From Minisyncoccota bacterium (GTDB taxonomy: Bacteria > Patescibacteriota > Minisyncoccia > Phycocordibacterales > Phycocordibacteraceae), in the NCBI GenBank assembly GCA_018062765.1, contig JAGORR010000001.1:356930-420929 (forward strand): a stretch of 64,000 nt of DNA. Direction: 5' to 3'. This document shows, piece after piece, positions 1-64,000 of the stretch. Below the pieces are notes generated by a model that saw only the letters and a program-made list of their open reading frames with translations, did no database searches and was not told where the DNA came from. Numbering within the stretch: the stretch's first letter is position 1; each line of letters starts with the position of its first letter. The position numbers were made by a program, and so were the translations under genes.

Positions 1-793
1 TCCGTGCTAAATATACCGCCTGATTCCGATAGGTACATAGAGAAGGCCTCGGTCGTCCGAAGACGAGCCGAGGCCCCGAAGTCTCTGCTATGTTTTCCCT
101 TTGCCGCGCGAAACTCACGCGCGACTCACAACAACTTAGATTGCGCTTTCGAGCCCAGCCTATGGTTCTCGTATGCGAGTTCCTAGCGTCTGGGTGAATC
201 GTCAGCCACCTCCTTTCTAGTTTGGGATCAGGCGATCAGATCATGGCGCCGGCCGATTTCTAACGGACGGACAAGCTGCGGTGCCAGGTCATGGTGACCT
301 CCCTTTTGGTGGAACACATCGTGGGGCGTCGCGCCCCGAGAACAGCCGAGACCTGTGCGTTGGGACGTATCCCGCCGCGCGTCTGGCGGTAGGAAGACTA
401 TACACGAAGCCTAAAAAATGTCAAGCACCCAAGAACGTGTCGAAATAACACGCCGCCGGCAAGCCTTTCCCAAGAACGCAGGGAAGTGCTCGCCGACGGC
501 GCTGGCTGAAATCAAATCAGCCTGGAAGGCGGTCGGTGCCGCGGGTCACTATTCGAGCGTACGTCGCTCTCGGTGATCGCGGTAGGCGGCATTCGTCGGA
601 AGCCCTGTCCCGAAGAAAGCCATCCCATCCAAAGATCTAGCCATATCGCCCTCGATGTTGCTATCGAAACGCAGGTCCCAGAGAAGGAGCTCAGGTCACT
701 CGGTACTCGTCAGATGCTCTCGTCTGGTCCTGCAGTCGTATCTACGCACGTAGAGGGAGCGTATGCAAGCTGCTGCTGTGTACGAAAAAGATA

Positions 794-817
794 GGGCCCT
801 GCACTGAGGCAGGGCCC
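794..817 (+). terminator. Perfect 9-bp GC hairpin (GGGCCCTGC-actgag-GCAGGGCCC) at the end of an ORF-poor region; no clear U-tract
   Basis: Inverted repeat read directly from the sequence; nothing upstream encodes a recognisable protein. Confidence 0.3.
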
Positions 818-893
818 GGAGTTGGCTGCGCCGATACTAAGGGGTTCGGGCTGGGTGGCGCAGCTATAGGAAGCTATCACCAGGCCTTCATTT

Positions 894-1556
894 TTGCTAT
901 ACTTCCTATACACAATGGTCATTACGCACCACGGCGGGCAGTGCTTCAAGGTCACGTTCGGGGACCTGACGCTTGCCTTCGACCCCATCTCAAAGTCAGG
1001 TACGCTGCCGCCGGTCAAATTCGGTGCGGATCTCGCGATCATCTCCCGCAACCACCCTGACATGAATGGCGCCGCGGAGGTGACCTATGGCGAGCGCGAA
1101 CCGTTTTTGATAAACGGTCCCGGCGAGTACGAACGCGCCGGAGTCGCGGTGCGCGGCTTTTTGACCAAGAGCCAGTACGGGCTTCCGAAGGGTCAGGCGG
1201 ATGCGATAAACACGATGTATTCGGTCGAGCTCGAGGATATGAATCTCGTCTTTCTAGGAGCGCTCTCCTCCACCGAGCTTCCTGCTGAGGCGCGCGAGGC
1301 GATAGATGAGATCGACATCCTATTCGTGCCGGTCGGCGGCGATGGGGTGTTGACGCCGGTCGAGGCGAACAAGCTCGCGGTCTCCCTAGAGCCCCACATC
1401 ATCATTCCTATGCACTGGAGCGGGATGGGAGAAACTAAGGCGCTCGATGCCTTCCTCAAGGAAGAGGGTGGAGAAGCTGAGAAGGTCGAGAAGCTCACCG
1501 TGCGCAAGAAGGACGTCGCCGGAAAGGACGGTGCTATCATCGTCATAACCCCGTAG
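894..1556 (+). CDS. MBL-fold metal-dependent hydrolase (UPF0173-like)
   Basis: 220-aa ORF; N-terminal motif VITHHGGQCFKV...GDLTLAFDP is typical of the UPF0173 / beta-lactamase fold; codon-dense with no internal stops. Confidence 0.55.
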   Translation: MLYFLYTMVITHHGGQCFKVTFGDLTLAFDPISKSGTLPPVKFGADLAIISRNHPDMNGAAEVTYGEREPFLINGPGEYERAGVAVRGFLTKSQYGLPKGQADAINTMYSVELEDMNLVFLGALSSTELPAEAREAIDEIDILFVPVGGDGVLTPVEANKLAVSLEPHIIIPMHWSGMGETKALDAFLKEEGGEAEKVEKLTVRKKDVAGKDGAIIVITP

Positions 1557-1558
1557 GT

Positions 1559-1879
1559 ATGAAGGAATACCTGGACTCACTTAGAAAGAAGCCGAAGGCG
1601 GTGCGCGAGCGCATCGCGATAGGCGCGTCGCTCGGCACTTCCGGCGTCATCGCCTTGGGCTGGCTTATGGTCATGATTTTCGTAACACCCTATGGGGGTG
1701 CTCCCGCTCCGTCCGAGGAGTTCAATGCATCTCTTTCTGAAACGCGCTCTTCTTTTACGGACGTGCTTGCTGGCGCGGGCGCTGCAGGCGCGACGACGAC
1801 GCGCGCAAGCGGCGTCGAGATCGTCGACACGACGCCGAATAAGCCCGCGGACGCGACGCCGTCCGCTATCGCGTTCTAG
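1559..1879 (+). CDS. Small membrane protein, hypothetical
   Basis: 106-aa ORF with one hydrophobic helix (GVIALGWLMVMIFV); starts 3 nt after the upstream gene and lies directly upstream of gyrA. Confidence 0.4.
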   Translation: MKEYLDSLRKKPKAVRERIAIGASLGTSGVIALGWLMVMIFVTPYGGAPAPSEEFNASLSETRSSFTDVLAGAGAAGATTTRASGVEIVDTTPNKPADATPSAIAF

Positions 1880-1888
1880 ATCCTGACT

Positions 1889-4360
1889 ATGGCAAAAGCT
1901 AAGGAGCCTGAAGCAGGAGGGGAAGCCGCGCCGGTACAGCGCGTCATACAGCAGTCGATTACGGGCGAGATGCGCACGTCGTATCTCGACTACGCGATGT
2001 CCGTCATTACCTCGCGCGCCCTGCCTGATGTGCGTGATGGCCTCAAGCCGGTGCATCGCCGCATCCTCTTTACGATGCGCGAAGCAGGCCTCACGCCGTC
2101 CGCAAAGTTCCGTAAGTCAGCGACGGTGGTCGGAGACGTGCTCGGTAAGTATCACCCTCATGGCGACGTCGCCGTCTACGACTCCATGGCTAAGATGGCG
2201 CAGGATTTCTCATACCGGTATCCGCTTGTCATGGGTCAGGGAAACTTCGGATCCATCGATGGCGATTCTCCTGCTGCCTACCGTTATACGGAGGCGAAGA
2301 TGTCGCGCCTTTCCGACGAGCTTCTCGCAGACCTCGAGAAGGACACGGTGACCTGGGGCGCCAACTACGACAACACCCGACAGGAACCGAAGGTGCTTCC
2401 GGCGGCGCTCCCGAATCTTCTTTTGAACGGAACGTTGGGCATCGCTGTTGGTATGGCGACCAACATCCCGCCGCATAACCTGAAGGAGGTGGTAGATGCG
2501 ACCGTGCACCTTATCGATGAGCCGGAGGCGACAACCGATGACCTCCTGGGAATCGTGAAGGGTCCTGACTTCCCTTTGGGCGGCATCGCATTCAATCAGG
2601 CAGACATCAAGCACGCGTACGCTAACGGCAAGGGCGGCGTTGTCGTGCGCGGCGAGGCAGAGATTGTCGAGGACAAGAAGGGAAGCCACATCGTGATCAC
2701 TTCTATTCCGTATCGCGTTAACAAGGCAGAACTCATCACGCGCATCGCGGAGTTGGTGCAGGAGAAGAAGCTCGAGGGCGTCCGCGACCTTCGCGATGAG
2801 TCAGCGGCAGACATTCGCGTCGTTGTCGAGCTTAAGGGCACTGCACACCCGCAGGCGGTATTAAACGCTCTCTATAAGCACACGGAATTGGAGTCCACCT
2901 TCCACTACAACATGCTGGCGCTCGTCGACGGTGTGCCGCAGACGCTGTCCTTGAAGGGTATGCTCGAGCACTTCATCGAGCACCGCAGGGAGGTGGTGAA
3001 GCGTCGCACGGAGTACGACCTCCGGAAGGCCGAGGAGCGCGAGCATATCCTCTTGGGACTCTCGAAAGCGCTCGATCATATCGACGAGGTCATCGCCATA
3101 ATCAAGAAATCAGCGGACGTTGCTGCGGCTTCCTTGGCGCTCCAGAAGAAGTTCGCGTTCTCGCAGATACAGGCGGCAGCGATTCTCGAGATGCGCCTTT
3201 CGAAGCTTGCAGGCCTCGAGCGCAAGAAGATTGAGGATGAGCTTGCGGAGGTCCAGGCGCTCATCAAGAAGCTCAAAGAGATTCTCTCCTCCGCGAAGAA
3301 GATTCTCGCGGTGGTGAAGGCCGAGCTCGTCGCTATCGGCGAGAAGTACGGAGATGATCGCCGTACGAAGATCGTGAAGGGCGGAGTGAAGAACATCTCG
3401 GTCGAGGACATGGTTCCCGACGAGGAGAGCGTCTTGGTCATCACCGCAGGCGGCTATGTGAAGCGCACTAACCCATCAGAGTACAAGGCGCAGAAGCGCG
3501 GTGGCGTTGGTGTTATCGATATGTCTACCAAAGAAGAGGATGTGGTGACCCACTTCCTTTCTACTTCGGCGCACTCCGACCTTCTCTTCTTCACGAATCT
3601 CGGCAAGGCGTACCAGACCAAGATGTACGACATCCCAGAAGGAAGGCGCGCAACGAAGGGGAAGTCCATCATGAACTTCCTGCCTTTTGCAGCCGAGGAG
3701 AAGGCGACATCAGTGCTTGCGGTTCCAAAGGGCGCCGAGCGGGATGCCTTGTCTGTGTTCTTCGTGACCGAGCAGGGCGTCGTGAAGAAAGTTGCTGCCA
3801 AGTCATTCGCTGACGTGCGCAAGTCCGGCATCATCGCGATAAACCTCAAGGGCGGAGATAAGCTCGTCTCCGCGCACTTGGCCTCCGAGGGGGATACCAT
3901 TTCCATAGTGACCGCGAAGGGGCAATCGATACGGTTTGCGGCAGACGACGTGCGCGAGATGGGGCGCACGGCGGCGGGTGTGCGCGGCATGTCTGTGAAG
4001 AAGGGAGACTCGGTAGTTTCCGCAGAAGTCATTCCAGCTGCGGACGAGAAGCACGCAGCGCTCCTCGTCGTCATGGCCAAAGGGTATGGCAAACACACAT
4101 CTATCGATGAGTACAAAATTCAGGGACGCGGTGGATCGGGTATTAAGACCGCAGAGGTGACCGGCAAGACTGGTGAGATTATCGGCGCGAAGGTTCTCAC
4201 GGGTGAATTTAAGGAGGATGAAATCGTCGTCATCTCGAAGAAAGGCCAGGTCATCCGCACGAAGGTGGGGGAGATTTCGAGCCTTGGACGCGCGACGCAG
4301 GGGGTACGCATTATGAAGTTGCGAGAGGGAGATGCCATCGCCTCCATGGTGGCGTTGTAA
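1889..4360 (+). CDS. gyrA: DNA gyrase subunit A
   Basis: 823 aa; N-terminal [26 protein letters not shown] active-site region and a C-terminal beta-pinwheel repeat region. Confidence 0.95.
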
Positions 4361-4581
4361 ACCGCGGATAAGGGTCATCTGCGTCGTTTCTCATTCCGGT
4401 GCTCGCTCACCGTATTTCAATACGGCTCGCTTCGCTCCTCATTCGTGCCTCGCATCTGAACCCTTCTTCACGGTTTATTGAGTGACTTAGTATCTGCTTC
4501 CAATTTTCGCCAAAATTCCTGTGGCGTTGCGCTTTATAGGTGTCGGGCTACACTCGAGAACGGAAAGAAAGGAGGGCCCCA

Positions 4582-5238
4582 ATGGACCTCGATGCACTTA
4601 AGGAACGTTTCTTCAGGCTCTGGCATTTCTCAGACGCCAAGCAGGTCATCTGGAACGATGTGATCGCTCGTTATGGTGAGAAGCATCGCTTCTACCACAC
4701 GCTCGAACATATCGGCCACTGTCTCACGGAGTTCGATATCGCCCGCAAGTATCTCACGCTTCCGCGCGCGACCGACTGGGCGGCTATCGAGCACGCGCTC
4801 TGGTTCCACGACATCGTCTACAGCACGACGTCGTCCGGTAACGAGGAGAAGAGCGCGGAGTACGCCTATCGCGAGCTTCGCGGCATGGACATGCCGGTGC
4901 TGTTCTGTGATCAGGTGAAGCGGCTCATTCTCGTGACGAAGCTGCATCTGCCGCAGGCTCCCGACGAAGAGGTGATGTGCGACATCGACCTCGCCATCCT
5001 CGGGCAGCCTCGGCTGCGTTTCTCGCAGTACGAGGAATACATCAAGTTCGAATACGGAGTCGAGCCGCACGTTTTTTCCGCCGGCCGCGCGAAATTCCTC
5101 GTCGGTATGCTGAAGCGGCGACCCATCTTCTCGACGAGCCTCTTCCAACATGCGTACGAGCTCCATGCGCGCGCGAACATGGCTCTCTCCCTGCATCAGT
5201 GCGAGATAGATGTCGACATGCATGAGAATGCCGCCTGA
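4582..5238 (+). CDS. HD-superfamily phosphohydrolase (COG4339-like)
   Basis: HTLEHIGH...WFHDIVY His/Asp motifs; RBS AAAGGAGG lies 5 nt upstream of the ATG at 4582, so the track ORF start at 4540 is probably too long. Confidence 0.55.
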   Translation: MDLDALKERFFRLWHFSDAKQVIWNDVIARYGEKHRFYHTLEHIGHCLTEFDIARKYLTLPRATDWAAIEHALWFHDIVYSTTSSGNEEKSAEYAYRELRGMDMPVLFCDQVKRLILVTKLHLPQAPDEEVMCDIDLAILGQPRLRFSQYEEYIKFEYGVEPHVFSAGRAKFLVGMLKRRPIFSTSLFQHAYELHARANMALSLHQCEIDVDMHENAA

Positions 5239-5257
5239 CAACGAGTGTGACGACTGT

Positions 5258-5284
5258 AAGCGGGACGCTTAGGCGTCCCGTTTT
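5258..5284. terminator. Bidirectional intrinsic terminator (GGGACGC-ttag-GCGTCCC + TTTT) between convergent genes
   Basis: Hairpin plus T-tract read from the sequence. Confidence 0.5.
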
Positions 5285-5935
5285 CTATTTGCTACGGAGC
5301 GCAAGCAAGGAGAGGATGCCGGAGAACGCACCAGCGGACAGTAGTCCGTGCCACAGGAAGTGAGTGCCCATTGTTATGTACTCGCATGCCCACAAATCGA
5401 TAGACCGGAACAGGAGCGCGGATAGGGCGAGCACGAGTGCAAGGATGCCAAGGAGAGCGGCGCGTCCGGATACTCGATAGCTCCTCCACGTGAGTAAAAG
5501 CCCAAGGAGGACAACCGGAATTGCGACGCCTGCGAAAAAAGGTAGTTCAGGGAAGGTGGCATCGACCAGGAGTGCCGAGAGGTATTGGAGCGCGAGAAAT
5601 GCGACAAACATGAGGCCGGCGCCGAGCCATCCGTAGAACGTGCGAGCCCAAAAATATACGAAGAACAGTAGGAATAGAAGTCCTGGTGTCGTGTCGAAGG
5701 CAAGTGCCCACGGGGTGCGCAGTCCGTGCCATAGTAGGCTCCCAACGCCGTTCGTGACTAAGAGAATGCCAAGTACCCAGAGATCGTACGCGCGCGGTGC
5801 GCGGCGGTACACAAGGTAGAGTGCGAGGAGTCCGAACGCGACAATGATGAGGTTGGACCATGTATTCCATGTTTCCGCAGGGAACGCGGTTAACACATCT
5901 GGCGTCTCACAATACTGCGGACCGAAAGGGTACAT
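5285..5935 (-). CDS. Polytopic membrane protein, ceramidase-like
   Basis: 216 aa with about 7 predicted TM helices; ETWNTWSNL motif resembles the alkaline ceramidase family. Confidence 0.4.
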   Translation of the reverse strand: MYPFGPQYCETPDVLTAFPAETWNTWSNLIIVAFGLLALYLVYRRAPRAYDLWVLGILLVTNGVGSLLWHGLRTPWALAFDTTPGLLFLLFFVYFWARTFYGWLGAGLMFVAFLALQYLSALLVDATFPELPFFAGVAIPVVLLGLLLTWRSYRVSGRAALLGILALVLALSALLFRSIDLWACEYITMGTHFLWHGLLSAGAFSGILSLLALRSK

Positions 5936-5987
5936 GCGCCTAGTTTAGCAAATCGCTATTCCTCGACCTCCTTGCTCTCTCCTAGTT

Positions 5988-6025
5988 TGCTCCATCTCGG
6001 TGCCTATAGGCACCGAGATGGAGCA
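5988..6025. repeat. 38-bp perfect palindrome TGCTCCATCTCGGTGCC-TATA-GGCACCGAGATGGAGCA (copy 1 of 2)
   Basis: Second copy at 62403-62440 with a symmetric t>c / a>g change; the CT-rich upstream flank is also similar in both. Confidence 0.8.
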
Positions 6026-6175
6026 AAGAAGTTCACGGCATATCACGTTGTTACATGTACTAGCTCGCGTTTGCGCGCAAAAGCTCGCGCGCACCCAATA
6101 GTACTCACATCCTGTTCCTACTCTCCCCAAAAACCGACGACCCAAGGCAGATGCGTGCTATTTTTATACATATAT

Positions 6176-6712
6176 ATGTCATTCGCGGACCCGCGAGAGA
6201 ATGTTCTGCAGATAGGCCTTCATGACGGCATGAAGGTGGGAGACTTGGGCGCTGGATCGGGTCACTACGCGCTTGCTGCAGCTGGCGCCGTCGGAGACAC
6301 CGGTCGCGTGTACGCGATCGATGTCCAGGAGGAAGTCGTCATGCATATAAGGGACGCGGCACATCGCGCAGGGCTCAAGAATGTCGAGACGATATGGGGA
6401 GACTTCGAACGCCCTGGCGGCACCAAGCTTAAGGACGGAGTCCTCGATGCTGCCATACTCTCGAATGTCATGTTCCAGGTGGAGCATCATACGAGCGCGA
6501 TCTCGGAGGTGAAGCGCATCGTGCATCCTGGCGGAAAGGTGCTTGTCATCGACTGGGCGGGTTCCTACGGGCACTTGGGGCCTCATCCGGACCAGGTCGT
6601 TCCTGAGTCAGAAGCAGAGCGATTGTTTATACAGGCAGGATTCCACAAGGCGAAGAGTTTTCGCGCAGGTCCCCATCACTACGGTATCCTGTTTACGACA
6701 CCCGCCTCATGA
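6176..6712 (+). CDS. Class I SAM-dependent methyltransferase
   Basis: VGDLGAGSGHYAL SAM-binding motif I; start placed at the MSFADP Met at 6176, because the upstream part of the track ORF overlaps the palindrome and promoter region. Confidence 0.65.
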   Translation: MSFADPRENVLQIGLHDGMKVGDLGAGSGHYALAAAGAVGDTGRVYAIDVQEEVVMHIRDAAHRAGLKNVETIWGDFERPGGTKLKDGVLDAAILSNVMFQVEHHTSAISEVKRIVHPGGKVLVIDWAGSYGHLGPHPDQVVPESEAERLFIQAGFHKAKSFRAGPHHYGILFTTPAS

Positions 6713-8007
6713 TGCCGAACCTGAACATTCGTCCGTTCCAACTCATCGTGATCTCCGTCTTCGGAGTACTGGCGCTCGTAGGTGTGTTCGTGTTCGCCAC
6801 CTACGAGCGCAACGCAACAGGAAGCACGAGTGCGGGCAAAGTAGTTATCTGGGGCATTATCCCCGAGCGCGAGATGCAGGGGGCGATGGAGGAGCTGACG
6901 CGAAACAGCGACTATCGCAACGTGTCGTATCTGTACGTGCGGCCCGAAGCATTCGCTTCAGAGCTTGCGAACGCGCTTGCTGAGGGTAATGGCCCCGATC
7001 TGGTACTTATCTCCCAAGAGGAGCTCGCAAGCCAAGAGTCGAAGCTCTCGCTCATCTCTTTCAAGTCCGTTCCGGAAAGGACGTATCGTGATATGTACGC
7101 CACCATATTCGAGATATTCCTTACGAATGAGGGCACATACGGATTCCCGCTCGCGCTCGACCCTATGGTCATGTATTACAATCGACAAACGCTCGCGAAC
7201 GCAGGCATCGCGACGCCGCCCACAACCTGGGCCGGGATACGCGGTCTCGTGGACACGCTTACGAGCCGGCAAGGGGATACTGTCGCGAAGTCGGCAATAC
7301 CCTTCGGGAGCTACGGGAACGTGGATAATGCGCGCGGAATTATCTCGACCCTGTTCTTGCAGGCAGGCTCGCGTCTCTCCGAGCGAGGCACGAGCGGCAT
7401 ACGCGCCACATTCACTAGCGACGCGGGTGGAGGAAGCCCGGTCCAATCCGCTCTTCTCTTTTATGCAGAGTTCGCTGACCCGGTGAAGCCGTTTTATACT
7501 TGGAACAGCGCGCGCGAATCGTCCCGACAAGCGTTTCTTTCTGGAACCTTGGCGTTCTACCCGGGCTACGCGTCGGAGGCGCGTTCCCTAGCCGCAGCAA
7601 ACCCTAATCTCGACTTTGATATGGCGCGCATGCCGCAGCCGGAGGCAGGCGGCACTAAGGCGGTGTACGCGAAAGCATACGCGCTCGCGATAACCAAGGT
7701 ATCGCGCAATTACCACGGGGCATTCTCTGCAGCGCTCGGGCTTACGGAGGCCCGCATAATGTCGCTTGCTGCGCAGAGTGCCGGTCTAGCACCTGCCATG
7801 CGCACCCTGATAGCGAAGCCGCCCGCGGACCTCTACTCACCGGTCTTCTATCCGGATGCGCTCATTGCGCGCGGTTGGCTCTCCCCAGCGCCCTCCGTCA
7901 CGGACGGCATCTTCGCTGGTATGATGCAGAACGTGACTTCAGGACGCTTTACTATCGCGCAAGCAATCAAGTATGCGTCAGATTCCATCGACGCGTCGTT
8001 AAGGTAA
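6709..8007 (+). CDS. Membrane-anchored extracellular solute-binding protein (ABC-type SBP family 1-like)
   Basis: 432 aa; N-terminal TM anchor then a periplasmic-binding-protein-like sequence; ATGA overlap with the upstream gene; no cognate permease or ATPase adjacent. Confidence 0.45.
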   Translation: MMPNLNIRPFQLIVISVFGVLALVGVFVFATYERNATGSTSAGKVVIWGIIPEREMQGAMEELTRNSDYRNVSYLYVRPEAFASELANALAEGNGPDLVLISQEELASQESKLSLISFKSVPERTYRDMYATIFEIFLTNEGTYGFPLALDPMVMYYNRQTLANAGIATPPTTWAGIRGLVDTLTSRQGDTVAKSAIPFGSYGNVDNARGIISTLFLQAGSRLSERGTSGIRATFTSDAGGGSPVQSALLFYAEFADPVKPFYTWNSARESSRQAFLSGTLAFYPGYASEARSLAAANPNLDFDMARMPQPEAGGTKAVYAKAYALAITKVSRNYHGAFSAALGLTEARIMSLAAQSAGLAPAMRTLIAKPPADLYSPVFYPDALIARGWLSPAPSVTDGIFAGMMQNVTSGRFTIAQAIKYASDSIDASLR

Positions 8008-8011
8008 GGCA

Positions 8012-8464
8012 ATGAAACGCACAGCCATCTTCGTTTCTGCACTCTTGCTGACTCTTTCAGCGATGTCCGCCCCAGTGTACGCGCAGGACATGAATCTTGG
8101 GGGTGGAGCGACCGGTAACGCTAGTACCAATCTCGGCGGAGGTCCGTCAGGTAACGGTACCAATCTGGGGGGAGGCTCTCAGGGGTGCGGATTCCTTTTG
8201 AATCCACTCGACAACGAGTGCAATAGCGACATGACGCTCAATGATCTCCTTAGCAAAATATTGAACGTCATCGTCCAGATAGGTGTAGTCGTGCTCACTA
8301 TGATGCTCGTCTACGTTGGTTTTCTCTTTGTCACTGCCCAAGGGAACCCGGAAAATCTTTCCAAGGCCCGGAGCGCACTCATATGGACGATAATCGGCGG
8401 CTTCCTCGTGCTTGGCGCGAGCGTCATTGCAGAGGCGGTTAAGTCGACGGTTGAAGCGCTCTGA
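8012..8464 (+). CDS. TrbC/VirB2-type pilin-like protein (paralog 1 of 5)
   Basis: Signal peptide, Gly/Asn-rich low-complexity segment, then two TM helices separated by NPENLSKARSAL; the same motif occurs in the 22412 and 23928 proteins. Confidence 0.6.
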   Translation: MKRTAIFVSALLLTLSAMSAPVYAQDMNLGGGATGNASTNLGGGPSGNGTNLGGGSQGCGFLLNPLDNECNSDMTLNDLLSKILNVIVQIGVVVLTMMLVYVGFLFVTAQGNPENLSKARSALIWTIIGGFLVLGASVIAEAVKSTVEAL

Positions 8465-8465
8465 T

Positions 8466-8738
8466 ATGGACGGCGAGGAGGTTATCGTCGTGGGACAGAA
8501 AGGCACCTTCGCCTCGATGGTGTACAAGTTCACCGGCTTCATTGACTCCAGTATTATCCCGTTATTGTTTGCGGCCGCATTCCTCGCGATGCTGGTGGGC
8601 ATATTTCGCTATTTCATGATTCCGGGCGAGGAGAATTTGCAGAAGGGTCGCCAGTTTTTGCTGTGGGGCGGTATCGCTTTTGTGTTCATGTTCCTTATCT
8701 GGGGGCTCGTAAACCTACTCCTCGATTCGGTATTCTAG
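8466..8738 (+). CDS. TrbC/VirB2-type pilin-like protein (paralog 2)
   Basis: 90 aa; two TM helices flanking EENLQKGRQFLLWGGIAFVFMFLIWGLVNLL; ATG lies 1 nt after the paralog-1 stop. Confidence 0.55.
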   Translation: MDGEEVIVVGQKGTFASMVYKFTGFIDSSIIPLLFAAAFLAMLVGIFRYFMIPGEENLQKGRQFLLWGGIAFVFMFLIWGLVNLLLDSVF

Positions 8739-8786
8739 CTGTTTATAAGTACACATAGCCTGGCTCAGTACTGATACGCTAAACGT

Positions 8787-9215
8787 ATGAAAAAGACATT
8801 CTCCGCCCTATTGTTTTCACTAGCGCTCATGTTCACACTTACACCGTCCATTGCCTTTGCGCAGGGCCAGCAGCAGCCGCAACCTGATCAGCAGGGCACG
8901 GGTGAGTCACAGCCGAGCGAGCTCGAGCTTCGTATCGGATGGCTTCTCGACTTCGTCGATGGGTACGTCATTCCGCTCATATTCGGACTCGCATTCGTCG
9001 TATTCATCTGGTTCGTGTTCGTGTACTTCATCCTTGGCGGAGCTGAGGAAGAGCAGCGCGCTAAAGGAAAGCAGTTCCTGTTGTGGAGTCTTATTGGGTT
9101 CGTACTCATGCTCTCCTTGTGGGGTATCGTGAACCTGCTTCAGAACACCATAGGATTCGATAATAACTCCAAGCCGTGTCTGCCGGTGTTCGAACAGGAC
9201 AACGAAGACTGCTAA
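8787..9215 (+). CDS. TrbC/VirB2-type pilin-like protein (paralog 3)
   Basis: Signal peptide, Gln/Pro-rich region, two TM helices with EEQRAKGKQFLLWSLIGFVLMLSLWGIVNLL. Confidence 0.6.
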   Translation: MKKTFSALLFSLALMFTLTPSIAFAQGQQQPQPDQQGTGESQPSELELRIGWLLDFVDGYVIPLIFGLAFVVFIWFVFVYFILGGAEEEQRAKGKQFLLWSLIGFVLMLSLWGIVNLLQNTIGFDNNSKPCLPVFEQDNEDC

Positions 9216-9299
9216 TGCGGTTGTCCCCACAGTGCACCCCATACGATTGACTTCGCGCCAAAGCCGCTTACCCTTAGTACATATCCGCTTACCACTGCT

Positions 9300-9689
9300 A
9301 TGAAGAAAATTCTCTTGCTCGTCGCTCTGTTCACCATCCCGGCCATTGCGTTCGCGCAGTTTGGCGAAGGCGGTAATAATCAGGACCTTGGCGATCTCGG
9401 TCAGGAGTTCACTGACATCATCAATAACATCGCGGTTCCGCTTATCTTCGCGCTCGCGTTCGTCATCTTTATTTGGGGAGTATTCAAGTACTTCATTCTT
9501 GGTGGCGGAGACGAGGAGGCTCGCGAGAAAGGTCGCGACCTCATGATTTGGGGACTTCTGGGATTCTTCTTCATGATTTCAGTCTGGGGACTCGTGAATC
9601 TCGTCGTGAACACCATCGACCTGGAGCAAAGCGGAGCACCGGACGAAAATGACTTGCCGGACGCTCCGGGAGTCAGGGACTCGAACTAA
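9300..9689 (+). CDS. TrbC/VirB2-type pilin-like protein (paralog 4)
   Basis: Signal peptide, two TM helices with EEAREKGRDLMIWGLLGFFFMISVWGLVNLV. Confidence 0.6.
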   Translation: MKKILLLVALFTIPAIAFAQFGEGGNNQDLGDLGQEFTDIINNIAVPLIFALAFVIFIWGVFKYFILGGGDEEAREKGRDLMIWGLLGFFFMISVWGLVNLVVNTIDLEQSGAPDENDLPDAPGVRDSN

Positions 9690-9705
9690 CTCATAGTGTA
9701 GGCGA

Positions 9706-9730
9706 AAAGACCCGCTCGGCGGGTCTTTTG
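9706..9730 (+). terminator. Intrinsic terminator AAAAGACCCGC-tcg-GCGGGTCTTTT
   Basis: Hairpin plus T-tract after paralog 4. Confidence 0.6.
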
Positions 9731-9783
9731 CTATCCCCGATTAGTACGTGCCATAGATGAGTGCGGATATATACTGAACAGTA

Positions 9784-10053
9784 ATGAACGAAAGAGTAGA
9801 GATACCGCTTCTTGAGGGCATCAAAACGCAGATAGTGAATCCCATCATCACGCTTCTAGCGCTTGGAGCATTTGTAATGTTTCTTTGGGGTCTCGTCGTA
9901 TTCATATGGAATGCCGGGGATGCGGAGGCGCAGTCGACGGGGAAGCGCGTCATGCTGTGGGGTGTCATTGGGCTTGTTGTCATATTCGGTGCGTGGAGCA
10001 TTGTGGAGCTTATCGGAAGCACGATAGGGGTAGACCCAAATCAGTACCGGTAA
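9784..10053 (+). CDS. TrbC/VirB2-type pilin-like protein (paralog 5)
   Basis: 89 aa; two TM helices with AEAQSTGKRVMLWGVIGLVVIFGAWSIVELI. Confidence 0.55.
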   Translation: MNERVEIPLLEGIKTQIVNPIITLLALGAFVMFLWGLVVFIWNAGDAEAQSTGKRVMLWGVIGLVVIFGAWSIVELIGSTIGVDPNQYR

Positions 10054-10103
10054 AGAAGAAGGCCGCCGTCACCATCAGGTGCGGCGGCCTCAAGAGGAAA
10101 GAA

Positions 10104-10610
10104 CTAGTTCGGACCTTCTATCCAGTAATGGAAGACGAAGGGTTCTGCTGTAGAGCTTCGGATGCGAAATCCATCAGCAAACTCGCAGCCTTCTGCTGTC
10201 CAGTTGATCCAGGCTTCATGCACGTAGCACTGGGCCTCGTAGCCGCTCGTCTCTAGCACGTGAAGATCAGCGGCAGGGCAGTTTCTCGGCATCCAAAGCT
10301 CGGGAGCATGCGACCAGTCGTCTGGGGACGACTTGGCCGGAGCTATTCGCGCCTGGGGTCTCGTCTCGCCACTTGGCTTGCCGCAGATTGTTGGCACGTT
10401 TAAGCGCTCATCTTGAGACGAACTTCTGTAGCCACGCTCATTTGTAGCCTGCGTCGGATTCGATTCACCCCAAAACTGGAAGTGGTAGCCTAAGAATCCG
10501 AGCACGCTCAGAGCGATCGTAACCCAAAGCGCAATGTCCCACATGAAGGAATTGCCGCTCTTCTTCGCCTCACCAGGCGAGCCTGCTGAGGGTGTAGCGT
10601 GAGATGCCAC
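10104..10610 (-). CDS. Membrane-anchored hypothetical protein with a Cys-containing C-terminal domain
   Basis: 168 aa; one TM helix (WDIALWVTIALSVLGFLGY); directly downstream of the SPFH gene on the same strand. Confidence 0.4.
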   Translation of the reverse strand: MASHATPSAGSPGEAKKSGNSFMWDIALWVTIALSVLGFLGYHFQFWGESNPTQATNERGYRSSSQDERLNVPTICGKPSGETRPQARIAPAKSSPDDWSHAPELWMPRNCPAADLHVLETSGYEAQCYVHEAWINWTAEGCEFADGFRIRSSTAEPFVFHYWIEGPN

Positions 10611-10621
10611 AAGTTACTCCT

Positions 10622-11860
10622 TCAGATGTTCTTGGTTGCATTATGGCCGACAGCGGCGTCGAGAAGGCTGTTGCCGCTCGACTGCACGATGACCTTTTTT
10701 GCAGTCCCGCGCCGGGCTTGTACCCGGTCGAGAGCCTCGGTCAAGGTCATGATAGACTCCTTTGTTTTTTCAGAAGACTTTTCGGACGCCGCGACGAGCT
10801 TGAGCGCTTGCTCGAGTTCGGCATCGCTGTCCTTATCCTCGGCACGCTTCTCTGCGTCTTCCGCTGCGGCCTTGTTCTGTGCCAGTAGCATCACAGCATC
10901 TGGAGTGAGACGCGCGACGTTGAATCGCGTGATCTTAACACCAAGCTGCCGTACGTCACCGACACCGTTCGCAACCGCAGTGTTGAGGAAGAACTCAATC
11001 TCCTTCTCAACCTCGCGTTGCGCGGCGCGCTGCTCCTTCGCTTCGAGGCCCGCGCCTGCCTCAAGGAAGTAGGCTACGGGGTCGTCGATCGCTTTAAGCG
11101 TTCCGTCCTGAGTCTTCGCCTCGTAGTTCGTGGCAGTGATACCGAGACGTTTGATCTGCGCTTCGTCGACTTTCCCGCTTGCGTCGCGAGGAAGCTCAGC
11201 CATCTTGGTGTTCGCGATCATCGTGATGAGCTGAACGGATAGTGGAAGCTTGAGGAACAGGAACTGCTCCCAGGTATGGAAGAGTGCTGCACCACGCATG
11301 GCCTCCTTCGTCATGCCTTCAACGATGCTTCGGACGCCGTTCATGAGGCCGCTCTTGATCAACTCCTTCATGCGCTGAGGCCCGATCGGTCTTCCGCTGT
11401 CGTCCTTGGCTTCATGGTCTGGCTCGATCGTAAGATCGACCTTCACATCCACGGAACCGCCCGCGGTCTGTTTGCCCTCCTTGTCGGTCGCCTTGCAGGT
11501 GACCGAGAATGGGGCAAATTCGACATCGAGACGGGTTACGTCAATTGGTATCAGGCCGATTTCAAACGGCAGGTAGTCTGCCGTCATGTAGTCGCCTGGT
11601 CCGACGAGGATGTCCTGCGGTTCGCCATAGCAAGTCACCAAGGCGACATGCTGCGGCTTGGCAGAGACGTTCGTTTTCCAGCCCATCTTCACCATGAGGA
11701 TTCCGAGAGTGGCAAAGCTGACACCCATGAGGTAGTTCCCGTCGACTCGGTAGGCGAGAAACGCACAGAGCGCGCCGACCGCCATAAGTATGACGGCGAT
11801 GCGCCACAACTTCGAACTGAAGTCAGGACCGACTATGTATTGGCTTACAAGGTTCTTCAT
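10622..11860 (-). CDS. SPFH/band-7 (stomatin/flotillin-like) domain protein
   Basis: 412 aa; N-terminal TM helix, SPFH-like core and a Glu/Ala/Lys-rich coiled-coil C-terminus. Confidence 0.6.
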   Translation of the reverse strand: MKNLVSQYIVGPDFSSKLWRIAVILMAVGALCAFLAYRVDGNYLMGVSFATLGILMVKMGWKTNVSAKPQHVALVTCYGEPQDILVGPGDYMTADYLPFEIGLIPIDVTRLDVEFAPFSVTCKATDKEGKQTAGGSVDVKVDLTIEPDHEAKDDSGRPIGPQRMKELIKSGLMNGVRSIVEGMTKEAMRGAALFHTWEQFLFLKLPLSVQLITMIANTKMAELPRDASGKVDEAQIKRLGITATNYEAKTQDGTLKAIDDPVAYFLEAGAGLEAKEQRAAQREVEKEIEFFLNTAVANGVGDVRQLGVKITRFNVARLTPDAVMLLAQNKAAAEDAEKRAEDKDSDAELEQALKLVAASEKSSEKTKESIMTLTEALDRVQARRGTAKKVIVQSSGNSLLDAAVGHNATKNI

Positions 11861-11898
11861 TCCTATGACCCTCCTGGTCGTTAAGGTTCCCTGTATGT

Positions 11899-11927
11899 AT
11901 TATACACCACAGCCCACACAATGTCAA
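11899..11927 (-). promoter_or_regulatory. Consensus sigma70-type promoter (TTGACA-17 nt-TATAAT) upstream of the SPFH gene
   Basis: Reverse complement of plus 11922-11927 is TTGACA and of 11899-11904 is TATAAT, with a 17-nt spacer. Confidence 0.5.
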
Positions 11928-11974
11928 GCGTCAAATCAAGAAAAGAGCTCATAGGTACGGGCTCGTTTGTCGAT

Positions 11975-12100
11975 TGCTGGGGGAGGGCTTGGTCAGGCGC
12001 TCATTCGTCGCCGTCGCTCCTCACTCCGCCTGACCACCCTCGCGTGACAGACTTTGCTAAGTCTGTAGACCGCGCTCGGTTTCAAGTCTCCACCCCATGC
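11975..12100 (-). repeat. tRNA-Leu-associated structured repeat unit (copy u2, minus orientation)
   Basis: 5' end GCATGGGGTGGAGACTTGAAAC (reverse complement of a T-loop-like GTTCAAGTCTCC); hairpin ACAGACTT-AGCA-AAGTCTGT; 3' end CCAAGCCCTCCCCCAGCA mimics the tRNA-Leu 3' end. Confidence 0.6.
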
Positions 12101-12128
12101 CATTGCGGCTGCTTGCGCAGCCTTTATG

Positions 12129-12252
12129 TGCTGGGGAGGGCTTGGCGAAGCGTCTGCCGATCGTCGTCACTCCCGGCTCCGCTCGGCCCTGCTCGCACGA
12201 CACGGCGTGCTCGCCGCGTAGACCGTGCTTGCGTTCAAGTCTCCACCCATGC
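12129..12252 (-). repeat. tRNA-Leu-associated structured repeat unit (copy u1, minus orientation)
   Basis: Same architecture as u2; hairpin CGCGGCG-AGCA-CGCCGTG; 3' end CCAAGCCCTCCCCAGCA. Confidence 0.6.
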
Positions 12253-12282
12253 CTCTGCGCCAGGCTTGTGTCTGGTTACGTG

Positions 12283-12364
12283 TGCTGGGGAGGAGACTTG
12301 AACTCCTAACCCGTGAGGGACATGGTCCTAAGCCATGCGCGTATACCAATTCCGCCACCCCAGC
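12283..12364 (-). tRNA. tRNA-Leu (anticodon TAG), class II with a long variable arm
   Basis: Manual fold: acceptor GCTGGGG/CCCCAGC, D stem GCG/CGC, anticodon stem CATGG/CCATG with loop CTTAGGA, T arm AGGAG-TTCAAGT-CTCCT, discriminator A. Confidence 0.8.
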
Positions 12365-12406
12365 GTCCTTCACAGAATACTACGATTTGTTATATTGCGT
12401 TCTGTC

Positions 12407-12479
12407 GCGCCTATAGCTCAGTTGGTAGAGCAGATCCCTCTTAAGGATAAGGTCCCTGGTTCGAGCCCAGGTAGGCGCA
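12407..12479 (+). tRNA. tRNA-Lys (anticodon CTT)
   Basis: Manual fold: acceptor GCGCCTA/TAGGCGC, D arm GCTC-AGTTGGTA-GAGC, anticodon loop CTCTTAA, T arm CCTGG-TTCGAGC-CCAGG. Confidence 0.85.
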
Positions 12480-12486
12480 CTAACAC

Positions 12487-12517
12487 GAAAAAGTCCTGGT
12501 CTGCACCAGGACTTTTC
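12487..12517 (+). terminator. Intrinsic terminator after tRNA-Lys (AAAAGTCCTGGT-ctgc-ACCAGGACTTTT)
   Basis: Perfect 12-bp stem plus U-tract. Confidence 0.65.
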
Positions 12518-12725
12518 GGTTAGTGCGCGACGGAACCATGTTTTGCGAGCGCGCAAAACCGGTGAGCCAGGGTCGTAGCCTGAAGTGAGTGTCGACGAGC
12601 TTCAGGGCTATGACCACGTGCGAGGCACAGCGATGTTTTGTCTGCAGATAAAACCACGAGCCGGGATAGCGGAATTTCATGAATAATGACTAATGAAATA
12701 TCCGTGACCACAAATTGCAAAACGT

Positions 12726-13562
12726 TTAGATACCAGCGTACTTTCTGAATCGTCCAATTAGGTCAGTCGTGAGGGTCCCTGGCTTACCGCTGCCTACCTT
12801 ACGGTCATCGATGCGGATGACCGGCACTACGTCCTTGAACGACGAGGTGATAAACACCTCATCAGCGTTCCAAACGTCGTCCATGCTGACTGCGCGCTCT
12901 TCGGTCTTGTAACCGGCTTCAGCCGCAAGCTCTAGGATGACCTTCCTGGTAATGCCATGCAATACGCCCTCCTTCGCCGTGATAACCACTTTGTCCTTCA
13001 CGATGAACGCGTTTGATGTCGAGCACTCGAGCATGTTGCCGTTTGCGTGGTACAGGATTTCGAGTGCGTTCGCGGCTCGTCGCTTAGGCTGTAGCATCAC
13101 CGCATTTATGTAATTGATGGTCTTGTACTCCGGCATCATGCGCTGGTGCTCGCTCGTGATGAGAGAAACGCCATCAGTAAACACTTCGGGCGCAAGCACA
13201 AATGCCGGCTCGCAATTTATGAAGAATGTCTCGCGTCCAGGAACGTGCTCAAGCCCTCCGAGCGCTTCTCCGCCAGTAAGAACGACACGTACGGTTGCGC
13301 GCGTATCTGGTGAGTTGCGCTTGGCGATCTCTATCAGGGCAGCCTCAAACGCGTCGCGCTCGATAGGAATGGTAAGGGAGAGGGCAGCCGCTGACTTCAG
13401 TAACCGCTGCCAGTGGTCTTCGAAGCGAAACGGCTTTCCGCCAATGACCGTAATGCCCTCATAGACACCGTAGGAGCGTAGGACGCCGAGATCGAGGATG
13501 CCCACCTTCGCCTCCTGAAGCGGAAGAAATGCCCCATTAAGAAAGGCGACAGGCTCGTTCAT
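12726..13562 (-). CDS. Aminotransferase class IV (branched-chain or D-amino-acid aminotransferase family)
   Basis: Fold-type IV PLP-enzyme-like sequence; start set at MNEPVAFLNG (13562), because the upstream part of the track ORF is antisense to tRNA-Leu(TAA). Confidence 0.6.
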   Translation of the reverse strand: MNEPVAFLNGAFLPLQEAKVGILDLGVLRSYGVYEGITVIGGKPFRFEDHWQRLLKSAAALSLTIPIERDAFEAALIEIAKRNSPDTRATVRVVLTGGEALGGLEHVPGRETFFINCEPAFVLAPEVFTDGVSLITSEHQRMMPEYKTINYINAVMLQPKRRAANALEILYHANGNMLECSTSNAFIVKDKVVITAKEGVLHGITRKVILELAAEAGYKTEERAVSMDDVWNADEVFITSSFKDVVPVIRIDDRKVGSGKPGTLTTDLIGRFRKYAGI

Positions 13563-13625
13563 CGGAGGATTATAACAGCAGTAATGTGTTATGGGTTTCT
13601 CGATATATGCTAGAACTAGTCGTAC

Positions 13626-13708
13626 GCCAGGGTGATGGAACGGTAGACATAGGGGACTTAAAATCCCCAGCTGTAACAAGCGTGTGGGTTCGACTCCCAC
13701 CCCTGGTA
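13626..13708 (+). tRNA. tRNA-Leu (anticodon TAA), class II
   Basis: Acceptor GCCAGGG/CCCTGGT (G1-U72), anticodon stem GGGGA/TCCCC with loop CTTAAAA, long variable arm, T arm GTGGG-TTCGACT-CCCAC. Confidence 0.8.
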
Positions 13709-13738
13709 CTCGGTAGGGCGTGATAGGATTCTGCCATC

Positions 13739-13810
13739 GGCCCGATGGTGAAGTGGTAACACGGGGGACTGCAAATCCTCTATGCGCGGGTTCAATTCCC
13801 GCTCGGGCCT
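13739..13810 (+). tRNA. tRNA-Cys (anticodon GCA)
   Basis: Acceptor GGCCCGA/TCGGGCC, anticodon loop CTGCAAA, T arm GCGGG-TTCAATT-CCCGC, discriminator U as is typical of tRNA-Cys. Confidence 0.8.
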
Positions 13811-13872
13811 CAAATTGGACGCGCAGCGTCTAATAGCGGGAATTGAAGGCCGTAGCTATATCGTGCGAGCAC

Positions 13873-13918
13873 GCACGATTGCGAGGCGGGGTCACGAATA
13901 AGGTCTGCTCGACGGAGC
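13873..13918. terminator. Long bidirectional terminator hairpin (GGTCACGAATAAGGTCTGCTC-gacg-GAGCAGACCTTATTCGTGACC)
   Basis: 21-bp perfect inverted repeat between the tRNA pair and the convergent rbfA gene. Confidence 0.6.
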
Positions 13919-13949
13919 AGACCTTATTCGTGACCAGTACCGCTCTGTC

Positions 13950-14303
13950 TTAAATTTGGTTCCCTAACTCATCCATTCGCTGACGGTTCTTCTCCCCAGC
14001 ATCGTGCTCAAACTTTACAGACGGAATGGCGCGCAGACGGGACTTCTGCTTGAGGAAGGTCCGGAATTCATCGCGGTTGCGATTTAAGAAATCTAGCGCG
14101 TAGGGAAGGGCGGTGTCAGGGAACACGGTGACGAACAAGGTGGCGCGGTCACCTCTTGAGGAGAGTACTGCGCGTGTCACCGTTATAAGCGATGTGTTAT
14201 TCGATTCGCGCGCAATAAACTCAGCCGCTAGATGCGCTACCTGCTCCTCGGCGCGCTCGCCGTGATGATTTGCCTTGCCGCCCCCGGTAAATGGAAGGCT
14301 CAT
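13950..14303 (-). CDS. rbfA: Ribosome-binding factor A
   Basis: 117 aa; sits downstream of infB with an ATGA overlap, which is the conserved infB-rbfA synteny; RbfA-like size and sequence character. Confidence 0.6.
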   Translation of the reverse strand: MSLPFTGGGKANHHGERAEEQVAHLAAEFIARESNNTSLITVTRAVLSSRGDRATLFVTVFPDTALPYALDFLNRNRDEFRTFLKQKSRLRAIPSVKFEHDAGEKNRQRMDELGNQI

Positions 14304-15802
14304 GCTATATCCGTGCGAAAAGCTGCGACAACATCCCCGCCCTGCACCTCCGCCTTTGTCTCTATCTGCATACCAAAATCTCCTTCTACCTTAATCTCCG
14401 AGACATCCGCTCGTGCCTGCTGGAGGTTTACAATCTTTCCACGACCAATTTCTTCGTCCTGACGAAGTATCTTCACGAGCGCATTGAGAGCGAGCGTACC
14501 GGACACATGCTTTGCTCCGACAACCTTTTTCGTAGAGGTTGCACTGAAGACTTTAAGCAGTTTCGCCTCGCCGGTGACAGTCTCAACGTTTATTTTTGGC
14601 GTACGCTCGATTAGAAGTGCTTCTACACGCTCCTTGAGCTCGTAAATAATAGTAAATGTTTCTATGAGAACGCCAGAGCGCTCGGCGACATCGCGCGCAG
14701 CTGCATCGACGCTTACGGAGAACCCAATAACGACGCCTCCTGATGCTTGCGCGGTCTTTACGTCCGCTTCACCCACCGCGCCAATGCCCGTCTGGATGAT
14801 ACGGATAGCCGCACGCTCATGAGTAATCTTCGCGAGCTCGTGCTTGATTGCTTCTATGCTCCCCGTTACATCAGCCTTAATAACGAGTGCGAGGGTAGTG
14901 ATGCTGTCGTTTGTCTCCACATTCGCTGCTTGCTCCTTCTTGGCCTCGGCATTGAACGCCGTGGCAAGCGCCTCTGCGTCTTTGCGGGACTTTGCGGAGG
15001 AAAAGGGCGTGCCTGCAGGCGGAAGGATGGAAAACCCGGATATGCGTGCGGGCGCCGAGGGGAGTGCTGCATCGACGCGCTTTCCGGCGAAGTTCTCAAT
15101 AAATCGCACTGGTGCGTATGCGCCTCCTGCGACTACAAACGAGCCTGACGAGAGCGTGCCATCCTTGACTATCAAGGTCGCGGAAAGTCCCTGCTTAGGG
15201 TCCTGCGTGGATTCGAGAACGAATCCGGAGGCAGGAGCGTCCGCGTCAGCGGAAAGCTCTGCAAGGTCTGCGGTAAGAAGCACGAGATCCAAAAGTTCAG
15301 GCACGCCCACACCAGACTTTGAAGAGACGCCCGCGTATGGAATATCTCCGCCGAGTCCTTCGAGGTAGACACCGTTCTCAAGAAGCGATGACTTTGCGCG
15401 CTCCGCGTCAGCACCATTCTTATCAATCTTCGTGAGCGCGACGACGAACGGTGTCTTCGCCTCCTGAATCGACGCAAGTGCCTCCAGCGTCTGTGGCTTT
15501 ACGCCTTCATCGGCTGCGACGACGAGGATTGCGACATCAGCTACCGCAGCGCCGCGCGCGCGAAGCGCACGGAATGCCTCATGACCTGGGGTGTCGAGAA
15601 AGGTGATTTTGCGCACAGCGCCCTCGTGCTCGTGTAGAGCCTCGTATGCGGACACGTGTTGCGTGATGCCGCCTGCCTCGCCTGCGGTAACGTTCGCCTT
15701 ACGGATGTAGTCAAGCAAGGATGATTTGCCGTGGTCGATGTGACCCATAACAGCAACGATGGGAGGGCGTGGGGAGGCGGCCATATTCGCCGATTTCATC
15801 AC
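14300..15802 (-). CDS. infB: Translation initiation factor IF-2 (short form, 500 aa)
   Basis: G1 motif AVMGHIDHGKSSLLD, DTPGHEAF, and domain II/IV-like C-terminus; lacks the long N-terminal extension. Confidence 0.85.
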   Translation of the reverse strand: MMKSANMAASPRPPIVAVMGHIDHGKSSLLDYIRKANVTAGEAGGITQHVSAYEALHEHEGAVRKITFLDTPGHEAFRALRARGAAVADVAILVVAADEGVKPQTLEALASIQEAKTPFVVALTKIDKNGADAERAKSSLLENGVYLEGLGGDIPYAGVSSKSGVGVPELLDLVLLTADLAELSADADAPASGFVLESTQDPKQGLSATLIVKDGTLSSGSFVVAGGAYAPVRFIENFAGKRVDAALPSAPARISGFSILPPAGTPFSSAKSRKDAEALATAFNAEAKKEQAANVETNDSITTLALVIKADVTGSIEAIKHELAKITHERAAIRIIQTGIGAVGEADVKTAQASGGVVIGFSVSVDAAARDVAERSGVLIETFTIIYELKERVEALLIERTPKINVETVTGEAKLLKVFSATSTKKVVGAKHVSGTLALNALVKILRQDEEIGRGKIVNLQQARADVSEIKVEGDFGMQIETKAEVQGGDVVAAFRTDIA

Positions 15803-15842
15803 GAAAATCGCCTTTTTGCAATGTTTTTTATATAGTGCGCAT

Positions 15843-17006
15843 ATGTTCAGGAACCTGTTTCAGAAGAAGCGAACGTATCTCGACTACGCAGCGAGCGCAC
15901 CGGCGTCGGTGCGGGCACTGCACGCACATGGAGAGGCGCTGCAGCTTGTCGGGAACCCGTCGTCCCCGCATACGGAAGGCCGTGCCGCAAAATCGCTTCT
16001 TGAGGGTGCGCGTACGCGCGTTGCGCGGGTGCTTTCGGTTAAATCGGACGATGTCATCTTTACCTCAGGTGCGACCGAGGCGAACAATATCGCGATTCAA
16101 GGGAACGTAATGTCCGCAAAAAGGCGAGGCGCCGCAGCGCCGCATGTTCTTTACCTCCCTAGCGCGCACGCTTCGGTCATTGAAACACTCAAATCTCTCT
16201 CACAATGGGGGGTGGTCATGGAACCGCTCGCGATACGAGACGGAGAAATCGATATAGAATATCTGAAGAAGCAGCTACGGCCAGATACCGTGCTCGTCGT
16301 GGTAGATATGGTGTGCGGGGAGACAGGAACGCTTTGGAATACGCGCGAAGTCGCACTTGCGCTTCGTGACACGAGCGCAAAGCTTCTCGTTGACGCGAGT
16401 CAGGCACCTTATACAGAGCAGATGGAGCGCACGCGCATTGCAGGTGACATCATTGTGCTCGATGCACAGAAGATTGGGGGCGTGCGGGGTACAGGTGTCC
16501 TTATTGCGCCGCGTATGCTCGGACTCATCCCGTATGCACATGGCGGCGGGCAGGAACGCGGGCTTTCACCTGGTACTGAGAACGTCGCAGGTGCAGTGGC
16601 TTTTGCGATAGCGCTCGAAGACGCTGAGCGCGAACGGGAGTCGCGGGTCACCGAATGGGAGCGAATGCGCAATGTGGTGATGGACGCCATAGCTGCCATT
16701 CCTGTTATCGAGATAAACGAAGGGAAGAAGCGTTCGCCACGCATACTCAATCTGTCGCTTCGTGGCCGCGATACCGATTATCTTGTCGCGCTTCTGGATG
16801 AAGCAGGATTCGCTGTTTCGACCAAAAGCGCCTGCGAATCCGATTCATCGCAAGGCTCGCGTGCAGTCACTGCTCTAACGCAGGACGAGGCGCGGGCGAC
16901 GTCGACGCTCCGTATCTCCTGGGGACCAGGCGTATCGATGCATGACCTGACACGTTTCGTTATCGCGCTCAAAAAGACCGTCGTATTCCTTGACGCATCC
17001 TTGTAG
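15843..17006 (+). CDS. Cysteine desulfurase / class V aminotransferase (IscS/NifS-like)
   Basis: YLDYAASAP...SGATEANN N-terminal pattern of IscS/NifS; start set at MFRNLF (15843). Confidence 0.7.
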   Translation: MFRNLFQKKRTYLDYAASAPASVRALHAHGEALQLVGNPSSPHTEGRAAKSLLEGARTRVARVLSVKSDDVIFTSGATEANNIAIQGNVMSAKRRGAAAPHVLYLPSAHASVIETLKSLSQWGVVMEPLAIRDGEIDIEYLKKQLRPDTVLVVVDMVCGETGTLWNTREVALALRDTSAKLLVDASQAPYTEQMERTRIAGDIIVLDAQKIGGVRGTGVLIAPRMLGLIPYAHGGGQERGLSPGTENVAGAVAFAIALEDAERERESRVTEWERMRNVVMDAIAAIPVIEINEGKKRSPRILNLSLRGRDTDYLVALLDEAGFAVSTKSACESDSSQGSRAVTALTQDEARATSTLRISWGPGVSMHDLTRFVIALKKTVVFLDASL

Positions 17007-17035
17007 CCATACCAGCCCCGGAGTATCCTAGATGC

Positions 17036-17758
17036 ATGGACATAGACGATCTCTCCAAATCACAGCTCCTGCTCTTGACGCTCCTCGTGAACTTCGTGAT
17101 GTCGATTGCAACCGGAATCGTAACCGTCTCGCTTCTTGATGAGGCACCTCCTGTTATCACGCAGACGGTGAACCGTATCGTCGAACACACGGTCGAGACT
17201 GTGGCTCCCGCTGTTGTCACGCCGGGAAAGCCACAACCGTCGGAGGAGGACCGTCTCGTCTCGGCCGTCGCGGTTGCAAACGCACGGACGGTATTCCTTT
17301 ATGATAAGTCGACAACGACTCCGGCTATCGCGCGCGGCATGTATCTCCCTACCTCGCGTAGCGCGGTATTCGTCACGGACGAGGCGCTTCCGAACGAAGC
17401 TATCGTCGGTTTCGCAAACGGCGCCTCTTCGCCAGTGTCTCTTACGCGCAAGAACGGGTCGCTCATGCTCTATGGATTCTCCGATAACGCGGCACTCCCG
17501 CCCGCAACGGCAGCGAATCCCGTCCCATCGTCATCGCTCAAGCAGGGACAGGCAGTAATAGCGATACGCGCCGACGGAAGCGCGGTGACCGGCATCGTAT
17601 CCAAGGTGGACGCCGGTAGCGTGACGACTACGCTTCCAGAAACCACGCGCGGTAGCGGAGCCGTGGATCTTTCAGGTCGGGTCGTCGGCATCTCAACGGG
17701 TGCGGCGAGCACGTACATCGGTGCAGAGAGCATTACGTCGATACTCGAAGCGCAATAG
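17036..17758 (+). CDS. Membrane-anchored hypothetical protein with a possible degenerate trypsin-like domain
   Basis: 240 aa; N-terminal TM helix; C-terminal GSGAVDLSGRVVGI sits where S1 proteases have GNSGGPL..G.VIGI, so the catalytic Ser motif looks degenerate. Confidence 0.35.
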   Translation: MDIDDLSKSQLLLLTLLVNFVMSIATGIVTVSLLDEAPPVITQTVNRIVEHTVETVAPAVVTPGKPQPSEEDRLVSAVAVANARTVFLYDKSTTTPAIARGMYLPTSRSAVFVTDEALPNEAIVGFANGASSPVSLTRKNGSLMLYGFSDNAALPPATAANPVPSSSLKQGQAVIAIRADGSAVTGIVSKVDAGSVTTTLPETTRGSGAVDLSGRVVGISTGAASTYIGAESITSILEAQ

Positions 17759-17847
17759 CACGCTCCGTGCTATACTTTCAGTAACGCGGATGAATCTGGC
17801 ATCCGGGCGGTAAGGATAGCTAGGCGTTCGCGTCTTCTTCTAAAGCC

Positions 17848-20532
17848 ATGCCTCCCTTTAAGAATTTCACGACCAAGGCCAAGGAAGCGATACGCAAGGC
17901 CCATGAACTCGCCATTGAGCGCGGGCAGAATCACGTTTCCCCGCTACATCTTTTGACGGCGCTCATCCATCAGGAAGAGAGTCTTGTCTTTTCTATACTC
18001 GACCGCCTCGACATCGACACGATGCTTCTTGCGGATACTCTTCTTGAAACCTTGGAGGCGCCAGAGACTTCGAGCGTACTTTCGCCTTCCTATCAGCTGT
18101 ATCTCACTCCCGACCTCGCGCAGGCCTTGGAGGCCTCTGGCAAGGTTGCGGCACGCATGAATGATGCGTTCGTGGGCACTGAGCATCTTTTCGTTGCGCT
18201 TCTTGAGCACCCGGGCCCAGCCTCTGATGTGCTTGCACGCTTCAAAATAGACGAAGAGACGGTCGAAAGCGTGCTTAAGGAGTTGAAGAGCATGAAGGAA
18301 GGGCAGGGCGCGGAACCAAAGCGTTTCAAGGCGCTTGCCAAGTACACCAGGAATCTGACGAAGCTCGCCTCTGAGAATGCGCTCGACCCGGTTATTGGAC
18401 GCGATCAGGAAATAAACCGCGTCATCCAGATATTGTCGCGCCGCACGAAGAACAATCCAGTCCTTATCGGCGAAGCGGGGGTCGGAAAGACCGCGCTCGC
18501 GGAAGGACTCGCGTCAAGAATCGCGAGCGGGGACGTGCCGGAATCGCTCCGTAATAAGGAGCTCCTTTCCCTTGACCTCGGGCTTCTTATCGCCGGGACA
18601 AAGTACCGAGGCGAGTTCGAGGAGCGAATGAAGAACGTGATGAAGGAGGTGGAGAAGGCCGACGGAAAAGTCATCCTTTTCGTCGACGAGCTTCATACCT
18701 TGGTCGGAGCTGGCGCCGCTGAAGGTGCGATGGATGCATCGAACATGCTGAAGCCCGCACTGGCGCGTGGAGAGATACGCGTTATTGGCGCAACTACCCT
18801 GAAGGAGTATCAGAAGTACATAGAGAAGGATACGGCACTCACCCGCCGCTTCCAGCCTATTTTCGTACAGGAGCCGAGCCCCGAGGATGCTATCGCGATA
18901 CTGCGTGGCTTACGCGATAAATATGAGCTATTCCATGGCGTGCGCATCACGGACGGCGCGATTGTAAACGCAGTAGAACTCTCCAGCCGCTACATAAGCG
19001 ACCGTTTTCTTCCGGACAAGGCGATAGATCTTATTGATGAGGCCGCCTCGGGTCTCCGTATTGCGCTTGAGAACAAACCGCCTCTTCTTGAGGAGACTGA
19101 CCGTAAGATTCGCCGGCTTGAGATTGAACGCCAAGCGCTTGAAAAGGACGAGGACGGGGATCGTGCGAAAGAAATTAAGGAGCGCATAAAGTCTATCGAT
19201 ACCGAGGTTGCGGACCTGCGTGAGAAGACGGCGGAGCTCGAACTTAAGTGGAAGAACGAGAAAGAGGTACTCGATGGCATTCGAAAGGCTAAGACCGAGC
19301 TTGAGAAGCTTAGGAATCAAGCGGAGAACGCGGAAGCGCTCGCTGACCTTGGCACTGCTGCGGAAATTCGCTACGGCAAGATTCCTGCGTGGGAAAAAGA
19401 TCTTGAGACTAAGATGAAGCGCTTGAAGTCGCTTCAGAAGTCTCGCCGCGTGCTGAACGAAGAGGTAACTGAGCAGGAGATAGCGAGCGTGGTTTCGCGG
19501 TGGACCGGCGTCCCAGTCTCTAAGATGCTTGAGGAAGAGGCAGCAAAACTCGCACGCATGGATGACGCATTGAAGTCCGCGGTTATCGGTCAGGAAAAGG
19601 CAGTGCTTGCGGTGACGGACGCGGTGAAGCGCTCCCGCGTTGGCATCGCTGACCCTAACCGTCCTATCGGCTCGTTCCTCTTCCTTGGCCCAACCGGCGT
19701 CGGTAAGACGGAGCTTTCGCGGCGACTTGCGGAATTTATGTTCAACGACACAGACGCACTGGTGCGCGTTGATATGTCTGAGTTCATGGAGAAACACTCG
19801 ATTGCGAAGCTCATCGGCGCGCCGCCAGGCTACGTGGGTTACGAGGAGTCGGGAAGCCTGACTGAACGCATTCGTCATCGTCCGTATGCGGTCGTACTCT
19901 TTGACGAGGTCGAGAAAGCACATCCGGAGGTGTTCAACATTCTCCTCCAGGTTCTCGACTCGGGGCACCTTACCGATGGCAAAGGACGTAAAGTTAATTT
20001 CAAGAATACGATTATCGTCCTCACCTCGAACATCGGCGCGGAGTTCATGGACCGCATGTCCACGATGGGCTTTGGTGTATCGGGTGCTGACGACGCCGCG
20101 AAATACGAGCAGATAAAGGAGAAGGTGATGGGCGCCTTGAAAGATCATTTCCGTCCGGAGTTCCTCAATCGTCTCGATGATATCGTCATGTTCGATGTGC
20201 TCTCCAAAGCAGCGCTCGCGGACATCGTAGAGAAGCAGGTAGAGGAGGTAATTGCGCGCCTTGGCGGGAAGCGCATCACGCTCGCGCTCTCGCCCGAGAT
20301 TCGCGCATGGCTTGCGGAAAAGGGATACAACCCGCAATACGGCGCACGCCCCCTAAAGCGCCTCATCCAGGACAAAATACTGACGCCTATCGCGACCCTG
20401 ATGGTAGGCCAAGGCATCATGGAAGGCGGGTCTGTCGTCGTGACGCTTAAGAACGGCGAGCCGTCGTTTGAGGTCCGCAAGAACGCGCCGCGTGGCGGGC
20501 ACCGGGCTGCCGCGACCGCTCACGCGGCCTAA
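17848..20532 (+). CDS. clpB: ATP-dependent chaperone ClpB
   Basis: 894 aa; Clp N domain, two AAA+ modules (GEAGVGKTA and GPTGVGKTE Walker A motifs) and a coiled-coil middle domain. Confidence 0.95.
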
Positions 20533-20568
20533 ATTGCCGAAAAAAGGCCTTCCTGCTATAGTTTTCGC

Positions 20569-20724
20569 ATGTCACAGGACCACCTCATAAAGCTGAAGTC
20601 CACGAAGTCCGACTACGTGTACTTCACCCGCAAGAACCGCAAGCAGGTTGAGCGGAAGCTTGAATACATCAAATTCGACCCGACGCTTCGCAAGCGGGTC
20701 GCTTTCAAGGAGGCGAAGAAATAG
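20569..20724 (+). CDS. rpmG: 50S ribosomal protein L33
   Basis: 51-aa ORF missed by the >=60-aa track: MSQDHLIKLKSTKSDYVYFTRKNRKQVERKLEYIKFDPTLRKRVAFKEAKK matches the L33 pattern Y.T.KN.R....KLE..K.DP..RK.V..KE.K; followed by a terminator. Confidence 0.75.
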   Translation: MSQDHLIKLKSTKSDYVYFTRKNRKQVERKLEYIKFDPTLRKRVAFKEAKK

Positions 20725-20730
20725 ATTCTA

Positions 20731-20758
20731 CCGAAACCGCCCGAAAGGGCGGTTTTGC
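20731..20758 (+). terminator. Intrinsic terminator AAACCGCCC-gaaa-GGGCGGTTTT after rpmG
   Basis: Hairpin plus U-tract. Confidence 0.65.
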
Positions 20759-20859
20759 ATTACTCAGGCCAGCTTGACGAGGGGTCTTTCATGCAGCAGA
20801 GTGCGCACGGACCAGATACCGGATTCCCCGGTCACATCATCTGGCAGAGAGAGGTTCGA

Positions 20860-21342
20860 ATGAATTTCTGGCAAAAGCTTGGGATCGCGGTCGGTGCGCT
20901 TCTCGTCCTCACGATGCTCGGCTACGGCTTCTTCCGCGCCGGTTTCGTCGGCAAGGTCGAGAACTACGAGATCGGTTACGTCTTCCATCCGCTCTCAGGT
21001 GAAATCGAACGGCTCGATCGGCCCGGCTACCATCTGATGCTGCCGTGGGATAACCTCGGCGTCATCGACAAGCGCCCGATGCAGGTTTGCATCGCCGCGA
21101 ACAAACGCGTCCTCAACTGCAAGTTAGTGCAGTTCAACCCGAGCGAGGAGGGACTCAAGACGTTCCTCAGCTGGCACGGCGTCGACTACGCGAGCGGGAC
21201 AGTCGCCTCGGCCGGCTCGGGATCCCCTCTCGCGGAGATCCTGATGAGCTATGCATACGACGGGTCGGGGAAGACCTATCCCTTCCTCACGGTCATCCGC
21301 GAGATGAAGGGGATAGATGCTGACGCGGCATCCGTGCAATGA
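20860..21342 (+). CDS. Membrane-anchored SPFH-N-terminal-like protein (paralog A)
   Basis: 160 aa; N-terminal TM helix; VENYEIGYVFHPLSGEIERLDRPGYHLMLPW resembles the start of the SPFH domain; RBS GAGAGG; paralogous to the next gene. Confidence 0.4.
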   Translation: MNFWQKLGIAVGALLVLTMLGYGFFRAGFVGKVENYEIGYVFHPLSGEIERLDRPGYHLMLPWDNLGVIDKRPMQVCIAANKRVLNCKLVQFNPSEEGLKTFLSWHGVDYASGTVASAGSGSPLAEILMSYAYDGSGKTYPFLTVIREMKGIDADAASVQ

Positions 21343-21791
21343 GGACCGTCGCGTACGCAACCCTCATGGGCCTCGCGATTGCGCTCGCTTCGTTCTATCT
21401 GCTCTGCGTGAACTATCTGGGTGCGAACGAGCGCGGACTTGCCTACGACGTGTTCTCGGGCGAGCTCTTCTTGCAGGAGCAGCCGGGCATCCAAGTGACC
21501 CCGCCGTGGATCTTCACGACGAGAATCGACCTGGAGCCGAATAAGGTGTGCGTCACTTCGACGGCGCATGCCCGGTTCAACTGCAGGCTTGTCCAGTTCA
21601 TACCGGAGGAATACCGTGCGTTCCTCGAGGTCGAAGGGTGGCGCTGGTATTGGTGGAGCAATCGCATCTCCTTCAACTGGGGGTACGACGACGAGTACCG
21701 AGGGTTCCGCGACGTGCTGCGCGGCTATGCACTCTCCGGCCAGGACTACCCGTTCATCCGCGTTCTCGAGGAGTTCGAAGAAGGAGCCTGA
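21339..21791 (+). CDS. Membrane-anchored SPFH-N-terminal-like protein (paralog B)
   Basis: 150 aa; ATGA overlap with paralog A; shares ...N(C)KLVQF.P.E... with paralog A. Confidence 0.4.
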   Translation: MRTVAYATLMGLAIALASFYLLCVNYLGANERGLAYDVFSGELFLQEQPGIQVTPPWIFTTRIDLEPNKVCVTSTAHARFNCRLVQFIPEEYRAFLEVEGWRWYWWSNRISFNWGYDDEYRGFRDVLRGYALSGQDYPFIRVLEEFEEGA

Positions 21792-21796
21792 ATACC

Positions 21797-21835
21797 GACC
21801 CGCCACGCCCTTTGGGCCTGGCGGGTCATTCTTTT
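21797..21835 (+). terminator. Terminator hairpin GACCCGCCA...GGCGGGTC + ATTCTTTT
   Basis: Read from the sequence. Confidence 0.45.
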
Positions 21836-21895
21836 GGTGCGAGCACCAAGGCAACGTAGGCGTATACTGAAACAGGACAAGCGAAGGAGGTCCAC

Positions 21896-22096
21896 ATGTC
21901 ACGCACTAAGGGAGTCGACCTGCCGACTCATCTGCAGGAACTCGCTGACCGCATCGACGCGAACGATGACTCGTTCGGGAATCCTATGAAGCTCAAGTTT
22001 GCTTCGGAAGATCGTGTCGATCTACGCCAGCAGATGTTTGAGGCCGGGTACACCGTCGACGAAGTCGATGCGGTAACTGGAAGTAACTGCGATTAA
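21896..22096 (+). CDS. Small acidic hypothetical protein (66 aa)
   Basis: Strong RBS GAAGGAGG 6 nt upstream of the ATG; followed by a hairpin terminator at 22105-22130. Confidence 0.5.
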   Translation: MSRTKGVDLPTHLQELADRIDANDDSFGNPMKLKFASEDRVDLRQQMFEAGYTVDEVDAVTGSNCD

Positions 22097-22198
22097 CCAC
22101 CGATAGCCAGCAGCTGCTGGCTATCGTCTTTATATGGGTGCGGCTCCCAGGTGGTCACAAATACTTCCGCGTCGACACTTGGAAGTTTCGCGACCCCG

Positions 22199-22239
22199 CC
22201 AAAAAGGAAAAACCTGGAGCAGTCCAGGTTTTTCCTTTT
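22199..22239. terminator. Bidirectional terminator AAAAAGGAAAAACCTGG-agcag-TCCAGGTTTTTCCTTTTT
   Basis: 17-bp stem flanked by A/T tracts, immediately 3' of the minus-strand tRNA-Trp. Confidence 0.6.
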
Positions 22240-22313
22240 TGGCGGGCCCAGTAGGAATCGGACCTACGCTAACGGTTTTGGAGACCGTTGTACTACCACT
22301 ATACGATGGACCC
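22240..22313 (-). tRNA. tRNA-Trp (anticodon CCA), CCA end encoded
   Basis: Minus-strand fold: acceptor GGGTCCA/TGGGCCC, anticodon stem ACGGT/ACCGT with loop CTCCAAA, T arm GTAGG-TCCGATT-CCTAC, discriminator G + CCA. Confidence 0.8.
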
Positions 22314-22411
22314 GTTGTGCAAATGGCGAGCTACCTCTAGACGATACCAGAGGCGCGTTCGTGGGGAAAGCAGCACGCACTAGCCATTATTGAAGCTACA
22401 ATCAAAGCCAC

Positions 22412-23368
22412 ATGCGCCGCTTGGCACTTTACCTCCTCGCAGCTTCTCTCATACCGCTTGCCGCGGCGGCACAAGGGCTTCCGTCAGGCTCAATCATCCC
22501 GGACCTCGATGAGGGAGATCAGAACCTGCGCACGTGCGCTGCAGGTTGGAAGGCGGTTCTCATAATATCGGGAGGGTTCCTAGAGCTCGCAATTTACATC
22601 GCGATGCTTATCGCCGTTCTCGTTATCGTCTATGCAGGGATTATATTCCTGTTTAATGCGACAAACCCCGAGAACCTGTCGAAAGGGAAAAAGATTCTTG
22701 GAAACGCGGCGATTGGTCTTCTTATTACGCTTTGCGCATGGCTACTTGTGAATACGGTGCTCACAAGCCTGGGCGCAGGAGACATCGCAAGCCGCACAAG
22801 CGTCATAGGTTCAGGCGGCTCGCTCTGTATCACGATACAACCTCCGCAATCTCAAATACCAACCAGTCAGGAAGTAGCTGCCGGTTTGCCACTGGCACCA
22901 CCTCCTCGAGGTACCGGCTCGTGTGACCCGATTGCTGTGCGCGCAGCCGCAGCGGCCGGTGGGTACCAAATCTCGGAGCGAGAGGCGAACACATTTGCCT
23001 GCCTTGCAGGTCCCGAGAGCTCGTGCGGCGCAAATGTCGATGGTGCGACGACGCCTTCTGGGCAGCGTACGAGTGCAGCGGGTCCGTGGCAGAACATTCT
23101 TGGTTTTAAGGATAAGTGCCACTCACTCAACATCCCCGCCTGTGGCAACTTGCAGTGTCACCAGGCATTTTCAGGCGGAGTGGAGAAGTCTGATCCGGCC
23201 TCGAGAGCTCTCGCTGCCAAGTGTCGTCAGGCACTTGCAAACCTTACGTGCGCTGCCGCCGCAGCCGTGTGTCTTAATAACGCGAGCGGAAACGACTTCA
23301 GCGACTGGACTGCGGATTCGCGCAGCTCGAAACAGAAGAAGTGTATTCGCGACCATGCGGGGCTCTAG
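22412..23368 (+). CDS. Pilin-domain protein (TrbC/VirB2-like two-TM module) with a C-terminal Cys-rich extracellular domain
   Basis: 318 aa; signal peptide; TM-NPENLSKGKKIL-TM module like the paralogs at 8012 and 23928; about 200-aa C-terminal region with at least 14 Cys. Confidence 0.5.
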   Translation: MRRLALYLLAASLIPLAAAAQGLPSGSIIPDLDEGDQNLRTCAAGWKAVLIISGGFLELAIYIAMLIAVLVIVYAGIIFLFNATNPENLSKGKKILGNAAIGLLITLCAWLLVNTVLTSLGAGDIASRTSVIGSGGSLCITIQPPQSQIPTSQEVAAGLPLAPPPRGTGSCDPIAVRAAAAAGGYQISEREANTFACLAGPESSCGANVDGATTPSGQRTSAAGPWQNILGFKDKCHSLNIPACGNLQCHQAFSGGVEKSDPASRALAAKCRQALANLTCAAAAAVCLNNASGNDFSDWTADSRSSKQKKCIRDHAGL

Positions 23369-23383
23369 CGCTATACTTTACCT

Positions 23384-23926
23384 ATGAGCCGAACAGCCTT
23401 TTGGATACTCGCACTCGCATCGGTTGGGCTTTTGGCTGCTGGCACACTTTTCTATCTCAATTTGAATCCTGAGCCGGAAGCTCCTCCCATGGTAACTCCT
23501 GACCCATTTGGGAGTACTAACGATGGCGTAATTATTACGGCCGTGGGCGGGGAGGACATACGCGCTCGTGACTTCGTTAACGATGGCGAGACTGAACCTG
23601 ATCCCGGTAATCCCGGAACGTACTTCCTTGCCGGTTATTTCGGCTACTGCGACGGGGACGAGGAGTGTGAACCTATTGCAACAAGCGACTTCAACATTAA
23701 GTACGATAGCAAGATTGATGCCTTCACGATCGGTCTTGCCACCGAGCCGATAGGTGAAGTTAGGAAGCGTGCAGAAGCATTTCTAATGAAGAAGCTCGGG
23801 ATTGGGGAAAATGATATGTGTGCACTCAATTACTATGTCGGCACTTCGTATTGGGTAAATGAAACTTACTCGGGAGGTAATCTTGGGTGGAGTTTCTGTC
23901 CCGGCTCCATAGCACTTCCTGACTAG
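23384..23926 (+). CDS. Secreted/anchored hypothetical protein
   Basis: 180 aa; N-terminal hydrophobic signal/anchor; no recognisable domain. Confidence 0.4.
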   Translation: MSRTAFWILALASVGLLAAGTLFYLNLNPEPEAPPMVTPDPFGSTNDGVIITAVGGEDIRARDFVNDGETEPDPGNPGTYFLAGYFGYCDGDEECEPIATSDFNIKYDSKIDAFTIGLATEPIGEVRKRAEAFLMKKLGIGENDMCALNYYVGTSYWVNETYSGGNLGWSFCPGSIALPD

Positions 23927-23927
23927 T

Positions 23928-24839
23928 ATGCGACGTACTACGACATTGCTCCTGCTTCTCCCGTTGCTACTTACAGCTATGCCCGCGCATGCGCAGTTCA
24001 CCGAGGGCTGGACCATCGTCCCGGCAGCGTGCCATTCGTGCCCTGCGGCTTGGGTTTGCGTACTTGAGATGCTCAACAATCTGGTGACGCTCATCATGAC
24101 CATCGCGGTCTTAATCGTCGTACTCGTCATCACCTACGCCGGCATCCTGCTTGTGTTTACTGCGACGAACCCCGAGAACAAGAGCAAAGCAAAAAGCATG
24201 CTTATTAATGCTGCGGTAGGTCTCGTCATCGCTCTTGGCGCGTGGCTCATCATCGATAAGGTCCTCGAGTCTTTGGGTGCGGGCGGTATAGACGAGACAA
24301 CGCGCGTTATTGGTACCGGTGGCAGCGCATGTGTTGTTGCTCAGGATCCGATCACTGAGCCGCCTGAGGGAACGGATCCATCGCCTATTACTCCCGGTCC
24401 TGGCGGTGGAGGCAGCGGCGCTAATTGCCCGGTCCCGGCGGCGTCCGGGATGGTGGCATTCCCTGCGGAGGCTACAAGCGGTGAAACTGAATACGCAACA
24501 CCGAGTACGGTCGAGAACTTCCTTGCGATGCGCGCCGCAGCGCTTGCCGATGGAATTGACATTAAGGTGACTGACGGATATCGGTCCGAAGCCGAACAGG
24601 TTCAGTTATGGTATCGCTACAATCAGGACACGAGCCAAGTCGCAAGGCCGTGTACGCTAGGTGGCAGCGGTTCAAACCACAACTCAGGTGTCGCTCTGGA
24701 CCTCACCGTCGGCTGTAGAAAGACAGATAGTTCCTGTGATAGCGCCCAATACCGATGGCTTAAAGCAAATGGTTCTCAGTGGGGCTTCAACAACAATTTG
24801 CCTACCGATACGGTGCACTGGTCACCATCGGGTCGCTAG
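23928..24839 (+). CDS. Fusion of a pilin-type two-TM module with an M15 (VanY-like) D-Ala-D-Ala carboxypeptidase domain
   Basis: N-terminus TM-NPENKSKAKSML-TM; C-terminus contains ...DGYRSEAEQVQLW...SNHNSGVALDL, the hallmark Zn-peptidase M15 motifs (SxHxxGxAxD). Confidence 0.55.
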   Translation: MRRTTTLLLLLPLLLTAMPAHAQFTEGWTIVPAACHSCPAAWVCVLEMLNNLVTLIMTIAVLIVVLVITYAGILLVFTATNPENKSKAKSMLINAAVGLVIALGAWLIIDKVLESLGAGGIDETTRVIGTGGSACVVAQDPITEPPEGTDPSPITPGPGGGGSGANCPVPAASGMVAFPAEATSGETEYATPSTVENFLAMRAAALADGIDIKVTDGYRSEAEQVQLWYRYNQDTSQVARPCTLGGSGSNHNSGVALDLTVGCRKTDSSCDSAQYRWLKANGSQWGFNNNLPTDTVHWSPSGR

Positions 24840-25687
24840 ACAAGCGCAGAAAGCTTTCGAAGCCACGCCTTCTGACGGCGCGCATACTGCCATAGCTTCG
24901 CGTTAAGGGAAGGGAGAAGTGATGCTTCCTCGCGCTCACCACGCAGATACTCGCCGACAATGCGGTACTCAAGTCCGAGCTCGTTAAGGCGTGCATCACC
25001 CACGCGCTCGCGTGTTCGCCGTACTTCCTCGATGAGTCCCTTCTCGAGCGCCTCCTCAAGACGCGCCTCTATGCGAGGCTTCAATTCCTCAGCCTCCGGG
25101 TTCAGCACTATCCATTCGACTTCGTACTTCTCGGTCAGTGATTCGCGCTCAGGCACCGAGCCCTTGGCTTCGATGATTTCCAGAGCGCGCAAGAGCCGAC
25201 GGCGATTCTTTGGGTCAAGCTCCACAGCTCGCCGCGGGTCTAGTTTCTGAAGTCTAGCGAAGAGTTCTTCGCTAGAAACATCGGCCAGTTCTGACTGAAG
25301 CGCTGGGTTTGTGGGAACTGCTTCTGGTATGCCGCGCAGAAGCGCGTCGAAATAGAAGTGCGTGCCGCCGGCAAGAATTGGAATCTTCCCTCGCGCGTGG
25401 ATATCTTCAATAAAACGCGTCGCATCATCCCGAAAGTCGCCGGCGCTGTAGGAGTCCTCCGGTTCCCGTATGTCGATGAGGTGATGGGGAACGCCACGCA
25501 TCTCTTCCGGCCGAATCTTTTCCGTGCCGATATCAAGCGTTCGATAGACTTGGCGTGAATCGACGGAAATGATTTCGCCCCCTCTCTTAAGAGCTTCATC
25601 GACTGCGCGCGCGGTCTTGCCGCTTGCGGTCGGACCCGCAACGAGAATAAGCCGTATTTTGGCGCTCATAGGGCGAAATGCTATCAT
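24836..25687 (-). CDS. miaA: tRNA dimethylallyltransferase
   Basis: P-loop GPTASGKT near the N-terminus; IPP-transferase-like length and sequence. Confidence 0.85.
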   Translation of the reverse strand: MIAFRPMSAKIRLILVAGPTASGKTARAVDEALKRGGEIISVDSRQVYRTLDIGTEKIRPEEMRGVPHHLIDIREPEDSYSAGDFRDDATRFIEDIHARGKIPILAGGTHFYFDALLRGIPEAVPTNPALQSELADVSSEELFARLQKLDPRRAVELDPKNRRRLLRALEIIEAKGSVPERESLTEKYEVEWIVLNPEAEELKPRIEARLEEALEKGLIEEVRRTRERVGDARLNELGLEYRIVGEYLRGEREEASLLPSLNAKLWQYARRQKAWLRKLSALV

Positions 25688-25723
25688 GTGCCCACCTATT
25701 TACTAGCTAGCGGCTAATCTACT

Positions 25724-26386
25724 ATGGCAAAAGACACCAAGAGCAATTACTGCGAGCACTGTGGTAACTTCCACGACGAAGCAAAGGAGTATTCGTTGAA
25801 CGTGAAAGTGGGTGAGGCCGTCCCGGACTACGAGTTCGAGGTGTTTCAGAATAACGAAGCAAAGACGATGAGTTTCTCATCGCTTCGCGGAAAGTGGGTG
25901 GTAGTTGCATTCTACCCAGCAGACTTTACGTTCGTCTGCCCGACGGAGCTTGAGGAGCTCGCTGCGCTCTATCCGAAGTTCAAGGAGCTCAATGCGGAGG
26001 TTATTTCTGTCTCCTCCGACACGGTGCACAGCCATAAGGCATGGCACGATACTTCACCTTCCATCAAGAAGATTGAGTATCCGATGGCCGCAGACCCGTC
26101 AGGAAAGCTTGGCTACGCGTTTGGCGTACTCATCGAAGGTGGCGAGGCTGAGTTCACTCCGGATGAAGGGCTCTCAATGCGCGGAACCTTCATCATCGAT
26201 CCTTCCGGCATACTTCGTTCGATGGAAATCAACGACAACAGCATGGGGCGCAAGGGTGCGGAGACGCTCCGCAAACTCCAGATGGCGCAGTATGTCGAGA
26301 CGCATAAGGGGCAGGTATGTCCCGCAAGTTGGGAGCCGGGCGGCGACACCTTAGAGCCCGGCATGGATCTCGTCGGTAAGATATAG
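25724..26386 (+). CDS. Peroxiredoxin (AhpC/TSA, typical 2-Cys) with a short N-terminal CxxC extension
   Basis: FYPADFTFVCPTE peroxidatic-Cys motif; N-terminal YCEHCGNFHDE precedes the Prx domain. Confidence 0.85.
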   Translation: MAKDTKSNYCEHCGNFHDEAKEYSLNVKVGEAVPDYEFEVFQNNEAKTMSFSSLRGKWVVVAFYPADFTFVCPTELEELAALYPKFKELNAEVISVSSDTVHSHKAWHDTSPSIKKIEYPMAADPSGKLGYAFGVLIEGGEAEFTPDEGLSMRGTFIIDPSGILRSMEINDNSMGRKGAETLRKLQMAQYVETHKGQVCPASWEPGGDTLEPGMDLVGKI

Positions 26387-26483
26387 CAATCAGCAACCCG
26401 CCATAGTGCGGGTTGCGCATTTACCTGACTCAGCCTAGATTCGGATGGGGGTGCATGCTGCACCCGAACGGCTAGGAGGCCAA

Positions 26484-27245
26484 ATGACCGACAATACCGA
26501 GTACGACCTGCACGGATACGAGCCAGGGCATGACGATACGCCGCTCGTACTTCTAGAGAAAGCAGGAGGATTTTACGAATGTCCGCGCGATGCTGATGGC
26601 AAGCGCATCGGACCGCTTGTTGGCTACGCGGGGAAGTACGGATCCGACGAGCTCCAGTACGTCGGCGATGTCTATGCGAATTTCGGGAAGCTCGAGCGAT
26701 GGCCACATCTGGTCGAATCGATCGTCGATACGACGGACCTGATCGCGCTCTACGAATATCCGATTGACGTGATCTGCGGCGTCCCTGAAGGCGGCCGTAC
26801 GCTCGGTCAAGAAGTGGCTCGTCAGCTGCGCTCTGCGTTCGTCTATCCGGTCAAATCCATCGTGAAGCCCGCGACCGAGACGCACCGACAGGAAGAAGCG
26901 CTGGTCTTCAGTCGCGAAGAGCCGTGGGCCGGTCATCGGGTCTGGATATCGGAAGATGTCGTCAATAACATGACGAACACCGAAGAGACCATCGCCGGCA
27001 TCGAAGCATTCGGTGCAACTGTCGAGGGCATCTGCTGTTTCTTGAATCGTTCGGAAACGAACGATCACGAGTACACCACGAGGTCGGGTCGCACGATACC
27101 TATCGTCTATGCGGTCAGGAAGACCTACTCGCAGTGGCAGCAGGATGACCCTGCGGTCGCCCTCGATATGCAGTCGGGAAATTTCGCCTTGAAGCCGAAG
27201 AAGGAGTGGTCGCGCCTCATGAGCGCCATGAATGCCGCTCGCTAA
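26484..27245 (+). CDS. Type I phosphoribosyltransferase, probably orotate PRTase-like
   Basis: PRPP-binding-like hydrophobic stretch VWISEDVVNNMTNT; adjacent to pyrF; start set at MTDNTEYDL. Confidence 0.45.
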   Translation: MTDNTEYDLHGYEPGHDDTPLVLLEKAGGFYECPRDADGKRIGPLVGYAGKYGSDELQYVGDVYANFGKLERWPHLVESIVDTTDLIALYEYPIDVICGVPEGGRTLGQEVARQLRSAFVYPVKSIVKPATETHRQEEALVFSREEPWAGHRVWISEDVVNNMTNTEETIAGIEAFGATVEGICCFLNRSETNDHEYTTRSGRTIPIVYAVRKTYSQWQQDDPAVALDMQSGNFALKPKKEWSRLMSAMNAAR

Positions 27246-27297
27246 GATAAACGATAAAGGCCGCGCGTGTAAACGCGCGGCCTTCTACGTTGCAAGC

Positions 27298-28059
27298 CTA
27301 AAGATCGCCAAGGTGCTTGCGATACTCCAGGTACCGTTCTTGAGGGTTCGCATGCGACAGATAGTCGCGGCCGATAATCGTGACTGTCGCGCCGCTCTCG
27401 TAGGCGAACAGAGTTGTCTCGATGTTCTTCTGGTCATGTGCATTGCCGCCCGGAAGACGTGTTCCAGGAACAACAGTCCGAAGGTCGGGGAACTTCTCCG
27501 AGATCTCCCTCACTTCGTTCGCAGCACAGACGACGCCCCAGAGTCCGGATTCGAGTGCGAAACCGGCAAGCTGCAGCACCTTCTCAAGGCGCCGCATGCC
27601 GTACATCTCGACGCACTGCCGGTCGCTGAGCGAAGTCGGCACGGTAACGCCCAGGATGCCGAAGTCGGTACCGCCGTTGTCATCGAAGGCCTTCACTGCC
27701 GCGCGCATCATCTCCCTCCCGCCGGTAGTGTGGACGGTGATGAGAGAAGCGCCCGCTCTCGTGAACTTCGCGACGCTGTTTGCGACCGTGTTAGGTATGT
27801 CGTGCAGCTTTGGGTCTGCGAAGACATGTCCGTACTCTTTCAGAATCTCGATGAGCGTCGTAGCACCTACTTCGCCGATGAGCGCGTCATTTACCTTGAC
27901 GCCGAGGAAACGCTCCTTGTTGTCGGATGCCACCGATATCGCGGTGCCAAGAGACATCCCGTCGAGCGCGAGAAACGCAGACTCATGCAGGCGAAACACA
28001 CGTGTCGATTCGGTCACAGTGACCTCCCAAGGCTCAGAATTGAGCCATTCCGGACGCAC
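27298..28059 (-). CDS. pyrF: Orotidine 5'-phosphate decarboxylase
   Basis: KLHDIPNTV active-site motif (K.HDIPNT) and an N-terminal LALDG...KVND segment. Confidence 0.8.
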   Translation of the reverse strand: MRPEWLNSEPWEVTVTESTRVFRLHESAFLALDGMSLGTAISVASDNKERFLGVKVNDALIGEVGATTLIEILKEYGHVFADPKLHDIPNTVANSVAKFTRAGASLITVHTTGGREMMRAAVKAFDDNGGTDFGILGVTVPTSLSDRQCVEMYGMRRLEKVLQLAGFALESGLWGVVCAANEVREISEKFPDLRTVVPGTRLPGGNAHDQKNIETTLFAYESGATVTIIGRDYLSHANPQERYLEYRKHLGDL

Positions 28060-28115
28060 CCTACCACAGAGACTACATTCTCAAAAACCGAGGAGTGACG
28101 TAGGATGTGAGCTAC

Positions 28116-28196
28116 GCCGGGGTGGCGAAATGGTAAACGCAGAGGATTCAAAACCCTCCGCCGCAAGGCTTGAGAGTTCAAGTCTCTCCCCCGGCA
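28116..28196 (+). tRNA. tRNA-Leu (anticodon CAA), class II
   Basis: Acceptor GCCGGGG/CCCCGGC, D stem GCG/CGC, anticodon loop TTCAAAA, 13-nt variable arm, T arm GAGAG-TTCAAGT-CTCTC, discriminator A. Confidence 0.8.
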
Positions 28197-28216
28197 CAAA
28201 GCGCGAAGCGCGCATG

Positions 28217-28364
28217 GTCGGGGAGTACCCTGCCTGCGCAGGGTACGTGAGAGACTTGAACGCCGGAGCGATGATTCGTCAGCAGACGAATCCGCGAGGC
28301 AAGGCTATGAAAATTCTCGAGTGACGGCGAGAGAATTATTCCTGGCCAAGCCTTCCCCGGCACA
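28217..28364 (+). repeat. tRNA-Leu-associated structured repeat unit (copy B, plus orientation)
   Basis: 5' GTCGGGG pairs with 3' CCCCGGC-A (acceptor-like); internal GAGAGACTTGAACGCCGGAGCGATG; hairpin GATTCGTC-AGCA-GACGAATC; 3' end CCAAGCCTTCCCCGGCACA. Confidence 0.6.
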
Positions 28365-28385
28365 TGAAGCACGCGCAGCGTGCGA

Positions 28386-28511
28386 AGGGCTCGTGGGTGG
28401 GACTTGAACGCCGGAGCGATGCTTCATCAGCAGATGAAGCCGTGAGCTGGGGTCGCGGAAAATGCCATGTGACGACATGGCATTTATTCGCGACCAAGCC
28501 ACCCCGGCACG
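28386..28511 (+). repeat. tRNA-Leu-associated structured repeat unit (copy C, plus orientation)
   Basis: GGGACTTGAACGCCGGAGCGATG; hairpin GCTTCATC-AGCA-GATGAAGC, which is compensatory relative to copy B; second hairpin ATGCCATGT-gacg-ACATGGCAT; 3' end CCAAGCCACCCCGGCACG. Confidence 0.55.
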
Positions 28512-28555
28512 TGACAAATATGTTGCGCGCATAAGCGCATGCTAAAATCCTTCAC

Positions 28556-29575
28556 ATGACAGAGCCGATGCGATCAGTAGAGCCGACACGATACGACTCC
28601 GTGTATTGGGTCGATACTGACAAGGTCAAACCGAATCCCTATCAGCCCCGGAAGGAGTTCGACGAAGAGCGTCTGAAGTCGCTTGCAGAAAGTATTCGCC
28701 AGTACGGGATACTGCAGCCCTTGACCGTAACACGCGTCGAGATAGCGCGCATGGATGGAGGACTCGCGACCGAGTACGAGCTCATCGCTGGAGAGCGCCG
28801 GCTCCGTGCCTCGAAGCTTATCGGTCTCAAGCAGGTACCGGTCGTTATTCGTATCGGAGAAGAATCAGGCAAGGTAAAGCTCGAGCTTGCCATCATCGAG
28901 AACCTGCAGCGTGAGGACCTTAACGCAATCGACCGAGCGCAGGCACTGAACCAGCTCGTAAAGGAGTTCGATCTCTCTCATGCGGAAGTGGGTGAAAAGA
29001 TAGGACGCTCGCGTGAGTATGTCTCGAACTCCATCCGTCTGTTGGCGCTCCCGCCGCAAGTGCAGCAGGCTGTCGTCAATCGCGAGCTTTCCGAGGGGCA
29101 TGCCCGGGCACTCCTCATGATCGCCGATAAGCCGGTTGAGATGGAAACTCTGTTCAAGGAAATTGTCCTTAAGAAAACGTCTGTGCGCCACGTCGAGCAG
29201 ATGGTGCGTCGACTTGCACAGGACAAGATTCGCAAGCACGACAAGACACCAGAGATGATGGCGCTCGAGAAGTCGCTTACGGAAACCCTAGGTACGCGCG
29301 TCCTCATCGAGAATCGCCCGCAAGGCGGACGTCTCCTCATCGAGTTTTTCTCGCCAGAGGACCTTTCCAATATAGTCTCTCAGCTTGCGACGAAGGAGGA
29401 TACTTCTTTCGGAGAGCCGGGAGCACCAGAGGTGTCCGCAACTTCCCATATCGAACATGCGAACACGTCTCAGATTACGGATGAGGTAGCAACAACTCCG
29501 CTAGCAGCACCAGCACCAGCATCAACAGCAGCAGAGCAGGATGATCTTGATTCCATCAAGAACTTCAGCGTCTAG
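28556..29575 (+). CDS. parB: ParB/Spo0J-family partition protein
   Basis: ParB N-terminal box (LIAGERRLRAS), HTH region and a C-terminal dimerisation region; no parA adjacent. Confidence 0.85.
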   Translation: MTEPMRSVEPTRYDSVYWVDTDKVKPNPYQPRKEFDEERLKSLAESIRQYGILQPLTVTRVEIARMDGGLATEYELIAGERRLRASKLIGLKQVPVVIRIGEESGKVKLELAIIENLQREDLNAIDRAQALNQLVKEFDLSHAEVGEKIGRSREYVSNSIRLLALPPQVQQAVVNRELSEGHARALLMIADKPVEMETLFKEIVLKKTSVRHVEQMVRRLAQDKIRKHDKTPEMMALEKSLTETLGTRVLIENRPQGGRLLIEFFSPEDLSNIVSQLATKEDTSFGEPGAPEVSATSHIEHANTSQITDEVATTPLAAPAPASTAAEQDDLDSIKNFSV

Positions 29576-29582
29576 CGCGTGC

Positions 29583-29692
29583 GTCAAAAAAGCCCCGATA
29601 CTTTGTCACGCATCACTCGAAAACGCTCAACGTACAGATGCGTACGCCTCGCATTTTCTCGATCGCGCTCCTTGTCTCAGGGCTTTTTTGAC
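29583..29692. terminator. Long-range inverted repeat GTCAAAAAAGCCC...(84 nt)...GGGCTTTTTTGAC between convergent parB and rel; likely a bidirectional terminator
   Basis: 13-bp perfect inverted repeat with A6/T6 tracts; internal small hairpin CGTAC-agatgc-GTACG. Confidence 0.5.
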
Positions 29693-29705
29693 AGCACGCG
29701 AGATC

Positions 29706-31352
29706 CTAACGGCGCGTTTTCGGAAGTATCCGCTTTTTCGCGCGCCTCCTCGGTACTGCCGCTTCCGCGACCTTGTGCTCCTTATCGGCGACTTGTAGCC
29801 GAATGTGGCGCTTCGCGAGAGAGGTCTTCGCATACTCGAGCCACTTTTTCGTTGGATGTGCTGAGTCTCGCGTCATAATTTCAACCTGATCTCCGTTACG
29901 AAGCTTCGTATCAAGAGATACAAGCTTGCCGTTAATCTTTGCGCCATTCATGTGGTTACCGAGGTCCGAATGTATAGCGTACGCAAAATCGACAGGGGTA
30001 GATTCGTACGGAAGGTCGATTGCATCGCCTCTCGGAGTGAATACAAATACGCGGTGTGAGAAGAAGTCCTCTTTGAGTCCTTCGATGAATTCTTCTGAGC
30101 CCTCAATTCCTGCGTGACCATCACGTAAATCTCTAAGCCACTGCGGGGTGTCTTTTATTTCTACTGGCGATGTGCCAGGAGCCGTCGGTTTCTTGGAATA
30201 GCGAAGTAGGGACGGAATGAGTCCGCGTATCCAGGAAAGTGAAAGCCGCTCAAATGCGCTCTTCTGACTTGCCGCGTCTAGTTTCTCGATACCCTTACCG
30301 AGCTGCTTGTAGGAAAGGTGTGAAGCGATACCGAACTGCGCGCGCTGGTGCATCTCCTCTGTGCGTACCTGCATCTCTACGATTCCCGCTTCAGCAGTGA
30401 GTGTCGTCGTATGGAGGGACTGATAACCGTTCGGCTTGGGGAACGCGATGTAGTCCTTGAACTCGCCCGGCAATGGTTTCCATAAGGAGTGGATGACACC
30501 AAGCGCCAAGTAACAGTCATCTACCGTAGGCACGATGACGCGAAGCGCCGCTATGTCGTGAATCTTTGTGATGTCGTCATGCTTTCGCTTCAACTTCTGG
30601 TGCAGACTCCAGAGACCCTTTGTGCGAATCTCGGTCTTGAACTTCGTGACGCCGCGCTTGGCGAGCTCTTTTTGGAGCGCTTTCTGTATACGTGCGAGTC
30701 CCTCCTCGTTCTCTTTGGTCTTGAGCTTCCTTACTTCTACCGCGTGCGCATAGGCGTCCGGGTCCACGTAGGGGAATGCCATATCTTCTAACTGCTTTTT
30801 TATACGTCCCATGCCAAGTCGGTCGGCAATCGGTGCGTATATTTCCAACGTCTCCATCGCGATGCGCTTACGCTTCTCCTCAGGCACATGCTCGATAGTC
30901 GTCATGTTATGGAAACGGTCGAGAAGCTTCACGATGAGTACGCGGATATCAGCAGAAGTAGCGACCAAGAGGCGTCTAAGGCTCTCTGCATGACGCTCGG
31001 CGCCCCGATACTTGTGCTTCCCGAGCTTCGTCACTCCTTCGACAAGAAAAAGGACTTCCTTGCCAAACTCGCGCTCGACTTCTTCGGATGTGGCCTTCGC
31101 GTCTTCGATTGAATCATGTAAAAGACCTGCGGCTATCGCAGGTGCATCCATGCCAAACTCCGCTAAATGCTTCGCGACAGCGGATGGGTGTACGAAATAC
31201 GGCTCACCGGAATAGCGCGCGTGTCCCTCATGCGCTCTCTTTCCAAACTCGTACGCTTTTGTGATAAGGGCGATGTCCTCTGCAGAGGGACTTCGCATGG
31301 CTGCCACAATCTCTTTGGCGCTCGTCACGGCTACAGCATACCAAATCGGCAC
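29706..31352 (-). CDS. rel: Bifunctional (p)ppGpp synthetase/hydrolase (RelA/SpoT homolog), 548 aa
   Basis: N-terminal HD domain (HD...LLHDSIED), RelA/SpoT synthetase region and a TGS-like C-terminus; shorter than canonical Rel. Confidence 0.85.
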   Translation of the reverse strand: MPIWYAVAVTSAKEIVAAMRSPSAEDIALITKAYEFGKRAHEGHARYSGEPYFVHPSAVAKHLAEFGMDAPAIAAGLLHDSIEDAKATSEEVEREFGKEVLFLVEGVTKLGKHKYRGAERHAESLRRLLVATSADIRVLIVKLLDRFHNMTTIEHVPEEKRKRIAMETLEIYAPIADRLGMGRIKKQLEDMAFPYVDPDAYAHAVEVRKLKTKENEEGLARIQKALQKELAKRGVTKFKTEIRTKGLWSLHQKLKRKHDDITKIHDIAALRVIVPTVDDCYLALGVIHSLWKPLPGEFKDYIAFPKPNGYQSLHTTTLTAEAGIVEMQVRTEEMHQRAQFGIASHLSYKQLGKGIEKLDAASQKSAFERLSLSWIRGLIPSLLRYSKKPTAPGTSPVEIKDTPQWLRDLRDGHAGIEGSEEFIEGLKEDFFSHRVFVFTPRGDAIDLPYESTPVDFAYAIHSDLGNHMNGAKINGKLVSLDTKLRNGDQVEIMTRDSAHPTKKWLEYAKTSLAKRHIRLQVADKEHKVAEAAVPRRRAKKRILPKTRR

Positions 31353-31373
31353 TCTCGACGACAGAATGCGAAG

Positions 31374-33803
31374 TTACTTGAGGTATTCGAGTGCCTCGAC
31401 AACAGAAAGCGAGTGAGGAGAAACGCTTTCGGGAATGTAGATGCGCCGCAGACCCTTCTTAAGGAAATGACCCTGCTTTGACTTATAGAGAATGACTGTC
31501 TTTCCGGTGCGCGGATGCTTACCCAGTTCCTTCATGCTCTCAACGCCGCGTGGCGGCTTCTTCGGCTCCTTGATGAGCGCGAGCGCGTGCTCGAGAGTGA
31601 TTGTATAAGGGTCCAGAGGCGCCTTTAACGAACGAAACTCGCCATCATGGACTACGAACGGGCCGAATCGACCGACTCCCGACGAAATCATCTTCCCGGT
31701 GTCGGGGTTCACGCCAAGTTCTCGCGGAAGCGATAGCCACTTCACCGCGTCGGCAAGGGTGATGGTAGCGAGGTCAGTTCCAGGAGGGACGCTGGCGCGC
31801 TTCGCTTCAATCTTCACCTTCTTAGGTTTTTTGGCTCGCGCCGGTTTCTTCGCTGCTTTTCTCTTCTTGGGTTTCTCTTCTTCCTTGGGCTCCTCAGTCA
31901 GGCTGTCAGCTACCAGCTCTGAGCTAACAGCTTGTTTCAATGGCATCTCCACATACGGGCCGAAGCGTCCGGTTTTGATGTATACGGGCATCCCGGTGTC
32001 CGGGTGCGTGCCGATAGGCTCATCCGGACGTATCTCGGTTCCATCCTCGCCGCGCGCACCTTCGCACTCCGGGTAGCGCTTGCAGCTCATGAATACACCA
32101 CCACGCCCGAGCTTGAATTCCATCGCGCTCTCACAGTCAGGGCAATGGAACTTCTCAGGGACGTCACCCAGCGAAGTCGCTTTCGGCAGATCCTCCTTCG
32201 CATCGACCGCTTTCCTGAACGGCTTATAGAATTCCGCGAGCGTCTTCTCGTACTCGCGTTCGCCGCGCGCTATCTCGTCGAGCTCGTCCTCCATCTCAGC
32301 CGTGAATGAATCGCTGATGTACTCGGCAAAATGCTCCTCGAGCCACCCCGACACCACCATGCCGGTAGCCGTAGGCATCAAGGTACGTCCTTCCTTGAGA
32401 GCATACTCGCGGTCCTGGATTGTCTTCATGATGGACGCGTACGTCGATGGGCGGCCGATGCCGCGCTTCTCAAGCTCCTTCACAAGCCCTGCCTCGGTGT
32501 AGCGGTTGGGCGGCTCCGTCTGCTTCTCGGTCCCTTCGAGAGACTTCAACTCGACGACCTCTCCCTCAGCGAGCTTCGGAAGCTCCACGTCCTCACCGCG
32601 CGCTTTGGTGTCGAGCGCGAGCCATCCAGGGAAGGTAACGCGGGAGCCGTTCGCGGTAAACGCAGGTACACCCGGCGTCGCAACCGATACGCTCGTGCGC
32701 AACACCTTGGCTGCTGCCATCTGGCTCGCAAGCGCACGCGTACGGATGAGCTCATAGAGATTCGCCTCATCGGTCGTCGAGCCGGCTTTCTCGCGCGCAG
32801 GGTCAGTCGGGCGCACTGCCTCGTGCGCTTCCTGAGCATTCTTCGACTTGGTCTTGTATTCCCGACGGTCGACGTACTCCTTGCCGAACTTCCTCTCGAC
32901 GATGCTGAGTATCGCGTTTACGGCATCCTTGCCTAGATTCACGGAGTCCGTGCGCATGTAGGTGATGTGACCGGCTTCATAGAGCTTCTGCGCGGCGCGC
33001 ATGGTGCGTGATGGCGAGAATCCGAGACGCGTAGAAGCAACCTGTTGCAGGGTGGAGGTCGTGAACGGCGGACGGGGATTACGATCCTCCGCACGCTCTA
33101 CGACCTTTGCGACAGACCATGCGCCTGCCTTGCCTGCAGCCAGGAGCTTGTCCGCTTCCTCGCGTGTCTTCGGCTCTTCGGAACAGGTCGCGGAGAATTC
33201 CCCGCTCTTCGCCTTGAAAAGTGCGGAGAGCACGAAATACGTCACCGGAACGAATGCCTGGATCTCGCGCTCGCGCTCGGCGAGTATGCGAAGCGCAGGG
33301 GACTGCACGCGGCCGGCGGAGAGCCCGTAGCGCACTTTCTTCCAGATAAGGCCCGAGAGGTCGTACCCCACGATGCGGTCGAGGACGCGGCGCGCCTCCT
33401 GCGCCTTTCTGAGGTCCTCATCTATATGGCGCGGGTGCGTAAGCGCTTCCTCAATGGCCGCCTTGGTGATCTCATGGAATACGACGCGCTTAGGGTGTTT
33501 CAGTCCAACCGCCTCCTTTATATGCCACGAGATGGCCTCGCCCTCGCGATCGGGGTCGGTCGCAAGGTATATCTCATCCGCCTTCGCAGCAGCCCGTCTG
33601 ATGCGTTCGATAACGTCGAGCTTTCCAGGGGAAATGATGTAGTGAGGACGGAATCCCTTCTCGATATCTATAGCGTTCTTGTCGCTTTTCGGGAGGTCAC
33701 GCACGTGACCCACGGAGGCAAGCACCTCGTATTCCTTACCGAGGTACTGCTGTATGGTGCGCGCTTTCGCGGGCGACTCGACTATGAGCAGCTTCTTCGC
33801 CAT
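31374..33803 (-). CDS. topA: DNA topoisomerase I
   Basis: TOPRIM N-terminus MAKKLLIVESPAKARTI; C-terminal Zn-ribbon-like repeats and a Lys-rich tail. Confidence 0.95.
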   Translation of the reverse strand: MAKKLLIVESPAKARTIQQYLGKEYEVLASVGHVRDLPKSDKNAIDIEKGFRPHYIISPGKLDVIERIRRAAAKADEIYLATDPDREGEAISWHIKEAVGLKHPKRVVFHEITKAAIEEALTHPRHIDEDLRKAQEARRVLDRIVGYDLSGLIWKKVRYGLSAGRVQSPALRILAEREREIQAFVPVTYFVLSALFKAKSGEFSATCSEEPKTREEADKLLAAGKAGAWSVAKVVERAEDRNPRPPFTTSTLQQVASTRLGFSPSRTMRAAQKLYEAGHITYMRTDSVNLGKDAVNAILSIVERKFGKEYVDRREYKTKSKNAQEAHEAVRPTDPAREKAGSTTDEANLYELIRTRALASQMAAAKVLRTSVSVATPGVPAFTANGSRVTFPGWLALDTKARGEDVELPKLAEGEVVELKSLEGTEKQTEPPNRYTEAGLVKELEKRGIGRPSTYASIMKTIQDREYALKEGRTLMPTATGMVVSGWLEEHFAEYISDSFTAEMEDELDEIARGEREYEKTLAEFYKPFRKAVDAKEDLPKATSLGDVPEKFHCPDCESAMEFKLGRGGVFMSCKRYPECEGARGEDGTEIRPDEPIGTHPDTGMPVYIKTGRFGPYVEMPLKQAVSSELVADSLTEEPKEEEKPKKRKAAKKPARAKKPKKVKIEAKRASVPPGTDLATITLADAVKWLSLPRELGVNPDTGKMISSGVGRFGPFVVHDGEFRSLKAPLDPYTITLEHALALIKEPKKPPRGVESMKELGKHPRTGKTVILYKSKQGHFLKKGLRRIYIPESVSPHSLSVVEALEYLK

Positions 33804-33864
33804 TCAGTCAGTCATAACGCGACACTATATATATGGTCAAGCATCGAATATGCGATGAAGGCGA

Positions 33865-34722
33865 CTACACGCGTCTCCACAGGCCGAATTCCTCACGGAC
33901 GAAGCCATTCAATTCGAGTGATGCGAGCGCGGAAAGCGCACGACCGGCTGGAAGGCTCGTAGCACGCAACAGGTCATCGCGGGACAACGGCTCAACTAGG
34001 GCGTCATGCATGACACGCTCATCATCGGACATCGCCTGCGAGGGCGAAGCGAGAGCAGAACGTTCCTGTATGCCGAGAACCTCAAGGATATGGGCAGGCT
34101 CAGAGACGAGTACGGCACCAAGGCGTATGAAAAGGTGCGCCCCAAATCCGCCTGGGTCGCCGATGCGGTAGGGAACGCAGAGCAGGTCGCGGTTATAGTC
34201 GGTCGCGAGCCTTGCGGTAATGAGCGTCCCGGACTTTTCACCGGCTTCGATGATCAGAGTCCCCGCGGACATTCCCGCCATGATGCGGTTACGAGACGGG
34301 AAGAACTCGGGGCGAGCAAGCGTACCTGGTGCGTGCTCCGAAAGAAGTGCTCCTCCCGAGCCCAGTATCCGCTTCGCGAGCGCTTGATTAGTCACGGGCG
34401 CTATCGAATCATCATCTATCGCGGAGCCTGGTATGGCGATCGTATGGAGTCCGGTACGGAGCGCTGCCTCGTGCGCGCAGGCGTCTGCACCCAATGCAAG
34501 ACCCGAGACGATGGATACGGGATAGCCGCGAAGCCCTGTGATCAGTTTCGTGCATGCTTCGCGCCCGTACGAGGAAAGCGCGCGGGAACCGACGACTGCG
34601 AGATATGTCGTACCTTCCGGCGCGAGCGTGCCGCGCAGCCAGAGCGAAGGCGGCGCATCAGGAATCTCCCGGAGCAGCGCCGGATATTCGCTTGCTTCAA
34701 GTTGTCGCAAGCCCTCCGCCAT
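33865..34722 (-). CDS. dprA: DNA processing protein DprA (Smf)
   Basis: Rossmann-like DprA core (AVVGSR...); conserved dprA-topA synteny. Confidence 0.8.
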   Translation of the reverse strand: MAEGLRQLEASEYPALLREIPDAPPSLWLRGTLAPEGTTYLAVVGSRALSSYGREACTKLITGLRGYPVSIVSGLALGADACAHEAALRTGLHTIAIPGSAIDDDSIAPVTNQALAKRILGSGGALLSEHAPGTLARPEFFPSRNRIMAGMSAGTLIIEAGEKSGTLITARLATDYNRDLLCVPYRIGDPGGFGAHLFIRLGAVLVSEPAHILEVLGIQERSALASPSQAMSDDERVMHDALVEPLSRDDLLRATSLPAGRALSALASLELNGFVREEFGLWRRV

Positions 34723-34742
34723 ACTATGCTGGCTAAGTATAT

Positions 34743-36059
34743 ATGCTGGATATCCACTTCATCCGCGAGAATGCTGACATCGTGAAGATGGCAGCCCAGA
34801 AGAAGAAGGTCGATGTCGATATCGATCGCCTCCTCGTCGTCGACGAAGAACGAAAGGCGATACGACAGCAATTGGACGACAAGCGCGCCGAGCAGAACCG
34901 AGCATCCGGACGAATCTCGCTTGCGGGCGGTGAGGAGCGCTCGAAACTCATAGAGTCCATGCAGCACCTGAAGGAGGGTATGAAGGAGCTCGAGGAGCAG
35001 TTCACTAAGGCGACCGAGGAGTGGACGAAGCTCATGCTCGCGGTCCCTAATCTCCCGTCTCCGGACACTCCGGAGGGCGAGGACGAGGCAGGTAACAAAG
35101 TGGTGCGCGAGTGGGGTAAGCCGACTGCGTTTTCGTTCGCACCCAAGGCGCACTGGGATATCGGTCGCGACCTCGACATCATCGATACCGATACCGCAGG
35201 CGCGGTTTCCGGCGCGCGGTTCTCATACCTTAAGGGTGACCTCGCGATGATGCAGTTCGCGCTCATCCAATTCGCGATGAAGACGCTCACTTCGCGAGAA
35301 ACTTTGGAGAAGATAGCGCAGGAGGCAGGGCTTGAGGTGGACACGCGCCCGTTCGTGCCGGTCATCCCGCCCGTGATGGTGCGCGCAGAGGTCGCCGGCC
35401 GCATGGCACGCCTGCATCCTTTGGACGAGCGCTACTACTTTGAGAAGGACGACATCCTCCTGGTCGGGAGCGCCGAGCATACCCTGGGTCCTATACACAT
35501 GGACCAGATTCTCGAGGACGAGCGGCTGCCGATACGGTATGTCGGCTATTCGACCGCATTCCGGCGCGAAGCCGGTGCTGCCGGGAAGGACACGCGCGGG
35601 ATACTGCGCCAGCATCAGTTCGATAAGATAGAGATGGAGAGCTTCACCAGGCCCGAGGACGGATACAAGGAGCAGGATTTCTTCGTCGCGATACAGGAAT
35701 ACCTCATGCGTTCCCTGGAGCTCCCGCACCAGACGTTGATCGTCTGCACTGGCGATATGGGAAAGCCCGATCAGCGGCAGTTCGATATCAATACGTGGAT
35801 GCCGGGACAGGATACCTATCGCGAGACGCACACTTCCGACTACATGGGAAGCTATCAGGCGCGTCGCCTCAATACGCGCGTCAGGCTCGCGTCCGGCGAT
35901 ACGACGCCGGTGCATATGAACGACGCCACCGCATTCGCCATCGGCCGTACCCTTATAGCGATACTCGAGAACTACCAGCAGGAGGACGGGAGCGTGCGCG
36001 TTCCGACGGTACTCGTTCCTTATGTCGGCAAAGAGATCCTGGGACATAACGCCGGGTAA
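34743..36059 (+). CDS. serS: Seryl-tRNA synthetase
   Basis: N-terminal coiled-coil arm and class II aaRS core motifs; 438 aa. Confidence 0.9.
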   Translation: MLDIHFIRENADIVKMAAQKKKVDVDIDRLLVVDEERKAIRQQLDDKRAEQNRASGRISLAGGEERSKLIESMQHLKEGMKELEEQFTKATEEWTKLMLAVPNLPSPDTPEGEDEAGNKVVREWGKPTAFSFAPKAHWDIGRDLDIIDTDTAGAVSGARFSYLKGDLAMMQFALIQFAMKTLTSRETLEKIAQEAGLEVDTRPFVPVIPPVMVRAEVAGRMARLHPLDERYYFEKDDILLVGSAEHTLGPIHMDQILEDERLPIRYVGYSTAFRREAGAAGKDTRGILRQHQFDKIEMESFTRPEDGYKEQDFFVAIQEYLMRSLELPHQTLIVCTGDMGKPDQRQFDINTWMPGQDTYRETHTSDYMGSYQARRLNTRVRLASGDTTPVHMNDATAFAIGRTLIAILENYQQEDGSVRVPTVLVPYVGKEILGHNAG

Positions 36060-36930
36060 GAAGAGCGCGTCCGCTGGCGCGTCTTCACGCAGACCCGCGC
36101 CGAAAGCGGGCAAACGTGTCGATACCTCCGTGCCTTTGCGGGCGCGCAGGAAGCGAGCCCGTAATCGCTCGCTCGTCATAGCGTGCGTCGTCCTCGCGCT
36201 TCTTGCGGGAGGTGCGATCTACGCGCTTAATCATCCGTCGCTACGCATACGGACGATCGAGACGGATGGCGCGCACAAGCTCGAGATGGAAGCGATAGCG
36301 AAAACCGCCATGGGGGGTACGTTCATCGGCGTGATACCGCAGGACTCGATACTCTTTTTCTCACAGCACGAGATACGCTCCTCGATACTCGCGAAGCTTC
36401 CGGATGTTTCCGCGCTCTCCATACAACGCACCGGGCTTTCCTCGATACGCATCTCGGCGGTCGAACGCGCGGAGGCCTTCTCATGGTGCGGAGTTTCAGC
36501 GGCCCTTCCCGCCGCAGGATGCTACGAGGCCGATGGCGAGGGGTTTATCTACCGGCTCCGAGAGAGTGCTACTACATTGCTGCGTATCTATGCGCCCCTT
36601 GCAGACGGCGACACGGAGCCGGTGGGTGCGACCGTGGAAGCCGCGCGACAGGTACCCTTCGCGCTCCAGCTCGTACGCGCTATAGAGTCCTTGGGTGCTG
36701 GCGTCGAGTCTGTGGAGCTGCGGGGAGATGAGGCAGATCTCTATGTATACGGCAGCCGCTCCCGCATCACGTATATCCTCGGGCAGGAGGCCGCGGCAGC
36801 GGCCCTCGCTGCGAGCGTGATGCCGACGATCTCCATGACGGATGGGTCCATCGACTACCTGGATCTCCGCTTCGAGGGGAAGGCATACGTGAGCCGCAGG
36901 CAATCCCCAGTAGACAACGCCGCAGAGTGA
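36022..36930 (+). CDS. FtsQ/DivIB-like cell-division protein (basic cytoplasmic tail, TM helix, POTRA-like region)
   Basis: 302 aa; KRARNRSLVIACVVLALLAGGAIY TM helix, then ...LRIRTIETDGAHKLEMEAI...ISAVERAEAFSW, which is POTRA/FtsQ-like; the ATG at 36022 overlaps the serS 3' end by 38 nt, so the true start is uncertain. Confidence 0.45.
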   Translation: MSAKRSWDITPGKKSASAGASSRRPAPKAGKRVDTSVPLRARRKRARNRSLVIACVVLALLAGGAIYALNHPSLRIRTIETDGAHKLEMEAIAKTAMGGTFIGVIPQDSILFFSQHEIRSSILAKLPDVSALSIQRTGLSSIRISAVERAEAFSWCGVSAALPAAGCYEADGEGFIYRLRESATTLLRIYAPLADGDTEPVGATVEAARQVPFALQLVRAIESLGAGVESVELRGDEADLYVYGSRSRITYILGQEAAAAALAASVMPTISMTDGSIDYLDLRFEGKAYVSRRQSPVDNAAE

Positions 36931-36945
36931 TATAAGACTTTACGT

Positions 36946-37947
36946 ATGGATTCCTTCTGGAGCCGGCTGCCACGGCCCTTTTTCGTGCTCGCCCCTATGG
37001 CGGACGTGACCGACGCAGCCTTCCGCTCACTCATCGCGGAGAAGGGCGCGCCGCACGTAACCTGGACCGAGTTCGTCTCGGCTGACGGCCTCTATCACAC
37101 GCGCGAGCCGCGCAGCGATGGTTCCGTCGTGTACGCCTCGGACGCTGAGAATCCGCTCATCCGGGACCTCCGCTTCACGGAGGGCGAGCGACCCATCGTC
37201 GCACAGCTCTTCTCCGCAAAGCCGGAAATGATGAGATACGGTGCGAAGCTGTGCGCGGAGCTCGGATTCGATGGTATCGATATCAATATGGGTTGCCCGG
37301 ATAAGACCATCGAGAAGCAGGGCTGCGGCGCGGCGATGATCAAGGACCCGGCACTTGCTGCGAGCGTTCTTGAGGCTGCACGCGAGGGCGCTCGAGAAGG
37401 GAGGGCAGGCGGATTGCCGGTCTCCGTAAAGACCCGTATCGGATACAGCCGCGAAGACATCGACGGCTGGATACGTCATGCCATAACCATGCGTCCTGAT
37501 GCTCTTACGGTGCATCTGCGTACACGCAAAGAGATGTCCTTAGTGCCCGCGCACTGGGAGCTGATGCCGCGTATCGTTGCGCTGCGTGATGAAATAGCGC
37601 CCGGGATGCCAATCATCGGAAACGGGGATGCGGAGGATCTGGATGATGCGCGAAAAAAAGCAGAAGCGTCCGGATGCGATGGCGTCATGCTCGGCCGAGG
37701 TATATTCGGCAATCCATGGCTGTTTTCAGGCAGGAATCTCGCTGATATTCCTCTCGACGAGAGGCTAGCAGCACTCGTCGAGCTCGCCAAGCGCTTCGAG
37801 ACGCTCGCACCCCGAAAATCATTCCACATACTAAAGAAGCACGTAAAAGCGTTCGTAAAGGATTTCGATGGGGCGGCCGAATTGCGCGGCAAGCTCATGC
37901 AAACGGAAACTGCGGCAGAACTCGAGAACGTCGCTGGTACGCTATAA
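36946..37947 (+). CDS. tRNA-dihydrouridine synthase
   Basis: FVLAPMADVTDAAFR N-terminal Dus motif; TIM-barrel flavoenzyme length. Confidence 0.85.
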   Translation: MDSFWSRLPRPFFVLAPMADVTDAAFRSLIAEKGAPHVTWTEFVSADGLYHTREPRSDGSVVYASDAENPLIRDLRFTEGERPIVAQLFSAKPEMMRYGAKLCAELGFDGIDINMGCPDKTIEKQGCGAAMIKDPALAASVLEAAREGAREGRAGGLPVSVKTRIGYSREDIDGWIRHAITMRPDALTVHLRTRKEMSLVPAHWELMPRIVALRDEIAPGMPIIGNGDAEDLDDARKKAEASGCDGVMLGRGIFGNPWLFSGRNLADIPLDERLAALVELAKRFETLAPRKSFHILKKHVKAFVKDFDGAAELRGKLMQTETAAELENVAGTL

Positions 37948-37959
37948 TCGGGGCACGCT

Positions 37960-39003
37960 ATGGCAGAACTCTCCTTGTATCGTCGCTACCGTCCGCAGTC
38001 CTTCAAAGAAGTCATGGGGCAGGAGCATATTACGGGGACTCTTGAAAGTCAGGTCGAGGGTAAGACGTTCGCGCACGCGTACCTGTTTGCCGGCTCTAGG
38101 GGTTTGGGAAAGACGTCCATAGCGCGCATTTTCGCTCGCGAACTAGGTGCGGATGAGCGCGACATAAGGGAGATCGACGCAGCAAGCCACAACGGCGTCG
38201 ATCACATCCGCGCGCTTTCAGAAGAGGTGTACACGATGCCGTTCTCCTCGCCCTATAAGGTCTACATACTGGATGAGGCGCACATGCTCTCTAAGAACGC
38301 ATGGAATGCGTTTCTGAAGACTTTGGAGGAGCCGCCCGCGCACGCGGTTTTCATCCTCGCGACGACAGAGCTCGAGAAAGTACCGGAGACCGTAAAATCC
38401 CGGTGCCAGGTGTTCGAGTTCAGGAAGCCATCTAAAGGTGCGCTCGCAAAGCTCGTGGCGTCGGTCGCGAAGAAGGAGGGGTACCAGATAGAGACTGCAG
38501 CAGCAGACCTCGTCGCCATGCTCGCCGACGGTTCGTACCGTGATTCACTCTCGGTACTCGAGCGCGTCCTCGCTTCCGCGAGCGACAGGAGCATCACGCT
38601 TTCAGAGACTGAGAAGGTCACGGGAGCTCCGAAGCGCGAGCTCGTGGCAACGCTTGCCGCAGCGCTCGGCAAAGGGGACGCTGGCGAAGCGCTCGCCACG
38701 CTTAGAAGGGCATCAGAAGGGGACGTAGATATGTCGCTTTACCTCGATCTTCTGCTCGAATACGTGCGCGCAACGCTGCTCGTTCGTTACGCACCGACGC
38801 TCCGCAAGGTGATAGAGGAGGAGCAGGGGGGCGATGCGTACGCGGGAATCCTCGCGCTCGCTGAAGACAAGGACTCGAAGCTGACGCACGACGTCCTGAA
38901 AGCACTCCTTGAAGCAGCCTCCCAGATGCGGTACGCGAGCGTGCCTGCGCTACCCCTGGAGCTTGCGATACTCGGGCTTTTTGCAGGCAGCAGAGAGTTA
39001 TAA
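37960..39003 (+). CDS. dnaX: DNA polymerase III subunit gamma/tau (short, 347 aa) or delta-prime-like clamp-loader subunit
   Basis: YRPQSF...GQEH...AYLFAGSRGLGKTS Walker A, DEAHML Walker B, SRC-like TVKSRCQVFEF. Confidence 0.7.
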   Translation: MAELSLYRRYRPQSFKEVMGQEHITGTLESQVEGKTFAHAYLFAGSRGLGKTSIARIFARELGADERDIREIDAASHNGVDHIRALSEEVYTMPFSSPYKVYILDEAHMLSKNAWNAFLKTLEEPPAHAVFILATTELEKVPETVKSRCQVFEFRKPSKGALAKLVASVAKKEGYQIETAAADLVAMLADGSYRDSLSVLERVLASASDRSITLSETEKVTGAPKRELVATLAAALGKGDAGEALATLRRASEGDVDMSLYLDLLLEYVRATLLVRYAPTLRKVIEEEQGGDAYAGILALAEDKDSKLTHDVLKALLEAASQMRYASVPALPLELAILGLFAGSREL

Positions 39004-39013
39004 TCAAAACACC

Positions 39014-39328
39014 ATGCAGAAAAGGATACTGCTCATAGAAGTGCTCCTGACGCTTGCGGTTAACTCGTTGCTTCTCATCAACCTGCCATACCTCACTGAT
39101 TCATACCCAGACTTAGCTGCGCTCGCTGGCGCGGTAATCTTGTTTGCTTTCCTTTCGGTGATCAACATAACGATGATCATCCGTTCGTTTGTGAATAAGG
39201 AAGCAAATAACCGCAAGGCGTATGTACTGGCATTGATCGTTACATTCCTGCTCGGCCCAGTATTGATGTATTTCATGCTCGACACGTTCGGTAGCTGGAT
39301 CATGGAGGTGAGCGCGTCCCTCGTTTAA
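39014..39328 (+). CDS. Small polytopic membrane protein, hypothetical
   Basis: 104 aa from the MQKRILL Met; 3 predicted TM helices. Confidence 0.4.
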   Translation: MQKRILLIEVLLTLAVNSLLLINLPYLTDSYPDLAALAGAVILFAFLSVINITMIIRSFVNKEANNRKAYVLALIVTFLLGPVLMYFMLDTFGSWIMEVSASLV

Positions 39329-39372
39329 TCAAGTCTTTTCAATTTTCGTAACCGTTGTATCGTTAGAGTCAT

Positions 39373-39443
39373 TGGGGGGTCGTCTAATGGTAGGACAGAG
39401 GCCTTTGAAGCCTTTAATTTTGGTTCGACTCCAAGCCCCCCAG
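39373..39443 (+). tRNA. tRNA-Gln (anticodon TTG)
   Basis: Acceptor TGGGGGG/CCCCCCA, anticodon stem GAGGC/GCCTT with loop CTTTGAA, T arm TTTGG-TTCGACT-CCAAG, discriminator G. Confidence 0.8.
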
Positions 39444-39538
39444 CCAACTTGAGCGAGGTTCTTGCGTCCGAGACGCATTGAACTAAGCCAAGACTCCATT
39501 CAGAAAAGGCATACCGGCTGAGAGTCGCATTCAGAACG

Positions 39539-39563
39539 AAAAACCGCCCTAGGGCGGTTTTTC
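39539..39563 (+). terminator. Intrinsic terminator AAAAACCGCCC-ta-GGGCGGTTTTT
   Basis: Hairpin plus U-tract; a TATAAT-like -10 box at 39573-39578 precedes the next gene. Confidence 0.65.
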
Positions 39564-39585
39564 GTTTGCGCGTTATAATTGGATT

Positions 39586-40233
39586 ATGAAGGTTACGAAA
39601 TTCGCCCATTCCTGTCTCCTCATCGAAACCGATGAAGTTCGTATCCTTACCGATCTGGGCTCTTGGAATACTGGGGTTCCAGATATATCCGATCTCAATG
39701 CAGTTCTTATAACCCACGAACATGCGGATCATTTCGAGCCAGAGAAGCTCAAGGTTGTTCTAGAGAAGAACCCCGAAGCGAAGGTTATAACTCATGCGGC
39801 TGTAGGCTCGAAGCTCGAGGAAGTGGGAATCGCCTATACCACTATCGAGCCAGGGCAGAACATCGACGTAAACGACGTTTCTATTGAAAGCTACGGAACT
39901 GACCATGCGATTATCTACGGCGATACTTCACCTTGCCGCAACACGGGCTACCTCATTGCCGGAAAGCTATTTATTCCAGGTGATGCGCTTCATGATGTGC
40001 CACCAAAACAGGTTGAGATTCTTGCGCTCCCAACAGGGGGCCCATGGCTGAAGATCTCAGAAGCTATCGACTACGGTAAGGCAATAAAACCGAAGATTAC
40101 ATTTCCAATACACGACGCGATGTATACCGATGCATACAAGCAAACTAGTATTCCTCGCTGGATCGGGACGCAGCTTGAGGCGAACGGAACTAAGTTTATA
40201 AACATGGCGGATAACTCCACTGAAGAATTCTAG
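39586..40233 (+). CDS. MBL-fold metallo-hydrolase
   Basis: HEHADH metal-binding motif (H.H.DH). Confidence 0.7.
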   Translation: MKVTKFAHSCLLIETDEVRILTDLGSWNTGVPDISDLNAVLITHEHADHFEPEKLKVVLEKNPEAKVITHAAVGSKLEEVGIAYTTIEPGQNIDVNDVSIESYGTDHAIIYGDTSPCRNTGYLIAGKLFIPGDALHDVPPKQVEILALPTGGPWLKISEAIDYGKAIKPKITFPIHDAMYTDAYKQTSIPRWIGTQLEANGTKFINMADNSTEEF

Positions 40234-40384
40234 ACATGAAACTCTTTCTAGCTTCGTCAGCAGATAAGACTCTTTCAGAATTAGAAAAAGTTTGCCCTAA
40301 GATTGGGAAGAGGGTTCTATTCAGGAACCGCCCATAGGGGCCGCGTGTCTGGTACATCGGCGAAGGCTCGCTTAGAATGCACGA

Positions 40385-40783
40385 ATGGCGACAAAAGCGA
40401 CGATTCGTACTCCGGAAACAGAGGCCAGGTACGCGGCAGAGCGGAGCAGACGCCCTGCGGACTACGGGTGTCCTCTCTGTAAGGCAGAGACGGTGAAGGA
40501 TTTCACCCATTGGAGGATCGTGCGCAATGATTTCCCGTACGACCTTATTGCGAAGCAGCACGACATGATCCTCTCCAAGAGGCACGTGACGGAGCATGAG
40601 CTCACGGAGGAAGAGAAAGCAGAGTACGCGACTATCAAGGACGGATATGCCCAGGAGCAGGGATATAACTACATCGCTGAAGCGACGCATGACGCGAAAT
40701 CCGTACCTGCGCACCACCACGTACATCTCATAACGCTGCGGGACGATAACTGGGAGAGGATAGCTTCACCGGCAGTTCATTAA
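40385..40783 (+). CDS. Hypothetical protein, possibly HIT-like nucleotide hydrolase/transferase fold
   Basis: 132 aa; CPLC pair and a His-rich C-terminus (HHHVHL); assignment is weak. Confidence 0.3.
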   Translation: MATKATIRTPETEARYAAERSRRPADYGCPLCKAETVKDFTHWRIVRNDFPYDLIAKQHDMILSKRHVTEHELTEEEKAEYATIKDGYAQEQGYNYIAEATHDAKSVPAHHHVHLITLRDDNWERIASPAVH

Positions 40784-40884
40784 GCACGCGGTACAAGTAG
40801 CTGCTGAGTCGTGGTGCGTTGCGGCGTCAACCGACGGCGCGCGTAGTACGATTAAGACGCGCCTTATCAGGAATCACTTCACCC

Positions 40885-41037
40885 ATGCTTTACACCATCG
40901 CGACCATCCTGCTGATCCTCTGGATCCTAGGATTCGTGACCGGCTACACCATAGGGAATTTCATCCATATTCTCCTCGTGATTGCCGTGATCATGATCCT
41001 CATCCGTCTCATCCGCGGAGAGAACCCCATCGCCTGA
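40885..41037 (+). CDS. Small two-TM membrane protein (lmo0937-like family)
   Basis: 50 aa: MLYTIATILLILWILGFVTGYTIGNFIHILLVIAVIMILIRLIRGENPIA. Confidence 0.5.
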   Translation: MLYTIATILLILWILGFVTGYTIGNFIHILLVIAVIMILIRLIRGENPIA

Positions 41038-41067
41038 CCTTTACCCGTACCCACTAGCATTATCCTC

Positions 41068-41250
41068 ATGAACCAAGGCAACAGCACCACCAACGTCATA
41101 CTCGTACTCCTCTTAGTCGCTGTCGTAGGCCTCGGTGTCTGGTACTTCGCGTACCGCACACCTGTTGAAGAGTCGTCAGACGCCGGGATTAACATCGAAC
41201 TTGATGGCGGCGGAAGCGGAGAGTCCGACGGAACTGACACAACCTTCTAG
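41068..41250 (+). CDS. Small membrane protein, hypothetical
   Basis: 60 aa; one TM helix (VILVLLLVAVVGLGVWYFAY) and an acidic Gly-rich tail. Confidence 0.4.
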   Translation: MNQGNSTTNVILVLLLVAVVGLGVWYFAYRTPVEESSDAGINIELDGGGSGESDGTDTTF

Positions 41251-41271
41251 CGAGCGAGGTGCTCTAAGCGC

Positions 41272-41544
41272 ATGGATGACTTTCTCAAGATGGACGTGTT
41301 CTTCGTTGTCGCGACGGGGAGCATGCTCATCCTCAGCGCGTTCGCCGCAATCATCCTTTGGCGCATCGCGCGTATCCTCAAGGAAGTAGAGCGCGTAACC
41401 CGTGAGGTCGCGGCCGAGAGCGAGCTCATCCGCGCGGATATAGAGGACTTCAGAGGTCGCGTTCGCACTGGGAAGGCGACATTCCGCTCATTCATGCGGC
41501 TTATCGGGAACCTCGGGAAACATGGACGAAGCAAGGACGATTAG
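41272..41544 (+). CDS. Hypothetical membrane-anchored protein
   Basis: 90 aa; N-terminal TM helix followed by a charged helical region. Confidence 0.4.
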   Translation: MDDFLKMDVFFVVATGSMLILSAFAAIILWRIARILKEVERVTREVAAESELIRADIEDFRGRVRTGKATFRSFMRLIGNLGKHGRSKDD

Positions 41545-41561
41545 CGGCTAAGCATACGCAC

Positions 41562-41960
41562 ATGGATAAGAAAACCACCCAAGCACTTGAGATCGGCGCA
41601 GGCGTCGCGGCCGCAGCGGCGATAGTCGGTGCCGGTTATTACTTCTACGCGAGTCCGGAAGCGAAGAAGCATCGGCAAGCGGCTTCGAAGTGGGCTACCG
41701 GTCTTAAGCGGTCGGTTATCAAGGAAGCGAAGAAGCTCGGGAAGCTCGACGCTAAATCAATCGCTCGCATCGTCGACGATGCGGCTATGGCATACGAGGA
41801 TGCAAGAAACCTCAAGAAGTCGGACCTCACAGCAGCGATGAAGGAGCTGAAGTCGAACTGGAAGCTGGTTGCGGCAGAGGCTGGGGCCGGTGCTACTGGC
41901 GCAGCAAGGACTGCCGTGAAGCGGGCGGCGCCTAGGAAGTCTGCAAAGAAGAGATCATAG
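41562..41960 (+). CDS. Hypothetical protein (Ala/Lys-rich)
   Basis: 132 aa; N-terminal TM/Ala-rich segment. Confidence 0.4.
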   Translation: MDKKTTQALEIGAGVAAAAAIVGAGYYFYASPEAKKHRQAASKWATGLKRSVIKEAKKLGKLDAKSIARIVDDAAMAYEDARNLKKSDLTAAMKELKSNWKLVAAEAGAGATGAARTAVKRAAPRKSAKKRS

Positions 41961-41963
41961 CGC

Positions 41964-42296
41964 ATGAACATACTCATCCGTTGGCTGCTGTTCGCTCTCG
42001 CTATCTACGTATCTGCATATGTCGTGCCGGACGTGGAGACGACCGTGCCCGCCGCCTTCGTGCTCGCGATCGTACTGGGCCTCATCAATGCGTTCCTGAA
42101 GCCGATTCTCGTGCTTCTGACGCTCCCCATAACGATCGTCACGCTCGGTCTCTTCGCGCTCGTCCTCAACGCACTCCTCGTCATGCTCGCGGACGCCATC
42201 GTGCCTGGGTTCGAGACAGCTGGATTCATTTCAGCGCTCCTGTTCTCAATCGTGCTTGCGCTGGTCGGCTATGTACTGAAGCGCTTCGATGATTAA
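41964..42296 (+). CDS. Phage-holin-4-2 / DUF360 family membrane protein
   Basis: 110 aa; 3-4 TM helices; sequence pattern typical of the DUF360 family. Confidence 0.5.
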   Translation: MNILIRWLLFALAIYVSAYVVPDVETTVPAAFVLAIVLGLINAFLKPILVLLTLPITIVTLGLFALVLNALLVMLADAIVPGFETAGFISALLFSIVLALVGYVLKRFDD

Positions 42297-42356
42297 GTGC
42301 TATAGTCCCCGACAGGCTCAGGTTCCTTCCTGAAGCGGACAAGCAAGGGGGTATAG

Positions 42357-42902
42357 ATGGTCACTAAGCCACGTGCCTGGGGTGTAAAAGCACCTGCGGC
42401 AGAGCCAGGCACGGATACGAAACTCAAAGTTCTCATTCTGGTAAAGAAGGGGTGCGACGATCTGGCTCGAGCAGTGAAAATGGAGCTCGAACAGTTCGGC
42501 ATCGCATACGGATGCGTGCCCTTGAAGTCCAGCACCGGGTGCGGTGCTGCCTCGAGCATAGTGCGCACCTGCCCGGAGAGCGGTTACGGCGCGATTATCG
42601 TCATCTCAGGCGACTCCGTCCACGAAGCACACATGCTCACGCGAGCGAGCGTCGTGCCCATGTGCCTGGTGCTCAACACCGGAGGCAGGTCAGCTAAGCA
42701 TTGGTTGCGCTCCATGTCGGACCTGATTGGCGTTGAGGTCGGAAGCGGCATACCGGTCTTTCTCTCGGGTGATCCGCATGATGACCTAACCGCAGCAGGG
42801 AACGCGGCGCTCCACGCCGCGAAGTGCCTCGCGCTCCACGACCAAAAGCTGCGCAAACGCATCTACATGCTCATCGTAGAGGGTTCTCCAGCTTCGATAT
42901 GA
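42357..42902 (+). CDS. Hypothetical protein, possible PurE/AIR-carboxylase-like flavodoxin fold
   Basis: 181 aa; KVLILVKKGCDDL...AIIVISGDS...PVFLSGDP alternation resembles the PurE-class fold; weak. Confidence 0.25.
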   Translation: MVTKPRAWGVKAPAAEPGTDTKLKVLILVKKGCDDLARAVKMELEQFGIAYGCVPLKSSTGCGAASSIVRTCPESGYGAIIVISGDSVHEAHMLTRASVVPMCLVLNTGGRSAKHWLRSMSDLIGVEVGSGIPVFLSGDPHDDLTAAGNAALHAAKCLALHDQKLRKRIYMLIVEGSPASI

Positions 42903-42989
42903 CATCGCGCGCCGCACGCTCTGTGCGGCGCGTTCCTTTATCCCTCATCGCGAGGCATGGTGCTCTACGCGTAGCCTATACTAGAGCGC

Positions 42990-45731
42990 ATGGAGGGAAC
43001 ACGGCAGCTTACGACTCCCGAGGAGGAGCTTGCCTACTTGCGTGCGCAAGTAGAGGAGAAAGAACGCGAGCTCGCGGGGCGCGCGCAGGAAGCACCGCGC
43101 AACACTCTCGTGCACGAGCGTATCCTTCATCACCGGCGCGAGATGCCAGAGACGGTGCTCGCTCCGTCCTACAAGCTACCTGAAGCTGAAGTGGAAGGCA
43201 TCGCGCTGGATCTCGATCCGGATGATAACGACGCAACGATGGCGGAACTTCAGGGAATCATGGAGGAGAAGGGTATCAAGAATGCGCTCTCGGTCCTTGA
43301 AAAGCTCCGGAATCCGCATCTCGATGACGACTTCCATCGATTCCTGGTGCAGTACGTCGTCGCTGGAATGCAGGTGAAGGGGCTCGGGGAACGGGAACCA
43401 GCATGGAAGGCGCTCCACATGACTCTCTACGAGGTCATCCTTCCGGAGCCCGGCAAGGACTCGGACGCGCGAGAGAAGACCTTGAAGGAACTCATCTCCT
43501 CGATGGAGCAGTTCTATGCAGGCATGCTCTCGGTGGGGGATGCGAGCGCGAGCGAGCCGGGCTATTTCTCGATGGAGCTCGCTGTTCCCGCTAATCGTCC
43601 GGAGCTCCTTTTCTATGTCGCTGTGCCTAACGGCAAGCGCGCGCTCTTTGAGCAGCAGCTCTTGGCAACCTTTCCGAACGCGAACATTCGTCCGCAGCCG
43701 AACGATTACAACATATTCAGCGAGGATGGCGTTGCCGTAGGCGCCTCTGCGACGCTAGCTGACAAAGGCGTGCTTCCTCTCAAGGATTATGCTGATTTCG
43801 ACTACGACCCGTTGAATACGGTTCTGGGTGCCTTCGCGAAGATCGAGAAGGCGAGCGAGGGAGCGGCGCTCCAAGTCATCATCGAGCGCGATACGCACCA
43901 CCTGGAACATTACCGCCGGATACTCGGAGCGCTCCGTCGCGGCGAATCGAAGGATCGTGCGCTCTCGATGCCGGAGACATTCGTGGGCGAGGCCGCGCGC
44001 GAGATCGGGTCAGCGCTCTTCCCGGGCTCACGCAAATGGGAGAACGAAGTTGAGAAGAGAGCCGAAAGGAAAGATGGGAACCAGGCTTTGATTGAGCAGA
44101 TAGAGAAGAAGATCGCAGCTCCCATCGTAAAGACGACGCTCCGTCTCATGGTGTCCTCGCCGACCCACACCCGCGCGGAGTCAGGGCTCGCGGACCTTGA
44201 GGCGGCATTCAATCAGTTCACCAACACCGTAGGCAACAAAATCAACTGGAATCGGTTCTCAGGCACCAAGGTACAGAGCCTTTTCCATGCATTCTCTTAC
44301 CGTTTGCCGGCGAAGGACGCGATACCGCTTTCTCTTCGAGAGGTCACGAGCCTCTACCACTTCCCGCCCGAGGGCATCAGCTCTACGCCGCAACTCCGGC
44401 AGTCGCGCTTCACTGCGGCCGCTGCGCCCTTGGATCTCCCTGACTCGGGGACGTATCTCGGGGATAACGAGTTCCGCGGACGGAAGACTGCGGCATTCCT
44501 GTCGCCGGAGGACCGCATGCGGCACCTCTATGTCGTCGGACAGACGGGAACCGGTAAGTCGGTATTCATGAGGAATCTCGCCATACAGGACATCAAGGCA
44601 GGGAACGGCGTCTGCTTCATCGACCCCCACGGGAACGACATCCTCGATATCCTCGCGGCTGTACCTCCCGAGAGATACGAGGATGTCATCTATTTCGATC
44701 CGGCGAACCTGGCGCGTCCGTTCGGCCTCAACTTGCTTGAATACGATGCGAGCCGCCCAGAGCAGAAAACCTTCATCGTTAATGAGATCCTCGCGATATT
44801 CCGCCGCCTCTACGGGGACGTGCCGGAGTCGATGGGTCCTGCGTTCGAGCAGTACTTCCGCAACTCAACCCTCCTGGTGATGGAGGACCCGGCATCGGGC
44901 TCGACCTTACTCGATATCGCGCGAGTCCTTTCGAACAAGGAGTTCCGCGACCTGAAACTCTCGCGAAGTAATAATCCGGTCATAAACCAGTTCTGGAACG
45001 AGATAGCGACGAAGGCTGAAGGAGAGGCATCGCTTCAAAACATCGTTCCGTACATCACTAACAAGTTCGATGACTTCACCGCGAACGACTTCATGCGGCC
45101 AATCGTCGGGCAGCAGGAATCCTCGTTCAAATTCCGTGAGGTGATGGACAACAAGAAGATACTCCTTGTGAACCTCTCTAAAGGAAGGCTCGGGGAACGA
45201 AACGCCAACCTCCTGGGCCTCATCCTCGTCGGGAAGATATTCATGGCTGCGCTCTCTCGTGCAGATAACCCGAGGGCAGACTACGCGCCGTTCTACCTCT
45301 ATATCGACGAATTCCAGAACATAACTACGGACTCCATACCGGGAATCCTCTCCGAGGCTCGCAAATACCGGCTTTCGCTTACCATGGCGCACCAGTTTCT
45401 GGCGCAGGTGGATGAGAAGGTGCGGGATGCCGTGTTCGGGAACGTCGGCTCCATGGCCGTGTTCCGCGTCGGCGAGGAAGATGGCGAGTACTTCGAGAAG
45501 CAGTTCGCGCCGGTGTTCTCCGCGCTCGATTTCGTGAACATAGAGAATTACAACGCGTACGTCAGACTCCTTGCGCGCGGCGTGCCGCAGAAGCCATTCA
45601 ATATAAAGACGCCGCCACCGGCCGCCACGAACCCTGCGCAGGTGGACGACCTCAGAGAGCTCTCAGCACTCGTCTACGGCCGCGACCGTACACAGGTGGA
45701 AAACCTTATCAGAAGCAGGTACATGTCATAA
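42990..45731 (+). CDS. Large P-loop NTPase, T4SS-type (VirB4/TraC/TraD-like) or HerA/DUF87-like, with an N-terminal ~480-aa domain of unknown function
   Basis: 913 aa; Walker A GQTGTGKSVF and Walker B LYIDEFQN in the C-terminal half; no N-terminal TM helices. Confidence 0.5.
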   Translation: MEGTRQLTTPEEELAYLRAQVEEKERELAGRAQEAPRNTLVHERILHHRREMPETVLAPSYKLPEAEVEGIALDLDPDDNDATMAELQGIMEEKGIKNALSVLEKLRNPHLDDDFHRFLVQYVVAGMQVKGLGEREPAWKALHMTLYEVILPEPGKDSDAREKTLKELISSMEQFYAGMLSVGDASASEPGYFSMELAVPANRPELLFYVAVPNGKRALFEQQLLATFPNANIRPQPNDYNIFSEDGVAVGASATLADKGVLPLKDYADFDYDPLNTVLGAFAKIEKASEGAALQVIIERDTHHLEHYRRILGALRRGESKDRALSMPETFVGEAAREIGSALFPGSRKWENEVEKRAERKDGNQALIEQIEKKIAAPIVKTTLRLMVSSPTHTRAESGLADLEAAFNQFTNTVGNKINWNRFSGTKVQSLFHAFSYRLPAKDAIPLSLREVTSLYHFPPEGISSTPQLRQSRFTAAAAPLDLPDSGTYLGDNEFRGRKTAAFLSPEDRMRHLYVVGQTGTGKSVFMRNLAIQDIKAGNGVCFIDPHGNDILDILAAVPPERYEDVIYFDPANLARPFGLNLLEYDASRPEQKTFIVNEILAIFRRLYGDVPESMGPAFEQYFRNSTLLVMEDPASGSTLLDIARVLSNKEFRDLKLSRSNNPVINQFWNEIATKAEGEASLQNIVPYITNKFDDFTANDFMRPIVGQQESSFKFREVMDNKKILLVNLSKGRLGERNANLLGLILVGKIFMAALSRADNPRADYAPFYLYIDEFQNITTDSIPGILSEARKYRLSLTMAHQFLAQVDEKVRDAVFGNVGSMAVFRVGEEDGEYFEKQFAPVFSALDFVNIENYNAYVRLLARGVPQKPFNIKTPPPAATNPAQVDDLRELSALVYGRDRTQVENLIRSRYMS

Positions 45732-45743
45732 TCACAGCTATAT

Positions 45744-48700
45744 ATGGCAGGCGAGGGTCCAGGAAACGGTAATGGCAGCAAGCTCGCGGAGCAGCTTGCG
45801 AAACTCGTCGAGCAGAAAGGCCTTCAAGGGATGGCAGTCGCTGATGCTGGTGAGGAACAGGTGCCTGCTCAAGTTGCCACCCCCGCTGTTGTTGAACAGC
45901 ATGAAGTGCCCGTTTCCAGCTACGATGAGGCAGCGGTCTCGAAAGCGCACAAGCGATTCACCGCGCTCATAAGGGGGCTTGAGAAACACCCCGAGATACA
46001 GGTACGTCCTGATGCGCTTGCGAGCCTGAAGACGGCATTCGATGCTATGGGTAAGGCAAAAGGCAGGCTGAAGGCTATGGATGACGCGAATGAAGTGAAT
46101 CACGAACGCCGTAAGAAACAGTTGGATATCATCCAGGCATCGTTTTCCGTGATATTCGGAGAAATCGGAAACGAAGTATCCGAAGGGCTGCGCCCGGTCG
46201 ATGGGACTGCGACAGGAAGGAACGAGGCCACTTCGCGCGACGAAGTGGATACGCGCTACTATCCGCTCGCAGATGAGATTTTCGCAAAGGGGTATAACCC
46301 GAATGAGCTCGAATCGTGGCGAAACATCGCTAAGCGAGTCAAAAGGCCGATTCCAGGAAAGCCTTACAACCCGGGGATATCGCTTACTGATCGCGAGATA
46401 CGCGCGGTTCGCGCCGAACTTGCCAAACTCGAGCAGAAGGACCCGATAGTGCTTCCGACTAAAGCTGCGTCAGAACCAGCACCGCAAGTGCCGCGCGAGC
46501 GGGCACGAAAGCCAAAGCGATCGGAAAAGGATCGCGAGTCACGCGCGATTCGCGATGAACCAAGCATATACGACTCACCTGGCCCGATGCGCCGTACCGA
46601 CATGGACCGCATTGATCCTGCGGTCGTATCAGGGGTAGTTGGAACGTTTGACACGAATGCTCCTGATACGGTTACGGAGCCTTCTGGAGCGGATGCCGCC
46701 TCTGAACTCGACGTCGAGCCTGCTATTCACGACAGCACGCCGAGGCTCCCTGCGGATAAGTTCAAGGATGCGACCCCGAAGAGCGTACGCGAGAGTCTGC
46801 GCCGTTCGATACTGAGTATCAAAGAGCTGCCGCCTACGGAAATGCCAGCCGGGGCTATCGATACCTTGCCGCCTGACCTCGGGTTGAGAACCACTACTCC
46901 CGCAAGAGCGGAAGCGCTGAGGTCCGTAGTCACCCCGCCCGGATCGATAGACACGCTTCCTCCGGTCATCGATACTGCGCCGCAAGCATCTGCAGCCCCA
47001 GAGCCTGTGCTGGTTGCGGAGGTAGATCCGGACGCCGCTGATGCGGCACTTGCGCACGCCGTGTTCCCGAGTGCGTCAACGGAAGGTGTAGCAAATCTTC
47101 CCGCAGTGGTGAATTCGGAAGCTACGCCTACATGGCAGCCGCTCTCGGAGCAAGGTCTCACGCAAGAAGAACTTGTGCATCGGCGTGCTGAGCGCCGTGT
47201 GCAGATTGGCGTCGAGGCTGGCCTTACACAGGAGCTTGGCGACATGTACAACGCACGCGAAGCGTACCTCACTGCGTACCGGGCATTTTATGCGAATAAC
47301 AACCTGGCTGCGCGCGCTGCAGTACAGGCAACGAATTCCACCGAGTGGCAGAACTTGAAGCGACTTGAGGCTGCCTCGGCGACAGCAAGCCTTGCATACC
47401 AGCAAGCACTCGAGCGTTCCGCGACGGAACGGCTAACGGCTAACGCGCCTGAGCGCGAGGCGCTGCTACGTGCAAAGGGAGAGGCCAGGTACCTACTTCT
47501 TGTCGGCGTCGGCTGGAATGCGCCGCGGTACGAAGACGGCCGGCTGATGTCTAAAGAGGACTACGTGAACCAGTACATGACGCAGTACCAGGGCCGCGTA
47601 CTCGATCGCTACATGTCTACTATTGCGTGGCGCGAAGTCACAGCCGGGAACGAGAACGCACGCATCGAGACTCGTGCGGAGGCGCTAGGAGCAAAACAAC
47701 GCAACGTCTTCGATAGGATGCGCTCGTTGGTCCAGGCAACGAACCAGGGACTCGAACGGACGCTTACTCCGACGGGCGCTCGCGCATTCCGTATCGTCGC
47801 AGCTGCGGGCGTCGGTACCGTGCTTGGCGGGTGGGCAGCAGGTGCGATGCGTGGTGCCTCGGTTATCGCAGGTATGCTCACTGGCTCCACCGCGGGTGCG
47901 GCAGCAGGCTCCTTGTTCCAGCGTCTCGTGGGTGCGCGCCGGGCAGCTGCCGTTGATACTGTGCGACACTCGCGTATCACAAGTGCCGCAGACTTAACAG
48001 CGGCAGCTGCTGCGTTCCGCAAGGGTGACGCTGCGCAAATAGCAGCTACGCGAAGGCGTTGGGAGATGGGCGTCGCGCTCGGCGTCGCCTTCCTTACGGC
48101 ACGTTCTATGCCGGGACTAGAGCCCGTCGTTACTAGCTCCCTTAGCGATTTGAGGCGCATCGGCGGAGAGATTATGGGAACAGGCGAGAGCGCCGGCGCG
48201 ACAGCGGCCGTACCCACTGGTGGCGAGTCAGCGTCGCCTTCGTCAGCGGTCACGGGAGGCGCTGGCGGCAGTGAAGGCCAGTCTGCGCCTGTCGCCGGGG
48301 GTGAGAGCGGTACGGGAAGCGGAGCACCAAGAGCAGGCGGTGAAGGCTCCGGGGGCGCAGCTCCGCTCGACTCATCCGTGCCGCCACCTGCGAACAATCC
48401 AGGCCCTGCGGGGAGTCCCTTCGGACGCATTCCGGTACCGACGGATTCCGTTCCGCAGGCGGACGCTATCGGGGGATTCGCTCGTGAGTCGGCGATAATC
48501 TCGGGCGGTAACGGAGGTGACGCCGTGTCGAGTGAAGGACTCGACGATATGCGCGCAGTTGCGGCCGAAGTGCGCGGCACCTCGACAGAATACGTGGCAC
48601 GTTCAGGTGACGGCGGCATTAAGCTCGTCGAAGGTCTCCAGCAGCAGCTTGCGCGCGAGGGCATCACTGAGACGACACCAGGCATTTCAGCTATGACGCG

Positions 48701-49547
48701 TGAGATAGCATCGGCTGATACGAATGCGGAAGCCGAGGCAGTCGCGAAGAAATACGGACTCTACAAGCCAGGGGTCACCGATGAGAGTGCAGCAATCGGT
48801 AAGGAAGCTCGAATCAGGATAGACGGAGAGAAGCTCGTGCTTACGGACGCAAAAGGCGAGGCAGTTTTCATAGACGAGAAGAATCCATATAGCGGAAAGA
48901 TGTTTGATAGCAATCCACCACCTCCTGTTCGTGAGATTCCACCGGAAACAAGGGCTTCCGGTGAACGCGTAGCTCCAAGTGAGGCGCCACCACCTGCTCA
49001 AAGAGAAGTAGTCTCGAGCGCAGGACAAGAGCAGATAGTTCCAAGAGAGGAGCCTCCTCGAGTAGCTGGTCAAACGAAGTCCTATTGGGACATGACAGAA
49101 GTCGAGAAGACGCAGCACCTGAACCGACTCTCGATAGCGGACGCGCGACAGGCACGTCTCGATTGGGAGGACTACGCACGTAAGTATGACGCGTATCTCG
49201 AAGAGGTGGCACGCGAGAGGGGAGTTCCTGCAGCCGCGGTTGTGGGAAGTGCTCCCGTCGCGTCCCCCGCTGCCATCGAACGCGATCTTCAACCGGTACG
49301 TGTAGACGCCTCACCAACGCCTGCGTCAGAACCTGCGCCTTCGGCGGCAAAACCCGCACCAGAGCCAGTTCGTCCTGTACCGTCTCCGGAAGGACCACCG
49401 CGCGATACCATTTCTACCGACGAAGCGATCCGTCAATTCGGCGATCCGCAGGCAGCGGCGTCACGAGGAGCAACGCCGACGCCAGCAGCGAGCGAGTCGA
49501 TAACCACGGACGAGGCTATTAACCAGCTTCGTGCGCAGAAGAAGTAA
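45744..49547 (+). CDS. Giant low-complexity protein (1267 aa; Ala/Glu/Pro/Gly-rich; central Gly-rich hydrophobic segment; Pro-rich C-terminus)
   Basis: Single uninterrupted ORF starting 13 nt after the ATPase gene; the internal antisense ORFs are GC-artefacts. Confidence 0.5.
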   Translation: MAGEGPGNGNGSKLAEQLAKLVEQKGLQGMAVADAGEEQVPAQVATPAVVEQHEVPVSSYDEAAVSKAHKRFTALIRGLEKHPEIQVRPDALASLKTAFDAMGKAKGRLKAMDDANEVNHERRKKQLDIIQASFSVIFGEIGNEVSEGLRPVDGTATGRNEATSRDEVDTRYYPLADEIFAKGYNPNELESWRNIAKRVKRPIPGKPYNPGISLTDREIRAVRAELAKLEQKDPIVLPTKAASEPAPQVPRERARKPKRSEKDRESRAIRDEPSIYDSPGPMRRTDMDRIDPAVVSGVVGTFDTNAPDTVTEPSGADAASELDVEPAIHDSTPRLPADKFKDATPKSVRESLRRSILSIKELPPTEMPAGAIDTLPPDLGLRTTTPARAEALRSVVTPPGSIDTLPPVIDTAPQASAAPEPVLVAEVDPDAADAALAHAVFPSASTEGVANLPAVVNSEATPTWQPLSEQGLTQEELVHRRAERRVQIGVEAGLTQELGDMYNAREAYLTAYRAFYANNNLAARAAVQATNSTEWQNLKRLEAASATASLAYQQALERSATERLTANAPEREALLRAKGEARYLLLVGVGWNAPRYEDGRLMSKEDYVNQYMTQYQGRVLDRYMSTIAWREVTAGNENARIETRAEALGAKQRNVFDRMRSLVQATNQGLERTLTPTGARAFRIVAAAGVGTVLGGWAAGAMRGASVIAGMLTGSTAGAAAGSLFQRLVGARRAAAVDTVRHSRITSAADLTAAAAAFRKGDAAQIAATRRRWEMGVALGVAFLTARSMPGLEPVVTSSLSDLRRIGGEIMGTGESAGATAAVPTGGESASPSSAVTGGAGGSEGQSAPVAGGESGTGSGAPRAGGEGSGGAAPLDSSVPPPANNPGPAGSPFGRIPVPTDSVPQADAIGGFARESAIISGGNGGDAVSSEGLDDMRAVAAEVRGTSTEYVARSGDGGIKLVEGLQQQLAREGITETTPGISAMTREIASADTNAEAEAVAKKYGLYKPGVTDESAAIGKEARIRIDGEKLVLTDAKGEAVFIDEKNPYSGKMFDSNPPPPVREIPPETRASGERVAPSEAPPPAQREVVSSAGQEQIVPREEPPRVAGQTKSYWDMTEVEKTQHLNRLSIADARQARLDWEDYARKYDAYLEEVARERGVPAAAVVGSAPVASPAAIERDLQPVRVDASPTPASEPAPSAAKPAPEPVRPVPSPEGPPRDTISTDEAIRQFGDPQAAASRGATPTPAASESITTDEAINQLRAQKK

Positions 49548-49574
49548 TAGTTTCGCATTGTAACAACCTGAAGT

Positions 49575-49859
49575 ATGGATACTCACACAAACGGAGCACT
49601 CGATATCGGCTCGCTTCCACCCGATGAGCAGGAGGAGGTTCTCCTTACTGCCGGAGACCTTATCATGAAGGAATCCCTAGTGCGGCTCGCGGAGCAGATG
49701 GATGATGCGACCGCAACCGAATTCGATGCGCTCCTCACTAAGGGCGCGAGCGAAGAAGAGATAGCAGCCTTCATACAGACTCGTGTGCCTGGTGCGGACG
49801 TTGCTATGAAGGGCTCCGTTGACGATGTGCAGGGTGCTATACTCGGGGACAAGCCTTAA
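49575..49859 (+). CDS. Small acidic hypothetical protein
   Basis: 94 aa; no recognisable domain. Confidence 0.35.
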   Translation: MDTHTNGALDIGSLPPDEQEEVLLTAGDLIMKESLVRLAEQMDDATATEFDALLTKGASEEEIAAFIQTRVPGADVAMKGSVDDVQGAILGDKP

Positions 49860-49871
49860 TACACATAGCGT

Positions 49872-50363
49872 ATGAATGTCACTGGTACCGGAGTAGCTGT
49901 CGCCCTCGCGGTCGTCTTTGCTCTCGGATTCCTGTTCTTCGGCCCCGCCATACTTACTCCGTCAGCAGTCATTTCTCCCCCTGTCACTATGAATTCAGAA
50001 GAAAACCTAGCAGCTTACGCAGATGTGCTGCCGACCGAGCTCACCGTAACCGATCTGAGTGTCGGGGAAGGCGCTGAGGCTGCGAGCGGCGACCTTATCT
50101 CCGTGAATTACATAGGAGCGTTCCCGGATAACACGATATTCGATGCGTCCGCAAGCCACGGCGGCCCCTTCACGTTCCGTCTTGGCGTGGATTCAGTCAT
50201 CCAAGGATGGCAGAAGGGACTCGTCGGGATGAAGGAGGGAGGTACGCGTATCCTTATCATTCCACCCCATGAGGGATACGGACCTGACGGATACGGCTCC
50301 ATTCCGCCAAACGCGACGCTCATCTTCAAGGTCGAACTCGTAAAAGTTGAAAAAGCTCAGTAG
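49872..50363 (+). CDS. FKBP-type peptidyl-prolyl cis-trans isomerase (secreted or anchored)
   Basis: N-terminal hydrophobic segment; FKBP core GDLISVNYIG...IQGWQKGLVGMKEGG...ATLIFKVELV. Confidence 0.85.
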   Translation: MNVTGTGVAVALAVVFALGFLFFGPAILTPSAVISPPVTMNSEENLAAYADVLPTELTVTDLSVGEGAEAASGDLISVNYIGAFPDNTIFDASASHGGPFTFRLGVDSVIQGWQKGLVGMKEGGTRILIIPPHEGYGPDGYGSIPPNATLIFKVELVKVEKAQ

Positions 50364-50380
50364 CTTTCGAACATAGTATA

Positions 50381-50409
50381 AAAAGTAAGCGCCGGAGATT
50401 TCTCTCCGG
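50381..50409. terminator. Bidirectional terminator AAGCGCCGGAGA-tttct-CTCCGGCGCTT
   Basis: Hairpin between convergent genes. Confidence 0.55.
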
Positions 50410-50446
50410 CGCTTGTAGTTTCCCACGAAGGGATGGTTGTCTCGGT

Positions 50447-51175
50447 TCAGTCCCGGATGGGATCCTGATACCGCTGTTCGACCTGGACTAGGCGGCCGTT
50501 CGCTTCGACGTAGCCGACGAAGGACGGGCACCATTCTCCCATCGCGTCGAGCCAGATGTCGTTCTGGGCGAACCAGAACCGCGACATGGCGAGCCACATG
50601 CTGTTCTGCATGTCGTACCCATCCAACATCGTGTTGTACATCATCTGGTTGGAGAGCGACGGAATCACACTGCCCAAGAGGTAGGTGGCGCCATAGTCGG
50701 CACCAAACGCACTCCAGGCCTGGATTCCGCCGGCAACCACCGAGCCGATGGTCACGATGTTGCTCGTGTCGCGCTGGGACTTGGCCTTCAGCTGGAAGGC
50801 CTCGATGTGATCCGCCTGACGGCGGAGCTCAGCGAGCCACAGGCGCTGCAACTCGATGCGGCCACAGGCGCGCACCACCTGCGGGATGTGATACCGCAGG
50901 TCGCGTTCGCCGAACTGTTCTATCGCGTAGCGGGTCGACAGGAAGGTCTGACGACCCAAGTCGTCAGTCTTTTCGGTCAGAGGCGCGATGTTCGGGGGCA
51001 GATTGCCCTCGTAGTACATGCCACGACCATCGAGGTTCGCATGGATCGACGCGTTCTGGACGCGCGCTTCGAAGTCAGCCGTCCGTTCCAGTGGTGCGAT
51101 TCCCTGACGGGAAGCGCATGCGCTGAGCGGAACGACGATCGCCATGGCGAGTGCCACGGCACGGAAGATACGCAT
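50447..51175 (-). CDS. Lipoprotein, hypothetical (lipobox LSAC)
   Basis: 242 aa; signal peptide plus Cys; RBS GAGGAGGG; paralogous to the disrupted gene at 51370-51729. Confidence 0.6.
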   Translation of the reverse strand: MRIFRAVALAMAIVVPLSACASRQGIAPLERTADFEARVQNASIHANLDGRGMYYEGNLPPNIAPLTEKTDDLGRQTFLSTRYAIEQFGERDLRYHIPQVVRACGRIELQRLWLAELRRQADHIEAFQLKAKSQRDTSNIVTIGSVVAGGIQAWSAFGADYGATYLLGSVIPSLSNQMMYNTMLDGYDMQNSMWLAMSRFWFAQNDIWLDAMGEWCPSFVGYVEANGRLVQVEQRYQDPIRD

Positions 51176-51266
51176 GTCAGTGCCCTCCTCGGGCGTTTCA
51201 GTTGATTGGTTTCAGTTTCGGAAGGGAATTGGCTCAGATGAGCCTCCTCCGGCACTCCTGCAGTCA

Positions 51267-51294
51267 AATATACATGATTATAGTAGCTTGTCAA
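51267..51294 (-). promoter_or_regulatory. Consensus sigma70-type promoter (TTGACA-16 nt-TATATT) for the lipoprotein gene
   Basis: Reverse complement of plus 51289-51294 is TTGACA and of 51267-51272 is TATATT. Confidence 0.5.
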
Positions 51295-51316
51295 GCTCAT
51301 GATCGTCGCTGGAAAA

Positions 51317-51354
51317 GTAAAAGGCGCCGAGGGGTTTCCTCGGCGCCTTGTTTG
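51317..51354. terminator. Terminator hairpin GGCGCCGAGG-ggtttc-CTCGGCGCC flanked by A/T tracts
   Basis: Read from the sequence. Confidence 0.55.
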
Positions 51355-51369
51355 CGCGGCTGTCGTCGC

Positions 51370-51729
51370 TTATTCGTCGACGATGGCGCCGTGCTTGTCG
51401 ATCCACATGGTGAAGAGCGAGCACCAGGCGGCCATCTCGCCGAGCTGCGTGTGCTGCCTGTCGCCGAACCAGAACCGGTTCAGCTAATGCCAATGCGCGT
51501 TCTGTGCGCATTCCTGCTTCATCGCGGCGACGCGGATGCGGACGGCGTTCTCGCCGAACGTGGCGCTCGCGGCATCGGTTCGGACGAAGAGCAGGCGGCC
51601 GAGGTCATCGGTCTGCACGGTCGCCGGCAGGATGTTCGGCGGCAACGGGCCTTCATAGGTCGGAGCCGCCGAAGAACAGCCGATCAGCATGAGCGCACAG
51701 GCGGCGCTTAACAACAGTTTGCGGGCCAT
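51370..51729 (-). pseudogene. Lipoprotein paralog (lipobox LIGC) interrupted by an in-frame TAG at plus 51484-51486
   Basis: MARKLLLSAACALMLIGCSS...QNAHWH-TAG-LNRFWFGDRQHTQLGEMAAWCSLFTMWIDKHGAIVDE; both halves align with the 50447-51175 protein (YEGPLPPNI..TDDLGR; RFWF..W..MGEWC); strong RBS GAAGGAGG. Confidence 0.6.
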
Positions 51730-51880
51730 AAGGCCTCCTTCAGGCTTGGGTTGCCGGGCACTTGTGCCCGTGGTCTTAGAACGTAAAACCGTGAGTGATA
51801 ATGAACTTATTACTGAATATGTCAAGTCTTCATGGCAGTCGCGGCTTGCCGTTTACGCCCGTCGCCCGTAGGCTTTTTAG

Positions 51881-53101
51881 ATGTCAGCCATCTTGTTTTC
51901 CATAGGTTCGCGTTCACCGCGCTCGAAGGCGCGTGCAGGAACGCTCACGACGCCGCATGGTGTCATCGAGACGCCCGCCTTCGTACCGGTAGGAACCAAG
52001 GCGAACGTGAAAGGCATCCTGCCGGAAACGCTAACGGCCATAGGAGCTCAGGTCGTTCTTGCTAATACCTACCACCTGTATCTCACGCCCGGCGAGGCTG
52101 TCGTAGAGCAGGCGGGAGGACTCGGGCAGTTCATGAACTGGAGCGGCCCTACGATGACGGACTCAGGCGGGTTTCAGGTGTTCTCTTTAGGTGTAGCGTT
52201 TGGAAAGACCATATCGAAGTTCGTGAAAGGCGAGGAGCCTGCCGAAGACGGGGTGGCGGTGTACGACGAGGGCGTCGCTTCGCAACACGGCCAGCTTGCG
52301 GTCATCGATGAGGAAGGCGTTACCTTCACCTCGCACTACGACGGTACCTTGCATCGCTTCACGCCGGAACGCTCGGTAGAGATTCAGCAACGACTTGGCG
52401 CAGACATGTTCTTCGCGTTCGATGAGTTCAAATCACCGACCGCGCCCTACGAGGAGCAAAAGGACTCGATGAATAGGACGCACCGCTGGGCGGAGCGCTC
52501 CCTTAAGGCGCATCGGCAGAATATCGCCGCGCGCGAGCGCCAGGCGATATTCGGCATCGTGCAGGGCGGGCGTCACGAAGACCTGCGGAAGGAATCCGCT
52601 AGAGAAATTGCCTCACTCGGATTCGACGGTATCGGCATCGGCGGCTCCTTCAGCAAGGAGGACATGCGAGGAGCGCTTCAAGCCGCGGTAAACGAATTGC
52701 CCGAAGAGCTACCCAAGCACTTCCTCGGGATAGGCGAGCCCGGCGATATCCTGGAGGGTATCGCTAACGGGATGGACCTCTTCGACTGTGTGGCGGCTAC
52801 CCGCATCGGCCGCCATGGCTCCATCTATACGAAGCGCGGGATACTTCACCTCCGGAATGGTTCCTTTAAGAACGACTTCTCGCCGCTTGACCCGGAGACG
52901 GTGATTCCGGGCACGGAAGGCTTCACACGCGCATACGTCTCGCACCTGACGCGAAGCGGGGAGCTACTCGGCTCCATGCTGTGCTCGATGCATAACGTCG
53001 GATTCATCCTTCAGCTCGTGGATGAAGCGCGACGTGCGATACAGGATGGTCGCTTCGAAGCATTTCGTGAGGAGTTTGTACGCAACTACTACAGCAATTG
53101 A
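51881..53101 (+). CDS. tgt: Queuine tRNA-ribosyltransferase
   Basis: TPHGVIETPAFVPVGT...LANTYHL N-terminal Tgt motifs; 406 aa. Confidence 0.85.
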   Translation: MSAILFSIGSRSPRSKARAGTLTTPHGVIETPAFVPVGTKANVKGILPETLTAIGAQVVLANTYHLYLTPGEAVVEQAGGLGQFMNWSGPTMTDSGGFQVFSLGVAFGKTISKFVKGEEPAEDGVAVYDEGVASQHGQLAVIDEEGVTFTSHYDGTLHRFTPERSVEIQQRLGADMFFAFDEFKSPTAPYEEQKDSMNRTHRWAERSLKAHRQNIAARERQAIFGIVQGGRHEDLRKESAREIASLGFDGIGIGGSFSKEDMRGALQAAVNELPEELPKHFLGIGEPGDILEGIANGMDLFDCVAATRIGRHGSIYTKRGILHLRNGSFKNDFSPLDPETVIPGTEGFTRAYVSHLTRSGELLGSMLCSMHNVGFILQLVDEARRAIQDGRFEAFREEFVRNYYSN

Positions 53102-53152
53102 CATATGCCTTGATTAGTGGTATACAGTACTCAGTCAGCTAAGGAGGTACAG

Positions 53153-53260
53153 ATGGTTGCGAACGATAATTTTGCGTACGGCAAATGGAAGCGTCGCGTG
53201 TGGTGGGTAGCCGGCATCCTTGCAGCGATCGGAGCGATCGTCTACGCGATGTCGACGTGA
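53153..53260 (+). CDS. 35-aa single-TM membrane peptide (MVANDNFAYGKWKRRVWWVAGILAAIGAIVYAMST)
   Basis: Strong RBS AAGGAGG 6 nt upstream; followed by terminator GGCGGCAGTCA-tttt-GACTGCCGC+TTTTT at about 53279-53307; missed by the >=60-aa ORF filter. Confidence 0.45.
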   Translation: MVANDNFAYGKWKRRVWWVAGILAAIGAIVYAMST

Positions 53261-53351
53261 GCCCGCCGATCAGGCGAAGGGCGGCAGTCATTTTGACTGC
53301 CGCTTTTTCTACATCCGCGGGCTGGCGCGTAAAGTGCTAGAATGTCCTGTC

Positions 53352-55418
53352 ATGGCGAATTTCAAGCTCCATACGCCCTTTCCGCCGGCTGGCGATCAGC
53401 CTGCGGCTATCAGCGCGCTCACCAAGGGGCTTAAGAACGGTCTCGAACACCAGACCTTGCTCGGCGTAACCGGCTCCGGAAAGACGTTCACCTGCGCAAA
53501 CGTCATCGCGAATTATGATAAGCCGACACTCGTCCTCGCGCACAACAAGACGCTTGCCGCGCAGCTCGCGCAGGAGTACCGCGAATTCTTCCCGGATAAC
53601 GCGGTGCACTTCTTCGTTTCGTACTATGACTACTACCAGCCGGAGGCATACATCGCGCACTCTGATACCTACATAGAGAAGGAGGCGCAGATAAACGCCG
53701 AGATAGATCGCCTAAGGCATGCTGCGACGCAGGCGCTTTTGACACGCAAGGATGTCATCATTGTGGCGTCCGTTTCAGCTATATACGGCCTCGGCTCGCC
53801 GGAAGAGTACGAGAAGGTGCATGTGAAGCTCGAGAAGGGAAAGGAGATAGAGGGCGGCCGGGCGGGACTTATCCGCAAGCTCATACGCATCTATTTCGAG
53901 CGCACGAACGCGGACCTTGAGCCTGGAAAGATCCGCGCCGTAGGGAACGCGGTGGAGTTCATGCCGGTCAACGAACGCTCTATATACCGGGTACGCTTCG
54001 ACGGGGATGTCGTCGCGGAGATCGAATGCCTCGACCCGGTATCCCGCGCGAAGTCGACTTCCGTGGACTCTGCGTTCATATTCCCGGCCAAGCACTTCGT
54101 ATCAGACGAGGAGGACAGAAACCGGGCAATCGAGGACATTAAGCTCGAGCTCGACGAGCACTTGGCGAAGCTGAAGCGCGAGGGCAAGGACCTCGAGGCG
54201 GAGCGCATGAAGCGCCGCACGCTTCATGATCTCGCTCTCATAAAGGAGATCGGCTATACGACGGGCATCGAAAACTACTCGCGTCACTTCGACGGCAGAA
54301 AGCCGGGAGAGCCGCCGCATACGCTGCTCTCCTACTTTCCACACAAGAAGGACGGTTCCGCGGATTTCCTCACGGTGATAGACGAGTCCCACGTAACCGT
54401 CTCGCAGATAGGCGGCATGTTCGCGGGTGACCGAAGTCGCAAAGATAACCTCGTTGAATACGGTTTCCGGCTGCCTTCGGCACGCGACAATCGTCCTTTG
54501 ATGTTCGAGGAATTCGAAAAGCGCATCGGACAAGTCATCTACACGTCTGCAACGCCAGGAAATTATGAACGTGAGCACTCGGTGGCACCTAGCGGCCAGG
54601 TTGTGGAGCAGATCATCCGTCCGACGGGCCTTATCGACCCGGAATTGGTCATACGGCCGGTCACCGAGGAAAAGGATTTCCCGGGGCAGGTGAAGGACTT
54701 TATCGCAGAGTCCGAGATTGTCATCAAGCGCGGCGGGCGTGCGCTTGCGACGACCCTCACCAAGCAGATGGCAGAGGACCTTGCGACGTTCCTGCGCGAG
54801 AAGGGAATCAAAGCCGAGTATCTTCACTCGGACATAAAGACCATCGACCGTATCGAGATACTCACGGCGTTCCGTAAGGGAACGTTCGACATACTGGTCG
54901 GCGTCAATCTCCTTCGAGAGGGGCTCGACCTGCCGGAAGTAGAGCTCGTTGGCATTCTCGACGCCGATAAGGAGGGATTCCTGCGCTCCGAGACCTCCCT
55001 CATCCAGACCATCGGACGCGCAGCGCGTAACGTTCTGGGGCGTGTGATTTTGTATGCGGATCAGATGACAGGGTCGCTTGAGAAGGCGATAGGGGAAACC
55101 AACCGACGTCGCGCGATTCAGGTTGCCTATAACGAGAAGCACGGCATAACGCCGCTTTCCATAAAAAAAGAGATTCGTGATATCGCTGAGTCGATACGCA
55201 CCGAGCATCAGAAGACAGTAGATTCGCTCCTCTCACTCGACGCAATCATGTATCGGGACGACCCAGAGGCGTTCGTGAAGGACAAGCGACAGCAGATGGC
55301 AGAGGCGGTGGAGTCCCTGGACTTCGAGACCGCAGCCCTCATCCGGGACGAGCTCTACGTGCTTGAAGGAAACGGCCCGGTTAAGAAAGCACGACCGAGA
55401 AATCGTCGTGGGCGGTAG
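53352..55418 (+). CDS. uvrB: Excinuclease ABC subunit B
   Basis: GVTGSGKTF Walker A, helicase motifs and a C-terminal UvrB/UvrC-interaction region; start set at MANFKLH (a TAGAAT -10-like box lies 10 nt upstream, so the mRNA is possibly leaderless). Confidence 0.9.
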   Translation: MANFKLHTPFPPAGDQPAAISALTKGLKNGLEHQTLLGVTGSGKTFTCANVIANYDKPTLVLAHNKTLAAQLAQEYREFFPDNAVHFFVSYYDYYQPEAYIAHSDTYIEKEAQINAEIDRLRHAATQALLTRKDVIIVASVSAIYGLGSPEEYEKVHVKLEKGKEIEGGRAGLIRKLIRIYFERTNADLEPGKIRAVGNAVEFMPVNERSIYRVRFDGDVVAEIECLDPVSRAKSTSVDSAFIFPAKHFVSDEEDRNRAIEDIKLELDEHLAKLKREGKDLEAERMKRRTLHDLALIKEIGYTTGIENYSRHFDGRKPGEPPHTLLSYFPHKKDGSADFLTVIDESHVTVSQIGGMFAGDRSRKDNLVEYGFRLPSARDNRPLMFEEFEKRIGQVIYTSATPGNYEREHSVAPSGQVVEQIIRPTGLIDPELVIRPVTEEKDFPGQVKDFIAESEIVIKRGGRALATTLTKQMAEDLATFLREKGIKAEYLHSDIKTIDRIEILTAFRKGTFDILVGVNLLREGLDLPEVELVGILDADKEGFLRSETSLIQTIGRAARNVLGRVILYADQMTGSLEKAIGETNRRRAIQVAYNEKHGITPLSIKKEIRDIAESIRTEHQKTVDSLLSLDAIMYRDDPEAFVKDKRQQMAEAVESLDFETAALIRDELYVLEGNGPVKKARPRNRRGR

Positions 55419-55487
55419 CTATTGACAGATATGTGTTTAGGTGCTATTATGCACATCAGCAATCACGCTAGCGGGTAGGAGATCCCA

Positions 55488-55901
55488 ATGCGGCAGTTCG
55501 TTTCCATGTCACTCGTTCTCGGCACTCTCTGCCTTTGTCTCGGGCTCGTTGCCTGCGGCGGGGCCCCTGGCGAACGCACCGTTCGCCGCGAATACGACGC
55601 ACTCATCGACTCTGTGAAGAACGAGGTCGGCTGGGCGGTCACGAAAGAGTCGCCGCGTCTGGAGAATCACGGAAAGGCGTCGATCGTCGCCGACAACGGC
55701 AACGGGCGCTGGATCGTGAAGACCGACGAGACGATCGCGATCGAGTTCTGGGACAATACGTTCTCAGAGCCGTACGATCAGCTCGAGATTCGCGAGGACG
55801 GCACCTGCGGCGATACACCCCAGGTTTGCATGTTCTTCAAAACCGAAGAGCTCGAGCGCGTCTATCGCACGCTCGACGACATGCTCATACATCGGTCCTG
55901 A
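55488..55901 (+). CDS. Lipoprotein, hypothetical (lipobox LVAC)
   Basis: 137 aa; followed by terminator AACCTCCCC-tgcatatc-TGGGGAGGTT (55921-55947). Confidence 0.5.
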   Translation: MRQFVSMSLVLGTLCLCLGLVACGGAPGERTVRREYDALIDSVKNEVGWAVTKESPRLENHGKASIVADNGNGRWIVKTDETIAIEFWDNTFSEPYDQLEIREDGTCGDTPQVCMFFKTEELERVYRTLDDMLIHRS

Positions 55902-55975
55902 GGTCCAGTGCCGAACTTCCAACCTCCCCTGCATATCTGGGGAGGTTTCGTTTATATATTGCTATCATTCAGGTA

Positions 55976-57004
55976 ATGCCTCTGGCGCTCTTGTTCTTCG
56001 TGTCTTATGTCATCCTAGCCGCCGTAGCTGCTGGCTCGGTCTGGTACTCGGTCATGGTGCAGGGCCATCCGCTATACGAGGCCGGTTCTACCGCTGTTGC
56101 CGCGGTCATCGTCCTTGCGCCGCTTTTCATATACTTATGGCTCACGATTGCGAAGCCGATGCGCGCTCTGAGAAGGGCGATGGCTGCATTCGCACAGGAC
56201 GGCACGCGACTCCCGTTCACGGTCCCGTCCTCCGCGCCGACAGATGTACGCTCATTGGCGCAATCGCTCTCAGCCTTGATCGAGGGCGTCGAGAAGCTGC
56301 ACAAGCGAGATGCGGAAGTGTCCCGCGTGAAGTCCGATTTCATCTCGACAGCCGCCCATCAGCTCCGGACCCCTTTGACCGGCATCCGCTGGGCGCTTGA
56401 AGCCCTAGAGAAGGACAACATCACGGAGGAACAGCGCTCCCTGGTAAAGAGCGCGACGGATAAGAGTCATGAGCTCGTCGCTATCGTCGGGACCCTGCTC
56501 GACATCTCTTCCATCGAATCAGGGAAGTACAAGTACAAGTTCGAGCTGGTGAATATCGATGCGCTTGCGGCCGAGGTCATCGCGGATCTGAAGCCACTCG
56601 CTGAGATGCGGAGCGTGTCATTGTCCCTGATGCACGCGACCGTCGCTGTGCCGAGCGTGAACGCGGACCGAGAGCGTATGAAGTGGGTCGTAACGAACCT
56701 CATCGAGAACGCAATACGGTACACGCCCTCCGGCGGAAGCGTTACCGCGGCGATGGACGTAGCTCCCGGCCGGGTGTACCTCATGGTGCGCGACACCGGC
56801 ATAGGCATCGCGCCAGAGGACAAGGGGAACATCTTCGAACGCTTCTATCGCGCGCAGAACGCGGTGGCCAAAGAGAATCAGGGCAACGGACTCGGTCTCT
56901 ATATCGCCCGCACCATCGCGACCGACCACGGCGGAGACCTGAATTTCACCCAGAACAAGGAGGGGCCAGGAACGACTTTCACCCTCTCCTTGCCGGCCGC
57001 ATAG
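55976..57004 (+). CDS. Sensor histidine kinase (two TM helices, HisKA, HATPase_c)
   Basis: H-box SDFISTAAHQLRTPLT, N-box NLIENAIRYT, G-boxes DTGIGI / GNGLGL; start set at MPLALLFF, because the upstream part of the track ORF is a different-frame artefact over the lipoprotein gene. Confidence 0.8.
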   Translation: MPLALLFFVSYVILAAVAAGSVWYSVMVQGHPLYEAGSTAVAAVIVLAPLFIYLWLTIAKPMRALRRAMAAFAQDGTRLPFTVPSSAPTDVRSLAQSLSALIEGVEKLHKRDAEVSRVKSDFISTAAHQLRTPLTGIRWALEALEKDNITEEQRSLVKSATDKSHELVAIVGTLLDISSIESGKYKYKFELVNIDALAAEVIADLKPLAEMRSVSLSLMHATVAVPSVNADRERMKWVVTNLIENAIRYTPSGGSVTAAMDVAPGRVYLMVRDTGIGIAPEDKGNIFERFYRAQNAVAKENQGNGLGLYIARTIATDHGGDLNFTQNKEGPGTTFTLSLPAA

Positions 57005-57023
57005 CCGTGCTATCCTAGCCTCC

Positions 57024-57404
57024 ATGACCGACACCAAATTCCTCCTCGTCGTCGAGGACGACCCCATCCTTAAGAACCTCCTAGGGCATACGTTTGCGGG
57101 GAAGTACCAGACCCTGTACGCATCCGACGGTAACGAGGCTATGTCGCTCTTCGAGCAATACCGGCCTGCTATGGTCCTTCTCGACCTCATGCTCCCAGCG
57201 ATGGACGGATTCGCCGTTCTCGAGACTATCCGCAAGCGACCGGATGAGGCAGGGAAGACGCCTATCATCGTCGTTTCGAATCTCGGACAGGAGAAAGATA
57301 AAGAGCGCGCGAAACAGCTTGGTGCTACCGAGTACCTGGTGAAGGCGGAGAATTCCGTGGAGGAGATAGTCGCACGGATGGAGAAGGTGCTCGGTTCTGC
57401 GTAA
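57024..57404 (+). CDS. Stand-alone response-regulator receiver domain (CheY-like)
   Basis: LLVVEDD...LDLMLP (phospho-acceptor Asp)...VVSNLG...K; 126 aa with no output domain. Confidence 0.8.
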   Translation: MTDTKFLLVVEDDPILKNLLGHTFAGKYQTLYASDGNEAMSLFEQYRPAMVLLDLMLPAMDGFAVLETIRKRPDEAGKTPIIVVSNLGQEKDKERAKQLGATEYLVKAENSVEEIVARMEKVLGSA

Positions 57405-57649
57405 CGGTACTGCAGCAGGTGCATATACGGAGTACACGTCAGCTCCTCCAGCGAGGAGCTGCGACTCTCTCGGCCTAGCAAATCCGCTCGCAGCTGCCCT
57501 ACAGCTCGCGGATTGCCATGCTGCTGCGGCCTGCGACGCCTCCTCCTGTGCACCTGCTTCCGTCACCTTCTATGTCAATCCTCGCTAGGAAAGGGTCGAT
57601 TTGATAGTATGTCTGGTGACCCTGTGCCTCCATGCGCGGGCGCAAATCT

Positions 57650-60298
57650 ATGGCAAGCAAGGCAAAAAAGGACGAGCATCACGCACGGGGAGCTGATTGG
57701 CTCACCGTTAAGGGTGCGCGTACCCATAACCTCAAGAACATATCGGTAAAGATGCCTCGTGGCGCGATGAGCGTCATCACAGGACTCTCCGGCTCCGGAA
57801 AGTCTTCTCTCGCTTTCGATACGATATTCGCCGAAGGGCAGCGTCGCTACGTCGAGTCGCTCTCCGCGTACGCGCGCCAATTCCTCAATCAGATGGGGAA
57901 GCCGGATGTTGACGAGATTACCGGCCTCTCGCCCGCTATTTCCATAGATCAGAAGAGTCGCTCGAATAACCCGCGCTCGACGGTGGCGACCATCACCGAG
58001 ATTTACGACTACCTGCGCGTCCTTTATGCGCGCGCGGGGCAGCCCTACTGCGTGAATCACGACGTACCCATCGTGAAGCTTTCAAAAGAGGAGATGGTGA
58101 AGATCGTCATGATGCGCCTTTCCGCCAGAGGCGAAGCTGGAGGCAAGGAGAAGGTGATGGGAGTTGCGGTCGATGCGCGGCAGGTAGCCGTTATGGCGCC
58201 GGTCGTTGTTGGTCGCAAGGGAGAGTACTACCAGCTTCTCTACGACCTCTTGGGTAAGGGTTACGAAAAAGTCGTAGTCGACGGAAAGACGCAGTCCTTG
58301 CGCGAGAAGATCGTGCTCGATCGGAACAAGCGGCATGACATCGACGCTCTGGTCGATACTATTTACCTTTCGGAATTCGAGAAGAACCCGAGCGCCGCGC
58401 GTGAGCGCCTGTCGGAAGCGCTTGAACTCGCGCTTAAGGAAGCGGACGGTCTGGTAAAGATTCGCCACGCAGACGGTACGACCGAGACCCTATCCTCGAA
58501 ATTCATCTGTCCAGAGGACGGTGCCTCGTTCCCTGAAGTCGAGCCTCGTCTGTTCTCGTTCAATAGTCCGTATGGTGCATGTCCCATATGTAACGGACTC
58601 GGTACCGAGTCTCTTTTCTCAGATGAGGTTTGCTCTACGTGCGAGGGAGCGCGCCTGCGTCCCGAAGCGCTCCGTGTCTTCCTGAAGGGTAAGGTCAAAA
58701 AGGGTGAAAACCCGCTTGGAAAGAACATTGTCGACTTCACGTCGATGTCGATACGCGACGCGAAGGAATTCGTCGACTCCTTGGAGTTCTCGGAACTGAA
58801 GACAGAGATCGCCGCGCCTATCGTCCGCGAAATAGACGGACGCCTGAAGTTCATGCTTGATGTCGGCCTTGATTACCTCTCGCTCTCGCGCACCGCGGCG
58901 ACGTTATCTGGTGGCGAGGCGCAGCGTATCCGTTTGGCGTCACAGCTTGGCACCGGTCTTGTGGGCGCACTCTATGTGCTTGATGAGCCCACTATAGGTC
59001 TTCATCAGCGCGATAACGACCGACTCATAAAGACCTTGGTATCTCTTAAGGAGCTCGGGAACACCATCATCGTCGTTGAGCACGACGAGGACACTATTTA
59101 CGCATCTGATTACCTCATCGATATCGGACCAGGAGCCGGAACCCATGGCGGGCAGGTAGTGGTCTCCGGCTGGCTTGAAGATCTCTTAACCGCAAAGACG
59201 AACGAAAGCGGGTCATCAACGCTTGCGTATCTTCGAGAGGAGAACGAGATTCCGGTTCCGGAGGAACGTCGCACAAGCGAGAAGGGAGCCATTAAGATCC
59301 GCGGCGCGACTCTGCATAACCTCGTGAATCAGAATGTTGATATTCCGCTTGGAAAGCTCGTGGGTATCACCGGCGTATCGGGCTCCGGGAAGTCTACGTT
59401 TCTGTATGACGTGCTTCATAAGAACGTCGCTGCAAAGTACTCAAGGCGTCAGTCTGAGGCGGTGCACGCGGCAAGCATTACCGGCACGGAGTACCTTTCC
59501 CGTGTCGTTCTCATTGACCAGTCCGCGATAGGCCGTACGCCACGCTCTAACCCCGCGACCTATACGGGCGCGTTTACGCACATACGCGATCTGTTCTCGG
59601 CGACGCCCGAGGCACGCGCACGCGGATGGAAGCCAGGCCGGTTCTCGTTCAACGTTCCGGGTGGCCGCTGCGAGGCATGCCAGGGCAACGGCATGGTAGC
59701 GGTGGAGATGCACTTCCTGCCGACCGTCTATGTCGTGTGTGACGTATGCGAGGGAAAGCGATTCATGAAAGAGACCCTAGACGTCACCTTCCGCGGTAAG
59801 AACATCCACGAAGTGCTCGGGCTCACCATCGAGGACGCGGTGGCGTTCTTCAAGGATATTCCGGCAATCGAGGATCGTCTCGCGACCTTGGTATCTACGG
59901 GACTCGGATACCTCACGCTGGGGCAGTCCGCGACAACGCTGTCCGGAGGCGAGGCGCAGCGCGTGAAGATTGCCACGGAGTTCTATCGTCCTATCACGAT
60001 GAAGACGCTTTACTTGCTTGATGAGCCAACGGTGGGGCTTCATTACGATGACGTACGCCGCCTCGTCGAGATCCTCCAGGAATTGGTACGACGCGGAAAC
60101 ACCGTAGTCGTCATCGAGCATAACCTCGACGTCATCAAGTGCGCTGACTACCTCATCGACTTCGGTCCTGAGGGTGGCGCCGGTGGCGGGAAGGTCGTCG
60201 CTAGAGGAACGCCGGAGGAAGTTTCCAATACTGAAGGCTCTCATACCGGCTACTACCTCAAGAAGGTCCTTGCTCGCAAAATAAAGCGGCCCAAGTAA
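57650..60298 (+). CDS. uvrA: Excinuclease ABC subunit A
   Basis: Two ABC ATPase modules ([10 protein letters not shown] and GVSGSGKST) and Zn-finger CxxC pairs; an alternative start 18 nt upstream at 57632. Confidence 0.9.
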
Positions 60299-60409
60299 TC
60301 GGACAGACTAAGGTGCGAAGTAGAAAACGACTGTTGGTGTTGCGCAAGGCGCTCGGAAGCTGCTAGTCTTAAATCTTCAGAAGCTCTCCATACGAAAAGG
60401 ACCTGTGCG

Positions 60410-60913
60410 ATGAAGGGAACTCGAACGCTAGAAGAACTCCTCGAGCGACACAAGATGCCGAAGCGTCCGCGCTGGGATGCGGAGCGGCCGCTGTACTACG
60501 TGCAACCGACTCCTCCCAAGGATTGCGGGCCGTGGAAGATGAACCGATGGTTCCCCACGGTGAATTCGATATGCGAGCCGTTGCTCGGGCACAGCGTGCG
60601 CGACCGAGCGACAGGGAAGATCGACGGAGTACGCTACCCGCCCATGGCCGCGAAGTACCGGATGTATCGCGAGGCGCTCGAGCTTGTAGCCGTAACCGGC
60701 AACCGTTCGGAACTCCTTACGATAGCCGTCTATCGCCGGAACGTGAGCCTCGGGAATCTCGAGCTCGACAAGCTCCTGGTGGCGCTCGGCGACCGGTTTG
60801 CGGATACGCCCTGGGAACTCATACAGGTGCGTATGCCGCACGGCACGTGGGTGGAGGCCCAGTGCATGCTGCGCGCGAACGAAGCGCGAGCCGTACTCAT
60901 CGCTGCCCAATAG
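60410..60913 (+). CDS. Hypothetical protein between uvrA and uvrC
   Basis: 167 aa; no recognisable motif. Confidence 0.35.
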   Translation: MKGTRTLEELLERHKMPKRPRWDAERPLYYVQPTPPKDCGPWKMNRWFPTVNSICEPLLGHSVRDRATGKIDGVRYPPMAAKYRMYREALELVAVTGNRSELLTIAVYRRNVSLGNLELDKLLVALGDRFADTPWELIQVRMPHGTWVEAQCMLRANEARAVLIAAQ

Positions 60914-60980
60914 ACCGCGAACCCGACCTAGGTTGGGTTCGCTTCTTTCCAATGACCGATTGAGCGCGTACGATTTACCC

Positions 60981-62279
60981 ATGATTCGCGACGACCTCAA
61001 GAAATTCGACCTTCCGGATGTCCCTGGGGTCTATCTCTTTTCCGCGGGGAAGGGGTCAGCGAAGCGCATTCTCTACGTAGGAAAGGCGACGTCCTTGCGG
61101 GATCGCGTGCGTTCCTATTTCGATGACGACCTTATTGCGACCCGGGGCCCGCGGCTTGTCGATATGGTGACGAAGGCGGACCGGGTGTCGTTTGAAACGA
61201 CGCCCACCGTGCTTGAGGCGCTGGTGCGCGAGGCTGCACTCATACGCGAGTATCTGCCGCCGGCCAATAGCGAGGGCAAGGATGATAAGTCGTTCCTGTA
61301 CGCGGTGGTAACCGATGAGGATGTGCCTCGTGTGCTCCCAGTGCGCGCTACCGCTATTGATATGGCTGCGAAGACGATATCCGAGCCGCAGGAAGTGGGC
61401 GTACGGAGCATTCACGGACCGTTTACCTCCGGGTACCAGCTTCGAACCGGCCTTGGCCTCATACGGAAGATATTTCCGTTTTTTGATACGGCGCAGCCAA
61501 TCATCCTGGTCGATGGACGGACGACGCTCGCGACCACCAATAAGCATCAGAAGGCGAAAGTAGAATTTAACAGGCAGATAGGTCAGTACCCGCGCGAGTT
61601 CGATCGGAAGTCCTACATGCGCTCGATACGGAACATCGAGCTATTTCTCTCCGGCGAGACGAAGGCGCTCCGGCGCAAGCTCGAAAAGTATATGAAGGAA
61701 GCGGCGGACGAGGAGCGCTTCGAGGATGCAGGCGAGGCGCGCCGGCAGCTATTCTCGCTCGACCACATACAGGATGTGTCGCTCATCAAGGCGGAGCGCA
61801 CGGAAGACAAGGCGTCTCCGCGTATAGAGGCATACGACACCGCGCATATCTCTGGTACGAATGCGATAGGCGTTATGACGGTTCTCGACTCAGGGCTCCC
61901 GGTAAAGCGGGACTATCGCACTTTCCGCATACGCGGGAAAGGCGGGAAGTCCCTAAACGATGACATCGCCTCCATGCGCGAGATCCTCGCGCGCCGCTTC
62001 AATCACCCGGAATGGCCGTACCCGCGCGCTATCGTGGTGGATGGCGGAAAGACGCATAGGAAGCAGGCAGAGTCGCTTCTCGCGGAGCTCGGCATAGGTA
62101 TCCCGGTACTCGCAGTCGTAAAGGACGAGCGCCACCGCCCGCGCGAGGTGCTCGGGATGAAGCCGGGATTTGCCGAGCAGGGCATTACTCCGGCGGATGC
62201 GGTGCTCGCAAATAGTGAAGCACATCGCTTCTCCCTGCGGCGCCATCGCGAAGCGCGCTCAAGAAGCCTGCGCAAGTAA
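60981..62279 (+). CDS. uvrC: Excinuclease ABC subunit C (short, 432 aa)
   Basis: N-terminal GIY-YIG (PGVYLF...YVGKA) and a UvrBC-like region; C-terminus shorter than canonical UvrC. Confidence 0.75.
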   Translation: MIRDDLKKFDLPDVPGVYLFSAGKGSAKRILYVGKATSLRDRVRSYFDDDLIATRGPRLVDMVTKADRVSFETTPTVLEALVREAALIREYLPPANSEGKDDKSFLYAVVTDEDVPRVLPVRATAIDMAAKTISEPQEVGVRSIHGPFTSGYQLRTGLGLIRKIFPFFDTAQPIILVDGRTTLATTNKHQKAKVEFNRQIGQYPREFDRKSYMRSIRNIELFLSGETKALRRKLEKYMKEAADEERFEDAGEARRQLFSLDHIQDVSLIKAERTEDKASPRIEAYDTAHISGTNAIGVMTVLDSGLPVKRDYRTFRIRGKGGKSLNDDIASMREILARRFNHPEWPYPRAIVVDGGKTHRKQAESLLAELGIGIPVLAVVKDERHRPREVLGMKPGFAEQGITPADAVLANSEAHRFSLRRHREARSRSLRK

Positions 62280-62402
62280 AAGAGTATTCCCGTTTGCGTA
62301 TGAGTTGCCTCGGGTGCTAGCTGCCCTGGTTGGTCGTGCGTTGCCCGGCAGCGCGTATCAAGCAGCCCGCTTCAGAACTTCTCTTTCCTCCTTACTTTCA
62401 CT

Positions 62403-62440
62403 TGCTCCATCCCGGTGCCTATAGGCACCGGGATGGAGCA
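62403..62440. repeat. 38-bp perfect palindrome TGCTCCATCCCGGTGCC-TATA-GGCACCGGGATGGAGCA (copy 2 of 2)
   Basis: Same element as 5988-6025, with a symmetric compensatory change. Confidence 0.8.
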
Positions 62441-62557
62441 ATGCATAAATAGGGCATATATGTGCGAGTCATACATACACGAGCGGTACATATGATGCGG
62501 TGGGAGTTGAAATGGTGTGCTGAAACTTGAGTGCAGGAGCTGCGTTATACTTTGCAT

Positions 62558-63526
62558 ATGCAAGGCACGGTAGTAGGAGTTCTGCGCGGCGGCCCGTCTC
62601 GCGAGCATGAGGTATCGCTTAAGTCAGGCGCTGCAATGCTCGCGCATCTGCCCGCTGATCACTACACCGTCCGCGACCTCTATATAGACAAGCGGGGAGT
62701 CTGGCATGACCGCGGGAGGGAAGTAGAGCCCATGAATGCGCTACGTTCCATCGATGTCGCCCTCTTGGGACTTCACGGGGAGTACGGAGAAGACGGACAG
62801 GTGCAGCGCCTTTTGGAGAATGCCGGGGTGCCCTATGCGGGGTCAGACTCCTTCTCTTCGCATGTAGCGATGCACAAGGCGATGACGAAGCACAGAGCGC
62901 GCGAGGCGGGCTTCCAGCTTGCGCGCGACGTGTACATCGAATCGGTAGACGGGGTGGAGGCCGGGGTGCATGACGCGATACGCGCATTTCATCAGCCGGT
63001 CGTGGTAAAGCCTGTGGGCTGGGGCTCGTCGGTGGGTGTTTCCATAGTTGCGGGTTATCAGCCTGTGCACGATGTCGTTGTGACCTTGTTTGAGGAGGGG
63101 GCTTCAGGTGTCCTTATCGAGGAACGCATCGTTGGTACAGAAGCGACTGTAGGAGTGGTCGAGAATCTTCGTGGAGAGGAGTTGTACCTATTGCCCGCAA
63201 TCGAAATCGTGCCACCACCACGCGACTTTTTTTCATACGACGCTAAATACTCGGGTTCTTCAAACGAGGTTTGCCCAGGACGCTTCTCTTCGGACGTGTC
63301 AGCGGAGTTGCGACGTCTCGCAGGCGAGGCGCACCGCATTCTAGGACTACGTCACTACTCGCGGTCTGACTTCATCGTGGCGCCCTCGGGCATTTACTAT
63401 CTTGAGACGAATACGCTCCCCGGCCTGACTTCCGAGTCACTCATGCCAAAGGGTCTTGCTGCCGTCGGCGTGTCGTTCCCTGAGTTCCTCCATCACCTCG
63501 TCGGGCTCGCAAAGCATGCGGTATGA
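62558..63526 (+). CDS. ddl: D-alanine--D-alanine ligase
   Basis: ATP-grasp ligase pattern (GxxGEDG, HGxxGEDGxxQ-like, C-terminal NxxPG); start at MQGTVVGVL. Confidence 0.8.
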   Translation: MQGTVVGVLRGGPSREHEVSLKSGAAMLAHLPADHYTVRDLYIDKRGVWHDRGREVEPMNALRSIDVALLGLHGEYGEDGQVQRLLENAGVPYAGSDSFSSHVAMHKAMTKHRAREAGFQLARDVYIESVDGVEAGVHDAIRAFHQPVVVKPVGWGSSVGVSIVAGYQPVHDVVVTLFEEGASGVLIEERIVGTEATVGVVENLRGEELYLLPAIEIVPPPRDFFSYDAKYSGSSNEVCPGRFSSDVSAELRRLAGEAHRILGLRHYSRSDFIVAPSGIYYLETNTLPGLTSESLMPKGLAAVGVSFPEFLHHLVGLAKHAV

Positions 63527-63852
63527 GCGAGCTCGCTAGGCGCAAGTGCGTTCCGTGCGAGGGGGATTTCCCTGCGCTTACGAAGGCGCAGGCAGGGGAT
63601 TTCCTCCCGCATGTTCCGGGTTGGGAAATGAACGTAGAAGCCAAGGAGATTTCGCGAGACTATACGTTCCCGGACTTTGCCGAAGCGCTCGCATTCGTCG
63701 ACAAGGTCGGTGCGCTTGCAGAGGAGGAAGGTCACCACCCCGATATTGTCTTGTCCTGGGGAAAGGTCGGCATCCGCCTTTCCACCCATGCTGTGAAGGG
63801 CCTCTCCGAGAACGACTTCATTCTCGCAGCCAAAATCGATCTACTCGACTAG
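63523..63852 (+). CDS. Pterin-4a-carbinolamine dehydratase (PCD/DCoH)
   Basis: EEEGHHPD active-site motif; 109 aa; ATGA overlap with ddl. Confidence 0.8.
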   Translation: MSELARRKCVPCEGDFPALTKAQAGDFLPHVPGWEMNVEAKEISRDYTFPDFAEALAFVDKVGALAEEEGHHPDIVLSWGKVGIRLSTHAVKGLSENDFILAAKIDLLD

Positions 63853-63913
63853 TGGTGAAAAGGGGTTGGCGAGAAAACGGCGATAGGGTAAAGTTCTACC
63901 TGTCCCTATATAT

Positions 63914-63986
63914 GGGCCGTTAGCTCAGTTGGTAGAGCACCTCATTTGCAATGAGGGGGTCGCAGGTTCGAATCCTGTACGGTCCA
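63914..63986 (+). tRNA. tRNA-Ala (anticodon TGC)
   Basis: Acceptor GGGCCGT/ACGGTCC (G3-U70 present), D arm GCTC-AGTTGGTA-GAGC, anticodon loop TTTGCAA, T arm GCAGG-TTCGAAT-CCTGT. Confidence 0.85.
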
Positions 63987-64000
63987 CAATCAGCCAGGCG

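Follow-up and report, generated by a model that had tools for sequence, protein, structure and literature searches.

The uvrB, uvrA and uvrC genes of this tiny genome probably stand in an inherited, co-directional neighbourhood of Kaiserbacteria-like Paceibacteria (CPR) and not in a damage- or envelope-regulated operon. This neighbourhood would run tgt, small membrane peptide, uvrB, (kinase, receiver), uvrA, (variable small gene), uvrC, ddl. According to an initial annotation of the 64,000-nt stretch analysed here (the window), the three uvr genes lie co-directionally within 9 kb, and their identities and coordinates stand (Table 1). The lipoprotein gene, the histidine kinase with two TM helices, the receiver-only response regulator and the 167-aa ORF reported between them were likewise recovered, as was a 35-aa membrane-peptide gene before uvrB with a strong RBS (AAGGAGG, 5 nt upstream).

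Table 1. Features of the uvr neighbourhood, in window coordinates; promoters and terminators are predictions.
Feature	Position	Strand	Remarks
tgt (queuine tRNA-ribosyltransferase)	51881..53101	+	conserved left neighbour of the cluster; Pfam TGT 422.5 bits
35-aa small membrane-peptide gene	53153..53260	+	self-contained unit; AAGGAGG 53141-53147
T1, intrinsic terminator, peptide gene/uvrB	53276..53308	+	-23 kcal/mol, z -8.2, then UUUUU
Extended -10 box TGCTAGAAT of uvrB	53335..53343	+	8 nt before ATG; conserved in L081, L083
uvrB, full-length, 688 aa	53352..55418	+	NCBIfam equivalogs and Pfam
Sigma-70 promoter of lipoprotein gene	55422..55450	+	near-consensus TTGACA-17-TATTAT with TG, 11/12 matches
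Lipoprotein gene, 137 aa	55488..55901	+	lipobox LVAC read by eye
T2, terminator-like hairpin after lipoprotein gene, uvrB/kinase	55921..55947	+	-16.6 kcal/mol, z -3.7, then UUUCGUUU
Extended -10 box TGCTATCAT of kinase	55960..55968	+	7 nt before ATG
Sensor histidine kinase, 342 aa	55976..57004	+	HisKA, HATPase_c (Pfam); two TM helices
Extended -10 box TGCTATCCT of regulator	57008..57016	+	7 nt before ATG, starts 4 nt past kinase stop
Receiver-only response regulator, 126 aa	57024..57404	+	Pfam Response_reg alone
Two hairpins of the initial annotation	57440..57516	+	-18.5 and -17.1 kcal/mol; no U-run after either
Extended -10 box TGATAGTAT of uvrA	57602..57610	+	sequence, comparison with relatives
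Conserved uvrA-leader stem-loop, 20 nt	57621..57640	+	CCTGTGC-CTCCAT-GCGCGGG; start of predicted transcript
uvrA, 882 aa	57650..60298	+	NCBIfam UvrA 1216 bits, cut-off 1147
167-aa ORF	60410..60913	+	small uncharacterised family recurring just upstream of uvrC
T3, terminator-like hairpin, 167-aa ORF/uvrC	60917..60942	+	-20.5 kcal/mol, z -4.8, then UUCUUUCC
uvrC, compact, 432 aa	60981..62279	+	GIY-YIG, UVR, RNase H endonuclease domains
Perfect palindrome, 40 nt, uvrC-ddl spacer	62402..62441		-38.8 kcal/mol
ddl	62557..63526	+	conserved right neighbour; Pfam D-Ala-D-Ala ligase domains, synteny

Gene order and variable slots

Synteny was compared in 80 loci around UvrA homologues, every one from Patescibacteria (labelled L001 etc.). 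The common order in these Paceibacteria genomes is tgt-uvrB-uvrA-uvrC-ddl. uvrB lies upstream of and co-directional with uvrA in 67 of the 80 loci, uvrC downstream in 66, and all three are found in 58; tgt is located upstream of uvrB in most. Since the same order repeats in most of the related genomes, the clustering is far above chance. The cluster is not peculiar to the host genome, and the uvrB-uvrA-uvrC order is lineage-wide and inherited. A lack of conservation, which would have spoken against the initial annotation, was not seen; the arrangement is strongly conserved.

Related orders are known elsewhere. B. subtilis has a uvrBA operon, and uvrB lies directly before uvrA in Firmicutes, as uvrB also precedes uvrA in the host. 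A conserved uvrBAC gene order has been described for Thaumarchaeota (Bartossek et al. 2012, PMC3379541), which the host lineage resembles by having the three genes on one strand lineage-wide, although it is a bacterial CPR lineage. Unlike Thaumarchaeota uvrBAC and B. subtilis uvrBA, the host genes are parted by variable slots (uvrB-uvrA 2.2 kb, uvrA-uvrC 0.7 kb), their motifs predict separate leaderless units and no LexA box was found.

The gaps between the uvr genes are slots whose cargo differs from genome to genome. Across the loci they measure -13 to 6552 nt and contain 227 ORFs of mostly unrelated families (157 singletons), some of them MurB-like or CarA/CarB-like by eye. In the host the cargo consists of the lipoprotein gene, the kinase pair and the 167-aa ORF. 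The lipoprotein carries a signal peptide and one TM-like segment (residues 3-28) and matches no family in Pfam, NCBIfam or PHROG. Its gene gave no tblastn match in the 80 loci and is missing from L083-L088, L090 and L091; found only in the host and its closest relative L081, it is a recent insert. The 167-aa ORF is likewise without a match in Pfam, NCBIfam or PHROG. L081, L090 and L091 retain the 35-aa peptide, with one predicted TM-like segment (residues 15-35), in the form of a 38-40-aa ORF that has a strong SD and is followed by a terminator of its own.

Horizontal acquisition as an island or mobile element, be it of the cluster as a whole or of the kinase, lipoprotein and 167-aa genes in it, appears extremely improbable. 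Variable cargo fills the gaps, and the lipoprotein gene and a 97-nt hairpin segment upstream of uvrA are recent indels. GC content, however, is uniform (0.52-0.60 in the window, 0.57-0.59 in the cluster), neither an integrase or transposase nor flanking repeats were noticed, PADLOC and PHROG gave no notable family match, and dozens of genomes share the backbone.

Predicted transcription units

Motifs predict the start sites, the absence of leaders and the points of termination, and from them we infer gene-by-gene transcription rather than one operon. For uvrB, kinase and receiver, transcription would each time start from an extended -10 box 7-8 nt ahead of the ATG and yield a leaderless mRNA. 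TGnTAnnnT occurs 47 times in the window; in nine cases it precedes the start of an ORF of 80 codons or more by 6-8 nt, uvrB, kinase and receiver among them, and other spacings occur at most three times each. The kinase shows the same element 6-8 nt before its ATG in seven of eight genomes compared, and of seven relatives examined most have this placement ahead of their kinase, receiver, uvrB, uvrC and ddl genes. In the host, the uvrC ATG is preceded at a distance of 6 nt by a plain -10-like hexamer, TACGAT, which lacks the TG. For ddl the likely start is ATG 62557, with TATACT 6 nt upstream.

The lipoprotein gene would be transcribed from its own sigma-70 promoter, which begins 4 nt past the uvrB stop and is conserved in L081, and T1, T2 and T3 would part the transcription units. 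The T1 stem is preserved in L081 via a compensatory change, and in L090 and L091 different terminator hairpins take its place; T2 is conserved in L081. Thus both intervals, uvrB-uvrA and uvrA-uvrC, contain terminator-like hairpins. Hairpin folding revealed no terminator directly after uvrB or after uvrA, hence read-through from uvrB into the lipoprotein gene and from uvrA into the 167-aa ORF is likely.

We regard it as unlikely that uvrB through uvrC are co-transcribed as a single compact operon, with the intervening genes as passengers and the internal motifs weak or non-functional. Every gene is co-directional, uvrB and uvrA lack a terminator after them, and in relatives the spacers are tight: the uvrB-to-kinase spacer is just 17-62 nt in seven of eight (L083-L088, L090, L091), and uvrA and uvrC overlap by ~10 nt in L003, L005, L007 and L012. 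Owing to these spacers and overlaps, partial co-transcription is plausible in relatives. Against a single operon stand three strong hairpins with U-rich tracts within the cluster or at its border (-16.6 to -23 kcal/mol, z -3.7 to -8.2), a near-consensus promoter right behind uvrB and extended -10 boxes that are fixed 6-8 nt before ATGs, well over background and conserved in relatives. Moreover, more than 1 kb separates uvrB and uvrA in 33 of 67 loci, and between uvrA and uvrC there are up to 6.5 kb, with opposite-strand genes among the contents.

Operon compaction in a reduced genome, one reading offered by the initial annotation, therefore holds with regard to the inherited, lineage-wide order but not to transcription, since the sequence predicts gene-by-gene units. 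Separate transcription of the genes with terminators in between, named there as an argument against its proposal, is what the sequence of the window predicts. Its remark that no LexA box is obvious agrees with our search of the window, in which neither Cheo-type nor E. coli-type boxes were found upstream of the uvr genes.

The kinase-receiver pair and the uvrA leader

TM-like segments of the kinase were predicted at residues 1-28 and 33-62; read from the sequence, the helices span ~2-27 and ~38-58 with an outside loop of ~10 residues. Its start agrees with a public gene call. More than 120 orthologues are 53-93% identical and are named 'HAMP domain-containing sensor histidine kinase' at NCBI; the host kinase scores far below the cut-offs of named families (PnpS 170.6 vs 400, PhoR 163 vs 334). 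LiaS, BceS and SaeS are intramembrane-sensing histidine kinases, and CheY-like proteins are single-domain response regulators. The host kinase resembles the former by two N-terminal TM helices, the short loop, no extracytoplasmic domain and a HisKA and HATPase_c core, and the host receiver resembles CheY-type regulators by lacking an output domain. Unlike in LiaS, BceS and SaeS systems, the locus has no partner ABC transporter or LiaF-like gene, the regulator is not of the DNA-binding OmpR or NarL type and the adjacent lipoprotein gene is not conserved. The kinase thus has an intramembrane-sensing architecture and most likely phosphorylates the stand-alone receiver, which would then act on a protein partner; nothing ties this partner to repair.

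In one clade the pair stably occupies the uvrB-uvrA slot; sister lineages lack it. It was found between uvrB and uvrA in nine of nine sampled orthologue contexts (L081, L083-L088, L090, L091; kinases 53-93% identical), with regulators of 125-144 aa consisting of the receiver domain alone. L001, L003-L007, L069 and L077 keep the cluster while the pair is absent, and close relatives with ~80% identical UvrA have uvrB-uvrA-uvrC and a uvrA leader hairpin (see below) without it. That the pair keeps its position across kinases of 53-93% identity could be due to function and not to inertia.

The initial annotation had considered envelope-signal-linked control of excision repair. Here the kinase would sense a membrane or envelope signal and the receiver would tune repair via contacts with UvrA or UvrB or via the uvrA leader, replacing LexA-type control. 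The position of the pair with short spacers in all nine contexts, more distant pairs again within the cluster (L014, L030 and L049 between uvrB and uvrA, L072 and L073 between uvrC and ddl), the lack of Cheo-type and E. coli-type LexA boxes ahead of the window's uvr genes and a structured leader on uvrA alone are in line with this. We nevertheless judge it very unlikely. The receiver lacks an output domain, a separate promoter-like element precedes each gene, hairpins intervene and the sister lineages retain cluster and leader hairpin without the pair. Moreover the whole 20-kb backbone is syntenic, thus the position of the pair alone carries little information, and 32-35% identity of the distant pairs is insufficient for orthology.

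Two hairpins reported upstream of uvrA are both real, but the first is located at 57440-57461 and not at 57448-57469 (the second at ~57478-57516). They belong to the 97-nt lineage-specific indel, which has CTCCTCC repeats on its flanks, is missing from L081, L090 and L091 and resembles no DNA in related loci. Lying in an indel absent from a relative with a 93% identical kinase (L081), they lend no support to envelope-linked control.

uvrA seemingly is the exception among the leaderless units: its mRNA would begin with a ~30-nt leader whose first element is a conserved 7-bp stem-loop. Over the 85 nt that precede the uvrA ATG, L081 is nearly identical to the host. A 7-6-7 hairpin is found at the same position in 27 sequences (26 related loci and the window); as the set was picked with a perfect-stem filter, its 100% pairing is partly by construction, and all near-clade members passed. 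Five of the seven pairs change on both sides, and covariation is 0.677 vs 0.176 in shuffles, with 0 of 500 shuffles as high. The 15 G-U cells and zero A-C cells point to an RNA of the sense strand. A covariance model of the hairpin matched only uvrA-upstream sites in 1.63 Mb; Rfam gave no match. The 60 nt upstream of uvrA fold with a median of -13.6 kcal/mol, compared to -7.4 to -10.7 kcal/mol for uvrB, uvrC, ddl and tgt (p 2e-7 to 0.015). An alternative uvrA start at ATG 57632 was rejected in favour of 57650, because it falls within the stem-loop and is missing in relatives.

The leader stem-loop most likely serves post-transcriptional tuning, via the stability of the 5' end or the access of ribosomes. 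Stabilising stem-loops at the 5' end of bacterial mRNAs are known from the E. coli ompA leader and from B. subtilis, where they block RNase J. The uvrA leader resembles these as a GC-rich 7-bp hairpin, which is estimated to begin 1-3 nt from the predicted 5' end because 6-7 nt and GTA lie between -10 box and stem. It differs in that its start site is a prediction, it has no Rfam family and occluded ribosome access is an equally good reading, since in many cases the 3' arm extends into a tract resembling AGGAG or AGGAA, 9-19 nt ahead of the ATG.

Domain content of the UvrABC proteins

The encoded repair machine appears to be a reduced UvrABC with a normal UvrB. The latter scores 932.9 and 922.4 bits against the NCBIfam UvrB equivalogs (cut-offs 743 and 750) and comprises the Pfam domains ResIII, UvrB_inter, Helicase_C, UvrB and UVR. 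In UvrA the UvrB-binding domain (PF17760) is present and the insertion domain (PF17755) is absent according to Pfam. Its alignment to PDB 2r6f skips chain residues 303-416, and exactly at the insertion-domain site the two CxxC pairs of the second zinc module are joined by 9 residues, a distance found in 73 of 78 homologues.

In UvrC, Pfam detects the RNase H endonuclease domain (100.7 bits), UVR (26.4) and, below the cut-off of 22.6, GIY-YIG (20.3), which is confirmed by PDB chain 1yd6 (E 1.8e-9) and Foldseek (TM 0.75). The protein scores 190.7 bits against TIGR00194 (cut-off 285.45). It lacks the central RNase H1-like region, the (HhH)2 domain and the Cys-rich (Fe-S) motif, with zero cysteines in 432 aa, and ends ~20 residues past the last RNase H helix. 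In 64 loci the median length of the UvrC homologues is 417 aa, and more than 120 database homologues measure 415-465 aa. Judged from these sequences, the short UvrC and the insertion-less UvrA are natural, lineage-wide forms.

The domain roles of UvrA and UvrC have been published (PMC7835731, PMC10085695). An engineered DrUvrC-delta(HhH)2 retains 3' incision with weakened 5' incision (Seck et al. 2023, PMC10085695). The host UvrC likewise lacks (HhH)2, but it is natural, known from sequence, and additionally without the central RNase H1-like platform and cysteines. Similarly, the host UvrA resembles a laboratory E. coli UvrA deletion mutant without insertion domain (Wagner et al. 2011, according to the citing passage of PMC7835731).

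As a separate observation, the palindrome in the uvrC-ddl spacer has a second copy at 5987-6026 of the window.

Gene order around uvrB, uvrA and uvrC

The most useful results of the analysis are a UvrA and a UvrC that appear reduced lineage-wide, a covarying hairpin in the uvrA leader and a predicted architecture of leaderless promoters. The cluster is flanked by tgt and ddl. Each gene that the initial annotation had named in it, when describing uvr genes interrupted by a two-component system, was recovered by ORF listing and profile searches of the window. The features are collected in the table.

Features of the uvr cluster. Positions refer to the window unless a related locus is named; T1 to T3 are terminator-like hairpins.
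Feature	Position	Size or energy	Remarks
tgt	51881-53101		left flank; ddl is the right flank
35-aa peptide unit	53117-53310
T1	53276-53308	-23 kcal/mol	before uvrB; U-rich tract after
Extended -10 box of uvrB	53335-53343
uvrB	53352-55418	688 aa	above the cut-offs of both NCBIfam UvrB equivalogs
Lipoprotein gene	55488-55901
T2	55921-55947	-16.6 kcal/mol	lipoprotein gene/kinase boundary; U-rich tract after
Extended -10 box of kinase	55960-55968
Histidine kinase	55976-57004
Extended -10 box of receiver	57008-57016
Receiver-only regulator	57024-57404
Extended -10 box of uvrA	57602-57610
uvrA leader hairpin	57621-57640	7-bp stem, 6-nt loop	10 nt past the -10 box
167-aa ORF	60410-60913
T3	60917-60942	-20.5 kcal/mol	167-aa ORF/uvrC boundary; U-rich tract after
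uvrC	60981-62279	432 aa	UVR and RNase H endonuclease domains, weak GIY-YIG match
167-aa family member	L009 8869-9318
167-aa family member	L090 11155-11676
167-aa family member	L092 1060-1557

Relatives were drawn from a UvrA scan of one genome per GTDB species. It gave 80 loci, all from Patescibacteria and mostly from Kaiserbacteria and other Paceibacteria, at 62-81% identity. Searching them with the window proteins (tblastn) yielded a recurrent order on one strand, (FKBP)-tgt-uvrB-uvrA-uvrC-ddl. uvrB lies upstream of uvrA in 67 of the 80 loci and uvrC downstream in 66, and all three occur together in 58. The arrangement is conserved across related genomes; the clustering is an inherited gene order, not a peculiarity of the source genome, and is ordinary when set against the relatives. 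Operons of uvrBA type are known in Firmicutes. Since conservation of a uvrBAC order is already on record for Thaumarchaeota (PMC3379541), the cluster is a variant of a known arrangement.

The spacers between the uvr genes measure 48-4666 nt (uvrB-uvrA, median 999) and -13 to 6552 nt (uvrA-uvrC, median 448), and they hold 227 ORFs, 157 of which are singletons. Because the spacers vary this much in length and content, the uvr genes form a conserved backbone with insertion slots. Judged by eye, MurB-like and CarA/CarB-like genes are among the spacer ORFs: a murB-like gene occupies the uvrB-uvrA slot of L020, L021, L026, L035 and L053, and the uvrA-uvrC slot of L020, L035 and L053 holds opposite-strand genes that resemble carB and carA. 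At the DNA level, a similarity search with the seven intergenic regions found nothing conserved in the 80 related loci, and intergenic alignment was feasible solely for relatives with a kinase at least 74% identical. A mobile-island origin of the cluster was rejected in view of a GC content that is uniform over the window and of the conservation of the backbone in relatives.

The backbone left of the cluster (window 45744-49547 and upstream; L081, L083-L088, L091) carries, in this order, a DUF8128/DUF87-type ATPase (about 910 aa), a fast-evolving low-complexity protein of 530-1270 aa with no Pfam domain, in several relatives a DUF5663 protein, and FKBP. A few genes past ddl, L090 (a locus whose kinase is 85% identical to that of the window) encodes on the minus strand a SMODS/DncV-like nucleotidyltransferase adjoining a patatin-like phospholipase (15290-17612), so that this CPR genome has a defence pair of CBASS-like type.

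Domain content of UvrA, UvrB and UvrC

UvrB scores 932.9 and 922.4 bits against cut-offs of 743 and 750, with PF17757, PF12344 and the C-terminal UVR motif PF02151 all found. UvrA is a class I NER UvrA with two ABC ATPase modules (PDB 2r6f, E 1.5e-294) and reaches 1216.1 bits for NF001503 (cut-off 1147) and 1153 bits for TIGR00630 (cut-off 729.8). Its UvrB-binding domain was found at residues 182-280 (PF17760, 79.8 bits) and also matches the UvrA interaction domain of 3fpn_A. The insertion domain PF17755 was not found in a Pfam search of the protein. In the alignment to 2r6f from G. stearothermophilus, residues 15-320 correspond to chain positions 21-303 and residues 320-877 to 416-959. The NCBIfam profile is likewise matched in two stretches, the second starting at about position 402. 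The CxxC pairs of zinc module 2, which normally bracket the insertion domain, are separated by a 9-residue linker in 73 of 78 lineage homologues. UvrA thus lacks the insertion (DNA-binding) domain, a domain that adds DNA contacts (PMC7835731).

The GIY-YIG domain of UvrC stays just under the Pfam cut-off (20.3 versus 22.6 bits), and was confirmed by phmmer (1yd6, E 1.8e-9) and by Foldseek, with TM scores of 0.74-0.76 to 1ycz and 1yd2-1yd5 and of 0.71-0.74 to 1yd6. The UVR motif (PF02151, 26.4 bits) and the RNase H-like endonuclease domain (PF08459, 100.7 bits; 3c65, E 8.6e-20) are only about 10 residues apart. DDH-like residues were recognised by eye in EAYDTAH, VVDGGK and EAHRF. The protein ends 3 residues past the last aligned RNase H position (3c65 chain 7-169 of 226), and it holds zero cysteines. 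Only positions of about 7-240 and 395-545 of the equivalog profiles are matched, and the whole-protein score for TIGR00194 (190.7 bits) is below the cut-off of 285.45. An AF2 model (pLDDT 72.5) matches solved structures only via the GIY-YIG and RNase H domains. In the terms of PMC10085695, UvrC lacks the (HhH)2 domain, and its central region has neither the Cys-rich (Fe-S) motif nor the RNase H1-like platform.

The same compact form recurs in 64 related loci, where UvrC homologues have 393-464 aa and nearly all end about 14-29 residues after EAHRF. More than 120 database homologues have 415-465 aa, and one more has 538 aa. A very large uncultured lineage hence appears to run excision repair on a reduced UvrA and UvrC. 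An engineered delta(HhH)2 UvrC retains 3' incision, but its 5' incision is impaired (Seck et al. 2023, PMC10085695). The reduced proteins may be regarded as natural deletion experiments on domains with debated roles, and a minimal UvrABC is testable in vitro. NCBI names for the UvrC orthologues are often 'UvrB/UvrC motif-containing protein' or 'hypothetical protein'; as public pipelines do not name the compact protein UvrC, the repair capacity of CPR bacteria can be under-reported.

The 167-aa ORF before uvrC encodes a protein identical to NCBI KBC38_00435 from a 'Candidatus Pacebacteria' MAG, with no Pfam match and no informative fold match. Its family is small (6 close homologues; a profile search of 1.84 billion proteins gave 59 representative clusters) and lies directly upstream of a compact uvrC in all four contexts seen, at 37-65% identity. 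Other relatives fill the slot with unrelated small ORFs. The protein could be an accessory of the reduced repair machine or mere slot cargo.

The kinase-receiver pair between uvrB and uvrA

The genes between uvrB and uvrA include a two-component system, as profile matches to HisKA (PF00512, 58.5 bits), HATPase_c (PF02518, 92.6 bits) and an adjoining receiver (PF00072, 75.2 bits) show. By eye, the H-box of the kinase reads STAAHQLRTPL and the receiver has the DD, D, S/T and K positions. TM-like segments span kinase residues 1-28 and 33-62; the helices as read from the sequence extend over about 2-27 and 38-58, with an outside loop of about 10 residues. The regulator of 126 aa consists of the receiver domain only, and neither a DNA-binding nor an enzymatic output domain was found with Pfam. 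All nine receiver orthologues (L081, the closest relative with a kinase 93% identical, L083-L088, L090, L091) are equally receiver-only, at 125-144 aa.

Kinase orthologues number more than 120, at 53-93% identity. The nine contexts fetched, from the same loci as the receivers, all read tgt-uvrB-kinase-receiver-uvrA-(small variable ORF)-uvrC-ddl, with a uvrB-kinase spacer of 17-118 nt. In the UvrA-based species set, about 10 of 67 loci have a kinase-receiver pair in the uvrB-uvrA interval, and two loci have one between uvrC and ddl. No such pair is present in the cluster of L001, L003-L007, L069 and L077, though their UvrA is equally close (77-80% identical). The pair is hence a stable resident of the uvrB-uvrA slot in one clade, and the repair genes of neighbouring lineages do without it. 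The lipoprotein gene was seen in the window and L081 only; profile searches gave no family matches for the lipoprotein or the 35-aa peptide.

The initial annotation had proposed an envelope-signal-linked control of nucleotide excision repair. The whole 20-kb backbone is syntenic in kinase-bearing relatives, and location by itself therefore says little about function. Relatives manage without the kinase pair and nothing beyond position speaks for a link; the proposal is not supported. An extended form would join an intramembrane-sensing kinase, the receiver and the uvrA stem-loop into a LexA-independent, membrane-responsive and post-transcriptional control of a domain-minimised UvrABC, for example if the phosphorylated receiver acted on UvrA/UvrB or changed how stable the uvrA mRNA is or how well it is translated. 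We consider this very improbable.

The remark that LexA boxes were not obvious agrees with a scan for two motif types. GAAC-N4-GTTC (Cheo-type, at most one mismatch) gave 18 matches in the window versus 27 expected, none of them in uvr upstream regions, and CTGT-N8-ACAG (E. coli-type) had no match in the window. E. coli LexA as tblastn query (an approximate sequence) found no match in the window or in 91 loci. The LexA/SOS network in Patescibacteria has reportedly been studied by Sanchez-Osuna et al. in 2017.

Transcription signals and the uvrA leader hairpin

Over both strands of the window, 47 copies of the motif TGnTAnnnT were counted. In nine cases the motif ends 6-8 nt ahead of the start codon of an ORF of at least 80 codons; any other spacing from 0 to 59 nt is represented at most three times. 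Starts behind such boxes include 5935(-), 8787(+), 13562(-), 25669(-), 28556(+), 31328(-), 53352, 55976 and 57024, and eight of the nine start codons are ATG (31328 is GTG). When the window was compared with seven relatives, a -10-like element turned up at equal distance before most of the kinase, receiver, uvrB, uvrC and ddl genes of these eight genomes, even where the element falls inside the preceding gene. The window uvrC has a plain -10-like hexamer, TACGAT, 6 nt before the ATG and no TG. As extended -10 boxes 6-8 nt before the ATG predict leaderless mRNAs, we infer gene-by-gene promoters with leaderless transcripts, which implies that such mRNAs may be frequent in the Kaiserbacteria-like source genome. 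Transcription signals of these organisms can be seen clearly in this neighbourhood.

T1, T2 and T3 resemble intrinsic terminators, and T1 persists in relatives via compensatory change or wholesale stem replacement. No terminator was found after uvrB or uvrA in the window sequence. The lipoprotein gene has a near-consensus sigma-70 promoter that starts 4 nt past the uvrB stop. The predicted units are tgt, the peptide gene, uvrB(-lipoprotein), kinase-receiver, uvrA-167-aa ORF, uvrC and ddl. Operon compaction, the other explanation offered initially, holds as far as the co-directional and inherited order is concerned. A single uvrB-to-uvrC transcription unit does not follow from the motifs, which instead predict internal promoters and three terminator-like hairpins.

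An ORF for a 35-aa membrane peptide with AAGGAGG 5 nt upstream is present after tgt, as annotated. A -10-like element (TGGTATACA, by eye) and the strong SD precede the ORF, which encodes one TM segment, and a terminator follows it; together they seem to form a complete unit of their own, which T1 would cut off from uvrB. Peptides of 38-40 aa are conserved at the equivalent place in L081, L090 and L091. They begin with MVANDN in L081 and L090 and with MDLNDE in L091; the C-terminal half is hydrophobic in every case, and the middle part evolves fast.

Two long hairpins had been flagged upstream of uvrA. Both exist, the first at 57440-57461 and not at 57448-57469. They lie inside a 97-nt segment bounded by CTCCTCC repeats, which is missing in L081 according to the spacer alignment. 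The receiver-uvrA spacer measures 245 nt in the window, 147 in L081, 169 in L090 and 65 in L091; the 85 nt directly ahead of the uvrA ATG, by contrast, are near-identical in L081.

This conserved part holds a different hairpin. A 7-6-7 hairpin at constant distance from the -10 box is shared by the window and 26 related loci, a set of 27 sequences selected by a perfect-stem filter that every near-clade member passed. All cells of the alignment pair, and five of the seven pairs vary on both sides; in L091 the outermost C-G is replaced by U-A. Covariation amounts to 0.677 versus 0.176 for shuffled alignments, with none of 500 shuffles as high, and is at most 0.12 with slid partners. The alignment contains 15 G-U cells and zero A-C cells, which points to a sense-strand RNA rather than a DNA palindrome; the reading as a DNA operator was rejected on this basis. 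Moreover, the hairpin occurs with or without the kinase pair.

A descriptor search of 1.6 Mb found the hairpin upstream of uvrA only, plus four coding coincidences within uvrA. A covariance model of box and hairpin, run over 1.63 Mb, detected 24 sites; each lies upstream of uvrA, and two are outside the training set. An energy comparison shows more structure in the 60 nt ahead of uvrA than in the equivalent stretch before neighbouring genes. About 30 more distant loci show a two-tier CCCC..GGGG hairpin in the equivalent place by single-sequence folding; RNAalifold predicted no pairs for these because the underlying MAFFT alignment is not structure-aware. Rfam 15 held no relevant match for the leader hairpin at E up to 10 (window 57560-57670; L029, another UvrA locus, 9850-10020), nor for 53000-62600 at E up to 1. 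An alternative ATG at 57632, chosen by some gene callers, falls within the loop and is gone in relatives where the loop is CGCCAC; therefore 57650 is taken as the uvrA start. By estimate, 1-3 nt separate the hairpin from the predicted 5' end, and the ATG follows 9-24 nt after it; this placement suggests stabilisation of the 5' end or control of ribosome access as its possible role. It represents one candidate cis-regulatory RNA specific to uvrA.

Past uvrC, a 40-nt perfect palindrome (TTGCTCCATCCCGGTGCCTA followed by TAGGCACCGGGATGGAGCAA; -38.8 kcal/mol as RNA) is located at 62402-62441. Rfam searches, run with gathering and with permissive cut-offs, yielded nothing but tRNAs and, on this element, microRNA noise. 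Among 91 other loci it was found in L089 only, which is the same genome as the window. A second copy at 5987-6026 carries two substitutions, C11T and G30A, which leave the palindrome perfect. CCTCCTT stands a few nt to the left of each copy, and no T-run follows either of them; the element could be a putative protein-binding site or a hairpin.
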